DNA of 63,975 nucleotides, filler included, from an uncultured Methanosarcinales archaeon (lineage in GTDB: Archaea > Nanobdellota > Nanobdellia > Woesearchaeales > CAYSVS01), in assembly GCA_964434475.1 (NCBI GenBank). It is 21 parts of 21 records of this genome, joined end to end, with 100 filler letters (N's around TTAATTAATTAA, not from the genome) between each part and the next. Parts side by side here need not be neighbours in the genome. Positions count along the whole stretch, not along the records: positions 29,460 to 32,281 come from CAYSVS010000096.1; 20 more parts are not named here. The stretch is one strand, 5' to 3'. Position numbers and translations under genes: made by a program. Numbering within the stretch: the first letter of the stretch is position 1; every line of letters starts with the position of its first letter. This document shows positions 1 to 63,975 of the stretch, piece by piece. The notes under the pieces were generated by a model. The model saw only the letters and a program-made list of their open reading frames with translations, was not told the origin of the DNA and made no database searches.

Positions 1-53
1 AATTTATAAACCAACTTGATCAAATAAATTTTGCAGAATTATCGAATTTCACA
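1..53. repeat. Contig-end repeat A (probable end of a collapsed multicopy mobile element)
   Basis: TATAAACCAACTTGATCAAATAAATTTTGCAGAATTATCGAATTTCACA also at 16019-16068, 51587-51635 and reverse-complemented at 43453-43504, 59040-59087; always abuts a contig edge. Confidence 0.85.
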
Positions 54-173
54 ATCAAGAAATACGATAAGAACATATTTGTAGTGAGTTTAGGCCTGTC
101 CATATTCCTGGAGCTTATGTTGCATGGCATTATTCTGAAACTTTAAATTAGAACATTATCTTCTTAATTGATT

Positions 174-707
174 TTATAGGCTGTACCTTTTGATAAACTG
201 CCCGAAAGCAAAGAATGCCTTGTCAACATCTCTTGTGTTTTTCGGAAGAAATTGTCTGTATTCTTTGTATAATTCTAATTTTTTCTTATCATTATCTGGC
301 AGTTCTTGTACAACGCCTTTATTTATGTATCTGAATGCTCTATAAACATGTTGATCAAAGATTGGAAATTTTTCAGGATTTATTATATGCTTAAGAAATA
401 TCTTCCATATCGCTGCATCATAATGCTTGAACTCTTCTTCAAATCTATCATTGTCATAATTTTGTTTCAGGCTATTGATTTCATTAATCTTTGATTTTAT
501 CTTCTCATCAATGCCTTTTTGTTTATTTTTTGATAATTTGCCGCCATTTTTCCAGTAAAAAAGAGAATCTAGAGAGTTAACATTATGATTCTGTTTCCCT
601 ATATTATTATCATACATATGTTCATTATTATCTGCATAGTGCTTTTTCCAAAAATCAACAAAATCGTCAAAATCAACATCTTCTGCCTTAAGTATCTTGT
701 AGGCCAT
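174..707 (-). CDS. Hypothetical protein (177 aa)
   Basis: ATG-started ORF with protein-like composition; FPIFDQHVYRAF segment looks conserved but no function assignable. Confidence 0.7.
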   Translation of the reverse strand: MAYKILKAEDVDFDDFVDFWKKHYADNNEHMYDNNIGKQNHNVNSLDSLFYWKNGGKLSKNKQKGIDEKIKSKINEINSLKQNYDNDRFEEEFKHYDAAIWKIFLKHIINPEKFPIFDQHVYRAFRYINKGVVQELPDNDKKKLELYKEYRQFLPKNTRDVDKAFFAFGQFIKRYSL

Positions 708-743
708 GGTAATGCTTTATATTAGCTATATAAAAAACTAACT

Positions 744-2444
744 ATGCATAACCTAAAGTTTTTTAAAACTTATTCATTATACCCATTTATTATGGTTAGT
801 AGAGTAGACTTTTGGCAGAAATATAATGAAAAAAAACTATATTCTGATACTGATAAGATGTTTCCTAAGTTAGATCAACATTTTGAAGTTATCAAAGAAC
901 TTTTTGGAAGAAAACAGGATAAAGATATGTTGTTCTTTTTATCTGAACGAAATAAGACGTTTAAGTCAATATTTTCTGATAGTCTAGATAAAACTGGCAA
1001 ACTAAAGAAAGATAAAACAAGTGTTGAAGATTTCATAAAACATTCGTATAGGCTTCTGAACAAGTTTAAAAGAGAGCAGAATAAAATAAGGGATTTGGAA
1101 TCTGCGATAAAAAAAAGCGAATTTCAAGATAAAAAGAAGAATATTAAAACCCAGGTTATGGGATTACTTAAGGATGATTATGCAAAAAAATATTTTGGAA
1201 GACGTTTTTCTGGTCTTTTAGATATAGCGATAGGTGATTTTAGTAGTTTGGATAATCTACTAGTAGGAATAGATAAAGATACTAAGATAAGATTCAGGAA
1301 AAACATGCCTACTCTTGCCCTTATACTTAAGTATGGCGGATTAGTCGATCAGAAGATACATGTTAAGATGGATGGTACTGTAAGGAAAAATAAAAAAGAA
1401 TTACTGCATACTGGCTTAAATAAATTATACGATTGTATAACTGCAATGCATACTGATAAAAACACTTATGATTTTAAGAGGAAATCTTATGGGGCAATAT
1501 TGAAATTATTAAGTAAGCGAAAAAATTATTTTAAGGAAGATCTGTTCAAAAAAACATTAGACCGATTATCTGAAATGGCAAATATGGATGGATTCATGTG
1601 GGAAAAATCCAAATTGTTCAGGGATCTAGGTGATTTGAGAAGTCTAAGGCGTATGATTCTGAAAGATTTTGACCATATCAGTCATTTCAAGGACATTCCT
1701 GAACATTATAATAAACAATGGATAAGTAAAACAGGATTTACTGAATTATTAAGGGTAAGAGCAGAAGACTATAAAACCGACATAGATAAGATAAAGTTCG
1801 GTCTTGATGTAGCATTAAAATATGAAAAGACCTATTCTCAAGTTGATTCAGATATAGAATATAAAAATATATTGTTCTCTCTGCTTCATCCTAGGGTCTT
1901 GAAGATCGCTAGAAAAGATAGGGATTATGAAGATATAACTTTTGATGAGATAAGAAGTTTATTGGAAAGCAACAAATCTGAAAAATATTTTGATGCTATA
2001 TGTGATATAGAAAGGCATTATCTTGAGAATAAAAATATTAGACGTGCATATATGTGGAACCAGTTTCTTGGAGTGGAAATGGGTTTTGAAGATTATAGAT
2101 CATCAGTTGAAAAAAATTATAATGTACAAAAAAACAATGACGATTCTTCAACAGAGTATATAGAAGAAAAGATAGAACCTTTTTCTGAGATTGATGAATT
2201 GACAAATAAAAAAGATTACGATATCGATAGGATAGAAGAGCTAGAAAAGAATGTCAGACAATATGTCGAAGATAATTTTGGTGAGCCTGGTGATGAAACT
2301 TGTGGTGATATGGTTTCTAGATTTTTGGACTATATAGTCTCTGGAAAAAGAAAAGTGATAAGAGATAGAAATATTAAGTATACTTCAGATTTAAGACGTA
2401 TACAAGATAAACTAGGTTTTTATGATAAAAAACCTAAACCTTAG
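744..2444 (+). CDS. Hypothetical Lys/Asp-rich protein (start may be a downstream Met)
   Basis: 566-codon ORF, no recognisable motif. Confidence 0.7.
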   Translation: MHNLKFFKTYSLYPFIMVSRVDFWQKYNEKKLYSDTDKMFPKLDQHFEVIKELFGRKQDKDMLFFLSERNKTFKSIFSDSLDKTGKLKKDKTSVEDFIKHSYRLLNKFKREQNKIRDLESAIKKSEFQDKKKNIKTQVMGLLKDDYAKKYFGRRFSGLLDIAIGDFSSLDNLLVGIDKDTKIRFRKNMPTLALILKYGGLVDQKIHVKMDGTVRKNKKELLHTGLNKLYDCITAMHTDKNTYDFKRKSYGAILKLLSKRKNYFKEDLFKKTLDRLSEMANMDGFMWEKSKLFRDLGDLRSLRRMILKDFDHISHFKDIPEHYNKQWISKTGFTELLRVRAEDYKTDIDKIKFGLDVALKYEKTYSQVDSDIEYKNILFSLLHPRVLKIARKDRDYEDITFDEIRSLLESNKSEKYFDAICDIERHYLENKNIRRAYMWNQFLGVEMGFEDYRSSVEKNYNVQKNNDDSSTEYIEEKIEPFSEIDELTNKKDYDIDRIEELEKNVRQYVEDNFGEPGDETCGDMVSRFLDYIVSGKRKVIRDRNIKYTSDLRRIQDKLGFYDKKPKP

Positions 2445-2952
2445 ATTTTTTGGCTTTATCGCTGATAATTGCACTATTTCCTGTAGGATCTTCTATTGTT
2501 ATCTTAAGCTTTTCCTGACCCCATATAACTTTCTGTAGTTTTTTTAGTAATTTTTTTGCTTTCTTTTTTGCAGTAGGATCATCTTCACCGTCTCTTGCTG
2601 TTTCTATTACTTTTTTTACCCTTTCAAGCAGTCCTTGTACATTGCTGATAAAGCCTATTGAAGAAGGACCTGGTGTTATCGTGATAACATGCGGTATTTT
2701 GATAGTAGCTTCTGAGCTTTTTACTATTCTTATGTTCATGTCGTCTTCAGAATTTATCTCTATCGTATACTTAGCTGGTTCATGTTCTTCAGCAGCTTCA
2801 ACATCTGCTTTATGGTATTTGCAGTTGCTGCAGGTCATAGAAAAAACATATAGTTTACCGAAGTAAGGAACTTCTGTGTCCTCTTCCATCAATGTCAGAG
2901 TCTTTTGTCTGCATATCGGACATATTTCGCCTTCAATCTTTTCTTGAGCCAT
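2434..2952 (-). CDS. Archaeal ZPR1 zinc-finger protein
   Basis: CPIC...VPYFG...CSNC zinc finger, IRIVKSSEATIKIP, IEDPTGNSAI motifs. Confidence 0.92.
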   Translation of the reverse strand: MAQEKIEGEICPICRQKTLTLMEEDTEVPYFGKLYVFSMTCSNCKYHKADVEAAEEHEPAKYTIEINSEDDMNIRIVKSSEATIKIPHVITITPGPSSIGFISNVQGLLERVKKVIETARDGEDDPTAKKKAKKLLKKLQKVIWGQEKLKITIEDPTGNSAIISDKAKKSKV

Positions 2953-3175
2953 AGGTATTAGAAAATGTTTTTTGGTTTAAATAGTTTGTGATTTTACTAT
3001 TTCTTCTGCTTTTTTGAAATGTGCTTGTCATATATGTGCTTCTCGAGATTAGAATCTTGATAAGTCGTATTTTTAGGCTTGTGTGAGCCTTTATCTAATT
3101 TATTTCTTATTTTTACCATTAAATTTATAAATTCTGCGTATTTTTACTACTTATTGATAATGTCAGGGTATTGAT

Positions 3176-4054
3176 ATGATAAATTCAGATTTTATTAAGA
3201 ATAATTTCAAAAAATATTTATTGGTTGCTTATTCTAGTTTTCATCTTGTTTTAGCTTCATATGCAGATAATCTTGGTGAGAGATTTGCCCATATTGCTCA
3301 ATCTGTTATTGCTGCAACATCTCCTTTTGTTGCTTTGTCTTTAGATAGTGCTTATTTTTTGACTGGCTGCGGCGGTGGTGGCGGCGGAGGAGAAGAAGCA
3401 GAATCTGGCGGCGGAGCTCCTGTTGAGCAGAATACACTTCCTAATTTTTCAGTTAAAGAATTGTCTGATTTTTTTGAAGGCACTACTCTTGATGTTCGAT
3501 TATTGACAGATTATGAAACGCAATCAGGTGAATATTTCAAATTAAACTGCAGTTCTAATGATAACAGTTCTTCATTTAGTAAAGTTTTTTCAGATAAAAA
3601 ATGTGCTTTAGAATTAGAACCTGGCAAGTGGAACTATTTTGCAGAATTTATAAAAAATAATCATTCTGAAGCAGAAAGCGATATAGATTCTTTGAATATA
3701 TATATATTGGAAGAAAACATACAGGATTATATAGAAAAATCACTAGATTCATTTGTTGACTCAGGTTATTATGTTTATGGATCAGATAAAATAGAATCCT
3801 ATGAAATGGGAGTAATGCATGAATTGCCTGATTTTGATAATGGAACCGTAGTTTCAACTTCAGCATATGCTACAATCAATCTGGATTCAGGCAGAAGTTT
3901 TGTATTTTTAGAAAATGGTACTTCAGATTATGTTAAAGATCTGTTTAAAGAAGTAGGATATAATATCAAAGAAATGGATAATTTAGTACTGCCTGAAGAT
4001 ATAACAGATGTAATTAAATCAGAATATCAACATAATTGGACAGGCAATTATTAA
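3176..4054 (+). CDS. Hypothetical acidic, probably exported protein with Gly tract
   Basis: Hydrophobic N-terminus, FLTGC followed by GGGGGGG linker. Confidence 0.65.
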   Translation: MINSDFIKNNFKKYLLVAYSSFHLVLASYADNLGERFAHIAQSVIAATSPFVALSLDSAYFLTGCGGGGGGGEEAESGGGAPVEQNTLPNFSVKELSDFFEGTTLDVRLLTDYETQSGEYFKLNCSSNDNSSSFSKVFSDKKCALELEPGKWNYFAEFIKNNHSEAESDIDSLNIYILEENIQDYIEKSLDSFVDSGYYVYGSDKIESYEMGVMHELPDFDNGTVVSTSAYATINLDSGRSFVFLENGTSDYVKDLFKEVGYNIKEMDNLVLPEDITDVIKSEYQHNWTGNY

Positions 4055-4118
4055 TATTAAAGATGAAACTTAGAAATATGATGCGCCAAGGGATAATATT
4101 GATTTTTCTTCTTATCTT

Positions 4119-4171
4119 ACTGGAGTTGTGCAGATTTAAACTCTAGCCTTGGCTAAACCTCTAAATATTGC
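4119..4171. repeat. Contig-end repeat B (probable mobile-element end)
   Basis: ACTGGAGTTGTGCAGATTTAAACTCTAGCCTTGGCTAAACCTCTAAATAT also at 8275-8328, 51437-51486 and reverse-complemented at 56700-56749. Confidence 0.85.
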
Positions 4172-4271
4172 NNNNNNNNNNNNNNNNNNNNNNNNNNNNN
4201 NNNNNNNNNNNNNNNTTAATTAATTAANNNNNNNNNNNNNNNNNNNNNNNNNNNNNNNNNNNNNNNNNNNN

Positions 4272-4322
4272 TATCAAGTAGATATATAGAGTTTACGTTT
4301 TTGCTAATTTTGCAAAGTTCCC
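4272..4322. repeat. Contig-end repeat C (probable IS5-like element end)
   Basis: Reverse complement of GGGAACTTTGCAAAATTAGCAAAAACGTAAACTCTATATATCTACTTG; other copies at 19536-19586, 32234-32281, 35270-35319, 37910-37959. Confidence 0.85.
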
Positions 4323-4450
4323 TTCATAATAAAAATATAATTTATGTTAATGTATAAATAGTCAGTAAATGCTAGAACAATATAATTCCATAAAAAAGCT
4401 TATAAATGATTACTTAAATTCTTTTTTAGTATCAAAAGAGGTATTTAATT

Positions 4451-6097
4451 ATGGCAAGAAAAGTAAGCGCTGAAGAGTTAGCAAAAAAACAAAGAGACAT
4501 AGGAGTTGCAGAGTTCTTTGCAAAAAACAGGCATTTGCTAGGGTTTGACAATAAAAGAAAAGCTTTGATGACTACAATAAAAGAATCTGTAGATAATGCT
4601 TTAGATGCTTGTGAAGAAGCTAGGATTCTACCTGAAATTATAGTTGAAGTAATTGATATGGGTAATGACAGATTTAAGGTCATAGTAGAGGATAATGGCC
4701 CAGGCATAGTTAAGAAACAGATTCCAAAAATATTTGCAAAATTATTGTACGGAAGCAAGTTCCATTCTATGAAGCAGAGCAGAGGACAGCAAGGTATAGG
4801 TATAAGCGCAAGCGTAATGTACGGGCAATTGACTACAGGAAGACCTGCAAAAATAACTTCAAAAATATCGAAAGATAGTCAAGCATATTATTATGAGTTA
4901 AAGATAAATACGCAGAGGAACGTTCCAGAGATAATAAAAGAAGAAAAGACAGAATGGCAGAAAGATCACGGAACAAAAATAGAGATAGATATTGAAGCAA
5001 GTTATCAAAAGGGTTCTCAATCAATCGATGAATATCTAAAAGAAACAGCAATATCTAATCCACATGCTACAATAATATATACCAATCCAAAGGCAGAACA
5101 GATAATATTTCCAAAAGCGGCAGAAACTTTGCCTGAAGAGCCTAAAGAGATAAAACCGCACCCTTATGGTGTAGAATTAGGCATATTGATGAATATGCTA
5201 AAATATACAGACACAAAATCTTTACAGAATTTCTTGACACAAGAATTCAGCAGAGTAGGAAGCGGAACAGCAAAACACATATGCGAAAACGCATCTTTAC
5301 TGCCAAAAACAAAACCTAAAAAGATTTCCAGGGAAATGGCAGAAAAACTGATGCAAGGTATAAAGAAAACAAAATTGATAAATCCGCCAACAGACTGCAT
5401 AAGTCCGATAACTGATGAACTATTAGAAAAAGGCTTGAGAAAAGAGATCAATGCCGAATTTTACGCTTCAGTCTCAAGAAGTCCTGTAGTATACAGAGGA
5501 AATCCTTTCGCTATAGAAGCTGCTGTTGCATACGGAGGAGAACAGAAAGGCGATGATACCATAAGGATAGCGAGGTTTGCAAACAGAGTTCCTTTATTAT
5601 ATCAACAAGGAGCTTGTGCTATTACTAAAGCTATCACAGGAACAAACTGGAGAAGTTATGGATTAAGCCAAAGTTCTGGAAATATACCTATAGGGCCATG
5701 TACGATAGTAGTACATATAGCTTCAGTATGGGTGCCGTTTACATCAGAAAGTAAAGAAGCTATCGCACATTATCCTGAAATTATCAAAGAGATAAAATTG
5801 GCATTACAAGAGATAGGAAGAAAATTAGCAAGTTATGTGAGAAAAAGAAAAAAGATAGCTGACGAAGCAAAAAAAAGAAACTATATAGAAAAATACATCC
5901 CGCATGTTGCAATAGGTTTGAAAGAGATACTTAATCTAAAAGATTCTGAAGAAAGCAATATAGTGCATATGCTTGAAGAAGTTCTTGAAAAGAAAAGAGG
6001 TAAACTAGAACAGATTAAAGTGGAAAACAAAGATTATGATGAAGAGTTTGCAAAAATAGGCAAACAAGATGATGAAGAAGGTGATGACAGTGAGTAA
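4451..6097 (+). CDS. top6B: DNA topoisomerase VI subunit B
   Basis: GHKL motifs [38 protein letters not shown] and [12 protein letters not shown]; adjacent to subunit A. Confidence 0.97.
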
Positions 6098-7187
6098 AGG
6101 AGCAACAAAAAACATAATTAAAGAGATTAAAGATATTTCGAATAACATCTATAATAAGATAATAAAAAAGAAAGCGCCTGAAGTAAAGATGCCTTTGCGT
6201 AGTCTAAGTAATGTGAAATATGATCCCAAAGACGGATACTTTGAACTGATCGGAAAAATGAAATCAAGAACATTGACTGCAAACACAGTAAAAACATTTG
6301 CACAGACATTAAGAATGATGTCATTAAGCAAACAATTGGTAGAAACCAAAGATATTGCAACTAAAAGAGAGGCGTATTATGTTAGCAAGAACTGGGCAGA
6401 AGCAAGATTTAAGGAACAGCCCGAATCAGACACTGTGATGGACGATATAGAAGCTATGATGCTTGTAAATAGGGAACAGATGGGTTTTTTACCAGAAGAG
6501 AAAGGAGGAGACATTGCAGGACAGCTTACTGTAATAGATACTGATCAGGATACTGGAAAAGAAATAAAAATAGACTGCACCAAGTTTGGTTCAGGAGCAT
6601 ACAGCATCCCTAGTTCAGTAGAGGACCTAAAGTTTGAAACGAAAGCAGATTTTATTTTAGCTATAGAGACTGCAGGTATGTTCCAAAGGTTGGTCAAACA
6701 CAAGTTCTGGAAGAAAAGCAACGGAATTTTGATATCTATGGGAGGAGTACCTACAAGAGCTACAAGAAGGTTTATCAGAAAATTATCAGATGATATGAAC
6801 ATTCCAGTATATGCGTTTACTGATGGCGATCCATATGGATGGCTTAATATTTACCGTACTTTAAAAGTAGGTTCAGGAAATGCTGCACATATCAATGAAT
6901 TCTTTTGTGTACCTAAAGCTAAATTCTTCGGAATAACGGCAAAGGACATACTAAAATATAATCTTCCCACTCATCCACTTAAGGAAGTAGATATGAAGAG
7001 AATTAAAGATGGTATAAAAAACGATCCTTTTGTTAATCACCATAAAGAATGGCAAAAATGCTTAAGTGATCTGGGAAAGTTAAAGAAAAGAGCAGAACAG
7101 CAGTCATTGGCAGCGCATGGTTTAAATTTCGTGATTTCAGATTATCTGCCTGAGAAGCTGAATGATCCTAAAAGTTGGCTGCCTTGA
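6069..7187 (+). CDS. top6A: DNA topoisomerase VI subunit A (Spo11-like); true start uncertain by a few codons
   Basis: TKREAYY catalytic Tyr region, Toprim motifs AIETAGMF and FTDGDPYG. Confidence 0.96.
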
Positions 7188-7249
7188 AGGTATTTTTTAT
7201 TTTATTATACGAAATCTTTTTAAACTATTGCATAGTTCTTTTTGGTAAT

Positions 7250-7386
7250 GGGCCTGTAGCCTAGCCTGGATACTTGCTGTCCAAGCAAGGATCAGCACGT
7301 AGTGCAAATAGGGCGACAGCCTTCTATTCAAAAGCAAAGCTTTAGAAGTAAGCTGTAGACCGTGGGTTCGAATCCCTCCAGGCCCG
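7250..7386 (+). tRNA. tRNA-Arg(TCT) with two introns (D-loop ~7273-7310; canonical 37/38 at 7327-7350)
   Basis: Acceptor GGGCCTG/CAGGCCC, D stem GCCT/GGGC, anticodon stem ACAGC/GCTGT with CT-TCT-AA loop after removing inserts, T loop GTTCGAATC. Confidence 0.85.
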
Positions 7387-7413
7387 TTTTTGTTTTTTAT
7401 TTTCAAATTCATT

Positions 7414-7486
7414 GGCGCCGTGGCCAAGCGGCTAAGGCGATCGGCTGCAACCCGATTATTCCTGGGTTCAAGTCCCAGCGGCGCCT
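7414..7486 (+). tRNA. tRNA-Cys(GCA)
   Basis: Acceptor GGCGCCG/CGGCGCC, anticodon arm ATCGG-CTGCAAC-CCGAT, T arm CTGGG-TTCAAGT-CCCAG, discriminator T. Confidence 0.93.
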
Positions 7487-7587
7487 TTTTATTTCTTTTT
7501 TGTGTTATCGAACTTAATTTGCGAAGCAAAATTAGTGAAGATAGCACTTGTTTTTCCCAGGTTTTATTAAAAATCTGGTTTATGTCG

Positions 7588-7607
7588 CCAGCGGCGCCTT
7601 TTTATTT
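7588..7607 (+). repeat. 20-bp direct repeat of the tRNA-Cys 3' end (att-like)
   Basis: CCAGCGGCGCCTTTTTATTT identical to 7475-7494. Confidence 0.8.
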
Positions 7608-7667
7608 TTTATTCTATATAATGTATATGCCAAAAATTTTAAATAAACAAGTGTTTTCCAAGTTATT

Positions 7668-8240
7668 ATGAAAACAATAACCAAAGAAGAACTGATGTAT
7701 GAAGCATACGAATTTGCTAAAGAAATAGATAGAGGTTTCTTATTTATCCATCCGACAGACACAATTTATGGTATTGGCTGCGATGCAACAAACGATGAAG
7801 CTATCAAAAAATTAAGAAAAGTGAAGCAGATGGCTGAAAAACCAATCTCTGTGATAGCGCCAAGTATCCAATGGATAGATGAAAATTGTGTTATTAACGA
7901 TAAAGTTAAGGAATGGTTAGATAAACTGCCAGGACCTTATACATTAATATTAAAACTAAAAAATAATAACTGCGTTTCTGAATTGATACATCCAGAAGGA
8001 GATTCTTTAGGCATAAGGATACCTGATCATTGGTTTACCAGATTTGTCTCTGAATACGGGAAGCCTATCTGTACTACGAGTGCTAACGTAACAGGAAAAA
8101 CATACATGACCACAGAAGAAGATATCGACCCAGACATAAGGAAAGGCATACATTTCTGCATATATGAAGGCGAGAAAAAAGGCAAAGCCTCAAATATTGT
8201 ACACCTTGAAGGCGAAGAAACTAAAATTAGGGAAAGATAG
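7668..8240 (+). CDS. Threonylcarbamoyl-AMP synthase (YrdC/Sua5 family, single-domain TsaC type)
   Basis: HPTDTIYGIGCDA, LPGPYTLIL, GIRIPDH, TTSANVTG motifs. Confidence 0.93.
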   Translation: MKTITKEELMYEAYEFAKEIDRGFLFIHPTDTIYGIGCDATNDEAIKKLRKVKQMAEKPISVIAPSIQWIDENCVINDKVKEWLDKLPGPYTLILKLKNNNCVSELIHPEGDSLGIRIPDHWFTRFVSEYGKPICTTSANVTGKTYMTTEEDIDPDIRKGIHFCIYEGEKKGKASNIVHLEGEETKIRER

Positions 8241-8274
8241 ATCTTTCAGTTAGTTTTATAAATGTAAATAAGGT

Positions 8275-8328
8275 ACTGGAGTTGTGCAGATTTAAACTCT
8301 AGCCTTGGCTAAACCTCTAAATATTGCC
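8275..8328. repeat. Contig-end repeat B copy
   Basis: Matches 4119-4171. Confidence 0.85.
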
Positions 8329-8430
8329 NNNNNNNNNNNNNNNNNNNNNNNNNNNNNNNNNNNNNNNNNNNNTTAATTAATTAANNNNNNNNNNNNNNNN
8401 NNNNNNNNNNNNNNNNNNNNNNNNNNNNAT

Positions 8431-8577
8431 CATCCTTCTGGAGATCCAACTCCCTCAAAAGAAGATGAAGATATTTCTGAAAAACTATTTGAAGCTGGAA
8501 TTTTATTAGATATCAAGGTTATTGATCATGTGATTGTTGGAAAGGATAAATGGTATAGTTTTAAAGAAAAAGAATAA
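8431..8577 (+). CDS. radC: RadC-like JAB domain protein, C-terminal fragment (cut by contig edge)
   Basis: Hand translation HPSGDPTPSKEDEDISEKLFEAGILLDIKVIDHVIVG...stop; not in ORF track. Confidence 0.88.
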   Translation, partial: HPSGDPTPSKEDEDISEKLFEAGILLDIKVIDHVIVGKDKWYSFKEKE

Positions 8578-8580
8578 TCA

Positions 8581-10119
8581 TCATATCTTTTTGATTATTC
8601 CTTTCATCTTTCTTTCTTTATTTACAGAAGCGTAAAAATAAGCTTCATCCCTTGTGCCTTCTGTAATAAGTATGGTTACTTCCCCTATATGGCTTCTTCC
8701 GGTTCTGCCTTTCCTTTGAATCGATCTAATCTCAGAAGGAACAGGCTCGTAAAATATTACTTTATTTACGTTCGGAATATCAATCCCTTCTTCAGCAACC
8801 GAAGTAGCAATCATAATATTAATATCTCTTTGCCTAAACTTATCAATAATATCTTTTTGCTCTTTTTGGTTCATCCCTTTTAGTCGACCTTGTTTTGCCT
8901 GTCCAACAAACCGATGAATCTTAGCTTCAGATACTTGCTTTAATGTATCTTCTATAGAATCTATTGTATTCCTATATTGGGCAAATATTAGGATAAGCGA
9001 ATCACTTTCTTTCTTAAACTGTTCTTCAACTAATCTTTTCAAAACCTCCAGTTTGGGATGAGATAATTTTATATCTGATTTTGCAAGTATTATTCCTTTT
9101 TTTAAAAGCTCATGGTTCAAGAACATTTTCTCAGATCTTGAAAGCTTATTTTTTTCATCAAATTTATCAATGTATTTTAAAAAAGATTCAACCCCCTGTG
9201 TTTCGATAAGCTCAAGGCAGTGGTATGTTTGCAGTAATACAGATTGGTTATTATATGTTGCAAAAGCATAAGGTGTCCTTCCAAATCTGTTCTTTATGCT
9301 CATCCTTGCTCCGAGTATATCTTTTTTTGATATGTGGTTTGGTTTTTTGAAAGTAAGTATCCCTAATTTATTGAGCTTTGCCAGCTTTTCAAGAAAAAGA
9401 TCATATAGTGGCTTTTGAATCCTTCTTAAATCTTCATCCATAGGCACTTTAATCCAATTAATCCTAATATCTTTAATATACTCCTTAACACCGGCGTCAT
9501 CTTCAGACCTACTTTCTACATTCTTTATCTTAAGGTTCTCAAATATTTGGTTTATCTTTTTCTTTCTTGAGCCAGGAGAAGCAGTTAGGCCCAAGATTAG
9601 ACTTTTAAACTGTTTAGCAATCTCAACATAAGCGTAATTCTCTACAGCTTTATGCATCTCATCAAAAATTACAAGTCCAAAATCATCTAGGCAGTAAAGC
9701 TTATTTTCAAGATCATTCTTGATAGTTTGAGGTGTGGAGATGATGATTATAGCTTTTTCTAATAATTTTTTTCTTTTTTTAGGGCAGATGCTTCCAGAAA
9801 GCATTGTAATTTTATTTTCATCTATATTGATAAATTTCTTGCAGCTTTCATAGTGTTGCATCACTAATGGCTTTGTTGGAGCTAGGAATAATGTCTTTTT
9901 TGGCAGGATTTTAGCAATAACTAAAAAGGCAATTATTGTCTTTCCTAATCCTGTGGGTAGGATAACAGCCGTGTTTGCAGAACATGCACTTTTTGCAATA
10001 TCTATCTGGTATTGCTTTGAAAGAATTGTTTTTTCTTTAATATGTTTATGTTTTATATATTCATCTTTGCCGTATTCTGGCGTATCTTCTCTAAATATGA
10101 ATAGTTTTGTCTGAGCCAT
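8581..10119 (-). CDS. Hef/Mph1/FANCM-type SF2 helicase without C-terminal ERCC4 nuclease domain
   Basis: LPTGLGKT, APTKPLV, DEMH, LTASPG, ATSVAEEGIDIP, QRKGRTGR; ends shortly after motif VI. Confidence 0.9.
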   Translation of the reverse strand: MAQTKLFIFREDTPEYGKDEYIKHKHIKEKTILSKQYQIDIAKSACSANTAVILPTGLGKTIIAFLVIAKILPKKTLFLAPTKPLVMQHYESCKKFINIDENKITMLSGSICPKKRKKLLEKAIIIISTPQTIKNDLENKLYCLDDFGLVIFDEMHKAVENYAYVEIAKQFKSLILGLTASPGSRKKKINQIFENLKIKNVESRSEDDAGVKEYIKDIRINWIKVPMDEDLRRIQKPLYDLFLEKLAKLNKLGILTFKKPNHISKKDILGARMSIKNRFGRTPYAFATYNNQSVLLQTYHCLELIETQGVESFLKYIDKFDEKNKLSRSEKMFLNHELLKKGIILAKSDIKLSHPKLEVLKRLVEEQFKKESDSLILIFAQYRNTIDSIEDTLKQVSEAKIHRFVGQAKQGRLKGMNQKEQKDIIDKFRQRDINIMIATSVAEEGIDIPNVNKVIFYEPVPSEIRSIQRKGRTGRSHIGEVTILITEGTRDEAYFYASVNKERKMKGIIKKI

Positions 10120-10729
10120 TTTCTTTATCCTTCAAATCCCAAAAATCTGTATTTCTGTTCATAAGATATTCAAGACGTTTCCAAGAGACATAGCGTATCC
10201 TGTCATCATAAGTGAGTTTACAAACTTTTATACTTCCATTCTTCATCATGATATTGAATTCTTTGAAAGATATCTCAACTGTGCTCATCGTTTTTCTAAG
10301 CACATCAAATTTCTTAGAACAATCCCCAATAATTTCCGGATGATTAAAGCATTTTCTGGAACAGTAGTTTCCAATATATTCATTGATTGCTTTGTCAATT
10401 GCAGTTTTCTTTTTCTGCTTTAGTCTACCTCGTGCAGTCAGAAGATATTTAATTTCACCATAGCCAATGTCTTTTGGGAGTTTTTCTTTTATCTCTTTGA
10501 GAGAATCGCAATTAATAGCTGCCTCTTCAATAATTTTGATTTTATTCTGGTCTAATAATTCAGATAATTTTATCTTGTTATCTTCTAAAAGTCTTCTTAG
10601 GTGGCTTTCAATAGTAGAAAAAGCAAGTTTTCTTTTGTAAGCAATCTCAGGCATAGATTTTCCTTGTTTAAATAGGCTTAAAGTTAAATCTAAAGATTTT
10701 TCATGTTTTTCTTTTTGTTTTATGTTCAT
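10091..10729 (-). CDS. Helix-turn-helix protein (RecQ C-terminal HTH-like N-domain)
   Basis: TLSLFKQGKSMPEIAYKRKLAFSTIESHL...LKEIKEKL...YGEIK pattern. Confidence 0.75.
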   Translation of the reverse strand: MNIKQKEKHEKSLDLTLSLFKQGKSMPEIAYKRKLAFSTIESHLRRLLEDNKIKLSELLDQNKIKIIEEAAINCDSLKEIKEKLPKDIGYGEIKYLLTARGRLKQKKKTAIDKAINEYIGNYCSRKCFNHPEIIGDCSKKFDVLRKTMSTVEISFKEFNIMMKNGSIKVCKLTYDDRIRYVSWKRLEYLMNRNTDFWDLKDKENGSDKTIHI

Positions 10730-10988
10730 CTTTGCTTCTCAAAATTTCAGCAACGTATCTGCTCCTGTTGCTGCTATTGTTCTTTATCCCTTTTTTCTCA
10801 AAGTATTCATGCATTTCAGCTACATTTATCTGAACATCCACCACATTATGCCCTTGAGAGATCATATCTTTTTTTAGCTTTTCAGTGTGGTGTTTCATCT
10901 CTTCATAGTTTTTAAATCCAGAATCATCGACACTGTTTTGGCATTGTACCATCCAGTCAGCTTCAGTATAGTAGGGAATGCCAATCAC
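10701..10988 (-). CDS. Hypothetical protein
   Basis: Small ORF in co-oriented overlapping gene run; start may be slightly upstream. Confidence 0.6.
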   Translation of the reverse strand: MIGIPYYTEADWMVQCQNSVDDSGFKNYEEMKHHTEKLKKDMISQGHNVVDVQINVAEMHEYFEKKGIKNNSSNRSRYVAEILRSKDEHKTKRKT

Positions 10989-11026
10989 TGAATCTTTTTT
11001 TCTTCGACCATTTTTATAGCCACCTT

Positions 11027-11944
11027 TTAGTTTAAATCATATGTCCAGCAAGTTTTCATAAAACTTTCAAATCTTTCTGGCTCTAACTCTTTTGCTTTAT
11101 CAAGATATTCTTGATAGTTACTTTTTCCCATAAAATATGCAAGCTGTGCAGCTGAAACCAGATTGTCAAATCTTTCTTCTTTTTCAAGGGATTTTTTAAA
11201 TAACTGCATTGCTTTTCTTTCATTTTTATTAAATAATCTCAATCCTTTGAGATAATAAGCTTCCCAATGTTCGGGCCATATTTCTATTATTTGCTCGATC
11301 AACTCAAGTGATGCCCTATTTTTTCCGATCTGGCCTAAAGCTCCTGCTTTTATCAGCATCGCATCTCTGTTGTTCTCATCTATCTCAAGAATCTTATCGC
11401 ATATCTTGATTGCTTTTTTGTCATCACAGGTTGCATTCCTATGGTATCTTGCTTCATCTAACAAAGAAACTATTTTCATCTCTTCAGCAGAAAATCCACC
11501 TTCAAGATCTGTTTCAGCTGCATCACCATTCTCTTTTATATGTTCTTTAAACATCTCATAATGTTGTTTCAGCCTTTTGATGTAAATATCATCTTCAAGC
11601 AAAATATCTTTGAAAAGCTTTAATACTTCTTTAGCATATTTAGTGTTTGAACCTTCTGTCTGAAGAACAGGTCCCTTAAGGTCTTTGGCATGCTCTTCAT
11701 CCATCCAATCCTTATAATGCGATAAAGGTTCCCAGCCAAAACCAATAGTTGCTATTATATCATTATTGTGCACAACATTAAGAAATACCCTTCTGCAATC
11801 ACATTCTGGATCATTGCAGTAGCTTTCGACAAAAAAATACTCGCCTCTAGGAAGCTTGTATTTTGAGTCTTCTGGCAGAATTATGCACCTTGTCTCTTTT
11901 TTAGCAATATCTTCAAATCTTAGATCAAACGGCTCCATCATCAT
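11027..11944 (-). CDS. TPR-containing protein with N-terminal Cys-motif domain
   Basis: ESYCNDPECDCRRV motif; C-terminal TPR-like helices (AIKICDKILEID, EAYYLKG). Confidence 0.75.
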   Translation of the reverse strand: MMMEPFDLRFEDIAKKETRCIILPEDSKYKLPRGEYFFVESYCNDPECDCRRVFLNVVHNNDIIATIGFGWEPLSHYKDWMDEEHAKDLKGPVLQTEGSNTKYAKEVLKLFKDILLEDDIYIKRLKQHYEMFKEHIKENGDAAETDLEGGFSAEEMKIVSLLDEARYHRNATCDDKKAIKICDKILEIDENNRDAMLIKAGALGQIGKNRASLELIEQIIEIWPEHWEAYYLKGLRLFNKNERKAMQLFKKSLEKEERFDNLVSAAQLAYFMGKSNYQEYLDKAKELEPERFESFMKTCWTYDLN

Positions 11945-12229
11945 TTTTTATCACCTATATTTTTGATAGCAGTTTCAAGCATATCTTTCATCTTCTTTCT
12001 TATTTCTTCAGGCATATCATCCGCATTATCTAACTCATTCATTCCGTTTTCGATATAATACTTAGCCATTATTGGATTTTTATGAAAATAAATCTGAGCC
12101 ATGAATACATAAATAGGAATAAAATCGGGNNNNNNNNNNNNNNNNNNNNNNNNNNNNNNNNNNNNNNNNNNNNTTAATTAATTAANNNNNNNNNNNNNNN
12201 NNNNNNNNNNNNNNNNNNNNNNNNNNNNN

Positions 12230-12728
12230 CAGGATCGAACCATCTTTTGACACACAACAGAATTCAGCAATAATAAAATTCCAGAATGTTACTTCAGCCA
12301 GGATCATAGGTGCTGAACTGGACATCAAGACTTTGCTTTTTGGAGCTATCGGATTAGAGACCTCACTAACCGCCATGGACCCCCGGGACTTAACACTTGA
12401 TGAAACATTGAAGTACAGATCTAAATATTTATGGTATAACAGATTATATATACCAATCGGACAATTTGAGGTACAGACAGATTATCGATTCATATCAAAG
12501 ATGGAAAACGTAGATAATCGCTTGCTTATATACATACCGGATGCAGATGCTCTGGTTGACACACACGTACTGGACGCAAGAATCATCTGGAATTCAGAAG
12601 AAATTACGGGTTTTCCACTCAGATTTACTATAAATGCAAAAAATCTTCTGGATTATTATTACACAGAAATGGTTGGCAATCTTGCCCCGACACGCCACAT
12701 CAGTTTGCAGGTGGATGCGGGATTGTAA
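12230..12728 (+). CDS. TonB-dependent receptor C-terminal fragment (bacterial)
   Basis: FQNVTSARIIGAEL, LKYRSKY, INAKNLLDYYY beta-barrel terminal motifs; 5' cut by contig edge. Confidence 0.75.
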
Positions 12729-12893
12729 TTTGCAAATATTGAATTTCAAATAATTTTGCCGTTTATTCTTCAATAATAATTAAAAATTAGAATATTTTTT
12801 AAATTAAAGATCATGATACACTTATTAAAACTAATATCAATTGTTTTGCTTTTTAATGTTTCTCCTGACTTCCGCACTGGGACACCCAAACAA

Positions 12894-13904
12894 CTAGATA
12901 AGATTAAAAGTATCAATTAATAACTTTTGATCTTCGTTAGTTATAATGATTTTATCAAGAATATCTTTGTTCAAAGGTAAAACTATTTTGATAGAATAAA
13001 TTGTTTTAGCAATATTGATAGCTTTTTCCGGGCTCCAGTTTAATTTTTTTATTTTGAGCTGCCTTTCGATTTCTTTGTAAACTTTATAAGCCATAAAAGA
13101 TATACAAACATGTGCATCTATTCTGTGCTCAAGTCTATGATATATCGGTCTGATCTTTAAATCAGTCTTAGATATCCTAAATGCCTTTTCTATTTTCCAT
13201 AAATGCTTGTAATTGCTTATTACATCTTCTTTTGTCAATTCTGTATTAGTATAATATCCTTTCAGACCATCCCATTTAGCATCTTCATGATAAGCATCTT
13301 TGTCTATGCTTACTTTAGTCTCTCCTTCCATTGTTAAATATTTGTTATATCCACGCTTGTTTATATTTGCTTTCGTAAGCTTGCCTGATTTAATTTGTTT
13401 TTCAAGTCTTGCTAAACCTTTTTGTCTATTTTTCTTGTCTTTCTTTGCCCTGCTCTTGCTATAACTGATTATTAATTTAATGTTATTATCTTTTTCTATT
13501 ATCTTGCTTTTTCCATCTTTTAATTCTAAATTTAGTATCTTCTCTTTTATTGCTTTTGTTTCGGACTTGATCCTTGCCCCAAGAATAAAGTCATTGCCTT
13601 TCTCTTGTAACCGCTTTATATTCTTGCTTGATAGCAAGCCAGAATCTGCTATAATTGTTATGCAATTGATTTTATACTTTGATTTGAAGGATTCTATTAC
13701 TGGAATTAGCGTGTGACCTTCAAATTTGTTGCCTTCAAATACCTCATATGCTAAAGGATAACCCTCTATACTTACAAGTAAGCCAAGTACTATTTGTGGA
13801 TTTTGATGTTTGCCGTCTTTTGAAAATCCAGTCCTTCGTAGTTCATCCTCTTTGTTGATCTCAAAGTATAGTGTTGTTACATCATAGAACAATATACTAA
13901 TATT
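12894..13904 (-). pseudogene. IS1634 transposase, C-terminal part
   Basis: FYDVTTLYFE, GFSKDGK, IIADSGL, YKHLWKIEKAFRISKTDLKIRPIYH. Confidence 0.9.
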
Positions 13905-15307
13905 GGTAAAGTCCATATCTTTGTGTAAAAAATAAAAAAGGTATCACTCCAAAGTTTTATATTTGAAATTGAATTTAATAACAAAACAAGGAGCAATACC
14001 ATGAAATGCAAATTAAAACCTTCTGACCAATTAACCAAGATATTGGAAGAGATACTATTATCAGAGAAAGAGAATCTGATGGCAGAGCTAATAATAACAG
14101 CAACAGAAAAGATAGCACAGGAAGCTTTAGAGAGTGAAATGAGCGACTTTCTGGGTAGAGGTTGGTATGAACATACCCCAGATGATTTTCGTGGCTACAG
14201 GAACGGTTATCAGCCAAAAAGATATAAAACAGCTGAAGGTGTGCTGAATCTGATAAAACCAAGAGTACGGGGAAATGAAACACCATTTGAGAGCCAGATA
14301 ATGAAGCGTCTGAATGTAATAGAAGAGAAACTAAAGCATATAGCGTTAGAAAGCTACGTAAGAGGATTATCTACACGTGATATAGAAGAAACATTCCAGG
14401 ATGACCAAGGGAAAGCTCTTCTATCAAGAAGTAGTGTCAGCCAGATGTCAAGCAAGCTGTATAAGGATTATGAGGAATTTGCATCGAGGGATCTGTCGAA
14501 CTATGATGTAGTATATATGTATGTAGATGCAGTATATGAATCGGTAAAACAGTACACAAACAAGCAGGCGATCTTTTGCTGCTGGGCGATATGCTCTGAC
14601 GGAACGAAGCAACTATTGCACATAATGGCAGCAGATAAGGAAAAGACAGACAGCTGGAATGTATTTTTCGAGGATATGCTCAATCGTGGTTTAAGACAAC
14701 CGCTATTGATCGTCAGCGATGGTTCGCAGGCGTTAATAAGAGCAATAACTGAATCATTTCCGAGGGCAGAGAGACAGCGTTGTATAGCACATAAGATGCG
14801 TAATCTGCTTGCAAAAATACCACAAGATTCGCAGACAAAGATAAAGAACGAAATACATTCGATATATTACGCACCAGACAGGGATACTGCAGACGTATTG
14901 TCGGAGAAATTCATAAAGAACTATGCAGATGTATATCCATCAATGATAAAGTGCTTTATGGATGACCTGAATGCTTGTTTAACGCATTTGAAATATCCTG
15001 AGGGGCATCAAAAATACATCAGAACTACAAATTTAATAGAGCGTGCGTTCGTTGAGGAGAAGCGAAGGACTAAGATCATACCTCAACATATAAACGAGAA
15101 AGGAGCGATTGGATTAGTCTTTTCTGTATTGATTAGAGCTGCTAAGAAATGGCGAAAGATAACGATGAGCGAACTTGACTTAACTCAGCTACTCCATTTG
15201 CGAAAGCTGATGGTACCTGAGATAACAGATGATAATAAAATCTCATACAAAACTGTTGCGTGATACTATGAGAAATTTTATTTTTACACACAAAAAAAGA
15301 CTTGACC
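13905..15307 (+). mobile_element. IS256-family element
   Basis: Imperfect TIRs GGTAAAGTC...GTGTAAAAA / TTTTTACAC...GACTTGACC; 8-bp target duplication CTAATATT at 13897-13904 and 15308-15315. Confidence 0.93.
14001..15263 (+). CDS. IS256-family (Mutator-like) transposase
   Basis: YRNGY, YVRGLSTRDI, YVDA, VSDG, QRCIAHKMRN, RTTNLIER. Confidence 0.95.
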   Translation: MKCKLKPSDQLTKILEEILLSEKENLMAELIITATEKIAQEALESEMSDFLGRGWYEHTPDDFRGYRNGYQPKRYKTAEGVLNLIKPRVRGNETPFESQIMKRLNVIEEKLKHIALESYVRGLSTRDIEETFQDDQGKALLSRSSVSQMSSKLYKDYEEFASRDLSNYDVVYMYVDAVYESVKQYTNKQAIFCCWAICSDGTKQLLHIMAADKEKTDSWNVFFEDMLNRGLRQPLLIVSDGSQALIRAITESFPRAERQRCIAHKMRNLLAKIPQDSQTKIKNEIHSIYYAPDRDTADVLSEKFIKNYADVYPSMIKCFMDDLNACLTHLKYPEGHQKYIRTTNLIERAFVEEKRRTKIIPQHINEKGAIGLVFSVLIRAAKKWRKITMSELDLTQLLHLRKLMVPEITDDNKISYKTVA

Positions 15308-15846
15308 CTAATATTGCTTGATAATATTTCTAGCGTATGTTCATAGCTTAACTGCTGTATTCTTTCCTTCTGGTGCTTTATTAATTTGTCTAAATATCTG
15401 TATATTCTATCTACATCTATTTCTATACAATGATATCTGTATAGATATTCTGTAGTTTTTAGCTTGCTTACAGGAAAGCATATTCTCGACATTACCAGTT
15501 GCTTTAGTAATTCTTCTTCTATCTTATCAAATCCTATTTCCTCGTATATCTTGCCTATTAAAAGTTCAGTTCCTTTTATGTTTATCTGTTCTATGTTATT
15601 CAACAACCCGTCTATTTGTTTCTTCTCTTCTACAAAATCTATTTCTAACTGTGCTAATTTGCTCTTTATCCAATCTCTGCCTTCTTTTATATATCTTTCT
15701 AACTGCTCAGGATGCGATGAACAACCTATCGTTTTCAGTACTTTATACTTCCCCGTACTCTTATCTATTATCTGTACACTTATTTTCCCGCTTTTGTTCT
15801 TTTTCTTTCTTAAAAACACTTTTTCACCCTGGGACACCCTGACCAA
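15308..15846 (-). pseudogene. IS1634 transposase, N-terminal part
   Basis: FLRKKKNKSGKISVQIIDK, SRICFPVSKLKT, IYRYLDKL; joins in frame to the C-terminal part when IS256 and one duplication copy are removed. Confidence 0.88.
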
Positions 15847-16018
15847 AAATACAAATATAGTGTTTATGCGGGTTCCCAGCTATTTTTTTCTTCATTTTTT
15901 AAATGTGCGGAAGTCAGGNNNNNNNNNNNNNNNNNNNNNNNNNNNNNNNNNNNNNNNNNNNNTTAATTAATTAANNNNNNNNNNNNNNNNNNNNNNNNNN
16001 NNNNNNNNNNNNNNNNNN

Positions 16019-16068
16019 TTATAAACCAACTTGATCAAATAAATTTTGCAGAATTATCGAATTTCACA
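16019..16068. repeat. Contig-end repeat A copy
   Basis: Matches 1-53. Confidence 0.85.
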
Positions 16069-17902
16069 CTTTTGGTTCTCCATGGACCAGAACAATCTGT
16101 TTAGGCTCTCTGAACAAGATTCCTCGTAAATCGTGAGCTTGAGCATGTGCTGATAATGGATTTTTAACTATCTTAGCATACATTTGTTTTTGAGAGTTAT
16201 CGCTGAATTTGACATTTGATGTTCTTGATATTTGCAATAACTGTCTTCCTAAAGTGCCGTATGCTTGATAACCTACAAGAATGATCTTGTTTTTTTCATC
16301 TTCAATAGTATTTTTTATGTAATTTTCTGCTAATCCCATACACATTCCGCTTGTTGTTACGATTACTTTTGGATCCTTATTTTTCGTGAGTTGATCTCTT
16401 TCTTTTGAATTTACAATCTTGAGTCTTTTGTTTTTCAACAGGTTTTTGCCAGGATTCATAAGAACATCACTTTTTTCATTGTCTAATATGTTTTGTACAA
16501 TAGGATTTATTTTTTTTATCATTCCATCTATATAAATATCGTAATTTGGTTCTTGTTCCAATAATGTATATATTACTTCTTGAGATCTTCCTAATGCAAA
16601 TGCAGGTATTATTACTGTGCCGTCTTTAGAGATAGTTTCATTCACTTCACTAATTAGTGATTTTTTAAGTTCAGAGAAAGTCATTGAATCATTGAAGTTC
16701 CCATATGTTGATTCACTGATTATTGTTGTATGTTGAGATCCAATCTCTGCAGCTTTAAGCATATTTGTATTCTGCTTATTGAAGTCTCCAGTGTATAGTA
16801 TGTTGAAATCCTTGTATCTTATCTCAACCATACTGCTTCCTATGATATGTCCAGCATTTAATAATTTTGCAGTGATTCCTGGTTCGATTTCAATCTCTTG
16901 TTCATAATCTACGTATTCTATATTTTTGAGAACTCTATCTATGCTTTCTTTTTCATAAGGTATGAAACTTTCATTTTGCATGCTGAAAACTTTATGATAG
17001 TCATGAAGCATTATTGGAATTATGTCTTTGTTGAACTTTTGCATGTATACTTTGCCCTTATAACCTTGTTCGAATAGTTTTGGAAGAGCGCTTAAATGAT
17101 TAGCATGAGCATGAGTGATTATTACAGAATTAAGCTTTTCGATATCTATGAGTTCGGATAAAGGATATTGTTTTTCTTCATTTCGAGAGAATGAAACGCC
17201 ATAATCTATCAATAAGTTAATCCCTTTTGGAAACTTGAACCTGAAAGCAGATCTTCCTACCTCTCCGCATCCTCCCATACCTAATAATTGTACGAATTCT
17301 TGTTCATATTCCCTGATTTCTTTTTTGGTAGATAAAGAGTTATTATTTTGAATTTGTGTTGTTCTTGAATGAGTTGCTAACTCTCGACGGTCTTCTGAAT
17401 GTTTGACTTTTAAGTTCCAACCTATGTTATCACACATCCATCTGAAGCTAAATGGGATATTTTTGTTTTTTTCAAAAAAATCTTCTTTATTTTCACATAT
17501 GCTGTATATTACTGCTTCGCCTTTGTCTTCTTCTAAGTTTAATGTCTCGTAATCAAGCAGATTATTCTTGTCAGAGTTTTTTAATATATTGACTACATCT
17601 TCTAAATTTTTTCTTGCTGATTTTGCAGGCATTATATGTATTATGCCATCTATTTCCTGATCTCTAAATTGATCTTTTAATTTTCCCATAAAATCTTTGC
17701 TTATACCTAAAGAAGGTGCAGTAGTATAGATGTTTATTGTATTTCGAAAATCATTATCATATTCTAATTTAATGTCTTCGATCAATTCTTCAATATTTCT
17801 ATTTTCTTGAAATGTCCTTAATTCTCTATTCTGCGTCATATTTCTAAACAATTCTTTGAATAAATCTTTAATTAGGTATTGTTCGAAATAATCTGTGTCC
17901 AT
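16064..17902 (-). CDS. Metallo-beta-lactamase/beta-CASP ribonuclease-like protein with N-terminal extension; C-terminus clipped by repeat A
   Basis: GGCGEVGRSA, THAHANH, AGHIIGS, YTGDF, ESTYG, FALGRSQE, SAHA, LVHGE; stop codon lies inside repeat A. Confidence 0.88.
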   Translation of the reverse strand: MDTDYFEQYLIKDLFKELFRNMTQNRELRTFQENRNIEELIEDIKLEYDNDFRNTINIYTTAPSLGISKDFMGKLKDQFRDQEIDGIIHIMPAKSARKNLEDVVNILKNSDKNNLLDYETLNLEEDKGEAVIYSICENKEDFFEKNKNIPFSFRWMCDNIGWNLKVKHSEDRRELATHSRTTQIQNNNSLSTKKEIREYEQEFVQLLGMGGCGEVGRSAFRFKFPKGINLLIDYGVSFSRNEEKQYPLSELIDIEKLNSVIITHAHANHLSALPKLFEQGYKGKVYMQKFNKDIIPIMLHDYHKVFSMQNESFIPYEKESIDRVLKNIEYVDYEQEIEIEPGITAKLLNAGHIIGSSMVEIRYKDFNILYTGDFNKQNTNMLKAAEIGSQHTTIISESTYGNFNDSMTFSELKKSLISEVNETISKDGTVIIPAFALGRSQEVIYTLLEQEPNYDIYIDGMIKKINPIVQNILDNEKSDVLMNPGKNLLKNKRLKIVNSKERDQLTKNKDPKVIVTTSGMCMGLAENYIKNTIEDEKNKIILVGYQAYGTLGRQLLQISRTSNVKFSDNSQKQMYAKIVKNPLSAHAQAHDLRGILFREPKQIVLVHGEPKV

Positions 17903-18141
17903 TTTATGTTTGTAAGAGGAACCATACTTAAAAAAGTAATCTTTTTTGCTTATATTTTATCTCTATTTTCATGATGATGAGAAATTGCAGTTTTTTATTC
18001 CAATCAGAATATTCTAAGTAACAATATTTATATATGTGGAATTTTGAATCGCAACTAGTAAGTTAAATAAGGTGATATGTATGAAACAAAAAAATCTTCA
18101 TCAAGATTTTTAAGTTTCATTTTTTCACTGGAGGTTCGAAA

Positions 18142-19362
18142 ATGAAGAAAGGAAAATATTATTTTACTTCTGAATCAGTTACAGAAGGACATCCAGACAA
18201 ACTTTGCGATCAGATATCTGATGCTATACTAGACGTTTGCTTAGCAGAAGATCCTATGTCAAGGGTTGCTTGCGAAGCAGTAACAAAGACAGGTATGGTG
18301 CTGGTCTGCGGTGAATTGACAACAAAAGCATATGTTGATATTCCTAAGGTTGTAAGAAAAACTATCCAGGAAGTAGGCTATACAAAAGCAGAATATGGAA
18401 TAGAGCATGAAACTTGTAGTGTATTGACAGCTATATCTGAACAAAGCCCAGACATAGCGCAGGGTGTTAATGAAGAAAAGTATGAAGGCAAAGATTCAGC
18501 AGAGCAAGGTGCAGGAGACCAAGGTATGATGTTTGGTTATGCAACAAACGAAACAGAAACATACATGCCTCTGCCTATCAAGTTAGCTCATGAACTGACT
18601 AAAAAGTTGGCTGACGTAAGGAAAGCAGGAGAAATATCCTGGATCAGACCAGATGGAAAAAGCCAAGTTACTATAGAGTATGAAGACGGCAAACCTATCA
18701 GGGCAGATGCGATATTGATATCAACACAGCATGATGATGATATTACACATGATAATATTAAAGCAGAGATAATCGAGAAAGTCATCAAGCCTGTTTGCGG
18801 TAAATGGCTGGATGAAAACACCAAGTTTTGGGTTAACCCGACCGGAAAATTTGTCAGAGGAGGACCTTATGCTGATGCGGGTTTGACAGGAAGGAAAATT
18901 ATCGTCGATACTTACGGCGGACATGGAAGCCATGGCGGCGGAGCTTTTTCAGGCAAAGATCCAAGTAAGGTTGATAGATCAGCAGCTTATGCTGCAAGAT
19001 ATATTGCAAAGAACATAGTTGCAGCTGGATTGGCTGATAAATGTGAAGTGCAGTTGGCTTATGCAATCGGTGTTGCTGACCCTATGTCTGTTTTAGTGCA
19101 TTGTTTTGGTACTGCGAAGCTTGACGAGGATAAATTATCTGAGCTAGTAAGAAAGCACTTTCCGGTAAAGCCTGCCAACATCTTAAAAGAATTGGATTTA
19201 AGAAAACCAATATTCCGAAAAACAGCAGCTTATGGTCATTTTGGCAGGGAGGAATTTCCTTGGGAAAAATTGAACAAGGTTGAAGCCTTGAAAGCAGATG
19301 CTGCTCAATTCTTGCATGCGCCAGAGCAGAAAGGTGAAGAAGTGCCATTGGATGGAGCTTAG
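18142..19362 (+). CDS. metK: S-adenosylmethionine synthetase, bacterial/eukaryotic type
   Basis: [61 protein letters not shown]. Confidence 0.97.
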
Positions 19363-19535
19363 ATTTTTTCTCTTATTTTTTTCTATTTATTTTAGTTGTA
19401 TAATTATATTTCTGCATTTTGAGAGGAATATTGGTGTTTGTTTGATTATATCTTTATTATCCATATTCAATGAAAAAAATTTGTTTTTGCCTTGTATCTT
19501 GCTTTTTAAATTAGACTTGTGTTCAAGATCATTAA

Positions 19536-19586
19536 GGGAACTTTGCAAAATTAGCAAAAACGTAAACTCTATATATCTACTTGATA
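19536..19586. repeat. Contig-end repeat C copy
   Basis: Matches other C copies; preceded by TAA. Confidence 0.85.
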
Positions 19587-19686
19587 NNNNNNNNNNNNNN
19601 NNNNNNNNNNNNNNNNNNNNNNNNNNNNNNTTAATTAATTAANNNNNNNNNNNNNNNNNNNNNNNNNNNNNNNNNNNNNNNNNNNN

Positions 19687-20222
19687 GTCCAGCGATAGCA
19701 CCAACAGAAACAAGTACAAAAACCTTTGAAAGGATTGTTTCGGCTCCTATATTTTTGTGGGCAATTATTTTTGGAGACATATTGGCATCATTTTTATTTG
19801 GACTCTTTATAACTGCATTTGTCTTCTTGTTAGGAATTGCTTTATTGGGAACAGGGTTTATAACATTAAGTCTGCTGATAGGTACAGTCTTGGCTTCTTT
19901 TTGTTTTTCAGCATTTGGGCTAGTCTTATCTGCACCACCAACTGATAAACCGTCCAACATAATGATGCTGTCTTCTCTAATAAAATTTCCTTTAATTTTC
20001 ATAAGCGGAGTGTTTATTCCTCTCAGCCAAATGCCTGGTGCAAGCAGATTTATTTCATTTATTTCTCCTCTAACATATTATACAGACATAGCAAGATACT
20101 CTGTCGAAGGCATTAGTTATTTTCCTCCATTCATTAACTTATTGGTCCTTTCAGGATTTACTGTTTTGTTTTTTGCTGTAGCTATTATCTGGCATAAAAA
20201 GAGTCTGGCTAAAAGGTTTTAG
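19687..20222 (+). CDS. ABC-2 type transporter permease, C-terminal part (5' cut by contig edge)
   Basis: Multiple TM segments, PLIFISGVFIPL, SPLTY motifs. Confidence 0.85.
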
Positions 20223-20418
20223 GCAAGATGCGAGTGCAATCTTAAATAAGTCTTTTTATATCTTTTAGATTCATTGTAAAATAGGTATCATAGTTTTAGC
20301 TTCAATCCTGTATTAGTTTATTCTATATTAGCATATTTAATATTAAAATAAATGGAATGACATGATTCTTTTTGTTTTATATGGATATTAGAATCCAGAT
20401 TGCTAATCAATAAGAGCT

Positions 20419-22005
20419 TCATTCCATAACCCTATATTCGTCTATTTCGTATCCATTAAAGTTTAGAAAATTGCATGCTTTTTCCATAAATTCCGACTCA
20501 TGAAACAAAGTAAAACAAGGATTCTTATTTATATGATATCCATGCATATCAAATATCACATTATTAAGCTGTTGTAAATAAGTGGTTTTAAAAGATCTTA
20601 TTGGAAGACATTTATCAGTCCCTAGGATTATATAGCTATTATCTTCATAAATCACAGGTAATGATTTTATAAAAGATTCATCATGAACATAATCTAAACC
20701 GCTAGATTGTTTAAATAAAATAATGATTTGACCTGCCTCAATGCTAGAATTTAACAATTCAATTCGCTGAAGCGGCAGAGATGGTCTGTCTAGATAATTT
20801 AACATCACCCACAAATTGGATGTTACTGAGCAATCTGAAAAATTCAGGTCATCTAATTTATTTATTGCAGAATTATAAATGTTGGGCGTATCGTATTCCT
20901 TATTAGGCATTTGAATCAATGTAATAGAAATATTAACAATAAAAATTATAACTGCAATTGAAATCAATAAATTTTTGTTACATTTTATCTTTTTGACCAT
21001 GTAGCGCAAACCTATATAAGCAAAGTAGAATGTCGGTAGAATCAAATTAAAAAGATATCTTGCATCTTTCATTGGAATGTTGCCATAACTATATATAGAA
21101 TAAAATAACAAGAAGAACATGATTATCTCTATTTTTAATTTACTGATAAGATTCAATAAAGATTTTAAATTATAATCTTTTAAAGTTTTGAGATGAATTA
21201 ACAAATTATATGCTATAATCAATATCCCTATTAAGAAAAAGGGGATTAAAATATTTTGAACTTGTAACAAGTGTGATAATTGCATAGGTTGAATTAAATA
21301 ATCTCTATAAAGGATATTATTGGCATACTGATCTGCAATGCTTGTGAAAAAATTACCAAACTTGTAGTAGTTGTAGATAAACCATGGTGAGATTACTATT
21401 CCGAATAATAGCAGGCTTTTTAATATTTGCTTAATTTTTAAATGTAGAAAAATAAGGGGAAAAAGAGCCAGTCCCGTATATCTTGATAATGCGCTTAACC
21501 CTAAAAACAAACCTGAAACAGGTTTATTTTCTATTAAAAAAACCAAAAAAAGCTCTAAAAAAACAAGAGATAATAATTCTGTGCCATTAATCAAACCATT
21601 GTTAAGTACATATAGATTAAGACTAATGGCATAAAATGCAATATGGTTAAATTTAATACTTTTTGCTAATCTAGCACTCGAATACATAAATAGGAATGAT
21701 GTTAAAATAATGAAGATAAATTCTGAAGCTCTCCATCCAACAAAACTAAACAAACCTATAATAAAAGGCATTAAAGGCGGTCTTAATGGCTCAAAATAAT
21801 TTCCATTCGCAAACCAATATTTCGCATTAAGGACATAGGAATTGAAATCCCAAGATAGATTTACAGAGTGCTGATAGATAAAAAAAGAAGTAGCAACAAT
21901 AAATATGATAAGGATTAACCTATTTTCTTTAATATATCTGAGTAATTTCTTAATCATTTTGTAATTATCCCCACAGCGAGTAATATTAGTAATATTCCTG
22001 TCCAT
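20419..22005 (-). CDS. Polytopic membrane glycosyltransferase (GT-C/ArnT-PMT-like); real start probably ~21957
   Basis: WDFNSY, RPPLMP, TELLS, SRYTG, DARYL motifs, many TM helices, next to GT2. Confidence 0.75.
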   Translation of the reverse strand: MDRNITNITRCGDNYKMIKKLLRYIKENRLILIIFIVATSFFIYQHSVNLSWDFNSYVLNAKYWFANGNYFEPLRPPLMPFIIGLFSFVGWRASEFIFIILTSFLFMYSSARLAKSIKFNHIAFYAISLNLYVLNNGLINGTELLSLVFLELFLVFLIENKPVSGLFLGLSALSRYTGLALFPLIFLHLKIKQILKSLLLFGIVISPWFIYNYYKFGNFFTSIADQYANNILYRDYLIQPMQLSHLLQVQNILIPFFLIGILIIAYNLLIHLKTLKDYNLKSLLNLISKLKIEIIMFFLLFYSIYSYGNIPMKDARYLFNLILPTFYFAYIGLRYMVKKIKCNKNLLISIAVIIFIVNISITLIQMPNKEYDTPNIYNSAINKLDDLNFSDCSVTSNLWVMLNYLDRPSLPLQRIELLNSSIEAGQIIILFKQSSGLDYVHDESFIKSLPVIYEDNSYIILGTDKCLPIRSFKTTYLQQLNNVIFDMHGYHINKNPCFTLFHESEFMEKACNFLNFNGYEIDEYRVME

Positions 22006-22298
22006 TTATACAATGGAAATGCCTCTTTTAAGAAAACAATTGAAAAAAATGTTACCCAAATGTAGCTTGTTGCAATGATAGGATATAAGATTGATAAATC
22101 TCCTTGTTTTAGCGCGAATACAAAAAGGATAGTAGCAATTCCGTAAAAAAATAAGCCTAAAAATAATTTCCAGTTAGTTAATAAAGATACAATCTCAAAA
22201 TTCAAGTTTTTTGAAGCTAATTTGAAGAATATTTGTCCTGTCGCCCCTAATAATGCACAAAAAGCAACAAGCAATATTATTGATAATTTTACTTGCAT
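21954..22298 (-). CDS. EamA/SMR-like small membrane protein (possible lipid-linked sugar flippase)
   Basis: Four TM helices, GQIFFK, LSILYP, FLKE motifs. Confidence 0.8.
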   Translation of the reverse strand: MQVKLSIILLVAFCALLGATGQIFFKLASKNLNFEIVSLLTNWKLFLGLFFYGIATILFVFALKQGDLSILYPIIATSYIWVTFFSIVFLKEAFPLYKWTGILLILLAVGIITK

Positions 22299-22299
22299 T

Positions 22300-23016
22300 T
22301 TATCTCACCTTGTATTTGCCTATTAGGTCATTATATCTAATTTTGAATAAATCAACAAGCATTTTAATACTGTCTTTTATCGGACTTACTTTGCTGCCTT
22401 TTTTATCAATCCAGACAACTGGTGCTTCTTTTATTTTATAACCTAATTTTTTGGCAATGAATAATATCTCAACATCAAATGAAAATCCATCAAAAGTTTG
22501 CAATGAAACAACTTTCTTTGCTATATTAGTCTTAAATAATTTGAAACCGCATTGGGTATCCTTAAAACCTCTTAAAGCTATCAAATTGACTAATAATGGA
22601 AAGATTTTCCCCATCAATTGCCTGTATAAGGGTTGTTTTAATTTTAGATCAGAATCTTTCAAATTTCTTGAAGCGATGACTATATCGTACTCTCGAATAT
22701 AATTCATAAATTTTCCTAATTCATCAATTGGTGTAGCCAAATCACTATCTGAAAATAACACTAAAGAATAGTTTGCATCTAATATTCCACGTTTAACAGA
22801 ATAACCTTTCCCCTTATTTTTTTTATTTCTTAAGATTTTAACATTGTTTTTTTTATATTTGGAAACAATATTATGTGTATTATCAGTAGAACAATCATCT
22901 ACAACAATAATCTCATACTTATCAAAGTTATGTTCTAAATAATAGATGACTCTCTTTACTGTAGGTTCTATTCGATTTTCTTCATTATAGGCAGGAATTA
23001 TGACTGAAATTTCCAT
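22300..23016 (-). CDS. GT2 glycosyltransferase, dolichyl-phosphate beta-glucosyltransferase-like
   Basis: SVIIPAYNEE, VVDDCSTD, NKGKG, FSDSDL, DTQCGFKLF, FDVEIL. Confidence 0.92.
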   Translation of the reverse strand: MEISVIIPAYNEENRIEPTVKRVIYYLEHNFDKYEIIVVDDCSTDNTHNIVSKYKKNNVKILRNKKNKGKGYSVKRGILDANYSLVLFSDSDLATPIDELGKFMNYIREYDIVIASRNLKDSDLKLKQPLYRQLMGKIFPLLVNLIALRGFKDTQCGFKLFKTNIAKKVVSLQTFDGFSFDVEILFIAKKLGYKIKEAPVVWIDKKGSKVSPIKDSIKMLVDLFKIRYNDLIGKYKVR

Positions 23017-23099
23017 TAACTAACACCCTATTTCATATATACTTTTTTGTATTTTTACATATTCATTTTTTTCCATTTTTATCTCATTAAACCTAAATC

Positions 23100-23197
23100 T
23101 CACTCATACCTTAACGCATCAACTGGATTTAGTTTTGATGCTCTATAAGCTGGAATTGCTCCAGCAATCATTCCAATAATAACTGAAAACAATAAAG
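23100..23197 (-). CDS. MacB/FtsX-like ABC permease C-terminal fragment
   Basis: Hand translation ...GMIAGAIPAYRASKLNPVDALRYE-stop. Confidence 0.8.
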
Positions 23198-23297
23198 NNN
23201 NNNNNNNNNNNNNNNNNNNNNNNNNNNNNNNNNNNNNNNNNTTAATTAATTAANNNNNNNNNNNNNNNNNNNNNNNNNNNNNNNNNNNNNNNNNNNN

Positions 23298-23436
23298 GGT
23301 CGATCACGCCCCGCAGGCAATCCCAGGAATAGGAATTCCAGCCGTCTGTTTTGACGCTTGCGGTGGCCCTCAAGGGTTCGATGGTCGAGACATAAAGACA
23401 CGGATAGCCTGCTTTCAAGTAGTCGTTCAAATTCAT
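23298..23436 (-). CDS. N-terminal fragment of a possible AAA ATPase (cut by contig edge)
   Basis: MNLNDYLKAGYPCLYVSTIEP...WDC resembles N-termini of Ycf46-like AAA proteins; AAAGGAG RBS. Confidence 0.5.
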
Positions 23437-23465
23437 GACGCTTCTCCTTTCTGTTTGGATTGAAT

Positions 23466-23497
23466 AAAAAAACCCTTCCGGCATGAAACCGGAAGGG
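23466..23497 (-). terminator. Intrinsic terminator-like hairpin
   Basis: CCCTTCCGG-CATGAAA-CCGGAAGGG stem with T-run on minus strand. Confidence 0.7.
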
Positions 23498-23527
23498 CGT
23501 TTCAAAAAGTGTTCCATTGGTTGTGCG

Positions 23528-23875
23528 TTAACTTACATAATCTTCGAGCCTGCGAATAATGGTAAACGGCGCGAGATCGTACCGGCCGACGTGGCTTTCG
23601 ACATCATGGGATTCGACGAAAACCTCACCGGTCGTTTCCCTGCTCCCAAACACCTCGAGACCGATATACCCGAGCCGGTCGTTTTTGCTCAGAACAAAGA
23701 TCCGGCCGTTTTCCCGGTAAACATGGATGTCATCGGAATAGCCTGCCGCAATTTTATGGACATGCAGGCCGATTCTATCCCGGAAAACGATTTCAAGACA
23801 CGGGTTGAACCGACCGGCTGTGTGCATATCAGAAAAGGATTCTTTTTGGATGGAAAAGCCTTTAAATCGCCGCAT
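23528..23875 (-). CDS. Hypothetical protein
   Basis: AGGAGGTG RBS before ATG; co-oriented with neighbours. Confidence 0.7.
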   Translation of the reverse strand: MRRFKGFSIQKESFSDMHTAGRFNPCLEIVFRDRIGLHVHKIAAGYSDDIHVYRENGRIFVLSKNDRLGYIGLEVFGSRETTGEVFVESHDVESHVGRYDLAPFTIIRRLEDYVS

Positions 23876-24037
23876 GATTCACCTCCTCTCTTTCAGTTTC
23901 GGGCACGGCGCCGGTAAGAACCCGGCGGATCACCTTTTCGGTATCGGAGAGTACGCGAAGCCAGGCAGTCATACCCGATTCATCGGGATACCCTTATTTA
24001 CGGGCTTACTGAAACGAGGTTCGTTGTTGGCCTGAGA

Positions 24038-25678
24038 TTAGGCATCATTCGCTACAGTCATGGGTGGCTGCATTGTTTTTACGCTGCCGTCTTTATGCTC
24101 CATCCTGACTCTGCCGTCAGAGTAGACATGAGTTGCTGTCCAATCGGGCGAGATGTGACTTAGCAGTGTAATGATGTTCTGACGGAGTTGCTCATCCGGG
24201 CCGATGAGGTTCGCCCAAAATCGGTTGAGGTCTTCCTCAAAGGCGAATAGTTGCGTATCGTAGGTATCCCCATCTTCATACCAGCCGCCCAGATGATACC
24301 AGATCTCATAAGATTGGAGGCGATTCTGTGCTTGAGCTGTGACCATGATGTGATCATCCGTCCAACATGGCTTGGTTTTCAATGAAAGCGGCGCTTTGGC
24401 CATGCAGACAGGAGAGGAGAAGACTTTGCTGTCACTGGTATGTACAGTAATGCTCAACTCGCCCACGCAGGTCAGTTCACCTGACCACAGGCATTCACTG
24501 TAAAGCTTATTGCCGAGTTTCACCTCAACTTTCCCGATTGTCGGCAACATGGCCCAGGAATAACCATCGTAAAATGAGTTGATGCTGACGGGTATGAAGG
24601 GATCCTTGAATGTACCGAGCGCCGCCAGGATATGTGCATTTACATCATCACCATCCGCGCCCTGCGCCTTGGAGTCGAAGCGATAGCAACTCTTCAGGGG
24701 GAAGGTTTCGGGCATGACAACCTCTACCGGTTCCGGAGATTCCGTATCAGCAAGCAGCCCTGTGTCGAAAGTTGGCTTTGCCTCGGGAAGCGTGATACCG
24801 AGCTCCTTGGCACGGAGGAATTCCTTGTACGGCAGCTTGTGCTCTCCTTTACTTTCAATGTAGCGGTACGCCTCCATCTCGATTGCCGCCAGTAGTTGCT
24901 TGTATACGTCGTCCTCCACGAGACGTGTTCGGGCCGGCAGCATCAACCGGATTCCGGTTGGCCCACCTGTAAGATCCACCAGATAGCACAGCCTGTGGTC
25001 ACTGATCGGGTGATAGTCGAATGTGACGAACTGTCCGTGGAAATTAACGATCCCCCTATTGATGAACCATCGGTCGCCCCTACATGACTTGTGCCACCGG
25101 GTCAGTTGCGCGTATTCAATGATTTCTATCTTACAGCCCAGTTCAGGATGACGGGCGGCATTCCCAGACACAAACGGCAGCATGGGGCAGCGTTTTCCAT
25201 CCACTATTACCAGCATACCGGAAAAGACGGCGTTGATGTCCACTTTCGACAATTCCCACGGCTCATCCTGGAACCGCAGGATAGCGCCTTTTCGTACCGG
25301 CGTTGGGTCATCAAGAACCTCAATTGGCGCACTCGTCCAGCCATCCTTTGTAATGGTGGCCATCTTGCCCTTCGACCGAATGATAACTTCGCGCGGCGCC
25401 AGGCAGAATATACCAACGCCTGCGGGGTCTTCACTTGCTTCACAGGCATCGTTCCAGTCTGATCCGCCGAGATCCAGAAGCTTGGCAAAATTGCCTATGC
25501 CATGGCCGTTATCCTTAATTGTTACCCAGCCGTCTTTGTTTCCGATGCTGACTTTTGTTGCACCAGCCCGCCGGGCGTTCTGCAGGAGCTCAATTATCCT
25601 GCCACGTAAGGTGCCGGTAAAGAGCCTGTCTGCTTTACCCAGCAGTCTTTGGTTTACACATGCTTGTATGGTTTCCAT
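24038..25678 (-). CDS. GHKL (HATPase_c) domain protein
   Basis: ELLQNARRAGAT, IKDNGHGI, AGVGIF motifs; AAGGAGG RBS. Confidence 0.85.
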   Translation of the reverse strand: METIQACVNQRLLGKADRLFTGTLRGRIIELLQNARRAGATKVSIGNKDGWVTIKDNGHGIGNFAKLLDLGGSDWNDACEASEDPAGVGIFCLAPREVIIRSKGKMATITKDGWTSAPIEVLDDPTPVRKGAILRFQDEPWELSKVDINAVFSGMLVIVDGKRCPMLPFVSGNAARHPELGCKIEIIEYAQLTRWHKSCRGDRWFINRGIVNFHGQFVTFDYHPISDHRLCYLVDLTGGPTGIRLMLPARTRLVEDDVYKQLLAAIEMEAYRYIESKGEHKLPYKEFLRAKELGITLPEAKPTFDTGLLADTESPEPVEVVMPETFPLKSCYRFDSKAQGADGDDVNAHILAALGTFKDPFIPVSINSFYDGYSWAMLPTIGKVEVKLGNKLYSECLWSGELTCVGELSITVHTSDSKVFSSPVCMAKAPLSLKTKPCWTDDHIMVTAQAQNRLQSYEIWYHLGGWYEDGDTYDTQLFAFEEDLNRFWANLIGPDEQLRQNIITLLSHISPDWTATHVYSDGRVRMEHKDGSVKTMQPPMTVANDA

Positions 25679-25716
25679 TTCGATTACCTCCTTATCTTTC
25701 TATTGTCAGAAAACTT

Positions 25717-25751
25717 AAAAAAGCCCTCTGGTTATGATTTCCAGAGGGCTT
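25717..25751 (-). terminator. Intrinsic terminator-like hairpin
   Basis: AAGCCCTCTGG...CCAGAGGGCTT stem with T-run on minus strand. Confidence 0.7.
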
Positions 25752-25807
25752 GTGGATGAAACGCATCTTCAGTGGCTTATAATTATACTCTTGCCTGTTG
25801 TTCCTAC

Positions 25808-26044
25808 TTAGATATCAAGTTGTTTGTTCAGGGCCCCCTCTCTATAGCCGTTTTTCATCTTCACAGTTCCCCATCCGTAAAACCATGACCTCCAGTCAAC
25901 CTCGCTTCCGATCTTCCTGGCACGTTCCACCATGTCCAAAGCCTCCCGGTGCGTTTCAAAGGGCCCTGCTACCAAGTTGAATCGGTCGCCGTCCACTATC
26001 GAAACATAATAGCATTCGCTGTCTGTCCAGTTCCCGCGTTTCAT
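25808..26044 (-). CDS. Small hypothetical protein (phage/plasmid-like)
   Basis: GGAGG RBS before MKRGNW...; AGPFETH motif. Confidence 0.6.
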   Translation of the reverse strand: MKRGNWTDSECYYVSIVDGDRFNLVAGPFETHREALDMVERARKIGSEVDWRSWFYGWGTVKMKNGYREGALNKQLDI

Positions 26045-26444
26045 TGTTTTACCTCCTCCATCCATTCAATTATTACCTGTTTCTTTGACAGCTTCGCTGG
26101 CCTCATCAACCTGAGGCCATGCCATTTGCCTTTTTCTGGTTTTACCTCTCCAGGCAAGGAATATACGTGTTACACTAACAAGCTCACATCTCTGACATAA
26201 TCCCTGCCATCGGATTCGATGATCTCGATAAAATGTGTCACATCCTGAACAGCGCAGGAAAATCGTCCACCACCGAACCGCACTAAAACCGGCTGTAATC
26301 TGTGCTCCAGCACAATATCCGGAACGTCCTTATCAGTGATGAAANNNNNNNNNNNNNNNNNNNNNNNNNNNNNNNNNNNNNNNNNNNNTTAATTAATTAA
26401 NNNNNNNNNNNNNNNNNNNNNNNNNNNNNNNNNNNNNNNNNNNN

Positions 26445-27012
26445 TTATTGCACTAAATATATTTTTACCAGAATCATCCTTTGCTGTGCTACTTTGACCG
26501 CTTCCTGAACTAATCAGATTGCCATCTTTATTATATTTATCATCATTAGAATTTCGGTTCATAAATTTGGTCGTGATTGATTTAGTATTTGCATCTGGCT
26601 TGCTTTTTGCAGCAGTCTTGATATCATAGCCACCGTCTGCATTTTTCTTCACATCTGTTACATCTTTGTATGTCTGGCCGTTTATAGTAAGTTCTTCTGC
26701 TGATGCGATTTGTCCGTTTTTGAAGGTTGCGCCTTTTGTGTCTACAGGATTTTCATAACCTTTTGGAGTAACTTTGCCAGAATATTTTCCACCTGTCATC
26801 TCACCAGGACCTTCATAAGTTTCTCCTGATGGGCTTGTGTATGTTGCGCCTTCTGGGATTGTTGCAGTAGCTTCAGGATTGGTTATGGCGTTTTGGAATG
26901 TTTCTGGGTTGAATTTGTTTTCTTCTCCGTCACCGCCGCCAAGAGAATACACTAAATTAGTAGAAAGAATTACTAAAAAAACAATTAATATAAATTTATT
27001 TAATTTATTCAT
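26445..27012 (-). CDS. Exported surface protein N-terminal part (paralogue of 28716-29359 and 49635-50507); cut by contig edge
   Basis: Signal peptide, shared PEATATIPEGATYTSPSGETYEGPG block. Confidence 0.8.
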
Positions 27013-27043
27013 TAATACACTCCTCTTTTTTTTCTTTATTTAT

Positions 27044-27781
27044 TCAATAATTCTTTTTTTGTTCATTACATGAATTGTTAAATCTATAAACTGATTTTCC
27101 GTTTGGATTAATTATATTTTCTTTGACCCAGTTATCTTTTAAAAAAGGTAGCCACTCTTTTTGAATTCTCCAATCAGCATCCGGACCCCCTCTCAATATA
27201 TCTATCTGCTTTAGTTTGCCGTCATTCTTTTCTGGAGTCTCGCCTTTAAGCAAATCAAAATATGAAAACATGACGATTGAAGGTATTCTAAATGTATTAA
27301 CACCAAAAAGATTATTTCTTGTAGCAACTCCATCATATCTTGTCCTTTCTGCGCCTGAATTCTTATCTGTATTATAAACTATAAAATTAATCTTGTCACC
27401 ATATTTTTCAATTAATTTTTTGAAGATTATTGTGTCTCTTTTTGAATAACCTCCTTTTGAATCATCATAATTGCCATAAAACAATACCATCGCTGGTTTA
27501 TCTGTCTCAAGAAGTTTGTGCAGATCAGTCCTTCCTCTGCCTTGATATGTTGCATATTTAACATCAGTGCCTGCAAGAATATCTTCGCAGGTTTTCATTG
27601 CCATATACTTTTTAATCTCTTTTTCTGTAATTTCTTCAACCTTTTTCTGTTCTTGAGCATAAGCTGGTTTTGTAACTATGTTTGTATTGTATGTCGCATC
27701 TACACCAGTTAATGCAGCATAACCTAGAATAGCTAAAGCAGATGTTTTTACAATTGTGTTTTTCAAAAGGTTTTCTAGCAT
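27044..27781 (-). CDS. Exported thioredoxin-like-fold protein lacking CxxC
   Basis: Signal peptide; DKPAMVLFY, LIEKYGDKINF, IPSIVMF match the Trx strand/helix/cis-Pro layout; paralogue at 49000-49620. Confidence 0.65.
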   Translation of the reverse strand: MLENLLKNTIVKTSALAILGYAALTGVDATYNTNIVTKPAYAQEQKKVEEITEKEIKKYMAMKTCEDILAGTDVKYATYQGRGRTDLHKLLETDKPAMVLFYGNYDDSKGGYSKRDTIIFKKLIEKYGDKINFIVYNTDKNSGAERTRYDGVATRNNLFGVNTFRIPSIVMFSYFDLLKGETPEKNDGKLKQIDILRGGPDADWRIQKEWLPFLKDNWVKENIINPNGKSVYRFNNSCNEQKKNY

Positions 27782-27871
27782 ATTTAATACATTCTATATA
27801 TTATAAGTTTATAAATCTTATGGGTGTTTTGTTAAGAATAGAAGACGACTTGATAATTATGTTGATTCTAC

Positions 27872-28708
27872 TTATTTTCTATTTTTTGTTTTTCTTTCAA
27901 TCAATCCTGAATACTTCTGTTTAGATATTATTTGTTTTCCTGTTTTTTTCTCAATTTCTTTGCGAGTATTATGCGCAACTTCTCCGCCTTCTTTTGCAGA
28001 ATCTTTGCATTGATGCAATCCTTTTGAGTTTTTTGCAACAGTTATGTCTGTTGTTGCTTTTTCGCCTACCATAGTAAGTATAAGTTCCCAATCAGTCATA
28101 TGGTCTCTTAAGTTTTGGTTTTTCTTTTGCAAATTTTTGAATTCTTTATACTTTTGCACAGTCTTTCCGAAAGTGGCTTTGCTTATCTCATTTGTAAGTA
28201 TTGCATAATCTGTTTCTTTATTAACACCTCTTGATCTCCATTCATCAGTCAAACTTTGTCTTATTGCAATACCTCTTAATCTTTTATCAATCCATTCTCT
28301 AGGATATCCTTTAAGTTCGTAATAGTTTTTTATTCTATCTTGGCCTAATTCAGGATTTTCTATCTCTTGTACTCTTTCATATCCTACTTTGGCAAGCCAC
28401 AGTTTGAAAGGCTCAGCTTTTTTTGAAGGTATTGATTGGATTAGCCTAAACATATTCTTCGTGTTTGCGCAGTCTGTACTGTAATATTTGCCGTCAGCTG
28501 CTTCCAATTTCAGTTGTACCCAAATTGGGGACAACTCAAGAGTCTTGAATTCTCTATCTTTAATTTTACCCCAATACTGCCTAGGTGTTGGACTATCTGT
28601 TAATACTTTAATAACATCAACGATGGAGAAATACCATTCATCATTATGCCAAATTCTCCGTATTTTTTTGTCTTGAAATACAACAAGAGCATTATTTTGT
28701 TCTTTCAT
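27872..28708 (-). CDS. Bro-N domain DNA-binding protein
   Basis: FQDKKIRRIWHNDEWYFSIVDVI, RLIQSIPSKKAEPFKLWLA, NLRDHM. Confidence 0.9.
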   Translation of the reverse strand: MKEQNNALVVFQDKKIRRIWHNDEWYFSIVDVIKVLTDSPTPRQYWGKIKDREFKTLELSPIWVQLKLEAADGKYYSTDCANTKNMFRLIQSIPSKKAEPFKLWLAKVGYERVQEIENPELGQDRIKNYYELKGYPREWIDKRLRGIAIRQSLTDEWRSRGVNKETDYAILTNEISKATFGKTVQKYKEFKNLQKKNQNLRDHMTDWELILTMVGEKATTDITVAKNSKGLHQCKDSAKEGGEVAHNTRKEIEKKTGKQIISKQKYSGLIERKTKNRK

Positions 28709-28715
28709 TGTAAAA

Positions 28716-29359
28716 TTAAAAGCATTGCTTATTTATATAGCTTACGCGCACTTGTCCAGTGGTGCTAGAAAGGTTTAATATTTGCTTAGTAATCTTAGCT
28801 CTTGTCAGTTCGCCTGCATCTAATTCGAATTTGCTGTCTTTTACTTTGTTGAATATTTTATCGTCTATTATGACCTGGTCAGCGTATGCAAGCCTGAAAG
28901 TGCCGTCAAAAGGTATGAATATGTTTTTGGCAAACGTTGATGTAGAGGAATCATAAGTGAAGGAATCTGCTTCACCGATATGTATTCCGTCTTCACTTAC
29001 TTCAAGACCTTCATAATTTATTGCACTAAATATATTTTTACCAGAATCATCCTTTGCTGTGCTACTTTGACCTTTCTCTGAGCTTATCAAATTGCCATTT
29101 GAATCGTATTTATCATTTTGAGAATTCTTGTTTGTAAACTTTGTTGGAATTGATTTAGGTTTTGCGTTTGGTTTGCTTTCTGCAGCAGTTTTGATATCAT
29201 AGCCACCGTCTGCATTTTTCTTCACATCTGTTACGTCTTTGTATGTCTGGCCGTTTATAGTTACTTCTTCTGCTGATGCGATTTGTCCGTTTTTGAAGGT
29301 TGCGCCTTTTGTTTCTACGGGATTTGCAAAACCTTTTGGAATGACTTTTCCAGAATATT
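28716..29359 (-). CDS. Surface protein paralogue, partial (5' cut by contig edge)
   Basis: 29018-29359 is a diverged direct repeat of 26445-~26786. Confidence 0.75.
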
Positions 29360-29531
29360 NNNNNNNNNNNNNNNNNNNNNNNNNNNNNNNNNNNNNNNNN
29401 NNNTTAATTAATTAANNNNNNNNNNNNNNNNNNNNNNNNNNNNNNNNNNNNNNNNNNNNTATGATTTTAACGAAGATAACAACATTAGAATTTTCGGTTT
29501 TAACCTCTGTGGAGACGAGCCCCGAATTGAG

Positions 29532-29554
29532 TTTAACATTAGGACACTGTTATA
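29532..29554. other. Palindromic spacer site 1 of cassette-like array
   Basis: TTTAACA-N9-TGTTATA. Confidence 0.6.
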
Positions 29555-29621
29555 ATCTTCCGTTAGGAACGAGGAATAGTTTGCAAGACGGTTTTTGACG
29601 AAGTCAAAAAATTCCGAAGAG

Positions 29622-30265
29622 TTAATTCTGAGTGCCGTTAAGTATGTATATATAAAAAGATTTTTAGTTGTGATATGAAACAAATTTATGAATAAATTTG
29701 GGAATTAGCAAAACCTTATTATGAAAAAGGTCGTTCTATGGATATTGATCATATAGAATGTATGATGCAAGATGCATTTTTTATTTGTAAAAAGGAAAAC
29801 CTTGATGATTCTCTACTGCTTCCATTAGTGATATTACATGATGTTGGATATGCTGAAGTACCAAAGGATAATCCATTCAAATTAAATTTAAGAAAAGCAC
29901 ATATGGAAGCAGGAGCTAAAATTGCCAGACAAATATTAGAAAAATTAAATTATCCTAAAGACAAAATTGGAAAAATTGAATATTATATTTCAGTTCATGA
30001 TAATTGGGCTTTAGGAGACAATTCAGTTTATGAGGATGATTTAATTTTGGCGGTTTTTACTGATTTAGATTATATATGGATGGCTACACCAAAAGGTTTT
30101 CCTGCTTTAATGAAAATTTTGGATAAAAACAAACAAGAAATGCTTGAATATTTGGAAAAAAATGACAAACCCAAACTAAGACCTTTTTCTACAAAAACAA
30201 CTAAAATTGTTTATGAAGAATATCTTGCAGATAGGCGAAAAGAAGTTCTAGGCACTCAGAATTAA
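29622..30265. mobile_element. Putative gene cassette 1 bounded by a perfect 15-bp inverted repeat
   Basis: TTAATTCTGAGTGCC (29622-29636) / GGCACTCAGAATTAA (30251-30265). Confidence 0.6.
29675..30265 (+). pseudogene. HD-domain phosphohydrolase with an early in-frame TAA (ORF track starts at 29738)
   Basis: MKQIYE*IWELAKPYYEKGRSMDIDH...ILHDVGY...HMEAG...HD...DLD. Confidence 0.75.
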
Positions 30266-30349
30266 TTGATTATAAGATCGGGCCCTGTTAAATGAGGGTG
30301 AGCCGAAGGCGAAAGTGCAACGTCCCCGAATGACTGAAAGGAAGGAGAG
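30266..30349. repeat. Structured inter-cassette spacer
   Basis: TATAAGA-N8-TGTTAAA, then AGGGTGAGC..GAAG.CGAAAG.GCA.CGTCCCC shared with 31292-31365. Confidence 0.7.
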
Positions 30350-31291
30350 TAATTTTTAGTGGCGTTCAATCAAATGAGCGAATGCGATACATCAAGAACA
30401 AGAAGCAAGGGGACAATCTCTTTTTACTTTTTTTAGGGGAGGGGCTTTTTTGTTTCTTTTTTTAAAATAACAAAGTAGTTTTTAATGATATCTTTATTTC
30501 CTTATATACAATCTTCTTGACAAGATTCTTTTGTTTCAGGGCATGGACAACCTTCCCCTTGACAAACCATTTCGTCACATATACCATCGCCACATTTGTC
30601 TTCACAAATATTTGAAGGAATAGCACTATCTAGTGTCTCTGAAAATAAATCTCCTTCAGGAGTTTCACAATATGGCTTGCATCCAATACAATCAGGATAT
30701 AAAACTTCATAACCTGCTTCAACACAAGAATTAAAATCAGTTACTGGAACAATTCGTTTATCTGCTTTTGTAATTTCTGAGTAAGTCACATTATTGATAC
30801 TACCACCTTCAATTATCATGCTTGTCTCAATTTTTTCAAGATTAGTAATATTAGTTTTATTAACTTTATATTCATATACTAATTCAAAACATCCAGTTCC
30901 ACAAATTATCGGATCTGATTTTAATTTAAGATTATAACCATTAAGATCATTGTAATTATAACTCTGTTTGATTCTTTTTTCAGCTATTTGTTTTGCTTCA
31001 TTAACTGTTATTTGATTTTCTATCTTTTTATTTTCATAATTAAATTTTCCCAGAAAACCTATTATTGATATAAAAGATATTATTAATGCTAATGTAATGA
31101 AAATCCAAATTATTATCTTTACTTTATTATTAACCAATTTCATATATATGTGTAAATGTTAATTTATTATAAATTTTTCTAGTAATTTCGAACAACGAAG
31201 TTGTGAGCGTAAATGTGCGTAGCACCAGCCTCTCCCTTTTTTCTCTTTTGTTTTAATTGTCCTCCCTTCTACTTTTAGCCACTAAAAATTA
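30350..31291. mobile_element. Putative gene cassette 2 bounded by a perfect 14-bp inverted repeat
   Basis: TAATTTTTAGTGGC (30350-30363) / GCCACTAAAAATTA (31278-31291). Confidence 0.6.
30502..31143 (-). CDS. Membrane-anchored exported Cys-rich protein
   Basis: N-terminal TM; FNSCVEAGY..CETP and CEDKCGDGICDEMVC...CPETKESCQEDC modules. Confidence 0.8.
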   Translation of the reverse strand: MKLVNNKVKIIIWIFITLALIISFISIIGFLGKFNYENKKIENQITVNEAKQIAEKRIKQSYNYNDLNGYNLKLKSDPIICGTGCFELVYEYKVNKTNITNLEKIETSMIIEGGSINNVTYSEITKADKRIVPVTDFNSCVEAGYEVLYPDCIGCKPYCETPEGDLFSETLDSAIPSNICEDKCGDGICDEMVCQGEGCPCPETKESCQEDCI

Positions 31292-31431
31292 TTTCATTTA
31301 ACATCGGGGTCCCTTGTTATACAAGGGTGAGCGTAACGCAGTGAAGCGAAAGCGCAGCGTCCCCTTGAGTAGAATTTTTACGTTTATTCATATCGAACGA
31401 AGTGAGTCAAATTTTAAAAGTTTGGGGCGTT
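31292..31431. repeat. Structured inter-cassette spacer plus left arm of a third unit
   Basis: TTTAACA-N11-TGTTATA, CCCTTGT-TAT-ACAAGGG hairpin, conserved block, ends TTTGGGGC-GTT. Confidence 0.7.
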
Positions 31432-32233
31432 AATAAGAAATAATCTTAATAAAATTACCTTTTTTAATCCACTCTTCGTGTTTTACAAGCTTCTCTGAAA
31501 AATCTTGAAACCTATCTGCCACACGATGAATTGAACCATCTGAATTAAGAAATTTAGGATTAATATATCTCAATTTAGTTCTAGAATGAAAATGAAAGTC
31601 ATTCGGGTCATCAATAATCTTTAATTTTGGGTTGAGCATTTCCAATTTTTTTAAAATCAATTGATTGCCTGATTCTTTTAGTTTTGTATAAACAGCTAAA
31701 TCATCATCAAATAAGTCTTTTTCATCAAGTATTTTTTCATCCAAAGCAATTTTTATTGCATCGGCTAAAATTTGAAATAATGCTACTTCAAGGGGATGAG
31801 ACCATTTTTCTTCATCCATTCTTAGATAATCTTCTGAAAAACTTTTTGCAATTAGCTCTCCATTAATAATAATTTCATTGTTTTGAACCATAAAACTTGA
31901 AATATATTTATTTATTTTATCACTAAAACCTTCACTCGCTACCATATCCCTTAATGTATAATCTATCCTATCTGCACATAAGTCAGGTAATGATTTTTCT
32001 AATAAGGAGAAATTATGTTCATCTAAAATCCTATCAATATCAAAATTAAATTTTTTTAAGATTGCAGGTATTTCTGATTGAAGTATTATCTTTGCATGAA
32101 ATTTTTCATGGAACTCATGATTGTGGTTAGTATCTTTAAATACAAAATCAATCACATGTGAAAAGGCAGTATGAGGAATATCATGAAGTAATCCTGCTAT
32201 TTGTTCTTCAATTGATGCACCTAATTTTCTTAA
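31430..32233 (-). pseudogene. HD-domain phosphohydrolase interrupted at its 5' part by repeat C element
   Basis: Frame continues upstream of 32155 as LRKLGASIEEQIAGLLHDIPHTAFSHVID; LCADRIDY; runs into repeat C. Confidence 0.8.
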
Positions 32234-32281
32234 GGGAACTTTGCAAAATTAGCAAAAACGTAAACTCTATATATCTACTTG
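32234..32281. repeat. Contig-end repeat C copy
   Basis: Matches other C copies; preceded by TAA. Confidence 0.85.
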
Positions 32282-32488
32282 NNNNNNNNNNNNNNNNNNN
32301 NNNNNNNNNNNNNNNNNNNNNNNNNTTAATTAATTAANNNNNNNNNNNNNNNNNNNNNNNNNNNNNNNNNNNNNNNNNNNNTAAATTTGATTTTTTCTAA
32401 AAAAAAAGAGGGGGATAATTGTGTTTTCTTTCGCTTTGCTACAGAAAACGATTGATTTATAAACTTTTTACAATAACTATTGAGTATA

Positions 32489-34689
32489 ATGAAAAACATA
32501 ATTATAAAAGGAGCCAAAACCCATAATCTCAAAAATATTGATATTGAATTTCCTAGGAATAAAATCAATGTTTTAGTTGGAGTTTCGGGTTCCGGAAAAT
32601 CTACAATTGCTTATGATATAGTTGCCGCAGAAGGGCAAAGACAATTTTTGGAATCTATCAGCACTTTTGCCGCAAGACTTTTGAAAAGAACGGGAAAAGC
32701 AGATATTGATTCTATAAAAAATCTTTCACCTACAATTGCAATTGACCAAAAAAAATTAAGAGGCAGTCCTCGTTCAACTGTTGGAACTAGCACAGAAATT
32801 TATACTTATTTGAGATTATTATTTTCAAGATTCGGTTCTGAAAAAAATTTAAGTGCTGGGCATTTTTCTTTTAATAGTCCAAAAGGAGCTTGTCAAAAAT
32901 GCAAAGGGCTAGGAACTGAATATACTATTGATCCAAAATCAATAATAGATTTTAACAGATCATTAAATAAGGGAGCTTGTCAAATAAATATTTTTAAGCC
33001 AGGTTCAAGATACTTCAATATAATCAAATCTTCAGGAAAATTAAATTTAGACAAAGCAATAAAAGAATACTCAAAAGAGGAATTAGATTTTTTATTATAT
33101 TCTCCAAAAATCGTTTTAAGCAACAAAGATCAAGGATTTATCCAATCTTTTAGTCATGAGGGAATCATAACTCGTCTTATTAGCAGAGCCATGGATTTAA
33201 GAGGAGTTTCTAAGAATAAGGAAAAGTCAGAAAAAAAATATTGGAGAGAAATGTCTTGTAAATCTTGTAATGGTGGCAGACTTAACAAAAAAGCTCTTTT
33301 ATCACAAATTAACGATAAAAATATTGGCGAATTTTCCAATATGCAACTAGATAAGTTTGTTGATGAAATTAGTAAGATTAAAATCTTAGAAGCAAAAGAA
33401 CTAACTAACAGGATTATTGAAACAGCCAAAAATTTAATCGATGTTGATTTAGGTTATTTATCCCTAAACAGAAGTTTAGATACTCTTTCAGGAGGAGAAT
33501 CTCAAAGATTAAAACTTGCCAGAGAACAAGGTTCAGATTTAATAGAAATGGTTTATATTCTTGACGAACCAACAGCAGGACTTCATCCTAAGGACCGCAA
33601 AAATTTGATTAAAATTTTACACAAATTAAAAGAGGCAAATAATACAGTTATTGTTGTTGAGCATGATGATTTAGTTATGCAAGAAGCCGACCATATAATT
33701 GAAATTGGTCCTGGTGCAGGGAGAGAAGGTGGGAAAATTATTTTTGAGGGAAGTTTTAATGAATTAAAATCAAAATCATATGTTACTGGAAAATACTTTG
33801 GGGGGAAATCAAAACTTAAACAAGATGTCAGAAATGCAAAAGATTATTTGACAATAAAAAATGCCTCAATTCATAACTTGAAAAATATTGATGTAGAAAT
33901 CCCTTTGAAAACATTTTGTTCAGTTACAGGCGTTTCAGGTTCAGGTAAAAGCTCGTTAATTATTGATGAATTTATCAAACAATTTTCAAATGAAAAAATT
34001 ATTCTGATAGATCAATCGTCTCTAACTGGAACAGCGAGAGGCAATATTGCAACCTACACAGGAATTTTTAACAAAATTAGAAATATCTTTGCTAAAGAGA
34101 ATAATGTTTCAAGTAGTTTGTTTAGTTCAAACTCCAAAGGTGCTTGTCCTGATTGCAATGGATTAGGATTTATCAAGATTGATATGCACTTTATGGGAGA
34201 TGTTAAAACTTTGTGTGAAACTTGCCAAGGTAAAAAATATCAAAAAGAAATTTTAGAATACAGCTATAAAGATAAGAATATTTATGATGTTCTTGAAATG
34301 ACCGTAAATGAAGCGAATGATTTTTTTGAACAAGATTCTATCAGAAAAAAGTTAAAGATGCTTATAGATGTTGGATTAGGATATTTAACCTTAGGGCAAA
34401 CTCATGATACTTTCTCCGGTGGTGAAGCACAAAGATTAAAATTGGCAAGCAAGCTACACAAAAAAGGAGAAATTTTTGTATTGGATGAACCAACATCAGG
34501 ATTGCATTTTGCAGACATAGAGAAACTTTTGAACTTGTTATTGAACACAGTTTAGATGTTATCAAACAATCAGATTGGATAATTGATATGGGACCTTTTG
34601 GAGGAGATAACGGCGGAAAGATTATCGCAGAAGGGATCCCTGTAGACATTTCTAAAGATAAAAATTCTGTAACTGGAAAATATTTATAA
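32489..34689 (+). pseudogene. Short UvrA-like ABC ATPase (class II/DrrC-like) with deletion-frameshift near 34535
   Basis: Two ABC modules (GVSGSGKS, SGGE.QR, LDEPT); C-terminal [20 protein letters not shown]...SVTGKYL is in another frame. Confidence 0.85.
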
Positions 34690-34701
34690 TTTATAATTAA
34701 A

Positions 34702-35115
34702 ATGGAATTTAAATTTGCTAAAACTGAAGATATTGAAAAAGTTACATATTTTTTTAAAGAACATATTAAATCGGATAATGATGCTATTAATTCCAGGGAA
34801 TTTCTTTGCCCTATCGGTTTAAAGATAGCTATTAAAAATAATAATGTAATTATTTGTATTAAAAATGATATAATTATTGGAGGATTAAGATTTTATATTA
34901 GGAAAAAAGACAACATTGTATCTTTATATCAATTTGCTATCATTAAAGACTACAGAGGTAAGAATATTTTGAATCAAATGCTTAGAAAAACAAATTGTTA
35001 TATTTTTGAAAGCATTTGTCATAGAAACTCTAATTTTAATCAGTATTATAAAAAAACAGGTTGGATTTTAAAAAAACAAAATGTTAATTTAAATACTTGG
35101 ACTATAACAATTTAA
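34702..35115 (+). CDS. GNAT-family acetyltransferase
   Basis: YQFAIIKDYRGKNI and YYKKTGW motifs. Confidence 0.75.
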   Translation: MEFKFAKTEDIEKVTYFFKEHIKSDNDAINSREFLCPIGLKIAIKNNNVIICIKNDIIIGGLRFYIRKKDNIVSLYQFAIIKDYRGKNILNQMLRKTNCYIFESICHRNSNFNQYYKKTGWILKKQNVNLNTWTITI

Positions 35116-35269
35116 AATAAGGAGTTTTGAAAAATGAAATTCACCCCTAACCCCTCTTTCATTTTTCAANNNNNNNNNNNNNNNNNNNNNNNNNNNNNNN
35201 NNNNNNNNNNNNNTTAATTAATTAANNNNNNNNNNNNNNNNNNNNNNNNNNNNNNNNNNNNNNNNNNNN

Positions 35270-35319
35270 ATCAAGTAGATATATAGAGTTTACGTTTTTG
35301 CTAATTTTGCAAAGTTCCC
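35270..35319. repeat. Contig-end repeat C copy (reverse)
   Basis: Matches 4272-4322. Confidence 0.85.
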
Positions 35320-35520
35320 TAAATTATTTTTAATTACAAACTGGGTTTTATACCCTGTTGCTTTGCAATGATCTTTAGTTTGTAATCTTAAGAATTCTGA
35401 TTGTGTAGCAAAAAATCTAGTGTATACCTCTAGCTTGCAACGACGCGTAGTTAGATTTTATGAATTTTTATTGATTTCAAAATACTTTAGTTCACAAAAA
35501 ATTTATATAATATATAATTA

Positions 35521-36786
35521 ATGATACATTTTAAATTGAAAAAAGAGATGGCAGAGAAGATATTATTTTGTTTATTCATCTTAGTTTTAACTATTTTTTT
35601 CTCATTTTTAGGATATGATAGGAACATATTGATAACAGGTGACGCAACCAGATTAACTATAGCCAATACTCCTCCTGTTCTGAACAAGCTTGACAATATT
35701 ACTGTCTATGAAGGAAATGTTGCAGATATAAATTCTACTGGTAACTTGTCTGCTTATGATATTGATCAGGATATTTTGACTTTTTATTTTGAAGCTCCAT
35801 TTAACTCATCAGGGCAATGGCAGACATTTATAGGAAGTGCAGGGAATTATTACATCAATGTTTCTGTAGATGATAATTCAGGTGGTGTAGATTGGCAGAT
35901 TGTTGAAGTTATAGTTTTAGCTTCAGAAATTCCTGCTCCGAAAAATATAGAGATATTTTTGAATGATGATGAAAAGAGTGTTGATCTGAATTGGACTGAG
36001 GTAGATTCTGCTTCAGAGTATATTGTTTATTATCACGATAATGTAACACATCTGAAAGATATAACCAATCCTGGCATAGTGAATTTTACTGTGACAGATA
36101 ATAATTGGACAGATAGTGGAGCTGATCAAGTTCAAACAAGATTTTATAGAGTGGGTGCTAAAAACAATGCTTTGCTTAATGTAAACGAAACAATAGTCGG
36201 CAAACATACATATTATCTCAAAGCAAGCAGTGATGAATCAAAACAGACAAATACTATAGCTTCGCCTTTTTTTAATAATTATACTATGTCTGGATTTTTA
36301 GATAGGCTGCAAGACTGCAAAAGCACCACACAACCAAGCAAGAGGATAATCATACAGACAGTAAACAGGACAAACCCTGAACAGCAGCCTTGGACAACAC
36401 ATATTGAAGGTTTTGATGCTAATGCAGATTATAAGATAGATCATAAAGAAGGTTATTTCGCTTTAGTGCATAGGAACTGTAATGTTACTTTTGTTGGAGA
36501 GATAGAAAGGTATAACGTTTATTTGACTTATGTTGCAAGCTCTGATCAACAAAAACAGACAAATTTAATAGGTGTTCCTTATCCAGGTAGAAGCATGAGC
36601 AAGTATGCTTCTGAAGTAAGCGATTCTTTTATGATTATTCAAACTGTTAACAGGACAAACCCTGAACAGCAGCCTTGGATCACTCATATAAAAGGATTTG
36701 ATGCAAATGCATATTATAGGATGAGTACAGGAGAAGGATATTATGTTAAGGTTAAGAACACACTTAACCATAATGTGACGTGGTAA
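35521..36786 (+). CDS. Exported protein with Ig/cadherin-like, FN3-like and duplicated C-terminal domains
   Basis: N-terminal TM, NTPPVL..DIDQD..LTF, LNWTEV, many N-x-S/T sequons, twin IIQTVNRTNPEQQPW repeats. Confidence 0.78.
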   Translation: MIHFKLKKEMAEKILFCLFILVLTIFFSFLGYDRNILITGDATRLTIANTPPVLNKLDNITVYEGNVADINSTGNLSAYDIDQDILTFYFEAPFNSSGQWQTFIGSAGNYYINVSVDDNSGGVDWQIVEVIVLASEIPAPKNIEIFLNDDEKSVDLNWTEVDSASEYIVYYHDNVTHLKDITNPGIVNFTVTDNNWTDSGADQVQTRFYRVGAKNNALLNVNETIVGKHTYYLKASSDESKQTNTIASPFFNNYTMSGFLDRLQDCKSTTQPSKRIIIQTVNRTNPEQQPWTTHIEGFDANADYKIDHKEGYFALVHRNCNVTFVGEIERYNVYLTYVASSDQQKQTNLIGVPYPGRSMSKYASEVSDSFMIIQTVNRTNPEQQPWITHIKGFDANAYYRMSTGEGYYVKVKNTLNHNVTW

Positions 36787-37775
36787 AAATGAAAAAATTA
36801 ATATTTTTAATGACTGCATTGATATTGATCAATATGGCTTATGCTGATTTTGATAATCCATATGTTATTTATGGATTTCTTTACGATAGTGATGGAAATG
36901 TTATAGAAAATCAAGATATTATTATACATATAGAAGTTTGTACAGGAACAGATGAATGTATAAAGAAAACATGCTTTACAGATAATCTTAATATTAAAAC
37001 AGATTCAAAAGGAGGGTATTTTTACACTTTTAGTGATGACTCGGATTCTGAGTTTGTGTTTGATGAAACTGGATTAGCCTGTGACAGTTTTATAGATATA
37101 GGAGATAGGATATGGATAACAACAGAAGGATGTTTTGATAAGACATACTATAATATATCTGACAGTAGTTCTTTGTTTTTAGATAAGCAGTATCTTAATC
37201 AATGTAATGATGGTCCTTCGCATGACGGTAGTAATAGTGGCGGAAGCGGAGCAGGCGGCGGAGGAATATCTAATTTTCCTGATAATTATCAAAAAGAAGA
37301 TAATGATCAAGAACAGACCATAAACAAATCATCTGATAAACAAGAGCCTGTAGAGGTATTTGATATTGATATTGAAATAGATAAAATTGAATTTGATAAA
37401 GAAAATGATGTTTTGACTATAGATATAGATCTTAAAAAAAGTTATGATAATCTATTGATAGATTTTTTTATATACGATGTAAATCAAGAACTTATATCTG
37501 AAGTTGTCAAGGATCATAGCGGCAGAAAATTAAGGATAGAAAAAGAATTAAAGGATATTAAGAGCAGCATATATTCTTTTGTTATTTATGTGTATGATTC
37601 TGATCAAAATCTTCTGGCGACAAAAATATTAGATTATATAATAGATAATGAGGATGGAAAACCGGCAAGATTAGAAGAACCTAGGCAAATGTTTAACTGG
37701 AATATTGTTTTGTTAATAATTATAGTTTTGTTGGTAGTTAAGTTTCAGTATAGTATTTTTATGAAGAAAAGATGA
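36780..37775 (+). CDS. Acidic surface protein with signal peptide and C-terminal TM anchor
   Basis: MKKLIFLMTALILINMAYA, Gly linker, C-terminal hydrophobic helix plus KKR. Confidence 0.78.
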   Translation: MVKMKKLIFLMTALILINMAYADFDNPYVIYGFLYDSDGNVIENQDIIIHIEVCTGTDECIKKTCFTDNLNIKTDSKGGYFYTFSDDSDSEFVFDETGLACDSFIDIGDRIWITTEGCFDKTYYNISDSSSLFLDKQYLNQCNDGPSHDGSNSGGSGAGGGGISNFPDNYQKEDNDQEQTINKSSDKQEPVEVFDIDIEIDKIEFDKENDVLTIDIDLKKSYDNLLIDFFIYDVNQELISEVVKDHSGRKLRIEKELKDIKSSIYSFVIYVYDSDQNLLATKILDYIIDNEDGKPARLEEPRQMFNWNIVLLIIIVLLVVKFQYSIFMKKR

Positions 37776-37909
37776 ATTTATTTATTTTGTATTTTATTGA
37801 AATTTTTGCAGAGATTTGAATTAGTTTATTTGAAATCTCTAGGTTTTGGATAAGTGTTTTTTTATTATTTATTTTATATAACTTATTTTTAAGTTTTTAT
37901 TGTGATTTA

Positions 37910-37959
37910 GGGAACTTTGCAAAATTAGCAAAAACGTAAACTCTATATATCTACTTGAT
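37910..37959. repeat. Contig-end repeat C copy
   Basis: Matches other C copies; preceded by TTA. Confidence 0.85.
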
Positions 37960-38061
37960 NNNNNNNNNNNNNNNNNNNNNNNNNNNNNNNNNNNNNNNNN
38001 NNNTTAATTAATTAANNNNNNNNNNNNNNNNNNNNNNNNNNNNNNNNNNNNNNNNNNNNAG

Positions 38062-40735
38062 GTGAATAATTTCCCCAAAATTTTTTGTATTTTCCTTTTA
38101 ATGTCCGCTGCATTGCTTGGCAAGACCCATTATGTTGCTTCAAGCGCAGATGCAGGCACCTACTCGTTTCGTGAGATGGTAACAATCGCAGCTTCAGGGG
38201 ATACCATTCGCTTTCGAAAAATCACCAGAATTTATCTTTACAGCATTGTCATCATCGATAAAGACCTGTTCATCATCGGAGAAAACAAGGGAGTGATGCT
38301 GGATGGCCAGGGACAAACATGTATCTTGAAAATAGAATCGAATAAAAATGTCTATGTCGAAAACATTGATTTCTACCGAGGGTATAATAAAAAACTTGCA
38401 AGTCCTTTTAATGATGGTGGTGCGATTCAAAACCTGGGGAATCTGCTTCTTGTCGATTGTAAAGTGCGTAACTCTCAAGCTGGAAGGAATGGCGGTGGAA
38501 TATTTAACGCCGGCAACTTGAGATTATTGCAAACATCCCTTCTCAGAAATCAAGCGGATCAAAACGGCGGCGCCATTTTTTGTGATCCCGCAGCCGGCAG
38601 TATACGAATCGAATCATCCTCACAAATTCATGAAAACACGGCAGCGCATGGTGGCGGTATCTTTAGCAACATCGCGATTCGAGCCGAAAACAGTACAATT
38701 CGTAATAATACCCTTCACGGCATTTATATCAGCGATTCTGTCTCGGACACCACATTTTTTACCGACTGCCACGTGGATTCCAATGACCAACACGGTATTG
38801 TCGCGAATGCAGAATTAAAAATGATTCGTTCAACGGTAAATTTTAACACCGATAATGGTATTCGCACAGAAATGGATTATTGTGATGTGGTCATTCAGGA
38901 GAGCACTATTGAAGGCAATGCGGGTTGGGGACTATATTTGCACGAATGGTGTGATCTGCACATGAGTAACAGCAATGTGCTGCAAAATCACGGCGGGATC
39001 ATGTGTGTTGATGAAAACGAGCTGTTCATCGATAATTCTGATATCAAAGAAAATACAGTTATTGGCAGCGGGGGCGGCATTCGTGGACTTGCAGATGTAG
39101 AGATTCACATTGCGGGATCTACGTTTCAAGGCAATACAGCAACACAAAATGGCGGTGCAATTTATGGAGCATTGGAAGGTCTGGAAATCAATGTCTCTCA
39201 ATTTTACGCCAACACAGCTGGCGATCATGGCGGTGCACTCAGTTTCCTCTCCATCGCACCGGTCATTATTCACAATAGTGAGTTTAAAGACAATACAGCC
39301 GGCAAAAATGGCGGAGCCTGTAATCTCGATTCATATACCACGATAGAAATCTTTTCAACAAATTTTGTTGACAATACCGCGGCAGAAAACGGAGGTGGCT
39401 GCTTTTTCAAAGACACCTATGAACACATTCATGTCGCAGGGAGTGTCTACTTTGGCAATACGGCTGAACGCGGCGCTGGTCTTTATAATGAATGCGACAG
39501 TCTGATCCTGGAAACCGTCCAGCTTGGCGAAAATACAGCCCTTATTGCCGGCGGCGGCATTTACAATTCGTACGAGGGCGGCGACATTACTGGATGGGAT
39601 TGCGCACTCGCCGGCAATTCCGCGGCACAATTTGGCGGCGCAATTTATAACGGATTTGAAAGCGGTTACAGCACGGGGATACCAACCACCTATGGTGGAT
39701 TTCTACACTTGAAAGAGTGTGAGATTTCCGCCAATACAACCGCCGGCACTGGAGCAGGCATCCAAAATACCGAGTATACCACATTGGACTCTTGTAACAT
39801 CCATGCCAATACTGCCGATACATTTGGCGGCGGTGTGTACAATCACGGTGAAGAAGCACTTGTCACCGCCAAGCATACATCATTTTCGTTAAACACAGCA
39901 GAGAATGGTGGTGGTATTTACAATAAAAAATATCTTGACCTGAATCAATGTACGATTGACGCCAATTCCGTAACCGGGGATGGAGGCGGTATTTACAGTC
40001 TGACGCTGGAAGACGAATGCCACATCTCCAACTCGACATTCTATAACAATCTAACCTCGAATAATGGCGGCGGCTTGTGGACAGGCGGCGCTCCGGCAAG
40101 CTGGATGGAAGTGATCAATTGTACATTCGTGGAAAATCGAGCATTGTCAGGCGGTGCTTCAATTTACAATTCGGATTACGGTTTGACGCTAGTAAATACG
40201 ATTATGAGTGATGCTTTGGTCGGAGCCGAATATGCAGGGACATCCCCAACAACCGCTGTTGCCAATATGGTTAAAGATGGATCGCTGACTGGTGCTGTGA
40301 TGGCTGATCCCTTGCTCATGCCGTTTAATAATTATGGCGGGTTGACCAAAACCTGCCCGCTAAACGATACCAGTCCGGCCATTGATGCGGGCGATAATTC
40401 GTATGTGACAATTTCAAAAGATCAAAGCTGTAATCCCCGCATTCATAATGGAACTGTCGATTTAGGCGCCAATGAATATCAGGGAGCTATTACCTCTATC
40501 GAGAGCGAAAAATTGCCCACGGAATTTGCCCTTTACACCAACTATCCAAACCCATTCAATCCTAAAACGGCGATCAAATTTGATTTACCCAAATCTGAAT
40601 GGGTGACCTTGAAGATTTACGATGTTTTGGGTCGTGAAATTGGGATTCTCGTTGATGAACTCAAAACAGCAGGATTCCACACCATCACCTGGGATGCAAC
40701 CCGACAAGCAAGCGGGGTTTATTTTTACGAGCTTT
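38062..40735 (+). CDS. Secreted beta-helix repeat protein (GGAI/FxxN repeats) with FCB-type C-terminal sorting domain (bacterial); 3' cut
   Basis: Repeated NxA..GGAI/GGGIYN; SPAIDAG..VDLGANE; NYPNPFNP...LKIYDVLGREI...ASGVYFY. Confidence 0.85.
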
Positions 40736-40835
40736 NNNNNNNNNNNNNNNNNNNNNNNNNNNNNNNNNNNNNNNNNNNNTTAATTAATTAANNNNNNNNN
40801 NNNNNNNNNNNNNNNNNNNNNNNNNNNNNNNNNNN

Positions 40836-40882
40836 GCAATTTAGTATTCAGTATACATATTTATTCTTTTCCGGATGAACCC
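40836..40882 (-). repeat. Left end of a second copy of the adjacent IS5-family element
   Basis: 47 bp identical to 41790-41836. Confidence 0.85.
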
Positions 40883-40890
40883 CTAAACTG

Positions 40891-41836
40891 GGGTTCATCC
40901 GGAATAAGGTTCAAATAATATTCTAAATATGAGATTAATCATTCTTACCATATTAAAAAGTATAATTGACCATCCAAATTCTCTCTTTTTAGTATGAGGC
41001 AATTTGCTTCTTAATTGTGGTTTCATAGTTTTTAATGCGTGCATAACACTTTCAACAGTATTCCTTCTGGAATACTGTTCATTTCCTTTAACACATCTTT
41101 TTCTGTTTGTTCCTTTTGGAATTTTTCGCATATTTCTAACTGGTGCAAAAAGTATATTCCCTAAACTTTTTGCTAATTTATGTAATTTTTCAGAGTCGTA
41201 TCCTTTATCTGCTAAAACTAAAATATTCTTCCAAATCATTCTTTTAAATATTGTTGTGGCACCCAAAACATCATGTCTGGGTTTTACTCTTAAAACCCAA
41301 TCATGTATTAATAAAGTATCGGCATCAATTAAAATATCAGCCTTTGCGTAAGGCATATGCTCCTCTATAAAACCACACTGTTTTATTCTTCGTTCATAAT
41401 GTCTACTTCGTTGCCATGAATCAATTCCTGTGGCATCAATCGCCATTATTTTAGGTGTTTCTTTTTGTATTTGTTTATGTAGAAATTTTCTAATGACTGA
41501 AAGGTCAAACAATTTAATCCAATCATTTAAAGTGCTTTTCCCTGGAATTTCTTTTAATCCTAACCACTTAGGCCATTTTGTTTCTTTCAATTCTACTAAA
41601 AAATTAATTAATGATTTTTTACTACGAATATATAGGAGAATTAGTGAAACTCGCTGATAATTCTTAAAAAACTTAGGACCTTTGTGATTATAGTTTAATG
41701 GAAGCTCCATTAAATGACAAAGTTTAATAATATCCTTATGTAACTTATTTTCTTGTATACTGAGTATATTTTGCATGGCTGAACACCTCGCAATTTAGTA
41801 TTCAGTATACATATTTATTCTTTTCCGGATGAACCC
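40891..41836 (-). mobile_element. IS5-family insertion sequence
   Basis: TIR GGGTTCATCCGGA / TCCGGATGAACCC. Confidence 0.9.
40895..41776 (-). CDS. IS5-family DDE transposase
   Basis: AIDATG, LADKGYDS, YSRRNTVES motifs. Confidence 0.92.
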   Translation of the reverse strand: MQNILSIQENKLHKDIIKLCHLMELPLNYNHKGPKFFKNYQRVSLILLYIRSKKSLINFLVELKETKWPKWLGLKEIPGKSTLNDWIKLFDLSVIRKFLHKQIQKETPKIMAIDATGIDSWQRSRHYERRIKQCGFIEEHMPYAKADILIDADTLLIHDWVLRVKPRHDVLGATTIFKRMIWKNILVLADKGYDSEKLHKLAKSLGNILFAPVRNMRKIPKGTNRKRCVKGNEQYSRRNTVESVMHALKTMKPQLRSKLPHTKKREFGWSIILFNMVRMINLIFRILFEPYSG

Positions 41837-41909
41837 TTATAACCACAAACTTTAAATAGTAAACAATCTATTTTTAACTAATATATAATTAAAAACGAGG
41901 GGATAAATA

Positions 41910-43412
41910 ATGAGGGAAAGATTTACTGTACTATCTTTGATGTTATTCATTTTGTTCTGCTCTGCTGCATTTGCTGAGCCTACTATACTAGAAGATAAAA
42001 GGACTTATGAGAGTGAAAAAGGCGATTTCAAGGTAAAGATTGAAGTTCTTGAGAACGAGATAACCAACTACGGCACAGCCAAGTTTGATGTTGATGTTAT
42101 GAATTCTAAAAACAAGATAGATTTTTTTGGGATTATGTTTACTGAGACTGATGAATGGAAATGGATTAGGACCGAGCCTTTAGGATATGGTACTACAGAG
42201 AATAAGTTATATCCTGCTAAATCCTCTTCTTTTGAGGTGCATATGGAGCCGAAAGATGACATAAAATCGGGTTCATACATAGTAAAATCCGTATTCAAAT
42301 TGAGAATTTCTGAAGACACTGTTGAGGTTCCTTTTGATGTTTATATAAAAACTTCAAGAACTGCAAAATATACTCCTGATATAAGGACTACTATAATACT
42401 TGACAAAGAGGTTGATCCTAGAAAGGAAAATACTGTAAAACTTGTTCTTGAAAACATGAATGCAAGATATTATGGTGCTGATAATATTAAAATAGTGCTT
42501 GAAAGCGATCTTTTTTGGAGAAAGGAAATTTCTACAGGTTTAAGTCCTAAACTTTCAGATAAGACTCCTAACGTTACATTAGAATTTCCTCTTGAACTGG
42601 ATGCTAAGCAAGAGCCTGTTGAAGATACTATAACTGGATATTTTGTGATAGATAATAAGACATATCCTCTGGCTGCTTATGGTTTTGAGGTGCTTGATTA
42701 TACTGGTTCTTTTAAGGAGGTTGCTGAATTGGACAAATCTTTGTTCAAAAAATCTGTTTCAGCTACATATACCAATACAGGTAACAATGTAAAGAAACAG
42801 CTGATACAGGTGCCTACTGGTTTTTTTAGCAGATTTTTTACAAAGACGACGCCTCCTGCAAAGGTAACTAAAGAGATTGATGGAGGAAGGTATTTTGAAT
42901 GGGAGATTGAGTTAGAGCCTGGCGAATCTGTGACTATAGAGACAGTAACAAGCTATAGGTGGTTCTTTTATCTGCTGCTTATCGCAGGTTTCTTTTTGAT
43001 ATTGAACTATGTTATGCAAAGTCCAGTAGAGATAAAGAAAGAAGCGCACAACCTTGAGACTGCAGAAGGCGGAATATCTGAGATGAAAGTCAAGCTTCAT
43101 GTATTCAATAAAAGTACAAAGCATATCGGGAAATTAGAGATCATAGATAAGGTTCCCAACATAGTAGAAGTTATGGACGAGTTTGATGTAGGTACATTAA
43201 AGCCTAACAAAATAGTAAAACAGCAAGGTTCTACTATGATAAAATGGGATGTTGAAGAGCTTGATCCTAATGAAGAAAGGATATTGACTTATAAGATTAA
43301 GTCCAAACTCAGCATACTGGGCGATTTTACTCTGCCTGTTGCAAACATAAAATATTATAGGGGCAAGAAAAAGGTTCTTGTATACTCTAACAATGTGAGT
43401 GTACAAGCCTGA
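41910..43412 (+). CDS. Exported/membrane protein with Ig-like domains
   Basis: Signal peptide, WEIELEPGES, internal TM, IIDKVP..LTYKIKS. Confidence 0.75.
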   Translation: MRERFTVLSLMLFILFCSAAFAEPTILEDKRTYESEKGDFKVKIEVLENEITNYGTAKFDVDVMNSKNKIDFFGIMFTETDEWKWIRTEPLGYGTTENKLYPAKSSSFEVHMEPKDDIKSGSYIVKSVFKLRISEDTVEVPFDVYIKTSRTAKYTPDIRTTIILDKEVDPRKENTVKLVLENMNARYYGADNIKIVLESDLFWRKEISTGLSPKLSDKTPNVTLEFPLELDAKQEPVEDTITGYFVIDNKTYPLAAYGFEVLDYTGSFKEVAELDKSLFKKSVSATYTNTGNNVKKQLIQVPTGFFSRFFTKTTPPAKVTKEIDGGRYFEWEIELEPGESVTIETVTSYRWFFYLLLIAGFFLILNYVMQSPVEIKKEAHNLETAEGGISEMKVKLHVFNKSTKHIGKLEIIDKVPNIVEVMDEFDVGTLKPNKIVKQQGSTMIKWDVEELDPNEERILTYKIKSKLSILGDFTLPVANIKYYRGKKKVLVYSNNVSVQA

Positions 43413-43452
43413 TTTGTTGTTTATTCTTTTTTTCTTTTTTATCCTTTTCTTT

Positions 43453-43504
43453 TGTGAAATTCGATAATTCTGCAAAATTTATTTGATCAAGTTGGTTTAT
43501 AAAT
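43453..43504. repeat. Contig-end repeat A copy (reverse)
   Basis: Reverse complement of 1-53. Confidence 0.85.
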
Positions 43505-43827
43505 NNNNNNNNNNNNNNNNNNNNNNNNNNNNNNNNNNNNNNNNNNNNTTAATTAATTAANNNNNNNNNNNNNNNNNNNNNNNNNNNNNNNNNNNNNNNN
43601 NNNNTTGAGAATTAAGTGCATCATCCATAATGAGAAGTTTAGTAGGTTTTAGTATGTAAGAGGTTATTGGTTTTTTAGTTTGGGTTTCATACCTTTGGAT
43701 TTGTATATGATATAAATATATGGACTAAATTAAAAATACCTTTATTTTGCTGGTGTTGGTATTTTTCATCTAATTTTTATGCAATAATTTTTATATCTGT
43801 TATTAAACTCTGGATAATGGTGATTAA

Positions 43828-44583
43828 ATGATAAAAATAGGAATCATAGGCGGCAGTGGATTGGATAATCCAGATATTCTTGATGATGTAGATGAAAAGG
43901 AAGCAATCACTCCTTATGGCAGGTCAAGTTCTTTTTTGAAAACTGGTAAGATAAATGGCGTAGATGTTGTACTTATAGCCAGGCATGGCAGAGAACATAC
44001 TATTCCGCCAACTCAAGTGAATTTTAGGGCAAATATACATGCTTTAAAGGAAGAAGGCTGCACTCATATATTGGCGACAACTGCTGTTGGAAGTTTACGT
44101 GAAGAGATAGATAGAGGTCACCTTGTCATACTTGATCAATTTATTGATTTTACAAGGCATAGGCAGATTACTTTTCACGAAGAGTTTGAGCCAGGCAAGA
44201 TGAAGCATACTCCTATGGCAGAACCTTTTGATAAATATTTAAGAGAGCTTATGATCCAAACATGTAAAGAACAGAAGATATTTTGTCATGAAAAAGGTAC
44301 AGTTATTACAATAGAAGGACCTAGATTCAGCACAAAGGCTGAAAGCAAGATGTTTAGGTTGTGGGGTGCTGATGTTATCAATATGAGCATTGCGCCTGAG
44401 TGTGCGCTTGCAAATGAAGCTGGATTGCCTTATGCTGCAGTTGCAATGTCTACTGATTATGACTGCTGGCACAAGGACGAAGAGCCAGTAACATGGGAAG
44501 CGGTGCTTGAGATATTTAATAAGAATGTTGATAAGGTAACCAATTTAATCATCAATACAATATCAAATATAAAAGGTGATTAG
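43828..44583 (+). CDS. mtnP: S-methyl-5'-thioadenosine phosphorylase
   Basis: IGIIGGSG, ARHG..H..PP, AVGSL, EGPRFSTKAES, TDYDCW. Confidence 0.93.
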   Translation: MIKIGIIGGSGLDNPDILDDVDEKEAITPYGRSSSFLKTGKINGVDVVLIARHGREHTIPPTQVNFRANIHALKEEGCTHILATTAVGSLREEIDRGHLVILDQFIDFTRHRQITFHEEFEPGKMKHTPMAEPFDKYLRELMIQTCKEQKIFCHEKGTVITIEGPRFSTKAESKMFRLWGADVINMSIAPECALANEAGLPYAAVAMSTDYDCWHKDEEPVTWEAVLEIFNKNVDKVTNLIINTISNIKGD

Positions 44584-44586
44584 AAA

Positions 44587-45114
44587 ATGCCGATTAAATC
44601 AAGAATAAGAACTATTGAAGACTGGCCGAAAAAAGGTATTATGTTTAGGGACATTACAACATTGCTTAAGGATCCTGTTGGCTTACGTTTGACTGTGGAT
44701 GATTTTGTCAACCGCTATAAGGAAATGGATATTGATGTTATTGTGGGTATAGATTCAAGAGGATTTATTTTAGGAGGAGCTATGGCTTATCTTTTGGAAA
44801 AAGGCTTTGTTCCTATACGTAAAAAAGGCAAACTGCCTGCTGAAACAGAATCAGAATCATATGAACTTGAATACGGAACAGATACAGTTGAGATACACAA
44901 AGATGCAATTAAACCTGGACAAAGAGTTGTCATAGTTGATGATCTTGTAGCTACTGGAGGTACTGCAATTGCTGCTGCAAAACTTGTGAAAAAATTAGGC
45001 GGTGAAATAGTTGAGCTTGCTTTTATTGTTGCTTTGCCTGATATTGGAGGTAGTAAGAAATTATCAGAAGCAGGATTTAAGTATTATGCACAGTGCGAGT
45101 TTGAGGGGGAATAG
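44587..45114 (+). CDS. apt: Adenine phosphoribosyltransferase
   Basis: GIMFRDITTLL, DSRGF, RKKGKLP, YELEYG, VDDLVATGGT. Confidence 0.96.
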   Translation: MPIKSRIRTIEDWPKKGIMFRDITTLLKDPVGLRLTVDDFVNRYKEMDIDVIVGIDSRGFILGGAMAYLLEKGFVPIRKKGKLPAETESESYELEYGTDTVEIHKDAIKPGQRVVIVDDLVATGGTAIAAAKLVKKLGGEIVELAFIVALPDIGGSKKLSEAGFKYYAQCEFEGE

Positions 45115-45130
45115 AATTTGATTTTATTTT

Positions 45131-46225
45131 TTATATGACTTTTATTGTCTTTTTTTCTTCATCAACTTCAAATATCTTTCCAAGAAACTGTTCGCATATC
45201 CATATGTTTGTTCTTGTATGGTTTGTGATTTCCTGAACTTTTATCTCTCCTCCGAATAATGCTAGTAAAGGAATCAAATTGTCAGCAAGATGCTTGTCTA
45301 CAGGAGCTTTGCTGTTTATGGCTTTGATGAGTTCTTTTGCACATTCTTCTCCTACTTTTTTACTTGGTTTGCCTTTTTTTCCTATGGTGTCTGATCCTAG
45401 TCGTATAGGGTTCTTGAAGTCAATCTCGTTTTTGTCTAAGCTGTGTATTGAATAGAGTGTTATGCCTGTTCCTGTTGAGGCTGTATCTTGATATTCTTGT
45501 CTTATTCTTACAGGACACCTTGTATTCAATAGAGCCAGCCTTGCAGATCGTGCCTGTCTTTCAGCAACCTTTTTTGATTCAAGAGATTTTGATGCGTGAG
45601 ATATGCCTTTGATTTGGTGAAGCTTGCCTTGTTTAAGCAAATTTATCTTTATTGAATCTTGTTTTATGAATCTAATAAATTCTTCAGTATCAGAAAAATC
45701 TTTTAATTTATATTTAGGCTCGATTACAATCTCTACAATGCCTTGGCCTTTAGGATAGTATCCTCTTTTGAGCAGTATGACTTCGATCTTTTTAACATAT
45801 TTTTTTATGTGTGGAGTAAAAACTTCCTGAAAATACTCTATGGGCATCTGATACAGGCCGCAAGTTCCGCCTATTATCTTTATTTTTGTTCCTCTTCTGT
45901 TGAACATTACTGGCAGCAATAATGACTGCATCAGCAAAGTTATGCTTCCTGCAGTTCCTATGTCAATCTCTATGTTTCTTGTTTTTATTTCTCTAGGAAT
46001 GTATTCAAGTTCACAAGAACCTATCTTTTCACCTTTAACTTTAGCATTGCACAATTGTTTTAGTGCGTTGATACAGCTCATATGCTGTGTTTTTAATCCT
46101 GGTTTTTGCCTGCCTTTTCTTATGTTTTTTGCTTTAAACGGAATTCCTGTGACTGTAGACAAAGCTAATGCTGTTCTGATAATCTGTCCTCCTCCTTCCA
46201 GATAGCTGCCGTCTATTTCTTTCAT
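45131..46225 (-). CDS. rtcA: RNA 3'-terminal phosphate cyclase
   Basis: IDGSYLEGGGQIIRTA, TAGSITL, RGYYPKG, VDKHLADNL, TNHTRTN. Confidence 0.95.
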   Translation of the reverse strand: MKEIDGSYLEGGGQIIRTALALSTVTGIPFKAKNIRKGRQKPGLKTQHMSCINALKQLCNAKVKGEKIGSCELEYIPREIKTRNIEIDIGTAGSITLLMQSLLLPVMFNRRGTKIKIIGGTCGLYQMPIEYFQEVFTPHIKKYVKKIEVILLKRGYYPKGQGIVEIVIEPKYKLKDFSDTEEFIRFIKQDSIKINLLKQGKLHQIKGISHASKSLESKKVAERQARSARLALLNTRCPVRIRQEYQDTASTGTGITLYSIHSLDKNEIDFKNPIRLGSDTIGKKGKPSKKVGEECAKELIKAINSKAPVDKHLADNLIPLLALFGGEIKVQEITNHTRTNIWICEQFLGKIFEVDEEKKTIKVI

Positions 46226-46362
46226 CTTATTTATGGATGCTATAATCCTTTATTAGTTTTTCNNNNNNNNNNNNNNNNNNNNNNNNNNNNNNNNNNNNNN
46301 NNNNNNTTAATTAATTAANNNNNNNNNNNNNNNNNNNNNNNNNNNNNNNNNNNNNNNNNNNN

Positions 46363-46923
46363 CTGGAAAACTTTTTCCATAGCCTTTATCTCAGTTCCAA
46401 CATCAGAAAGGTTCTGGTCATATTCATTTATCTTTCCTAAAATGCCTTGGTTCAAAGAATCTATCCTTTCTTTGATATCTTTTATCTCCTGCTTTATAGA
46501 AGCTATCTCTTTTTCGCTGCTGTTCTTCCAATCTATGACCTTATTCAGATCTTTGACAAAATTGTTCCATTTCTCTTCGATTATGGCTTCAGCTACCTGC
46601 TCTATCCTTTCAGTATCTCCACCACCACCCATTTCCTGCTGTGGCATCTGCTGATAGCCTTGCTGCTGCTGTGGAAAGTTCATGCCTTGGTCTGCTTGAT
46701 TCAAAGCATCAAAGATATCCTGGGGATTAAAGCCCTGTCCCTGCAAAGCCTGTATTATCTGATCATTATTGTAGCCCTGCTGCCTCATGCTGTTTATCTG
46801 GCTTCCCAAATCAGGTTGTTGATAGCCTTGCTGCTGTGGAGGCGGCCCCATATTTGGCGGTGGCATAGAAAAATCTTGATTCTGCTGATTATCCTCTTTC
46901 TTTTTAGAACCAAATAAAGCCAA
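46363..46923 (-). CDS. Gln/Pro-rich coiled-coil hypothetical protein (3' cut by contig edge)
   Basis: IEQVAEAIIEEKW...VGTEIKAMEKVF coiled coil. Confidence 0.75.
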
Positions 46924-46980
46924 AATCTACCACCTCTTTTTTTAAAATCACAAACTTAATATATAAATCTTTTGGAATTA

Positions 46981-47926
46981 GACAGTGTTTAATCATCAGC
47001 AATATAGATTAAGCTTTGCTTTTAGCAAAGCCTTAATCAGGCTGTACCAATTCCAATTTCCAAACCCTGCTCTTTCTGCAGGTGTTTTCCAATTGAGAGA
47101 TTTGTGAGGCCTTATGAAATTATAGTAGTTCCTAAAAAACTTCAAGAATTTGTAAGCTGTCTCCAACTTACAAAATCTTCTCATTACCTTATAGTTCTCT
47201 TTTACAGTATTGTGGAATCTTTCAATAGGATTGTTCTTAAACTTCATTTTCCATGCTGGAAAATGTATATGTTTAACTTTTCCCCTGCCAAATGTCTTTC
47301 TTATTGCAGGAGGATAATCAAAACTATTGTCTGTATGAATTTTTTCTGGATACACCACAATTGATTTCTTAACCTTCTCAATAAACTTCCTTCCCTCAAA
47401 TTCATCTCTTTCATAACTTATGTGATCAGCAACTAAAAATTTAGTTTCATAGTCGATACAATCCCAATAGTAGATAAAATCCCTATCTCTTTGGCCTTTT
47501 TCTCTAAAGAAGATTTCATCTGCATGTGAATCAATTGAGTGTGATAATTGAAAAGATTTGGTGAAATTATCAATCATTTCACCAAATTTATTTTGCCAAT
47601 GCAAAATAGCAGATCTGCTTATTTTGACATTGTATTTCTGTAATATATGCTTAGCTATTTTTCCATAACTCAAGCCTTGTGCTCTTAAATCTAGGGCAGT
47701 AGCTATTATCTCTGGTTTTGTCTGTACATTTTCAAATCCTTTTCTATCTACATAGAGTTTTTTGCATCGGTTGCAAAGATATCTTTGTACAAAACCAGAT
47801 TTATTTTTTCTAAGTCCTGCTTTAACAGAATCAGTTTTTTTGCAATAAGGACATTTATGCATTTAATCACCTCAGATAGCTTTGAGATGTACTCATATAT
47901 TAATCTGCCGATTTAATAACACTGTC
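46981..47926 (-). mobile_element. IS6-like insertion sequence
   Basis: Inverted ends GACAGTGTT / AACACTGTC around transposase; no target duplication seen. Confidence 0.8.
46996..47862 (-). CDS. DDE transposase with N-terminal Zn ribbon (IS6/IS240-like)
   Basis: CPYC...QRYLCNRC, HADE, IHTD, NNPIERFH, YNFIRPHKSL..KTPAE. Confidence 0.88.
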   Translation of the reverse strand: MHKCPYCKKTDSVKAGLRKNKSGFVQRYLCNRCKKLYVDRKGFENVQTKPEIIATALDLRAQGLSYGKIAKHILQKYNVKISRSAILHWQNKFGEMIDNFTKSFQLSHSIDSHADEIFFREKGQRDRDFIYYWDCIDYETKFLVADHISYERDEFEGRKFIEKVKKSIVVYPEKIHTDNSFDYPPAIRKTFGRGKVKHIHFPAWKMKFKNNPIERFHNTVKENYKVMRRFCKLETAYKFLKFFRNYYNFIRPHKSLNWKTPAERAGFGNWNWYSLIKALLKAKLNLYC

Positions 47927-47962
47927 ATATGACCTACTCCCCAACATGAATGTTGGGGTATC

Positions 47963-48379
47963 TTAGGCAACTGCGTGGTGCTGTGCCTGATTCTTGATAT
48001 AATTCTCGACAGTAGAATATTCATTATATCCAACAGTTGTTGCGCAACCGCCTGCACTCCAAAGATGTCCTTGTGGAAGTCTTAGTCTGCTTTTTTCATG
48101 ATTCTTGAAAAAATAATAAGCTGAGCCACCCTTAATCAACTGCATGCCTTTTGATTCAGTTATATTGTGGTGCAAAGTGACCATCATATGAACATGATCT
48201 GGCATAATTGAAATGGTATGTATTTTGATATTGTGTCTATGGCATATTTTACGAATTGACGCTTCAACAAGGTGTTTTTGCTTAAATTTACCGAACATTT
48301 TATATCTATATTTAGTTCCAAACTCAATGTGCCAGAAATTTACGCCAATTTTGTGGCTGTAATGTTTTAGGTTTGTCAT
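47963..48379 (-). CDS. tnpA: IS200/IS605-family Y1 transposase TnpA
   Basis: WHIEFGTKYRY, HUH motif PDHVH, KGGSA, LWS, YIKNQ; flanking hairpins at 47939-47958 and 48495-48508. Confidence 0.92.
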   Translation of the reverse strand: MTNLKHYSHKIGVNFWHIEFGTKYRYKMFGKFKQKHLVEASIRKICHRHNIKIHTISIMPDHVHMMVTLHHNITESKGMQLIKGGSAYYFFKNHEKSRLRLPQGHLWSAGGCATTVGYNEYSTVENYIKNQAQHHAVA

Positions 48380-48563
48380 TTTCGTCCTCCGCAGACGAAA
48401 GCTCAAGCTACTATAATATGCAAGAATTATAGCGCAGTTTCGTCCGCAGTACATACTGCGGCGAAGCCGCGATAAAAATATTTCTAGAAATAAACGACCT
48501 AAAGGTCGGGGAATTAAACCCAAGTGCTCGCTACGCTCGCATTAAAAATTATTTTAAGCAAAA

Positions 48564-48897
48564 ATGAAATGCAAGATATGTGGAAAGGAAACGAGCAAAA
48601 AGGAATATGAATATTGCAAAAAATGTTATATGAGTCCTGAGGTAATAAAAGATAGCAGCATAAAAGTACGATTAGCAGAAGTCATAGTCGAAGAGATGTT
48701 TCTTTCTATGGACTATAGGGTTTTTCGTTTTGGGATGTAAAATACGATACCCAGTTTTGGTGATAAAGAATTACTTCTTAAAGGAAATATCGCCTCTCAA
48801 GTAAGGAAGATGCCTGATTTTATCGTAGTTAAGGGTTCTAATATAGCTTACATCGAAGTCAAATACAGAACATCTGGAGAATTTGATTTCAACAAAC
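48564..48897 (+). pseudogene. Zn-finger plus PD-(D/E)xK nuclease-like gene with internal TAA (48738-48740); 3' cut
   Basis: Hand translation MKCKICGK..YCKKC..RLAE..FRFGM*NTIP..MPDFIVV..YIEVKYR. Confidence 0.7.
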
Positions 48898-48999
48898 NNN
48901 NNNNNNNNNNNNNNNNNNNNNNNNNNNNNNNNNNNNNNNNNTTAATTAATTAANNNNNNNNNNNNNNNNNNNNNNNNNNNNNNNNNNNNNNNNNNNNCA

Positions 49000-49620
49000 A
49001 TAGACAAAGAACTGACAACTTCTGAGATTGAAAAGTACATGGCAATGAAAACTTGCGAAGATATTTTGAAAGGCACTGATGTCAAATATGCAACATATCA
49101 AGGCAGAGGAAGGACTGATTTGCACAAACTTCTTAACACAGATAAACCAGCGATGGTATTGTTTTATACGAATAAGCCAGGAGAATTGGGCGATGAGTCT
49201 TCTGCAAAAAGAGACGCAATAATTTTTAGAAAATTAATTGAAAAATATGGTGACAAGATTAATTTTGTGTGTTATAATAGAGAAGACAACATAAACGCAA
49301 AAAAAACAAGATATGATGGAATGGCTACAGATGATAAACTTTATGGTAATACGTTTGGATACCCTTCAATCGTCATGTTTTCATATTTTGATTTGCTTAA
49401 AAGCGAGACTCCAAAAAATAATGACGGCAAACTAAAGCAGATAGATATATTGAGAGGGGGTCCGAAACTTGACAAAGACATAAAAGTAGTTTTTAATAAT
49501 TTAAAAGGTTACTGGATTCCAGGTAATATTTTTGCTCAAAAAAATGATGATGGAGACTATTTAGTAAGCAGACTTAACAATTCATTTGAAAATTGGGAAG
49601 ATATGAAATTTAACCCATAA
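49000..49620 (+). CDS. Thioredoxin-like-fold protein lacking CxxC, paralogue of 27044-27781 (5' cut)
   Basis: Near-identical blocks to 27044-27781. Confidence 0.7.
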   Translation: MDKELTTSEIEKYMAMKTCEDILKGTDVKYATYQGRGRTDLHKLLNTDKPAMVLFYTNKPGELGDESSAKRDAIIFRKLIEKYGDKINFVCYNREDNINAKKTRYDGMATDDKLYGNTFGYPSIVMFSYFDLLKSETPKNNDGKLKQIDILRGGPKLDKDIKVVFNNLKGYWIPGNIFAQKNDDGDYLVSRLNNSFENWEDMKFNP

Positions 49621-49634
49621 AAGAGGCGAGTGTT

Positions 49635-50507
49635 TTGCAAAAAAGAGAATATAACAAATTAGTATTATTTCTAGTAATTATAATTTTAATTCCAATAACA
49701 TTTGCTGCTAGAGAAACAACAGAAGGCGGCGGTGACGGAGCAGGAGGAGAATTCAACCAAGAAGAATTCACCAACGCGCTATCTGATCCTGAAGCTACTG
49801 CAACAATCCCAGAAGGCGCAACATACACAAGCCCATCAGGAGAAACTTATGAAGGTCCTGGTAAGATGAAAGGCGGCAAATATTCTGGCAAAGTTACTCC
49901 AAAAGGTTATGACAATGCAATTGATGCAAAAGGCGCAACCTTCAAAAACGGACAAATCGCATCAGCAAAAGAAATAACAATTGACGGAAAAGTACAGAAA
50001 AACGTAAAGAATGTAAAAGATGAAAACGGGATAATAACATTTGACGAAGCAGAAGAAACACTAAATGACTATCCTGAATCAGCTGAACAATCCTCTACGC
50101 CTGAACAAGACAGCATAGTCCAAACACAAGCCAAAGGCGTAACCAATTACAAAAAGACAGCTGATGAAGAAACCTTTGGAGAAGTTGAGAGATTCACAGC
50201 AACAACAAAACAAGGCGAGACAATAAACATAATCAACGGCGTAAACGTAAAATCATCAAGCCAAGGCATAAGCGCAAGCTCAGCTGATTCAACAGAATAT
50301 GAACAAGCGAATATTGTCGGAAGCGAGAATTTCAACACTCAACTAAAGAACCAATTCTATGTAGCTAAAGCAGATCAAGTCATAATAGGCAACAAGATAT
50401 TCAACAATATAGAAGACTCAACATTTAATATAGAAAACGGAAAGATAGACAAAGCAGAAGTTACCAGCTCTAAAGACAACAACCTCTTCAAGCTGCCAAG
50501 CGATTAA
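49635..50507 (+). CDS. Exported surface protein paralogue
   Basis: Signal peptide; PEATATIPEGATYTSPSGETYEGPG block; ADQVIIGNKIFN. Confidence 0.8.
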   Translation: MQKREYNKLVLFLVIIILIPITFAARETTEGGGDGAGGEFNQEEFTNALSDPEATATIPEGATYTSPSGETYEGPGKMKGGKYSGKVTPKGYDNAIDAKGATFKNGQIASAKEITIDGKVQKNVKNVKDENGIITFDEAEETLNDYPESAEQSSTPEQDSIVQTQAKGVTNYKKTADEETFGEVERFTATTKQGETINIINGVNVKSSSQGISASSADSTEYEQANIVGSENFNTQLKNQFYVAKADQVIIGNKIFNNIEDSTFNIENGKIDKAEVTSSKDNNLFKLPSD

Positions 50508-50583
50508 ACATTTCTAGCGCCACTGGACACACTGGACAGGGGTGCGCGTAAGGTATATAAAGAAGCAACATATTTAATTTCTT

Positions 50584-51423
50584 ATGACTGAACAAAATAA
50601 TGCTCTTGTTATATTTCAAGGTAGAAAAATAAGAAGAACATGGTTTAATGAAGAATGGTGGTTTTCTGTATTTGATATAGTTGAAGTTCTTACTGATAGC
50701 TCTGATTCAAAGCAATATATTAAAAAGATGAAATCACGAGATGAATCTTTAAATGATAAGTGGGGTACAATTTGTACCCCACTTGAATTAATCGCACCTG
50801 ATGGTAAAAAGAGAAAAACGAATTGTATTAGTGCAAAAGGCGCATTCAGATTAATACAATCAATCCCTTCTAAAAAAGCAGAGCCTTTTAAGCAATGGCT
50901 AGCTCAAGTGGGTTATGAAAGAGTACAAGAGATAGAAAATCCTGAATTAGCGCAAAAAAGGATGAAAGAGCTATATAGACAAAAAGGTTATTCTGATAAT
51001 TGGATAGAAAAAAGGGTTAGAGGAATTGCTATAAGAGATGAATTAACAGATGAATGGAAAAAAAGAGGGATGGAAGAAGATAAAGAATACGCTATTCTAA
51101 CTGCAGAAATATCTAAAGCAACTTTTGGCATGACTCCAGCAGAATATAAACAATTCAAAGGACTAAAAAATGAAAACTTAAGGGATCATATGGATGATCT
51201 AGAATTGATCTTCACAATGCTTGGCGAAGCATCCACTACACGAATAGCTAATGATAAAGATGCTCAAGGATTTATTGAAAATAAGGATGTTGCAAAAAAA
51301 GGCGGAGAAGTTGCTGGAACAGCAAGAAAAGAACTTGAGAAAAAAAGCGTTCGAAAAATAGCATCATCAGAAAACTATCTTTCTGAGCTAGAAAGCAAAA
51401 AAAAATTGAAACACAAAAGATAA
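50584..51423 (+). CDS. Bro-N domain DNA-binding protein
   Basis: Paralogue of 27872-28708 with the same motifs. Confidence 0.9.
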   Translation: MTEQNNALVIFQGRKIRRTWFNEEWWFSVFDIVEVLTDSSDSKQYIKKMKSRDESLNDKWGTICTPLELIAPDGKKRKTNCISAKGAFRLIQSIPSKKAEPFKQWLAQVGYERVQEIENPELAQKRMKELYRQKGYSDNWIEKRVRGIAIRDELTDEWKKRGMEEDKEYAILTAEISKATFGMTPAEYKQFKGLKNENLRDHMDDLELIFTMLGEASTTRIANDKDAQGFIENKDVAKKGGEVAGTARKELEKKSVRKIASSENYLSELESKKKLKHKR

Positions 51424-51436
51424 TCCTAATTTTCTC

Positions 51437-51486
51437 ACTGGAGTTGTGCAGATTTAAACTCTAGCCTTGGCTAAACCTCTAAATAT
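51437..51486. repeat. Contig-end repeat B copy
   Basis: Matches 4119-4168. Confidence 0.85.
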
Positions 51487-51586
51487 NNNNNNNNNNNNNN
51501 NNNNNNNNNNNNNNNNNNNNNNNNNNNNNNTTAATTAATTAANNNNNNNNNNNNNNNNNNNNNNNNNNNNNNNNNNNNNNNNNNNN

Positions 51587-51635
51587 TATAAACCAACTTG
51601 ATCAAATAAATTTTGCAGAATTATCGAATTTCACA
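51587..51635. repeat. Contig-end repeat A copy
   Basis: Matches 5-53. Confidence 0.85.
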
Positions 51636-51638
51636 GTT

Positions 51639-51962
51639 TTAGTATGTTCTTAATATGATATCCTTGCCGTAATTGTCTATAAGATGTTTAAGCAATTCTA
51701 ATGATTGCTGGTTTTCAAAAACCCTTTTTTTTGATTCTTTCATTACGCTGTCTGCTCTTTGTGCAAATTGATTCAGCTTTCTTTCAAGAAGATTGTTCTC
51801 GCTTTTTACTCCTTTAAAAAGATCAAGATAGAACTCTCCTACACTTTTGCAGAATTTTGAATAATACAATGCCGCACCATAGAATTCTATATTATATAAT
51901 TTTTCGCTCATTTCAAGTACATATATAGGTCTCATTGAGTTTGGATTGGGTAGTTGCGCCAT
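51639..51962 (-). CDS. Hypothetical protein
   Basis: ATG ORF, no motif. Confidence 0.55.
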   Translation of the reverse strand: MAQLPNPNSMRPIYVLEMSEKLYNIEFYGAALYYSKFCKSVGEFYLDLFKGVKSENNLLERKLNQFAQRADSVMKESKKRVFENQQSLELLKHLIDNYGKDIILRTY

Positions 51963-52036
51963 ATTATTGGTAAGGCATATGTTTTTTTAAATCTTATGCA
52001 GAAACAATTAAATATATCTAACATATTATTTTCAAT

Positions 52037-52246
52037 ATGAGTCCAGAACAGATCAAAAGATTGAGGTCCAAGTCAAAGGATGAACTTATCAAGATTATCA
52101 TAAACCTAGACCAGAAATTGTTCCGTATAATAAAAGATATGTTCAGGGATCAAGCCATAGAAAGCGGCAAAAGCTTAAATGACTTCTTTGCAGAAACTAT
52201 AGAATATAATGATGGACAAGATAAAGAACAAAAAAAATTAGATTAG
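52037..52246 (+). CDS. Small hypothetical protein
   Basis: ATG ORF after AT-rich promoter-like tract. Confidence 0.5.
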   Translation: MSPEQIKRLRSKSKDELIKIIINLDQKLFRIIKDMFRDQAIESGKSLNDFFAETIEYNDGQDKEQKKLD

Positions 52247-52945
52247 ACTAAACAAGATGTTTGTCAAGATTAATGCTAGTATATATGCAAAAGACCCATA
52301 CATTGAATTCTTCCATCCTTCTCCATAGCCATACTTGATAAGTGCAATCATTCCTGCTATCAGCAGTAATATAGCTAAGTATTGATTCACCAAAAATGCA
52401 AGAACATATTCTACAATCTTTATCAATACTGCCAAAAATAAAGCATATCTATAGTATATTTCCTTAAATCCTAATATTTTTGATGATTGCCATAGCACTA
52501 ATGATAATATTGCTATAGATAATAAGGCAAATATAAAAGAGTATTTCTCTTTTGTCTTCTGTGTTAGGCTAATATTTCTAGAATCTGATTTTTTCTCTAC
52601 ATATTTGGTTGTAAAATTATCCTCTATTATATCGTGGTTATTATCCGCATCCCAGCAGTCTATGATTATTCTGTTATATCCTTCTTCAGCATGTGTTGCA
52701 AAATATCCTGCACCAGGGTTGCAGTTCTCTGATTCTAGACAGATGATGGCTTCTCCCTGCTTTCCATAAGTGTGTTTACATCCTATCGTATCTTCAGGAA
52801 CATCATATTCATATTCCATCAAAGGCATCTTGTTACTATATTCAACTATACCTCCTCTTGGATTTCTTTGATAATGAGATATTTCAAATGCTAATGTACT
52901 GCTGACCATAATCATACATAGAATGAATAATGTTGTTTTTTTCAT
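52238..52945 (-). CDS. Membrane protein with signal peptide
   Basis: Signal peptide and several C-terminal TM helices. Confidence 0.72.
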   Translation of the reverse strand: MKKTTLFILCMIMVSSTLAFEISHYQRNPRGGIVEYSNKMPLMEYEYDVPEDTIGCKHTYGKQGEAIICLESENCNPGAGYFATHAEEGYNRIIIDCWDADNNHDIIEDNFTTKYVEKKSDSRNISLTQKTKEKYSFIFALLSIAILSLVLWQSSKILGFKEIYYRYALFLAVLIKIVEYVLAFLVNQYLAILLLIAGMIALIKYGYGEGWKNSMYGSFAYILALILTNILFSLI

Positions 52946-52996
52946 GATAATAACCTCTTTTAAGAATTAAATAAAAAAAAGAATATATAAATATTT

Positions 52997-53932
52997 CTAA
53001 ATTAACTCAATGTCACCCATGCTTGGCGCCCTGTTTTTGTCCTTTACCTTGATGTTTACGACTTGGCTGTCGCTTTCTCCATCGTCATCGGTAACAGTGA
53101 CAGTAACCTTATACTCGCCGGCATCATCGTAATTTGTAGCTTTCTTGTTTGAGTTCATCCAGCCTGAATATGTGTATGTCAATGGATCGTCATCCGGATC
53201 TGTGGCTTTTGCATTTATTACAACATTTACGCCTTCATAAACTTCTATGTCCGGAATAAGCTCCAATACAGGAGGTCTATTGACTTTCAATACTTCAACA
53301 ACAGCTTCTTTTGTAAGTTTGTATTGTCCGTCGCTTACACTTACAGTTATAGGATATCTTCCTCTGTCTCCTATCTTTGTCTGCCATTCTCCATTTTTAT
53401 TCAATGGGTTTGAGAAAGTATATGTCAGTTTATCTCCATCAGGATCTGTGCTTTTTACGTTTAACTTTACAAGCTCTCCTTCATATACTCTAATTAATGA
53501 TTTAGGAGTTGAATTGTTTGTTTCTTTCTCTTCTGCAGTTTCCTTATTTTCTTCTTCTTTCTTAGTCTCTTTATTTTCTGTTTTTTGCTTTTCTTCTTTT
53601 ACTGTTTCTTTTTTCTCTTCTTCAGTTGTCTCTTTCGTTATTTTTTCAAGATTTTCTTGTGTCTTTGTATCTTCATCTATTTCTTTGTTCATATCATCTA
53701 CTATTTCTCTGAGTTTTTCAAACTCTCTGTTGAATTCTTCCCTGTTTTCTCCTTCTTCTTTTATTTCAGTATCTTTTTCAGCTTCTTCAACAGGATAGCA
53801 GATTTTTGTTTCCTCATCACATATCTGCTTTACTTCGTCTTCAGAATTCATATAAGCATAATCAGAAACATTGCATCCTGATAATATCATAATGATAGTA
53901 ATCAATCCGGTTAACACCCATCTTTTTTCCAT
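52997..53932 (-). CDS. Putative lipoprotein with two Ig/cadherin-like repeats
   Basis: ILSGC lipobox-like, Glu/Lys linker, VYEG..TDPDGDKLTY / ATDPDDDPLTY repeats. Confidence 0.8.
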   Translation of the reverse strand: MEKRWVLTGLITIIMILSGCNVSDYAYMNSEDEVKQICDEETKICYPVEEAEKDTEIKEEGENREEFNREFEKLREIVDDMNKEIDEDTKTQENLEKITKETTEEEKKETVKEEKQKTENKETKKEEENKETAEEKETNNSTPKSLIRVYEGELVKLNVKSTDPDGDKLTYTFSNPLNKNGEWQTKIGDRGRYPITVSVSDGQYKLTKEAVVEVLKVNRPPVLELIPDIEVYEGVNVVINAKATDPDDDPLTYTYSGWMNSNKKATNYDDAGEYKVTVTVTDDDGESDSQVVNIKVKDKNRAPSMGDIELI

Positions 53933-54167
53933 TATTACCCCTCCATAAAAATAATATTTAGTTAGTATTCAAGAATAACAACTGGTATATAAAGTTTTTG
54001 ATAGCCTAATTTATATGTACGATTTGAAAATTCTTGCAATTTCTATATTTATTAATTTTGCAATATTNNNNNNNNNNNNNNNNNNNNNNNNNNNNNNNNN
54101 NNNNNNNNNNNTTAATTAATTAANNNNNNNNNNNNNNNNNNNNNNNNNNNNNNNNNNNNNNNNNNNN

Positions 54168-56053
54168 GATATGTTGCAACGTTTCGTTCAGTTCCGCGGC
54201 TTTGTCCAGCAAGCCTTGCAGCCCGGCGGTTTCATAGCTGTCTTCGGCAGAGGGTTCTTGGCCGTACCATTCCACGATGAATGCATCGATACCCACCGAC
54301 CAGGCGGTCAGGATGTCGTATTCCCAGACGCGTTCCCGTTGCGAATCAAACTGACCAAAAATGCTGCTGTCGGTGATGCCGCCCTTGTTGGCCGCGTCCC
54401 AGTGACGATTGGCTTGATTATTATCAGCATCGCCGTACCAGGGCGTGTACCAGGCGAACAGCTCGCGCTCGACGCCGATCTCGTCATCGAGTTCCTGATC
54501 GCGGGAATAGGCGTAACCAAAATCGGCCCAGTTCACGGAATTCTGTCCGCTCATCTGCAGGGTGTAATCTGCATTGGAAGAAGTCAACGCATAGTGCGCG
54601 GGCAGTGTGGTTGCATCCACCACCACTTTAAATTCGCCCTGCGGCACGTTTTTAAAGAGATAGCGGCCGTTTTCGTCGGTTTGGGCTTTGGCGACCTGAT
54701 TGCCGTTGGCATCCAGCAAGCGCAAGACAACGCCGGGAATCGGCGGTTCGTTCGCATCCTGTTTGCCATCCTCGTTCAGATCATTCCAGATATAATCGCC
54801 GATGGAACTGATGTGGCGCATGTAACCGAAATTCACATCCTCGCGATGTTCTTCCGGTTCCAGGTTGACGCCGATCTGATCCGACGCGGTGGTCAGCCAG
54901 TAATCTTCCCAAACGGTTGTCGGATCAACCGCCACGGTCCACGGATAACGGGCGCGGACATTGGTGAATTGATACGTGCCGTTGCCGGCGGTTTGGGTCG
55001 TTTCCACCACATTGCCATCCTTGTCGAGCAAATTAATGACGACATTGGGCATCGGATTTTCTTGGCTTGCCTTGACGCCGTCTTCATTGTTATCGATCCA
55101 CACCAGGCCGCTGATCTGACCGGGATTCGGCGCATAGCCAAAGTCCGCGTCTTTATAATCCTGACCGGCAACCAGCGTCACGGTATAAACCTCCGTCGGC
55201 GTGGTGCGGTGATGTTTCGGTTCAATGGTCGACAAATCCACCTCGACCTTGTAGACGCCGGGCAGCAAGTCGCCAAACTCGTACAAGCCGCTCGCATCGG
55301 TTGTCGTCGTGGTGATCAACTGATCATTCTGATCCAGCAACCGCACTGTAACATTTTCGGCCGGGTAATCATCGTTGTTGAACACCCCGTCTTCATCCAT
55401 ATCGTACCAGACAAAGTCGCCAATGGATGCGGGTTTGGGCGCATAGCCGAAATCGGCATCCAGATAATCCGTCAACGGCTGCAACTGCACCTGAATGGTG
55501 TTTTGCCCCGGCGAGGTGCGTTCCCAATTTGCCGGGATGCTCGTTTCATCCACCTCGACAACATAGGTTGCAGGATACAGCCCCGGGAACTCGTAAGAGC
55601 CGTCCGGCTGCGTTGTGGTGGTGGCGATGGTCGAGCCGTCTTTTTTCAAATTGACGGTAATACCGCCGAGACCGGTTTCAGTCGGGTCCTGATCGCCTTC
55701 CCAATCGAGATCCTGCCAGACATAATCGCCGATTTTCGACGGTTCCGGTTGATAACCGAAATCGGCATCTTGAAAAACTTCTTCCTTGGCCAAATTGACG
55801 GTCAGAGGATCGTTGGCCGTGGTGAGGTTGTACTGCGCCGGAACGGTCGCATCCACCACGTTCACCGTGTAGGTCCCCTCTTTCAAGCCGTCAAAGATCG
55901 GATAATAACCGTCCGAATCTGTTGTATGAGTATCGACAACCTGACCCTGATCATTCAGCAGTTGAACCTGAACATTCACCAGACCGGGTTCATCCGGGTC
56001 CTGAACACCGTCGCCGTTATAATCGGCCCAAACACGGTCACCGATGCTGCCGG
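54168..56053 (-). CDS. Large bacterial surface protein fragment: SdrD B-like repeats followed by a GH99/GH71-like glycoside hydrolase domain
   Basis: Repeated IGDYVWxDxxxDG...DADFGY; AWYTPWYG..HW..FDS..GIDAFIVEWYG; high GC. Confidence 0.8.
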
Positions 56054-56063
56054 NNNNNNNNNN

Positions 56064-56599
56064 TATCGGGACCTGCCGGAGTTCATCACCACGGCCATGC
56101 TGCCGGTGTTCACCACCGTAATCTCGGTATCATCCTGGTCATCTTCTGAGGGTTCATCATTGTTCGGGGTCGAGTCGCTGTCGTATTCGTTGGTGACAAC
56201 CACCTCGGCCTCGTTTGTAAACGTGCCTTTGGTGTTGGCAACGGCTTGAATATTCAACGTTGCGTCGGCGCCGTTTGCCAGACTGCCAACCGTCCAGATG
56301 TTGGTGTTTGTATCATAAGCGCCGTCGGAAGACGAGAACGTAAACTGCGACGGCAGTACATCCTCAACCTGAACATTGGTGGCGCCATCCGGGCCGGCGT
56401 TGCTGACGGTGATGGTAAAGGTTACCGTATCGCCGACGTAAACTTGACCGGGGCTGCCGGTCTTTTCAAGCGACACATCGACAACGCCAACCTGCACCGA
56501 GGCGTCATCCTGATCGTCTTCTTGAGGCACGTTATTATTCGGCGTCGAATCGATATCGGCCTCATCACAGGCCGTAACCTCGGCGGGGTTGGTGAGAGT
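56064..56599 (-). CDS. DUF11-type repeats, probably upstream part of the same surface protein (internal 10-N gap)
   Basis: DVSLEKT..VTFTITVSNAGPDGATNVQVEDVLP, DSDSTPNN. Confidence 0.75.
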
Positions 56600-56699
56600 N
56601 NNNNNNNNNNNNNNNNNNNNNNNNNNNNNNNNNNNNNNNNNNNTTAATTAATTAANNNNNNNNNNNNNNNNNNNNNNNNNNNNNNNNNNNNNNNNNNNN

Positions 56700-56749
56700 A
56701 TATTTAGAGGTTTAGCCAAGGCTAGAGTTTAAATCTGCACAACTCCAGT
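56700..56749. repeat. Contig-end repeat B copy (reverse)
   Basis: Reverse complement of 4119-4168. Confidence 0.85.
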
Positions 56750-56770
56750 TATTACTCTTATGATGTTATT

Positions 56771-57727
56771 CTATTTTTTTATCTGTTTTAACAATTCTTT
56801 CCATGTAAGAAGGAGGTTCTTAGCACCCATATGCTTTATTATAGATTCAGAATTAATCTGTGCAATTTTCATGCTGTCCTCTATGTTTCTGCCTTTGATC
56901 AATGCTCCTATGAAAGTTGACGCAAATGCATCTCCTGCTCCTGTTGTTTCCACTATCTTTACTTTGTGCGGTTTTGAATGAAATATATCTATGCCATCAA
57001 AAGCCCATGCACCTTTTTTTCCATCTGTGACGACAACAATCCTTGGCCCTAATGCCCATAATTTTTTTGCAAGCTCATCTATCTTTTTTCCTTTTACTAA
57101 ATAGCCTGCTTCTTCTTTGTTTAATATAAGAACATCTACGCAGTCAATAATTTTTTTCAAATGCTTATATCCTTTTTTTGCAATATAGCTGCTTGGATTG
57201 AAAGCAAGATTAATTTTGTTATCTTTTGCAAACTTTGCTAACTTTTTGCTTTCTTTGAACGATCTGCCTGTAAAAGAAGTTAGATAAATCCATCTTGTTT
57301 TTTTCAGCTTTTTTTTGTTTAACTCATTAAATTTAAAATCCTCATTCAATCCTTTATATGCGAGAATTGTCCTGTCTGTTTTATCAGCATCCAGTATTAT
57401 AGAAAATCCTGCTTTGCCTTTTTTTGATTTTACAGCTAAACTTGTATCTATCTTTTCTTTCTTTAATTGCTTTAATATCCTTTCAGAATTATCGCAGCAG
57501 CTTAATTTTCCGACAAACGCTGTCTTTAAACCTAGCCTTGAGAAACAAACAGCCGTATTTGTTCCTCCTCCGCCTGTATCAAAATCGATCTTATGTATGA
57601 GTATCTTTGAACCTATAGGAAAGTGATATTCTCTTTTTTTGACAAACTCTTTTGTTGTGTGTGCAAAAGCGTCTAATGTTGCGCTACCTACACTTATGAC
57701 ATCATACATTTTATCCCCTTTTTTCAT
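56771..57727 (-). CDS. PfkB-family carbohydrate/nucleoside kinase
   Basis: GGGGTNTAV, LNKEEA, VTDGKKGA, ETTGAGDAF. Confidence 0.93.
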   Translation of the reverse strand: MKKGDKMYDVISVGSATLDAFAHTTKEFVKKREYHFPIGSKILIHKIDFDTGGGGTNTAVCFSRLGLKTAFVGKLSCCDNSERILKQLKKEKIDTSLAVKSKKGKAGFSIILDADKTDRTILAYKGLNEDFKFNELNKKKLKKTRWIYLTSFTGRSFKESKKLAKFAKDNKINLAFNPSSYIAKKGYKHLKKIIDCVDVLILNKEEAGYLVKGKKIDELAKKLWALGPRIVVVTDGKKGAWAFDGIDIFHSKPHKVKIVETTGAGDAFASTFIGALIKGRNIEDSMKIAQINSESIIKHMGAKNLLLTWKELLKQIKK

Positions 57728-57804
57728 TAACTTTATTTTTTTATTATTTAAATTTACCTAATCACGAAACTTTTATATACTTAATTCTATACATTTTATC
57801 TGTT

Positions 57805-59004
57805 ATGTATAAAAAAAGAGGTCAGATTACTGTTTTTATGATAGTTGGCATTATCTTAGTTATTGCAGCAGCTATTACAATATATGTAAGGGAAAGTTCT
57901 ACAAAAACAACAATGGATGCAAGTGTTGAAAGTATAATGTTCTCTACTCAGGTGCAGCCCATAAGATATTATGTCAGCAGTTGTCTGGATCTTGTGCTTA
58001 ATGAAGGATTAAGAAGATTAGGTGAAGGAGGAGGAGTTATTTATCCTCCTAGATATAACATAGAATATCAGACAACAGAAAATTCTTACTATACTTATTT
58101 TTACAAGAAAAACTTTTATGATTCAACTCCTATACAAAACATCTTGCCGCCTCTTGAAGAAGGAAACATGAATATGAAAGACCAATTGAAAACATTTATC
58201 CTTGAGGATGATGCAAGAAGATTAAGAGAATGCTTGGATGGATTTGTTTTTTTTGAAAAAAGAGGCTTGGATATAAACAAAGGAGATATTTCAGTGAATG
58301 TAAATATACTTGAGGATGGTGTTGCTGCAGATTTAGTCTTTCCATTGCTGATACAGCATGAAGGAAAGACAGCTTTGATATCTAAATTCAGTGCATTGTC
58401 TCCTGTCAAGCTAAGGAAGATACGTCAGCAGGCTGAAGAAATTGTTGATAATGTAAAGGAATGTGAAGAAACTATCTATGATGAACTTCTGAAGTCTGTA
58501 AATAGCTGTGGTACTGTTGCGGCTGATGAACAGCTTATTGAAGATACCTGTAAATTTGATGGCAGTACATCTGGCTTTTTCTCAACAATAGGAAACGGAT
58601 TATCAGATGGGTATTCAGATATGGCAGATACATTTAGAAATATTCCTGGTATAGATCCAGAGGATAGAGCAAATCTAGATGAATTATATGATATTTTGGA
58701 TGAAGAATCAGTTTATGGAGATGTCACAGCTTCAAACGATATTTCATTAGTTGATCAGCTTTATTTTAACTACGATGTCTTTGCTTATAACCATACACTT
58801 TGGACTTTGTCAGCAACATTTTGTAAAGAGTTTGATTGGCCTATAGGTAAGAAATGCAAACATATTTTTAAGACAACACCTGTCGGTTATCTGTTCTTGC
58901 ACAAGATTGAAGATACTTACCAAAAATCATCTCCTTATAAGTTTAAATTCGCAACAAGAAGAAATTATGATATAATTCTTGAAGGCGAGATAAACTGTAA
59001 TTGA
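57805..59004 (+). CDS. Protein with archaeal class III (pilin-like) signal peptide
   Basis: KKRG|QITVFMIVGIILV, YVSSCL. Confidence 0.78.
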   Translation: MYKKRGQITVFMIVGIILVIAAAITIYVRESSTKTTMDASVESIMFSTQVQPIRYYVSSCLDLVLNEGLRRLGEGGGVIYPPRYNIEYQTTENSYYTYFYKKNFYDSTPIQNILPPLEEGNMNMKDQLKTFILEDDARRLRECLDGFVFFEKRGLDINKGDISVNVNILEDGVAADLVFPLLIQHEGKTALISKFSALSPVKLRKIRQQAEEIVDNVKECEETIYDELLKSVNSCGTVAADEQLIEDTCKFDGSTSGFFSTIGNGLSDGYSDMADTFRNIPGIDPEDRANLDELYDILDEESVYGDVTASNDISLVDQLYFNYDVFAYNHTLWTLSATFCKEFDWPIGKKCKHIFKTTPVGYLFLHKIEDTYQKSSPYKFKFATRRNYDIILEGEINCN

Positions 59005-59039
59005 TTTTTGATAATATGTTGTATATTTAGCTTTCTTTT

Positions 59040-59087
59040 TGTGAAATTCGATAATTCTGCAAAATTTATTTGATCAAGTTGGTTTAT
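59040..59087. repeat. Contig-end repeat A copy (reverse)
   Basis: Reverse complement of repeat A. Confidence 0.85.
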
Positions 59088-59199
59088 NNNNNNNNNNNNN
59101 NNNNNNNNNNNNNNNNNNNNNNNNNNNNNNNTTAATTAATTAANNNNNNNNNNNNNNNNNNNNNNNNNNNNNNNNNNNNNNNNNNNNGTTAAAAAAATA

Positions 59200-59961
59200 T
59201 TAGTTTTTATGACCTCCTTTCTTGAGTTCTTTTGCTCTGTAACTTGGGCCCTTTATATTGATAATACTAGAGTGGTGTACTATACGATCCAGAATGGCAG
59301 TAGCCAAAATATTATCAGCAAAAATATCTGACCATTGTTCAAAGGATTTGTTTGTAGTTATTATGACAGAGCCTTGCTCATAACGTTTTGATATTATCTC
59401 AAAGAAATCATCAGCGCTATAATCAGGCAATTTTTTAAAACCCAGTTCATCCATAATTAAAAGCTCTGGACCTAAATAGTGGTTTACCTTTTGATAATAG
59501 CTATTGTCTGCCTTTGCTGTATTTAAATTTCGCAGCATTTCTGATACTGATGTAAATAAAACCTTATAACCTTTCTTCAACGCCTGAATGCCTATTGCAG
59601 CGGACAAGTGCGTCTTTCCTGTGCCAGGATTTCCTATAAAGACAATATTCTTCCGCTCTTTTATAAAATTACAAGTAAGGTAATCATTTATATCTCGCTT
59701 GTTAATCGTAGGTTGAAATGAAAAATCAAAATCTTCTATTGTTTTATGTGCTGGTATTTTTGCCTTAGAATATCTTTTTTTATAACTATTATCTCTGCGA
59801 TTATTTGTTTCATCTTCTAATAATAGTTCCAAAAACTCCCTGTATGATACACTCTTGTCCTTGGCAAAACTAAGCCTTTCTTCTACTGAATTATATATCC
59901 CTGAAAGCTTAAATTCTCTTAATCTATTCATTAATTGATTGCTCATCTTTAATTCCTCCAT
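59200..59961 (-). CDS. istB: IS21-family helper ATPase
   Basis: FDFSFQP, GNPGTGKTHL, LIMDELG, ITTNK, AILDRIVHH, GPSYR. Confidence 0.95.
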   Translation of the reverse strand: MEELKMSNQLMNRLREFKLSGIYNSVEERLSFAKDKSVSYREFLELLLEDETNNRRDNSYKKRYSKAKIPAHKTIEDFDFSFQPTINKRDINDYLTCNFIKERKNIVFIGNPGTGKTHLSAAIGIQALKKGYKVLFTSVSEMLRNLNTAKADNSYYQKVNHYLGPELLIMDELGFKKLPDYSADDFFEIISKRYEQGSVIITTNKSFEQWSDIFADNILATAILDRIVHHSSIINIKGPSYRAKELKKGGHKN

Positions 59962-61356
59962 TTAGTTCATATTAAATTCAACAGGTAAATTATAACTGCC
60001 ATTACCGCATATATTCCTGATAATACTATATTGGTGAACGTTGTAAGCTAAAGCCCTCTTACATGCCAAATTTATTACGTTATCCGGATAGCTCCTTTTT
60101 AATGACAATATTCCTTGAACTATCCTGCCCCAAAATTGTGGCTCAGTTTCTACAATAAAGAAAAACATCTGTTCTGCATAATTACCCACCTCTGCCATCT
60201 TGGCTTGATATCTCTCCTGATACTCCGTTTCTGAGTATCTTTTATAGCTTGGATAGTGATGTTCTTTTGTACTAAATTCTCCTCGTCCTTTTATAACTCC
60301 ATGCAGCGCTATCTCTTTTCCTTCATAGAATATTTTTAAAATATTTTTCCCAAGTTCTATCTCTACTTCTTTTCCTACATATTCAAATGGCACTGAATAA
60401 TAATTATAATCTACATAGATATGACAATCATGATAAACCTTGCGTGTTCCTACTTTTGACATATTGTATTCTTTTTCCGGTAGTGCTATTAATTTTTCTT
60501 TCTCCTCGCTTCTAAATATTTTTTTTGGTATCTTTCTAGTAGTTCCGTGAATGCGACAGTTGCAGATATTGTCTGTCCAGTGAAAAAGCCTTTTCTCTAC
60601 GTCATGACCGTCTTTAAACTTTCGGCCTGAGAAAAAATTACCTTTTACGTATTTTATTCCAGATTCAACTTTACCCTTGTCATTTGGCATTCTTACTCGA
60701 CATGGAATAGGACTAAATCCGTAATACTCTGAAAAGCTCTTGTATAACTGCTGATATACTGGCTCATAGAAGTTTGCTTCTAATATTGCTGCTTTTAAAT
60801 TGTCTATCTTCACATATTTAGGTACTCCTCCAAAATATCTGAACGCATTAATATGACACTGAATAAATGTCTCTACTCGCTGATCATACACCTTCTCATA
60901 GTAATCCATTCTGGAATAAGATAAGCGCATATTGAATACCCAAGTCTTCCGTTTCTTGCCGTTATTATCAGGTGTTAATCCCACATAACCAAAATCAACC
61001 TGAGCTTCTTCGCCGGGTAATGTATGTATCCTTACAAATATATCTTCCCGCTTCCTGATATCTGAAAGATAGTTTTTTACTGTTGAATATCCCACGGGCA
61101 TCCCTTTTGATTTTAGCTTTTCAAATATACGCACTCCGCTTAATCCATTCTCCAGCCATTCCAATATGTTTTCTCTATATATATCCAGAATACGTGGATG
61201 AGGCTTCTTCTCAGGCCGCTCCCTGCCGTTTTCTATCTCTTTTATTGCTTTTGACACCGTCTTCCAGTCATGGCCTGTCATACGAGAGATCATGCTCTTA
61301 TTCTTGTACCGCTCCCATAATGTCTTTATTGTTGTATACATTGCTACTCCTAACAT
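59962..61356 (-). CDS. istA: IS21-family transposase
   Basis: PGEEAQVDFG, FGGVP..DNLK, KGKVE, RIHGTT, YSVP. Confidence 0.95.
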   Translation of the reverse strand: MLGVAMYTTIKTLWERYKNKSMISRMTGHDWKTVSKAIKEIENGRERPEKKPHPRILDIYRENILEWLENGLSGVRIFEKLKSKGMPVGYSTVKNYLSDIRKREDIFVRIHTLPGEEAQVDFGYVGLTPDNNGKKRKTWVFNMRLSYSRMDYYEKVYDQRVETFIQCHINAFRYFGGVPKYVKIDNLKAAILEANFYEPVYQQLYKSFSEYYGFSPIPCRVRMPNDKGKVESGIKYVKGNFFSGRKFKDGHDVEKRLFHWTDNICNCRIHGTTRKIPKKIFRSEEKEKLIALPEKEYNMSKVGTRKVYHDCHIYVDYNYYSVPFEYVGKEVEIELGKNILKIFYEGKEIALHGVIKGRGEFSTKEHHYPSYKRYSETEYQERYQAKMAEVGNYAEQMFFFIVETEPQFWGRIVQGILSLKRSYPDNVINLACKRALAYNVHQYSIIRNICGNGSYNLPVEFNMN

Positions 61357-61500
61357 TTGAACCTCCTTGGTAATCTTTTTCTTCTTATCGCTCTATTACC
61401 CCTGAAGGTTGCTTAATTGTTAGCCTTTTTTACCTCTATTATCTGCTTGATTTACTACCTAAATCAATGCCTATATTAACTTGCCTTTTCTCTTATTTGC

Positions 61501-61547
61501 CTATGGAATTTTCTCTGGCCTTGTCTATGGAGTTTATTCTAGCCTTG
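61501..61547. repeat. Two 23-bp imperfect direct repeats, probable IS21 subterminal repeats
   Basis: CTATGGAATTTTCTCTGGCCTTG and CTATGGAGTTTATTCTAGCCTTG upstream of istA. Confidence 0.65.
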
Positions 61548-61760
61548 AGGNNNNNNNNNNNNNNNNNNNNNNNNNNNNNNNNNNNNNNNNNNNNTTAATT
61601 AATTAANNNNNNNNNNNNNNNNNNNNNNNNNNNNNNNNNNNNNNNNNNNNTTGGGTTCGACTTCATTAATTTGAGCTATACCAATAGTGTTCCGGCAGCT
61701 AGTTTGTCTAATAGTAGTGATAGTCTGGTGTTTGATAAATACAGACAGGAAATTGTTTAT

Positions 61761-63827
61761 CCCAACTTGCTAATTTAGTTTCATAACACGCTCATAAACA
61801 GGTCTATAATAAATTAATGGTACACTACATATTTTTTCTTGTCAGGAGACATGGAGTTTGTTGATGTAGCTTGATAAATATTCAATGCTTCTTGTATGGG
61901 TTTCGATGGTTTGCGTATGCATATCTTTTTAGTTTCGGTATTTAATATTATTGATTGAATGGTTTGGGTATTCATTATTCTTACAATATTGCGCCAATCG
62001 TGATTAATGCCTTTCTCTTTGAGCATGTGTCTAATCGTATTGACCAGTTGATATGCTAAGATAGCAAGGTATAAATGCGATTCTACACGCTCATCTTTTT
62101 GGTGAAACACAGGTCTTATTTGTAAATCAGTTTTTAGACATCTAAAAGTTGATTCTACCTCCCTGATAGTGTTATATACATCCCAAATCTGTTTCTCATC
62201 TGTTTTATCAATGTTTGTACGGATAAAATACTTGCCGTTATCATTATCCTGTTTTTCTGTTTCTTGTTTTTTATGCCATAGCAAGTTAATAACCTTTCCT
62301 TTGTCTTGAATTACTTCTATATTGTATCTTCCGCTAACTAAACGATGTTTTTCTTTTATCCTTCCCAATCGTTCCCATATTTTATCGGGTTTTTTAGTGG
62401 TGCCTTTTTTGTTTAAGCCCAGCACCAAACCTGTGAGTTCTTCTTCAAAACGAGAAGATAATTTATCTGACATAGATTGCTCTTTAACTCTTTTTTGTTC
62501 ACTCTTTACCAGCATCCATGTATCTTTGAAGCCTTCGGGCGTAAATAACTGTAATTCTATGGGATTGTTTCTTTTGTCTGTTATCGATACTACAGGAATA
62601 TCATCATCAATATGATAATTTTTGATTTGTTTCCTGGAAACACAAACATATTTTAGTTTTTCTTCAATCAAATAATTGATATTATCCTCAGATGCTATGC
62701 CGGCATCCATTACTACTACTTTTTTAGTGTATTCCTTGCTGTGTCTTTTCAGGTCGTTAATCATGTCTTTTAATGTACTTACATCAGGCTTGTTGCCTTC
62801 ATATATTCTAGAATACCTTATAAATCCCTGTTGATTGATGACTCCTGCAAAAACAACTTGTTTACAATCATTACGTTTTTCTTTGTTGCGTCCGTATTTT
62901 GCCAATTTACTCCCCTTTTTTCTACCTTCAAAATAGGTATTAGAAAGATCATATATTACCAATGTATCTTTGATATCAAATATATCTATAAATCTCTGGT
63001 ACAAGAACTTATCTATAAATTCTTTGTGGGTATATAATTTGTCGGATATTTTGTATAGGCTGTAATGGGAAATTTTTTTATGTTCGTAATGGCACATATG
63101 CTGTAGTTCGCTATTGTCCTTTAAAAAAGAAGCCGTTTTATATTCTGAAGCTTTGAATAGTGCCCTGCCTATAATACTTATTAATGCCAAATTGACTTCT
63201 TCTGGATTAAAGCCAAGCGATGAAAGGCAGGCCTTTAAATCAAGGCGTTCCATAACTTGTGCGCATAAATGCTCACCGCCAAACGTTCTTGATTTCTCAA
63301 TATCAATAGAAGCTACATCAACCGTCTCCATAAGCGACTTATTGGAAGTAGGCGGAACTGAAAAAGGCTTCTCAACAGAGATATCCCGGTATTTTATAGA
63401 AAATTTTTCATAATATTCATTGGCTAGGTTATAAATAAACTCAGGATAATCTTTTGTGAATAATAATGATTGACCAAATATCTTAGATTCAAGCACTTGA
63501 ACTAACATATCTCTATTCTCTTTATTTGTCAACAAAGTTTCACTTCCAAGATATAACAGGCTCTTCTGCTTGACTTTACCTTCAATTCTGGATGCCTGCA
63601 CAAGCTGATACTGGTAAAAAGTTTTCCCAGTCTTTGAATTCTTCTTTTTTACTTGTCTTATAAACATGTGCGCAAGATAAAAAAACTATCCGAATAAAAC
63701 AATCACCATACATCACTACAAACGACATTTATAGCTAAAAAACATCCTTAAGCCCAATAAATACGTTAAAAAAAAGTGAAAAAAAGTGCAATTTTTTACT
63801 TTTTGGAAGAAAAATTATCAAGTTGGG
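61761..63827 (-). mobile_element. IS1634-family insertion sequence, intact
   Basis: TIR CCCAACTTGCTAATTT / AAATTATCAAGTTGGG. Confidence 0.85.
61814..63667 (-). CDS. IS1634-family transposase
   Basis: YDLSNTYFEG, YGRNKEKRND, VMDAGI, VESTFRCLKTDLQIRPVFH. Confidence 0.93.
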   Translation of the reverse strand: MFIRQVKKKNSKTGKTFYQYQLVQASRIEGKVKQKSLLYLGSETLLTNKENRDMLVQVLESKIFGQSLLFTKDYPEFIYNLANEYYEKFSIKYRDISVEKPFSVPPTSNKSLMETVDVASIDIEKSRTFGGEHLCAQVMERLDLKACLSSLGFNPEEVNLALISIIGRALFKASEYKTASFLKDNSELQHMCHYEHKKISHYSLYKISDKLYTHKEFIDKFLYQRFIDIFDIKDTLVIYDLSNTYFEGRKKGSKLAKYGRNKEKRNDCKQVVFAGVINQQGFIRYSRIYEGNKPDVSTLKDMINDLKRHSKEYTKKVVVMDAGIASEDNINYLIEEKLKYVCVSRKQIKNYHIDDDIPVVSITDKRNNPIELQLFTPEGFKDTWMLVKSEQKRVKEQSMSDKLSSRFEEELTGLVLGLNKKGTTKKPDKIWERLGRIKEKHRLVSGRYNIEVIQDKGKVINLLWHKKQETEKQDNDNGKYFIRTNIDKTDEKQIWDVYNTIREVESTFRCLKTDLQIRPVFHQKDERVESHLYLAILAYQLVNTIRHMLKEKGINHDWRNIVRIMNTQTIQSIILNTETKKICIRKPSKPIQEALNIYQATSTNSMSPDKKKYVVYH

Positions 63828-63975
63828 TTAATTAATCTTCTATAAACTTATGACTTCTCCGAAGTCTTAAGACTACTAACTAAACAGTATTTCACAACAA
63901 TTCTTTATCCGAGGGATTACATGTTTATAGAAATGGGAATGAGATAGAAACGCCCGACCTCAGAGAGGTCGTATT

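Follow-up and report, generated by a model that had tools for sequence, protein, structure and literature searches.

The contig at positions 29460 to 32281 of the window (i.e., the whole stretch of DNA analyzed, 63,975 nt made up of 21 short contigs with N linkers between them) is probably a fragment of an integron-type cassette array of an ultra-small microbe, with the layout and mechanism set out below. It is 2,822 nt long with a GC content of 0.30 and is filled whole by the feature (Table 1), its modules being most alike those of Woesearchaeota and Nanoarchaeota MAGs (loci L026 and L020). Most likely, the paired repeats on either side of a gene are an additional, outer stem of the cassette's recombination hairpin that has been split in two, a design that is absent from the textbook description of integrons. 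The first-pass annotation had described an integron-like array of accessory genes, each wrapped in its own inverted repeat. The row of single-gene cassettes of integron type, with attC-like sites and the corresponding boundary signature, stands, but the recombination sites had been misplaced: they were put at the GTT beside the left arms, and the R-box geometry is found instead in the spacer, directly 3′ of each right arm.

Table 1 Features of the cassette contig, in window coordinates
Feature	Position	Strand	Remarks
Site A, decayed mini attC-like	29526..29557	+	Weak model match at 29526-29566 (5.3 bits, E 5.1); low confidence
Site A boxes	29526-29537; 29549-29557	+	5′ box ATTGAGTTTAAC; 3′ box GTTATAATC; no recognizable core after
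Arm X1 (left arm 1)	29622..29636	+	GTT at 29637-29639 directly after
Cassette gene 1, HD-domain protein	29675..30265	+	PF01966, E 1e-05; reversed relative to the other two genes
Arm X1′ (right arm 1)	30251..30265	+	End flush with first base of site B
Site B, mini attC-like plus core	30265..30332	+	Model R1, 53.0 bits, E 6e-14; pattern match too
Site B parts	30270-30276; 30287-30293; 30296-30327	+	5′ box TTATAAG; 3′ box GTTAAAT; GC-rich core
Extension, core B to arm X2	30328..30349	+	Same kind in L005, L061, and L026
Arm X2 (left arm 2)	30350..30363	+	GTT at 30364-30366 directly after
Conserved flank motif inside arm X2 (3′ flank of gene 2)	30361..30412	+	
Cassette gene 2, 213 aa	30502..31143	-	N-terminal membrane anchor, Cys-rich C terminus; no family match
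Arm X2′ (right arm 2)	31278..31291	+	End flush with first base of site C
Site C, mini attC-like plus core	31291..31369	+	Model R1, 79.7 bits, E 1e-21
Site C parts	31296-31302; 31316-31322; 31325-31364; 31365-31369	+	5′ box ATTTAAC; 3′ box GTTATAC; core; TTGAG
Arm X3 (third arm)	31409..31428	+	GTT at 31429-31431 after; partner expected past gene 3, not on contig
Cassette gene 3, HD-domain protein	31430..32248	-	PF01966, E 1.2e-07
52-nt high-copy repeat at contig end	32230..32281	.	Outside the cassette system

Sites B and C both carry the paired 5′ RYYYAAC and 3′ GTTRRRY boxes of attC, in mutated form in site B, where the final base of the 5′ box is G and not C. After these two sites, the next best match to model R1 scored 12.4 bits. 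Both have lost the top of the hairpin (75 model positions in site B and 73 in site C), with 3 to 4 bp left, such that an L-box stem and variable terminal structure are missing from the window copies; in full-length relatives these elements are present and covary. An Rfam scan of the contig at E ≤ 10 returned no family for the spacer elements, Rfam 15 having no attC model, and eight full-length loci scanned at E ≤ 0.1 gave only tRNAs plus a plastid UTR model that overlapped one of the tRNAs on the opposite strand. No tRNA was found in a search of the contig. Taken as single sequences, the spacers did not surpass shuffles in their folds (z between -1.9 and +0.3). A hammerhead-like fold was entertained for the core on inspection by eye, and was dropped as the catalytic core misfits.

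The sites belong to a structured family of 150 to 200 nt, each followed by a near-invariant core of 32 to 57 nt, that is present in many CPR (Patescibacteria) and DPANN MAGs. The core pattern matched at least 115 stretches; among the 115 matches listed, 82 loci with a GC content of ≤0.46, mostly from CPR and DPANN MAGs, were retained, and the other 33 (GC > 0.46) were left out as chance matches to a GC-rich pattern. A simple two-motif regular expression had given one site copy per locus. This was misleading, since the covariance model found co-oriented neighbors in many loci. Its 133 matches came from 90 sources and ran in one direction within a locus, and one Nanoarchaeota MAG had at least 62 matches (up to 7 per contig). 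Minimal sites consisting of the R-box stem only are common. Across 19 sequences and 29 base pairs, 93.1% of the cells were paired and 16 pairs showed compensatory changes; none of 500 shuffles was as good, and slid controls paired in 30 to 49%. The R helix was paired in 100% of cells (alignment A1), and compensatory changes occurred in 9 of the 11 pairs of helix 2. On the site strand, the R and L stems had 118 G·T versus 20 A·C pairs, in an alignment fitted to the model's strand, and the next gene was antisense to that strand in 36 of 42 loci, i.e., it is the strand antisense to the open reading frames that folds, as with the bottom strand of integrons. Genes in the flanks encode acetyltransferases, NUDIX and HAD hydrolases, methyltransferases, restriction enzymes, and HD proteins.

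The boundary signature of integron cassettes was found both in the window and family-wide. Complementarity between the site B 3′ box and the site C 5′ box extends over 9/9 positions, versus 4/9 between the two boxes of site B itself, and the 3′ box of site A matches the complement of the site B 5′ box at 8/9 positions. Among 43 consecutive pairs, the 3′ box of one site and the following site's 5′ box were complementary at 9/9 positions in 21 and at ≥8/9 in 28; perfect complementarity was seen in 5 of 116 own-site comparisons, in 0 of 42 comparisons run in the opposite direction, and in 2.9% of pairs drawn at random. In 47 site pairs whose hairpin interiors are ≥93% identical, many of which come from a single hairpin type and so are not independent, the 3′ box was shared in 22, the 5′ box in 2, and neither box in 24. 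The hairpin interior is thus linked to the 3′ box, which places the crossover at the 5′ box. A crossover at the 3′ box is disfavored by this linkage count as well as by the position of the recombinase (see below), and a crossover after the core as the main mechanism, suggested by chimeric relatives, cannot yield complementarity between a 3′ box and the next 5′ box. In three pairs of loci (L109/L057, L062/L066, and L014/L085), the right-hand cassette is common and the hairpin or core is different. A simple one-crossover model does not predict this, and we ascribe it, as an assumption, to exchange within the near-invariant core. No excision, circle, or empty-site joint was seen in the contigs of four public runs, a type of data from which rare forms are dropped.

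As reported at first pass, the two complete pairs of arms in the window are perfectly complementary (15/15 positions for X1/X1′ and 14/14 for X2/X2′) and covary, i.e., their sequences match within each cassette and differ between cassettes. The accompanying details were also reproduced: there is a GTT after each of the three left arms and a TA before each right arm, the stop codon of the first HD gene (TAA, 30263-30265) forms the last 3 nt of right arm 1, the stop codon of the third gene (31430-31432, minus strand) overlaps the GTT, and cargo genes lie in either orientation. A single pair of arms is weak evidence in view of first-order Markov resamples of the contig, where perfect inverted repeats with a spacing of at least 100 nt reached ≥14 nt in 27 of 300 and ≥15 nt in 7 of 300; the weight comes from placement and generality. 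Perfect repeats of at least 11 nt were present in 28 of 42 intervals between consecutive family sites (related loci plus window), versus 0 of 42 mismatched interval controls, with 14 of the 42 intervals having no arms, so that enclosing arms are a rule of the family. In 26 of these 28 intervals the arm repeat ended no more than 2 nt from the first base of the next site, and X begins directly where the core or its extension ends. Each arm pair makes a perfect duplex of 11 to 24 bp around a single open reading frame, with a sequence unique to each cassette. The GTT after the left arm, in contrast, did not hold up as a general feature: in 18 related cases plus window cassette 2, with the arm abutting the site, the bases after the arm were GTT/GTC-like in many but not all, and they overlap the stop codon where the gene is antisense.

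We propose that, read along the + strand of the window, which is antisense to most cassette genes, the cassette order would be hairpin site (5′ box ending in AAC, stem, and 3′ box beginning with GTT), GC-rich core with or without extension, X, gene, X′, and the next 5′ box. In the manner of IntI, which acts on the bottom strand of attC, a tyrosine recombinase would cut the + strand, once folded, within the 5′ box (past ..AA), so that hairpin, core, X, gene, X′, and next 5′ box would travel as one cassette. Once the cassette is excised as a circle, X′ and X would flank the site and pair, adding an outer stem specific to that cassette beneath the R-box stem, with the core branching off at the side. 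Integration would then part the two halves of the outer stem to either side of the gene, which is the pattern noticed at first pass.

The arms might also act in RNA, X and X′ pairing around the open reading frame in read-through transcripts as a processing or stabilizing stem, comparable to the RNase III stems of rRNA or phages, and not be part of a DNA site. Perfect 11- to 24-bp duplexes bracketing single open reading frames would suit such a role, and the co-orientation of the cassette genes (36/42) makes polycistronic read-through plausible. We nevertheless regard this explanation as improbable, as the position of X′ against the first base of the next DNA site and that of X directly after the core or extension fit a DNA site, and the reversed gene 1 of the window is enclosed by arms as well. 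DPANN archaea, moreover, are not generally known to possess RNase III. A role in RNA and one in the DNA site do not exclude each other.

Association with a recombinase was observed in the relatives. Pfam searches of 150 of the 177 flanking open reading frames identified proteins with PF00589 and/or PF13495 in eight loci, with L077 as a ninth. At the end of related arrays lies a half-site next to an Xer/XerA-like recombinase. In six loci (L003, L029, L044, L049, L056, and L077) this attI-like terminal half-site lies 44 to 127 nt before the recombinase start, its 5′ box 7/7 complementary to the preceding 3′ box, and in most of them it is followed by an L-box-like motif (TATGCGA/TATACGA-like). 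The six associated recombinases scored 207 to 224 bits on TIGR02249 (cutoff, 265), in two stretches, and four of them passed the XerA model cutoff of 220. They have no IntI-specific insertion: in an alignment to the solved structure (n = 1), 21 aa stand where IntI4 (2A3V) has 64. The window itself has no recombinase gene, as already stated in the first-pass annotation (tblastn with two related recombinases as queries gave no match at E ≤ 1), nor does it have a terminal half-site or a full-length hairpin. Any activity here is therefore putative, and the fragment may be inert.

In an ordinary CALIN of a classical integron, the attC sites would be plain, their IntI canonical and encoded elsewhere in the genome, and the Xer-like gene a bystander. 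This would account for the canonical R-box geometry, and integrons and CALINs have been published from archaea, including Nanoarchaeota (Ghaly et al. 2022, PMC9668308). This reading is nonetheless quite unlikely: arrays in six loci end, close to the start of the Xer-like gene, in a half-site that shares the 5′ box and in most cases is followed by the L-box-like motif, and among the flanks examined there was no protein with the IntI insertion. The arrays resemble sedentary chromosomal integrons and CALINs in their single-gene, mostly co-oriented cassettes between folded RYYYAAC/GTTRRRY-type hairpin sites, in the complementarity of the 3′ box of one site to the next 5′ box, in having the folded strand antisense to the genes, in the tyrosine recombinase gene with attI-like half-site at one end, and in the many copies per genome. 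They differ from them in the recombinase without IntI-specific insertion, the near-invariant core after each site, the perfect outer stem of each cassette that integration splits, the frequency of minimal sites with only an R-box stem, and their CPR and DPANN hosts. For a system of this kind in CPR or DPANN, literature searches yielded only that paper on archaeal integrons, whose supplementary data may list some of the MAGs, and resistome surveys; one of these sources, PMC11386340, has a few CALINs on ARG contigs, and PMC12455944 does not mention integron, tyrosine recombinase, cassette, or integrase.

Two further readings take the arms for ends of a mobile or invertible segment. In the first, gene and arms would be a small transposon or MITE-like unit inserting into a conserved landing-pad repeat, as perfect terminal inverted repeats around one gene and conserved sequence on both outer sides could indicate. 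It is highly unlikely: the arms are different in each cassette, so no transposase could recognize them by sequence, the complementarity runs outward into the R boxes across the core, and the array ends have a tyrosine recombinase with a matching half-site. No associated or recurrent transposase was found in the flanks (a single IS200-like open reading frame, in L015 only). A MITE or IS would call for identical terminal repeats in every copy, target-site duplications, and its own transposase, a picture that these arms and flanks do not fit. That the arms are inversion sites at which a recombinase flips each gene, as the inverted repeats, the nearby tyrosine recombinase in relatives, and the minority orientation of window gene 1 might suggest, is scarcely credible given arms that differ in every cassette, an orientation strongly biased to antisense to the site strand (36/42), and, more weakly, the absence of inverted joints from the public-run contigs.

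Among other known systems, the Vibrio cholerae repeats (VCR attC, superintegron) are about 120 nt long, sequence conserved within the lineage, and form large arrays. The sites described here share these traits of length, within-lineage conservation, and array size. The VCR crossover is at the palindrome base, such that only 6 to 7 nt of complementarity wrap the gene, in contrast to 20 to 35 nt here (R box plus X). The pdif modules of Acinetobacter plasmids consist of genes between inverted XerC/D sites, which are double stranded and have the same 28-bp sequence in every module. Single genes between inverted recombination sequences, moved by Xer-type recombinases, are common to both systems; unlike in pdif modules, every cassette here has arms of its own and the conserved site is a hairpin of 130 to 200 nt.

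Returning to the integron-type array, the data might tentatively be taken further, to a distinct integron lineage common to CPR bacteria and DPANN archaea, a reading that we hold to be possible but put at slightly less than even. It would use a plain Xer/XerA-like recombinase, one lacking the IntI I2 insertion; the cassette-specific outer stem would exist only while the cassette is excised as a circle (or, in single-stranded DNA, across a gene that is looped out) and be split on integration; and a near-invariant branched core beside the cut would replace extrahelical-base/I2 recognition, the defining trait of classical integrons. What defines an integron is an integrase whose special domain reads folded, single-stranded attC sites. 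Here the same cassette logic seems to operate on a recombinase without that domain, which bears on the evolution of single-strand recombination from Xer-type enzymes and makes the split outer stem and the conserved core testable candidates for strand and direction choice in its absence. Organisms with very small genomes also appear to draw on this system as a major source of their accessory genes, and it may link bacteria and archaea: if the reading is true, near-identical sites in bacterial and archaeal MAGs (e.g., L017 and L128, whose hairpins are 99% identical) would mark routine cross-domain cassette traffic.

The window itself is of modest value, as a decayed fragment. It looks like part of an ageing array, in which the hairpin tops of sites B and C have been deleted, the 5′ box of site B has mutated, site A has decayed, and gene 3 has been cut by a repeat. 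Gene 1 has an in-frame TAA at 29693-29695 and an intact 175-aa open reading frame from the ATG at 29738, with its stop codon inside X1′. The motif at 30361-30412 was seen as pieces in all four public runs, with loose ends on both sides, i.e., in other cassettes and differing surroundings; L128 carries a similar motif. Gene 3 has no start codon, its 5′ end being cut at the beginning of the high-copy repeat. The sole repeat found that could correspond to “repeat C” of the first-pass annotation is this 52-nt sequence, which has four further copies, all at contig ends, on three other contigs of the window, and the summed contig depth in run X1 was 475 for the bin at 32216-32281.

The studied contig is a decayed piece of an integron-type cassette array that belongs to a family spread across CPR and DPANN genomes. 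The inverted-repeat arms described around its genes in the first-pass annotation are exact, with 15 of 15 complementary positions in the first pair and 14 of 14 in the second. As also annotated, GTT directly follows all three left arms and TA directly precedes both right arms, right arm 1 closes with the TAA stop of the HD gene, and the third gene's stop overlaps the third GTT. When the contig was resampled, a perfect inverted repeat of at least 14 nt occurred in 27 of 300 versions and one of at least 15 nt in 7 of 300; in so AT-rich a contig, chance yields perfect repeats of such length not rarely. The case for the arms is for that reason one of placement and generality, not of length. Within the apparent natural N-terminus (29675-29740) of gene 1, the plus-strand HD gene, an in-frame TAA at 29693-29695 could be a nonsense mutation or mean that a shorter start is used; the intact ORF from the ATG at 29738 still includes the first conserved His.

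Each right arm is separated from the left arm that follows it by a GC-rich element, present in two copies in the contig, with no further copies found elsewhere in the window. One-genome-per-species contigs were searched with a gapped pattern built on the three best-conserved blocks of this core element, which matched at least 115 stretches. Thirty-three loci with GC above 0.46 were discarded as chance matches; the remaining loci, at least 82 and mostly from Patescibacteria/CPR and DPANN MAGs (Woese-, Pace-, and Nanoarchaeota), carry near-identical cores. Alignment of the flanks of these relatives revealed a larger unit of ~150 to 200 nt. It opens with a 5′ box, made up of ATTTC/ATTGN and a heptamer ending AAC, and continues through a long stem that contains two internal hairpins to a 3′ box of GTTA, three further bases, and GA; the core comes next, usually followed by TTGAG. 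No Rfam family was found for this attC-like unit.

In an alignment of 19 clean full-length copies, the consensus pairs AAC of the 5′ box with GTT of the 3′ box, followed by a 10- to 12-bp stem. Standard pairs fill 93.1% of cells, compensatory changes are seen in 16 of 29 pairs, and none of 500 column shuffles reaches these values; pairing falls to 30 to 49% if the partner is slid by 1 to 3 columns. Pairing is never lost in the R helix, and 9 of 11 L-helix pairs show compensatory changes. Integron attC sites have R″/R′ and L″/L′ boxes and fold from the bottom strand; the folded structure of the family has the same geometry. Across 130 distinct sequences, the R and L stems of the site strand hold 118 G·T pairs and 20 A·C pairs, which points to the window's plus strand as the folded one, with the caveat that the alignment was fitted to a model of this same strand.

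The covariance model built from this alignment gave exactly two strong matches in the window, sites B and C (see the table), the next best score (12.4 bits) falling on an unrelated GC-rich contig. Sites B and C lack 73 to 75 model positions, their remaining hairpin being the R-box stem plus 3 to 4 bp. Such minimal sites also occur in other loci, mostly from DPANN MAGs, and the same 3′ box and core stand behind full-length hairpins on other contigs of public runs. Two short motifs lying just inside the arms of cassette 2 recur on many other contigs from four metagenome runs with unrelated sequence on either side; the second, with a box ending AAC and then GAAGTT, resembles the 5′ portion of another decayed site.

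Positions of the features in the window
Feature	Position	Remarks
Studied feature	29460-32281	One entire contig, 2822 nt, GC 0.30
Arm pair 1	29622-29636 / 30251-30265	
Arm pair 2	30350-30363 / 31278-31291	
Site A	29526-29557	Third, decayed site; readable by eye, model match of 5.3 bits only
Site B	30265-30332	Model match of 53.0 bits
Site C	31291-31369	Model match of 79.7 bits
Cassettes on the 5′-box reading	29537-30275; 30276-31301; 31302 to beyond contig end	
Recurrent motifs, cassette 2	30361-30412; 31184-31236	
52-nt repeat copies	32230-32281; 19532-19583; 4275-4324; 35272-35323; 37906-37957	
Contigs of GC 0.45-0.55	23298-26344; 38060-40735; 54168-56599	

The classical test for an integron cassette asks whether its start can pair with the 5′ box belonging to its own attC and not with that of the adjacent site. 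Here, of 43 consecutive pairs of sites, 21 showed perfect complementarity between the 9-nt 3′ box of one site and the 5′ box of the next, and 28 showed it at 8 or more of the 9 positions, compared with perfect complementarity in 5 of 116 own-site comparisons, 0 of 42 in the reverse direction, and 2.9% of random pairs. In the window, the boxes match at 9/9 positions from B to C (4/9 for B's own boxes) and, read from the sequence, at 8/9 from A to B. Because the 3′ box matches the next 5′ box, the segment that spans one hairpin and reaches the following one is a unit formerly closed on itself. Sites from different loci whose hairpin interiors are at least 93% identical make up 47 pairs, which are not independent of each other; 22 have the 3′ box in common, 2 the 5′ box, and 24 neither. 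Together with the strand evidence, these counts put the crossover, as in integrons, in the folded strand's 5′ box. Some relatives do not fit a single crossover: locus L109 joins the left side, hairpin, and core of L072 to the core and right side of L057, and L062 and L066 have a common right side with different cores. We assume that these are exchanges within the near-invariant core.

The arms are a general feature of the family. With 126 nt after one site searched against 33 nt before the next, a perfect inverted repeat of at least 11 nt was present in 28 of 42 intervals between consecutive sites, and in none of 42 when the left region was paired with an unrelated site. In 26 of these 28 intervals the end of the right arm lies no more than 2 nt from the base at which the next site begins, the left arm starts directly after TTGAG or after an extension hairpin, and arm sequences vary between cassettes. 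Since the arms are a family rule, the gene is wrapped in a two-part complementarity, of which the R boxes form the outer part and the arms the inner one, and the core and extension are inserted on one side of it only. In a cassette closed to a circle, the outer stem, R stem, and L stem would form a continuous stack from which the core branches off next to the cut, the arms then being two halves of the outer stem that integration would part. The outer stem might favor folding of the circle, or might loop out the gene so that two sites meet in single-stranded DNA. The arms are real and general, and are best explained as such split halves.

The model found 133 matches in 90 sources, co-oriented within loci. 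Five genomes reached via the loci were searched, with 150 candidates scored in each: one Nanoarchaeota MAG had at least 62 matches over many contigs, up to seven on one 18-kb contig, and the others 1 to 6 each among the candidates scored. In 36 of 42 loci, the closest ORF downstream runs antisense to the site strand, its 3′ end lying 52 to 220 nt from the core start. Cargo is varied (150 of 177 flank ORFs scanned), including GNAT, NUDIX, HAD, methyltransferases, glyoxalase, HD, restriction enzymes, and others. The site hairpin interiors of L017, from a Patescibacteria MAG, and L128, from a Nanoarchaeota MAG, are 99% identical, reflecting either cross-domain cassette traffic or mis-binned contigs.

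As the first-pass annotation stated, no recombinase was found in the window. Among the relatives, in seven loci a protein of 270 to 282 aa with PF00589 and PF13495 is encoded on the site strand 0.3 to 1.4 kb beyond the site, an eighth (L003) has a fragment with PF13495 only, and L077 is a further recombinase locus. Six arrays stop 44 to 127 nt before the recombinase start codon, at a half-site whose 5′ box is complementary to the preceding 3′ box at 7/7 positions; by reading, an L-box-like motif follows in most of the six, with no returning stem noted. The arrangement is that of attI next to intI. Six such recombinases score 207 to 224 bits, in two stretches, on the integron-integrase model (cutoff 265) and 211 to 251 bits on the archaeal XerA model, four reaching its cutoff of 220. 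Residues 186 to 206 of the L056 protein stand opposite residues 178 to 241 of the solved IntI4 structure, and XerA gives an end-to-end alignment. The missing segment corresponds to the additional domain specific to IntI (I2 helix). In L056 (2046-2130), L006, and L072, all CPR loci, the recombinase-proximal cassette carries a canonical sigma-70-like promoter (TTGACA, 17-nt spacer, TATACT) right behind the left arm, facing the recombinase side, with a plus-strand ORF next.

Integrons and CALINs in Archaea, including Nanoarchaeota, have already been published, with IntIs described as having the additional domain (PMC9668308). Among the papers searched, none was found to describe this Xer-type platform, the core, or gene-wrapping outer stems in CPR/DPANN. 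Overall, the first-pass observation stands, and its interpretation is supported in part.

The window, 63,975 nt long, joins 21 short contigs with N linkers. Three of them have a GC of 0.45 to 0.55, compared to ~0.30 to 0.35 elsewhere, which suggests mixed organisms in the bin. The studied contig probably comes from one public run that contains 92% of its sampled words; other runs hold modules only, and gene 3 occurs in a run of a second study at ~98% identity. No circle or empty-site joint was found in the contigs of public runs. In these contigs, the core, the two cassette 2 motifs, and the terminal repeat have much higher summed depth and many different contexts. This 52-nt repeat, 98 to 100% identical in five places at the ends of four contigs, truncates gene 3, and contigs of metagenome run X1 reach a summed depth of 475 over the bin 32216-32281. 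The contig at 35270-37959, which has the repeat in inverted orientation at its two ends and encodes ORFs of 421 and 331 aa for which no Pfam match was found, is possibly an unclassified insertion element.

Follow-up and report, generated by a model that had tools for sequence, protein, structure and literature searches.

The window, that is, the whole stretch of DNA analysed (63,975 nt), is a chain of short contigs from a metagenome-assembled genome (MAG). The cassette sites described here are confined to one contig of 2.8 kb (table 1); on the remaining contigs of the window a scan for the box pattern and the covariance model found no further site. Three genes lie on this contig. The first is on the + strand, the rarer orientation, and its product has a conserved N-terminus upstream of the listed ATG, where no ATG, GTG or TTG opens the frame. 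The sole Pfam match of the second product is a weak one to DUF3139 (residues 6–78), below the Pfam cut-off, and a Pfam search with the truncated third reading frame gave no match. A terminator scan of the contig found no terminator-like site, and a promoter scan found promoter-like sites only at shuffle level.

An earlier note on this DNA had described three heptamer palindromes between the genes, and all are in place: TTTAACA-N9-TGTTATA (29532–29554), TATAAGA-N8-TGTTAAA (30271–30292) and TTTAACA-N11-TGTTATA (31297–31321). As it had stated, the latter two begin 5 nt past a right arm, and C-GAA-G loops occur as TTTTTGAC-GAA-GTCAAAAA (29592–29610) and GCC-GAA-GGC (30302–30310). The arms are perfect inverted repeats. 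The first palindrome belongs to the same kind of box pair, but it is followed by a different insert of 64 nt instead of the block; the + strand of this insert has CGNAG at 29599 and 29615, and its − strand has no copy. The pairs of the CCCT..AGGG stem are present (30283–30298 and 31311–31327) but are not conserved in relatives. The shared block that it had seen after the later two palindromes occurs exactly twice in the window as against zero times in 100 shuffles, and is thus not a product of chance.

Both block copies have exact counterparts elsewhere. The 32-mer of block A is identical in L009, L012, L036, L039, L045 and other loci; elsewhere among relatives GC in its closing stem is exchanged for CG. 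The 40-mer of block B is identical in L010, L011, L014, L015, L027, L059, L067 and others. The junction ..GAG|arm that ends the linker recurs in L012, L033, L039, L040 and L061. Module 2 has copies in L002, L012, L021, L032, L033, L039 and L075, and is found in other contexts (depth up to 152) with unlike flanks on both sides. Module 3, with GCGNAGC at 31217, stands between other flanks in contigs of two sequencing runs.

In the contigs of four runs, parts of the spacers behave as high-copy repeats, and the contigs of one run break at site A. When the likely source run was assembled independently, the sequence was interrupted between 30197 and 30433, so that the MAG contig is the sole support for joining cassette 1 to cassette 2. 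None of the contigs from the four runs shows a joint by which a cassette would be removed or circularised; contigs cannot reveal rare excision products.

Table 1. Features of the 2.8 kb contig, in window coordinates; names follow the proposed cassette reading.
Feature	Position	Strand	Description
Site 0, putatively collapsed	29530–29557	+	5′ box GAGTTTAAC, 9 nt remnant, 3′ box TGTTATAATC
Hairpin-rich insert	29558–29621	+	64 nt; occupies the place of the block at site 0; contains the TTTTTGAC-GAA-GTCAAAAA loop
Cassette 1 left arm	29622–29636		15/15 complementary to 30251–30265
Cassette 1 gene	29738–30265	+	HD-domain protein (PF01966, E 8.3e-06)
Cassette 1 right arm	30251–30265		Overlaps stop codon of cassette 1 gene
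Site A, candidate collapsed attC-type site	30266–30295	+	TT, 5′ box GATTATAAG, remnant ATCGGGCCC, 3′ box TGTTAAATGA
Block A	30296–30327	+	32 nt hairpin domain; GGG/CCC closure; C-GAA-G and GAAAG loops
Linker	30328–30349	+	Small hairpin (GACTGAAAGGAAGG); GAGAG at end, directly before arm
Cassette 2 left arm	30350–30363		14/14 complementary to 31278–31291
Module 2	30361–30412	+	Separately repeated unit, about 52 nt (GGCGTTCAATCAAATGAGCGAATGCGATACATCAAGAAC..)
Cassette 2 gene	30502–31143	−	213 aa cysteine-rich protein; the Cys-rich part was seen in the sequence itself
Module 3	31184–31226	+	Repeated hairpin-rich piece (ACAAC-GAA-GTTGT; GCGTAGC)
Cassette 2 right arm	31278–31291		Partner of 30350–30363
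Site B, candidate collapsed attC-type site	31292–31324	+	TT, 5′ box TCATTTAAC, remnant ATCGGGGTCCCT, 3′ box TGTTATACAA
Block B	31325–31364	+	40 nt; mini-hairpin motifs GCGTAACGC, GCGAAAGC, GCGCAGC
TTGAG and presumed cassette 3 left arm	31365–31383	+	TAGAATTTTTACG..; assigned by position; partner would be past contig end
Cassette 3 gene	31430–32155	−	HD-type protein; frame open upstream beyond 32194, HDIPH included

The site family and its copies in the window

How do the window spacers relate to those of other genomes? A search of the genome collection with the strict block pattern gave 96 loci, the carriers being Patescibacteria, DPANN archaea and other MAGs; four of the 96 resemble chance matches in GC-rich genomes, and viral contigs gave no match. 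The block usually lies 3′ of an imperfect palindrome of 110–220 nt with a strongly covarying inner stem. Sorted automatically, 99 block copies comprised 55 full sites, 12 mini, 18 unclear, seven other and seven cut by contig ends; by eye, the 18 unclear copies are mostly full sites. In 46 full sites 95.1% of cells pair, compared with 80.9% in shuffles (0/500 shuffles reach 95.1%), and pairing falls to 36–53% when the partners are slid. Nine of the 11 inner-stem pairs show compensatory changes, the outcome for which the earlier note had proposed comparing copies, and the covariation holds also in an independent set of 18 sites. The AAC and GTT of the end boxes are invariant or nearly so across the 46. 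The covariance model has 55 matches in one Nanoarchaeota MAG, with seven co-oriented sites on one contig; the strict block has one to four copies per genome in five genomes checked. Within an array, all sites share one orientation (seven sites on L097, five on L098). The ..TAA|TGGGCGGCG junctions in L075 and L029, considered as attI junctions, were rejected and represent another site type.

The small hairpin motifs are confined almost entirely to one strand. In the 46 sites CGNAG occurs 98 times on the + strand and twice on the − strand; GCGNAGC is found 35 times on + and 0 times on −, and GCGNNAGC 29 times and once. In 43 of 48 cassettes the longest open reading frame (ORF) is on the − strand, with the + strand antisense to it. 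A set of C-GNA-G motifs almost restricted to one strand, and antisense to the genes, fits folded single-stranded DNA, and for the family the mini-hairpin idea of the earlier note holds. The stability of GCGNAGC/GCGNNAGC mini-hairpin DNA and of d(GNA) triloops is described as a physical fact (PMC13037366, PMC3201870), and the exact motifs GCGAAAGC, GCGCAGC and GCGTAGC, together with C-GAA-G loops, are found in or near the block. That the motifs serve in a natural recombination site would be an addition made here.

Against this family, sites A and B are readily placed. The covariance model R1 matches site A at 30266–30333 (49.5 bits, E 5.6e-14) and site B at 31292–31370 (70.3 bits, E 1.3e-20), in both cases over model positions 1–147, with 74 central positions replaced by 0 nt at site A and 72 by 1 nt at site B. 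By this model the two are collapsed copies of an attC-type element, its centre missing. The end boxes of the window sites (GTTTAAC/GTTATAA, TATAAG/GTTAAAT and ATTTAAC/GTTATAC) are inverted as in integron attC sites, for which the consensus is inverted RYYYAAC/GTTRRRY; in the 5′ box of site A, the final C of its relatives is a G. The inner inverted-repeat pair of attC (the L boxes) and its variable terminal loop, which the family has, are missing from sites A and B. Three sites lie within 2.8 kb, a cluster under the definition of two or more attC sites spaced by less than 4 kb and separated by short ORFs (PMC9668308).

Folded alone, as DNA or RNA and on either strand, the window spacers are predicted to do no better than shuffles (z +0.9 to −1.9). 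The variable stretch of 8–11 bp that the earlier note had described is no crossover spacer but the remnant after loss of the hairpin interior. The simplest cause for the loss of inner stem and loop would be replication slippage across the hairpin. Lacking the inner stem, the window sites probably no longer fold or recombine like the rest of the family; they are probably inactive, the boundaries of fixed cassettes. With its three collapsed sites, the contig would display the decay of the system, not its functional state.

Cassette limits and the neighbouring recombinase

The boxes of one site are better matched to those of the next site than to each other. The match between the 3′ box of a site and the 5′ box of the following one is complete (8/8 positions) in 25 of 48 cassettes, as against 2/46 within a site; in arrays found by the model only, the 9/9 match is seen in 9/12 across cassettes and 1/16 within sites. 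Since the two boxes of a site do not match, searching automatically inside sites for the partner 5′ box gave noise, and other anchors were used. The window follows the same pattern. TTATAATC (29550–29557) is the perfect complement of GATTATAA (30268–30275) across the cassette 1 gene (8/8), and TCATTTAACA (31294–31303) that of TGTTAAATGA (30286–30295) across the cassette 2 gene (10/10). Beyond the end boxes, arms of 10–24 nt are complementary across each gene and not within a site; perfect arms of at least 12 nt accompany 58/77 block copies, compared with 2/77 in the control.

In four of four homologous cassette pairs, similarity ends at the next 5′ box. It begins at the upstream 5′ box in L019/L063/L091 and in L048/L068. 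The pairs L035/L074 and L058/L090, on the other hand, differ upstream of the 3′ box or in the type of block, so that either the left limit of cassettes varies or sites are overwritten after transfer. We conclude that cassette exchange inside the box has left its footprint in the complementarity of boxes and arms across genes. The box match that a crossover inside the end box would leave, as in integron attC, is found in the family and across both window genes.

Which enzyme might carry out this exchange? An IntI/XerA-like tyrosine recombinase adjoins the array in 18 related loci, always downstream of the block on the same strand, and divergent from the cassette genes (both 18/18). In ten loci the last 5′ box lies 51–127 nt before its start codon and is followed by half-site-like TATGCGAA/TATACGAA. 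The 64 kb window contains no recombinase of this family. The best-scoring model is archaeal XerA (NF040815, 240.6 bits); TIGR02249 stays below its cut-off of 265, at 223.7 and 207.3, and its match is split in two. The one recombinase checked, that of L018, is of XerA-like length and aligns with XerA structures in one piece; it has 15 residues where IntI4 (2a3v) has 58, and the additional domain specific to IntI is missing. In sixteen of the other recombinase matches no long insertion interrupts the alignment with the 260 aa query; those of L059 and L040 are shorter, partial matches. Integron integrases are defined by the IntI-specific domain (PMC9668308), and its extra helix is held to have enabled single-strand recombination (PMC7790495). 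Without that domain in the L018 enzyme, classical recognition of attC cannot simply be assumed.

A recombinase that scores best as XerA, aligned in one piece and without the IntI extra domain, would suit a double-stranded system of the Xer/dif or pdif-module type. The palindromes would then be two half-sites around a crossover spacer, and genes between inverted sites would be mobile as modules. About 16 of the 99 copies, from the automatic sort and by eye, are short box–spacer–box sites as such a system would use. We nevertheless regard it as improbable. A Xer/dif site is a short duplex, present once per replicon, in which two arms flank a spacer of fixed length, whereas here the spacing of the short sites ranges from about 3 to 12 nt, most copies are long hairpins in which pairing rather than sequence is conserved, and a genome may hold up to 55 sites. 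All array sites are co-oriented, while pdif sites alternate in orientation, and the bias of the mini-hairpins to one strand has no role in a duplex site. The recombinase substrate proposed in the earlier note is therefore sustained in its attC form, with the heptamers as end boxes, but not as a dif-like site, given hairpins of 110–220 nt and 55 model matches in a MAG.

Could the hairpins act in RNA instead? Arms that flank each gene would bracket its mRNA, so that a processing stem, terminator or small RNA might pair the two ends of a cassette transcript; GAAA-type loops are stable in RNA too, and the covariation, which does not discriminate between DNA and RNA, fits either equally. Against this, neither the window nor the 18 loci have a match in Rfam 15 at gathering score, nothing credible appears in L005 at E up to 10 (two weak rows are at chance level), and the contig, as noted, has no terminator-like site. 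The hairpin motifs are moreover antisense to most cassette genes, and cross-cassette box complementarity with homology breaks inside the box is a footprint of DNA recombination. An RNA element, the alternative that the earlier note had itself named, is thus very improbable.

The chance is similarly slight that a transposase moved each gene within terminal inverted repeats, as in a miniature transposon-like element with the conserved spacer as preferred target: perfect inverted repeats of 10–24 nt do surround each gene, modules 2 and 3 recur in many other contexts and the bin includes several transposase contigs, but the repeats differ between cassettes and so are unreadable by any single transposase, no flanking direct duplications were seen at junctions read by eye, the repeats continue into the conserved boxes of shared sites, and the sole consistent neighbour gene of the arrays is the tyrosine recombinase.

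The proposed integron-type array

We consider it likely that the interval 30266–31431 contains both boundaries of one cassette (approx. 30276–31301) in an integron-type array, and that these boundaries are attC-type sites cut down to their end boxes. On the + strand a boundary would run ..YTAA|C, short remnant, TGTTA....., block and cassette-specific arm, the arm pairing with its partner beyond the gene. The full site of the relatives, its + strand rich in GNA and GNNA mini-hairpins, would fold as single-stranded DNA, and the IntI/XerA-like tyrosine recombinase beside the array would cut the folded site at AA|C of the 5′ box. A cassette would then carry its own site, its block and both arms, plus six to eight bases from the outer side of the box that follows. 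We infer that the adjoining recombinase acts on these sites, and that the recombination substrate is single-stranded.

In the 46 sites there are two or three unpaired bases on the 5′ arm of the + strand and 0–1 on the other arm. In class 1 attC the unpaired bases are on the arm opposite to the one that would be cut here; in this family those between box and inner stem are on the arm presumed to be cut, and this may count against the model. The asymmetry of attC (unpaired spacer, extrahelical bases) sets the recombining strand (PMC8946536).

What role might be played by the block and the arms? Together they may extend the folded site by a three-way junction and so hold or mark it. A tentative and rather doubtful extension of the integron-type reading is that, in the integron-like system of Patescibacteria and DPANN, the recombinase never gained or has lost the IntI extra helix, and that the DNA supplies the extra structure instead. 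Cassette-specific outer arms, with the conserved domain of mini-hairpins at a three-way junction, would maintain the fold of the site or offer it to a Xer-like enzyme. In the array, the arms of one cassette would pair in single-stranded DNA, loop out the gene and draw its two sites together for excision. If so, the system would stand midway between Xer and integron recombination, or would have solved the same problem independently.

Comparison with known systems

The Patescibacteria and DPANN family appears, from its sequences, to be a variant of the integron-type attC with an outer block and arms new to the literature searched. That literature, subscription journals and bioRxiv supplements lying outside the search, describes neither the site family, its arms or its block, nor integron-like arrays in Patescibacteria. 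Nanoarchaeota and Pacearchaeales MAGs are among the carriers in a study of archaeal attC sites and integrase-less clusters (CALINs) by Ghaly et al. (2022, PMC9668308). As in the archaeal sites set out there, short, mostly co-oriented ORFs lie between imperfect palindromes whose end boxes are conserved, the contigs of most arrays carry no integrase, and near-identical sites occur in both domains. Unlike the attC presented in that paper, the present sites have a conserved hairpin domain of 30–45 nt and cassette-specific arms of 10–24 nt outside the end box, the window copies have no inner stem, and the neighbouring recombinase that was checked has no IntI-specific domain. GGGTGAGC and CGTCCCC are absent from one supplementary text file of the paper (PMC9668308).

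The archaeal XerA/dif, bacterial XerCD/dif and Acinetobacter pdif systems share with the family an XerA-like recombinase and genes bracketed by inverted boxes, but not its long covarying hairpins or their collapsed remains, its variable spacing, its many sites per genome or their single orientation. The attC repeats of the Vibrio cholerae chromosomal integron exceed 100 nt, are very similar to one another and serve many cassettes in one chromosome. By this description they resemble the present sites, which are also long and near-uniform, with many cassettes in one chromosome; they differ in that conservation here extends across phyla and both domains, with the strict block at one to four copies per genome in the five genomes.

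Of the known devices by which single genes are gathered, integrons are the main one. The family bears on how their integrase came to act on folded single strands and on how cassettes originate, pairing as it does attC-like hairpins with a recombinase without the hallmark domain, plus DNA structure beyond the classical site. The breakage of such MAGs into contigs of 2–4 kb is put down to these repeats, and searches that demand a classical integrase would class such arrays as integrase-less clusters. Near-identical sites in ultra-small bacteria and in archaea point to gene traffic between the two.

Collapsed sites on the cassette contig

What do the spacers of contig 29461–32281 contain? On reading the sequence, every motif listed in the earlier note was found where it had been placed, and its 'arms', the cassette-specific inverted repeats bracketing each gene, are perfect around genes 1 and 2 (15/15 and 14/14). 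The shared block, the conserved hairpin domain after the 3′ box, occurs twice in the window against 0 of 100 shuffles. Two pairs of end boxes are exactly complementary (table). These complements flank the genes: a box, like an arm, has its match on the far side of a gene and not within its own spacer.

Features of the contig and of the wider window
Feature	Coordinates	Strand	Basis or remark
Linkers	4172–61650		N44-TTAATTAATTAA-N44
tRNA-Cys (GCA)	7414–7486		sole Rfam or ARAGORN match in window
Transposase genes	12894–15263, 40895–41776, 46996–48523, 59200–63667		many short contigs
Bro-N domain proteins	26762; 49903	+; -	one on each of two contigs
Stretch similar between Bro-N contigs	27872–28708; 50584–51423
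Site 0	29530–29557
Box TTATAATC	29550–29557		exact complement of GATTATAA
N-terminus of cassette 1 HD gene	29688–29740		WELAKPYYEKGR..
Gene 1, HD domain	29738–30265	+	ORF and domain search
Site A	30266–30295
Model match	30266–30333		49.5 bits, E 5.6e-14
Box GATTATAA	30268–30275
Box TGTTAAATGA	30286–30295		exact complement of TCATTTAACA
Module 2	30361–30412		~52 nt repeat
Gene 2, cysteine-rich	30502–31143	-	ORF and domain search
Module 3	31184–31226		ACAAC-GAA-GTTGT, GCGTAGC
Site B	31292–31324
Model match	31292–31370		70.3 bits, E 1.3e-20
Box TCATTTAACA	31294–31303
Gene 3, HD-type	31430–32155	-	ORF and domain search

A covariance model was built from 46 full sites of related loci and run on the window. 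It has only two matches there. Both span model positions 1 to 147, with 72–74 central positions reduced to 1 nt at site B and to 0 nt at site A. The remnants left between the boxes, ATC-GGG-CCC-T and ATC-GGGG-T-CCC-TT, are the first and last three inner-stem bases of full relatives such as loci L039 and L067. We conclude that the window copies are collapsed remains of full sites; site 0 is a collapsed site too. Short sites make up about 16 of 99 copies (12 by automatic sorting, four by eye), mostly in DPANN loci, with differing end points and spacings of ~3–12 nt. The earlier note had called the variable spacing atypical for Xer/dif. The short sites and the model matches make it the scar of collapse and not a crossover spacer: loss of the hairpin interior explains the variation. 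Slippage across the hairpin base could have removed that interior so exactly.

Two further units are repeated separately. Module 2 has sharp bounds and comes after the left arm of many cassettes. Among metagenome contigs its depth goes up to 152, with unrelated flanks. The hairpin-rich module 3, upstream of gene 2, is high-copy and has other flanks in two sequencing runs. One run, perhaps the source of the contig, contains 0.92 of its sampled words; none of the runs listed as carrying the contig is an RNA run. An independent assembly is interrupted between 30197 and 30433, and the metagenome contigs of the runs compared hold no excision joint. The conserved N-terminus of the cassette 1 HD gene lies in a frame without an opening ATG, GTG or TTG; an ATG at 29688 lies one base off that frame and adjoins a TTT run, reflecting either a frameshift or a homopolymer error.

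The window is a composite and not a single molecule: it comprises 22 sequence stretches of 0.5–4 kb (21 linker-joined contigs, one with an internal 10-N gap) arranged by falling length. Features spanning linkers are artefacts. Other contigs carry the archaeal markers topoisomerase VI A and B, ZPR1, a beta-CASP nuclease and RtcA; the bin (G+C ~31%) is therefore an archaeon, to which contig 29461–32281 is assigned through binning only. Composition windows 24001–26000 and 54001–56000 include regions of ~50% G+C, against ~31% elsewhere, that may be binning contamination. The transposases are of the types DDE_Tnp_1 (three), Mutator, IS240-like, IS200-like Y1 and IS21 IstB with a Mu-type partner; the stretch common to the Bro-N contigs is paralogous or duplicated mobile DNA.

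Full sites and their strand bias

How widespread is the block? In a one-genome-per-species collection, 96 loci match its strict pattern. Of the 80 with titles, labelled as deposited, 36 belong to Patescibacteria lineages, 23 to archaea (Nano-, Woese-, Pace- and Aenigmatarchaeota, 'archaeon', and MAGs labelled Methanosarcinales) and 21 to other or unclassified bacteria, one an Ignavibacteriota chromosome. Four GC-rich matches (L008, L038, L056, L083) look like chance. Viral contigs gave no match to the pattern, and no Rfam family covers the element. The strict block has only 1–4 copies per genome in the five genomes checked; block variants follow most sites of an array.

Immediately 5′ of the block, most loci have an imperfect palindrome of 110–220 nt. 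This full site runs from a 5′ box (TTTC/TGTC-NNN-TAAC) through 2–3 unpaired bases into a 10–12 bp stem of variable sequence but conserved pairing, a variable branched centre and the stem's return strand; one base then precedes the 3′ box (GTTAGGCGA, GTTATACGA, GTTAAATGA and similar). Covariation across copies, a check that the earlier note had proposed, is present: in the 46 full sites 95.1% of cells are paired, against 80.9% when shuffled (0/500) and 36–53% with slid partners, and 9 of 11 inner-stem pairs have compensatory changes. Together these parts make up the layout of an integron attC site, with boxes of the attC end-box type. PMC8946536 names the end and inner boxes, the unpaired spacer and the variable terminal structure as attC features.

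The block is a self-contained domain. Its closing stem, GGG...CCC, is invariant in the 46 sites; in 3/5 pairs of a second set it is flipped to CCC/ACC...GGG/GGT (18 rows, model-fitted alignment, 7–8 gapped at this stem). Inside lie a variable mini-hairpin and the sequence GCGAAAG, after which comes C-GCA-G or T-GCA-A, the two closing positions of this last loop covarying in 44/46. Flanked by the box stem and the arm stem, the block would be the third branch of a three-way junction.

The mini-hairpin motifs keep almost wholly to one strand; in the three window spacers the CGNAG count is 7 versus 0. Across the 46 sites, CGNAG counts on the + and - strands are 48 and 0 in blocks and 50 and 2 in the rest of the sites; 75.7 kb of flanking DNA has 206 and 115. 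GCGNAGC occurs 35 versus 0 times and GCGNNAGC 29 versus 1. Both words are reported to form DNA hairpins of extraordinary stability (PMC13037366, PMC3201870). Because the strand bearing the motifs is antisense to the genes, they are unlikely to act in sense mRNA; single-stranded DNA is the more plausible setting.

The comparison with dif in the earlier note does not survive. A duplex Xer/dif or pdif-like site would suit the enzyme, but would leave unexplained the strand bias and the long covarying hairpins, as well as the variable spacing and the common orientation of the sites. The note's reading as a folded-DNA recombinase site is right in kind, the type being attC. An RNA element is compatible with the covariation but lacks Rfam, terminator or strand support.

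Cassette limits and crossover

In 58 of the 77 block copies with enough downstream sequence, an exact inverted repeat of 12 nt or more joins the first 90 nt after the block to a place 220–1500 nt on (control, 2/77). The left arm typically begins directly after '..CCCC-TTGAG' or '..GAGAG'; the right arm typically leads into TT and the following 5′ box. In 48 cassettes the median arm is 14 nt (range 10–24) and the median body 620 nt; 43 have their longest ORF on the - strand. As each cassette has its own arms, the transposon reading does not hold.

The 3′ box before a cassette matches the 5′ box after it at 8/8 positions in 25/48 and at 7/8 in 12/48; within one site, 8/8 is reached in only 2/46. 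Arrays chosen by the covariance model alone (a Nanoarchaeota MAG with 55 model matches) give 9/9 across cassettes in 9/12 and 8/9 in 3/12, rare box variants included, but 9/9 within sites in 1/16. In integrons, such matching across a cassette results from a crossover within the box.

Where, then, would the crossover lie? To answer this, we compared homologous cassettes in different surroundings. Similarity stops a few bases past TAAC of the downstream 5′ box in all four pairs (L019/L063, L048/L068, L007/L053, L049/L060) and starts at TAAC of the upstream 5′ box in L019/L063/L091 and L048/L068. By these limits the cut would fall at AA|C of the + strand, which is G|TT in gene sense; by analogy, the + strand would be the counterpart of the attC 'bottom' strand. 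In gene sense a cassette would read TTRRRY.., arm, gene, arm, block, own site. Some pairs do not fit so simple a scheme: L035/L074 have a cassette in common yet diverge upstream of the 3′ box, and L010/L061 and L058/L090 share bodies but not block types; either sites were overwritten after transfer or there is a second exchange point. Between sites 2 and 3 of L097 (contig C204, genome G001), the arms of one cassette are complementary save for a central triplet: on the + strand, one arm reads C-GAA-G and the other C-GTA-G. Here, keeping the loop motif on one strand seems to have taken precedence over pairing.

The recombinase

In 18 loci the block has a tyrosine recombinase gene no more than 2 kb away (on that side, 63/96 loci have at least 1500 nt of sequence), always downstream and on the + strand (18/18), hence divergent from the cassette genes; the window holds no homologue. 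In 10/18 the last 5′ box stands 51–127 nt before the start codon, followed by half-site-like sequence. Another type of site (..TAAT-GGGCGGCGGCTATGCGA.., in which GTTGTGCGA is repeated; L075 about 1000–1290, L029, L018 1812–2000) is located beside a block-bearing site or in the stretch from the last cassette to the recombinase.

The NF040815 model (archaeal XerA/'integron integrase') scores 240.6 and 216.3 bits; TIGR02249 (integron-integrase) scores 223.7 and 207.3, under its cut-off of 265, in a match split in two. The recombinase of L018 has 15 residues opposite 58 of the IntI4 structure, and aligns unbroken with XerA structures. The arrays thus have an integron layout, yet the enzyme lacks the feature by which PMC9668308 defines integron integrases. 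The same paper already reports archaeal integrons and integrase-less attC clusters, including in Nanoarchaeota, and near-identity of some archaeal and bacterial attCs. In the literature searched there is no description of the site family, of the block and arms, or of such arrays in Patescibacteria, though one may exist elsewhere. The question posed by the family is whether these extended hairpins can serve a recombinase that lacks the integron-specific domain.
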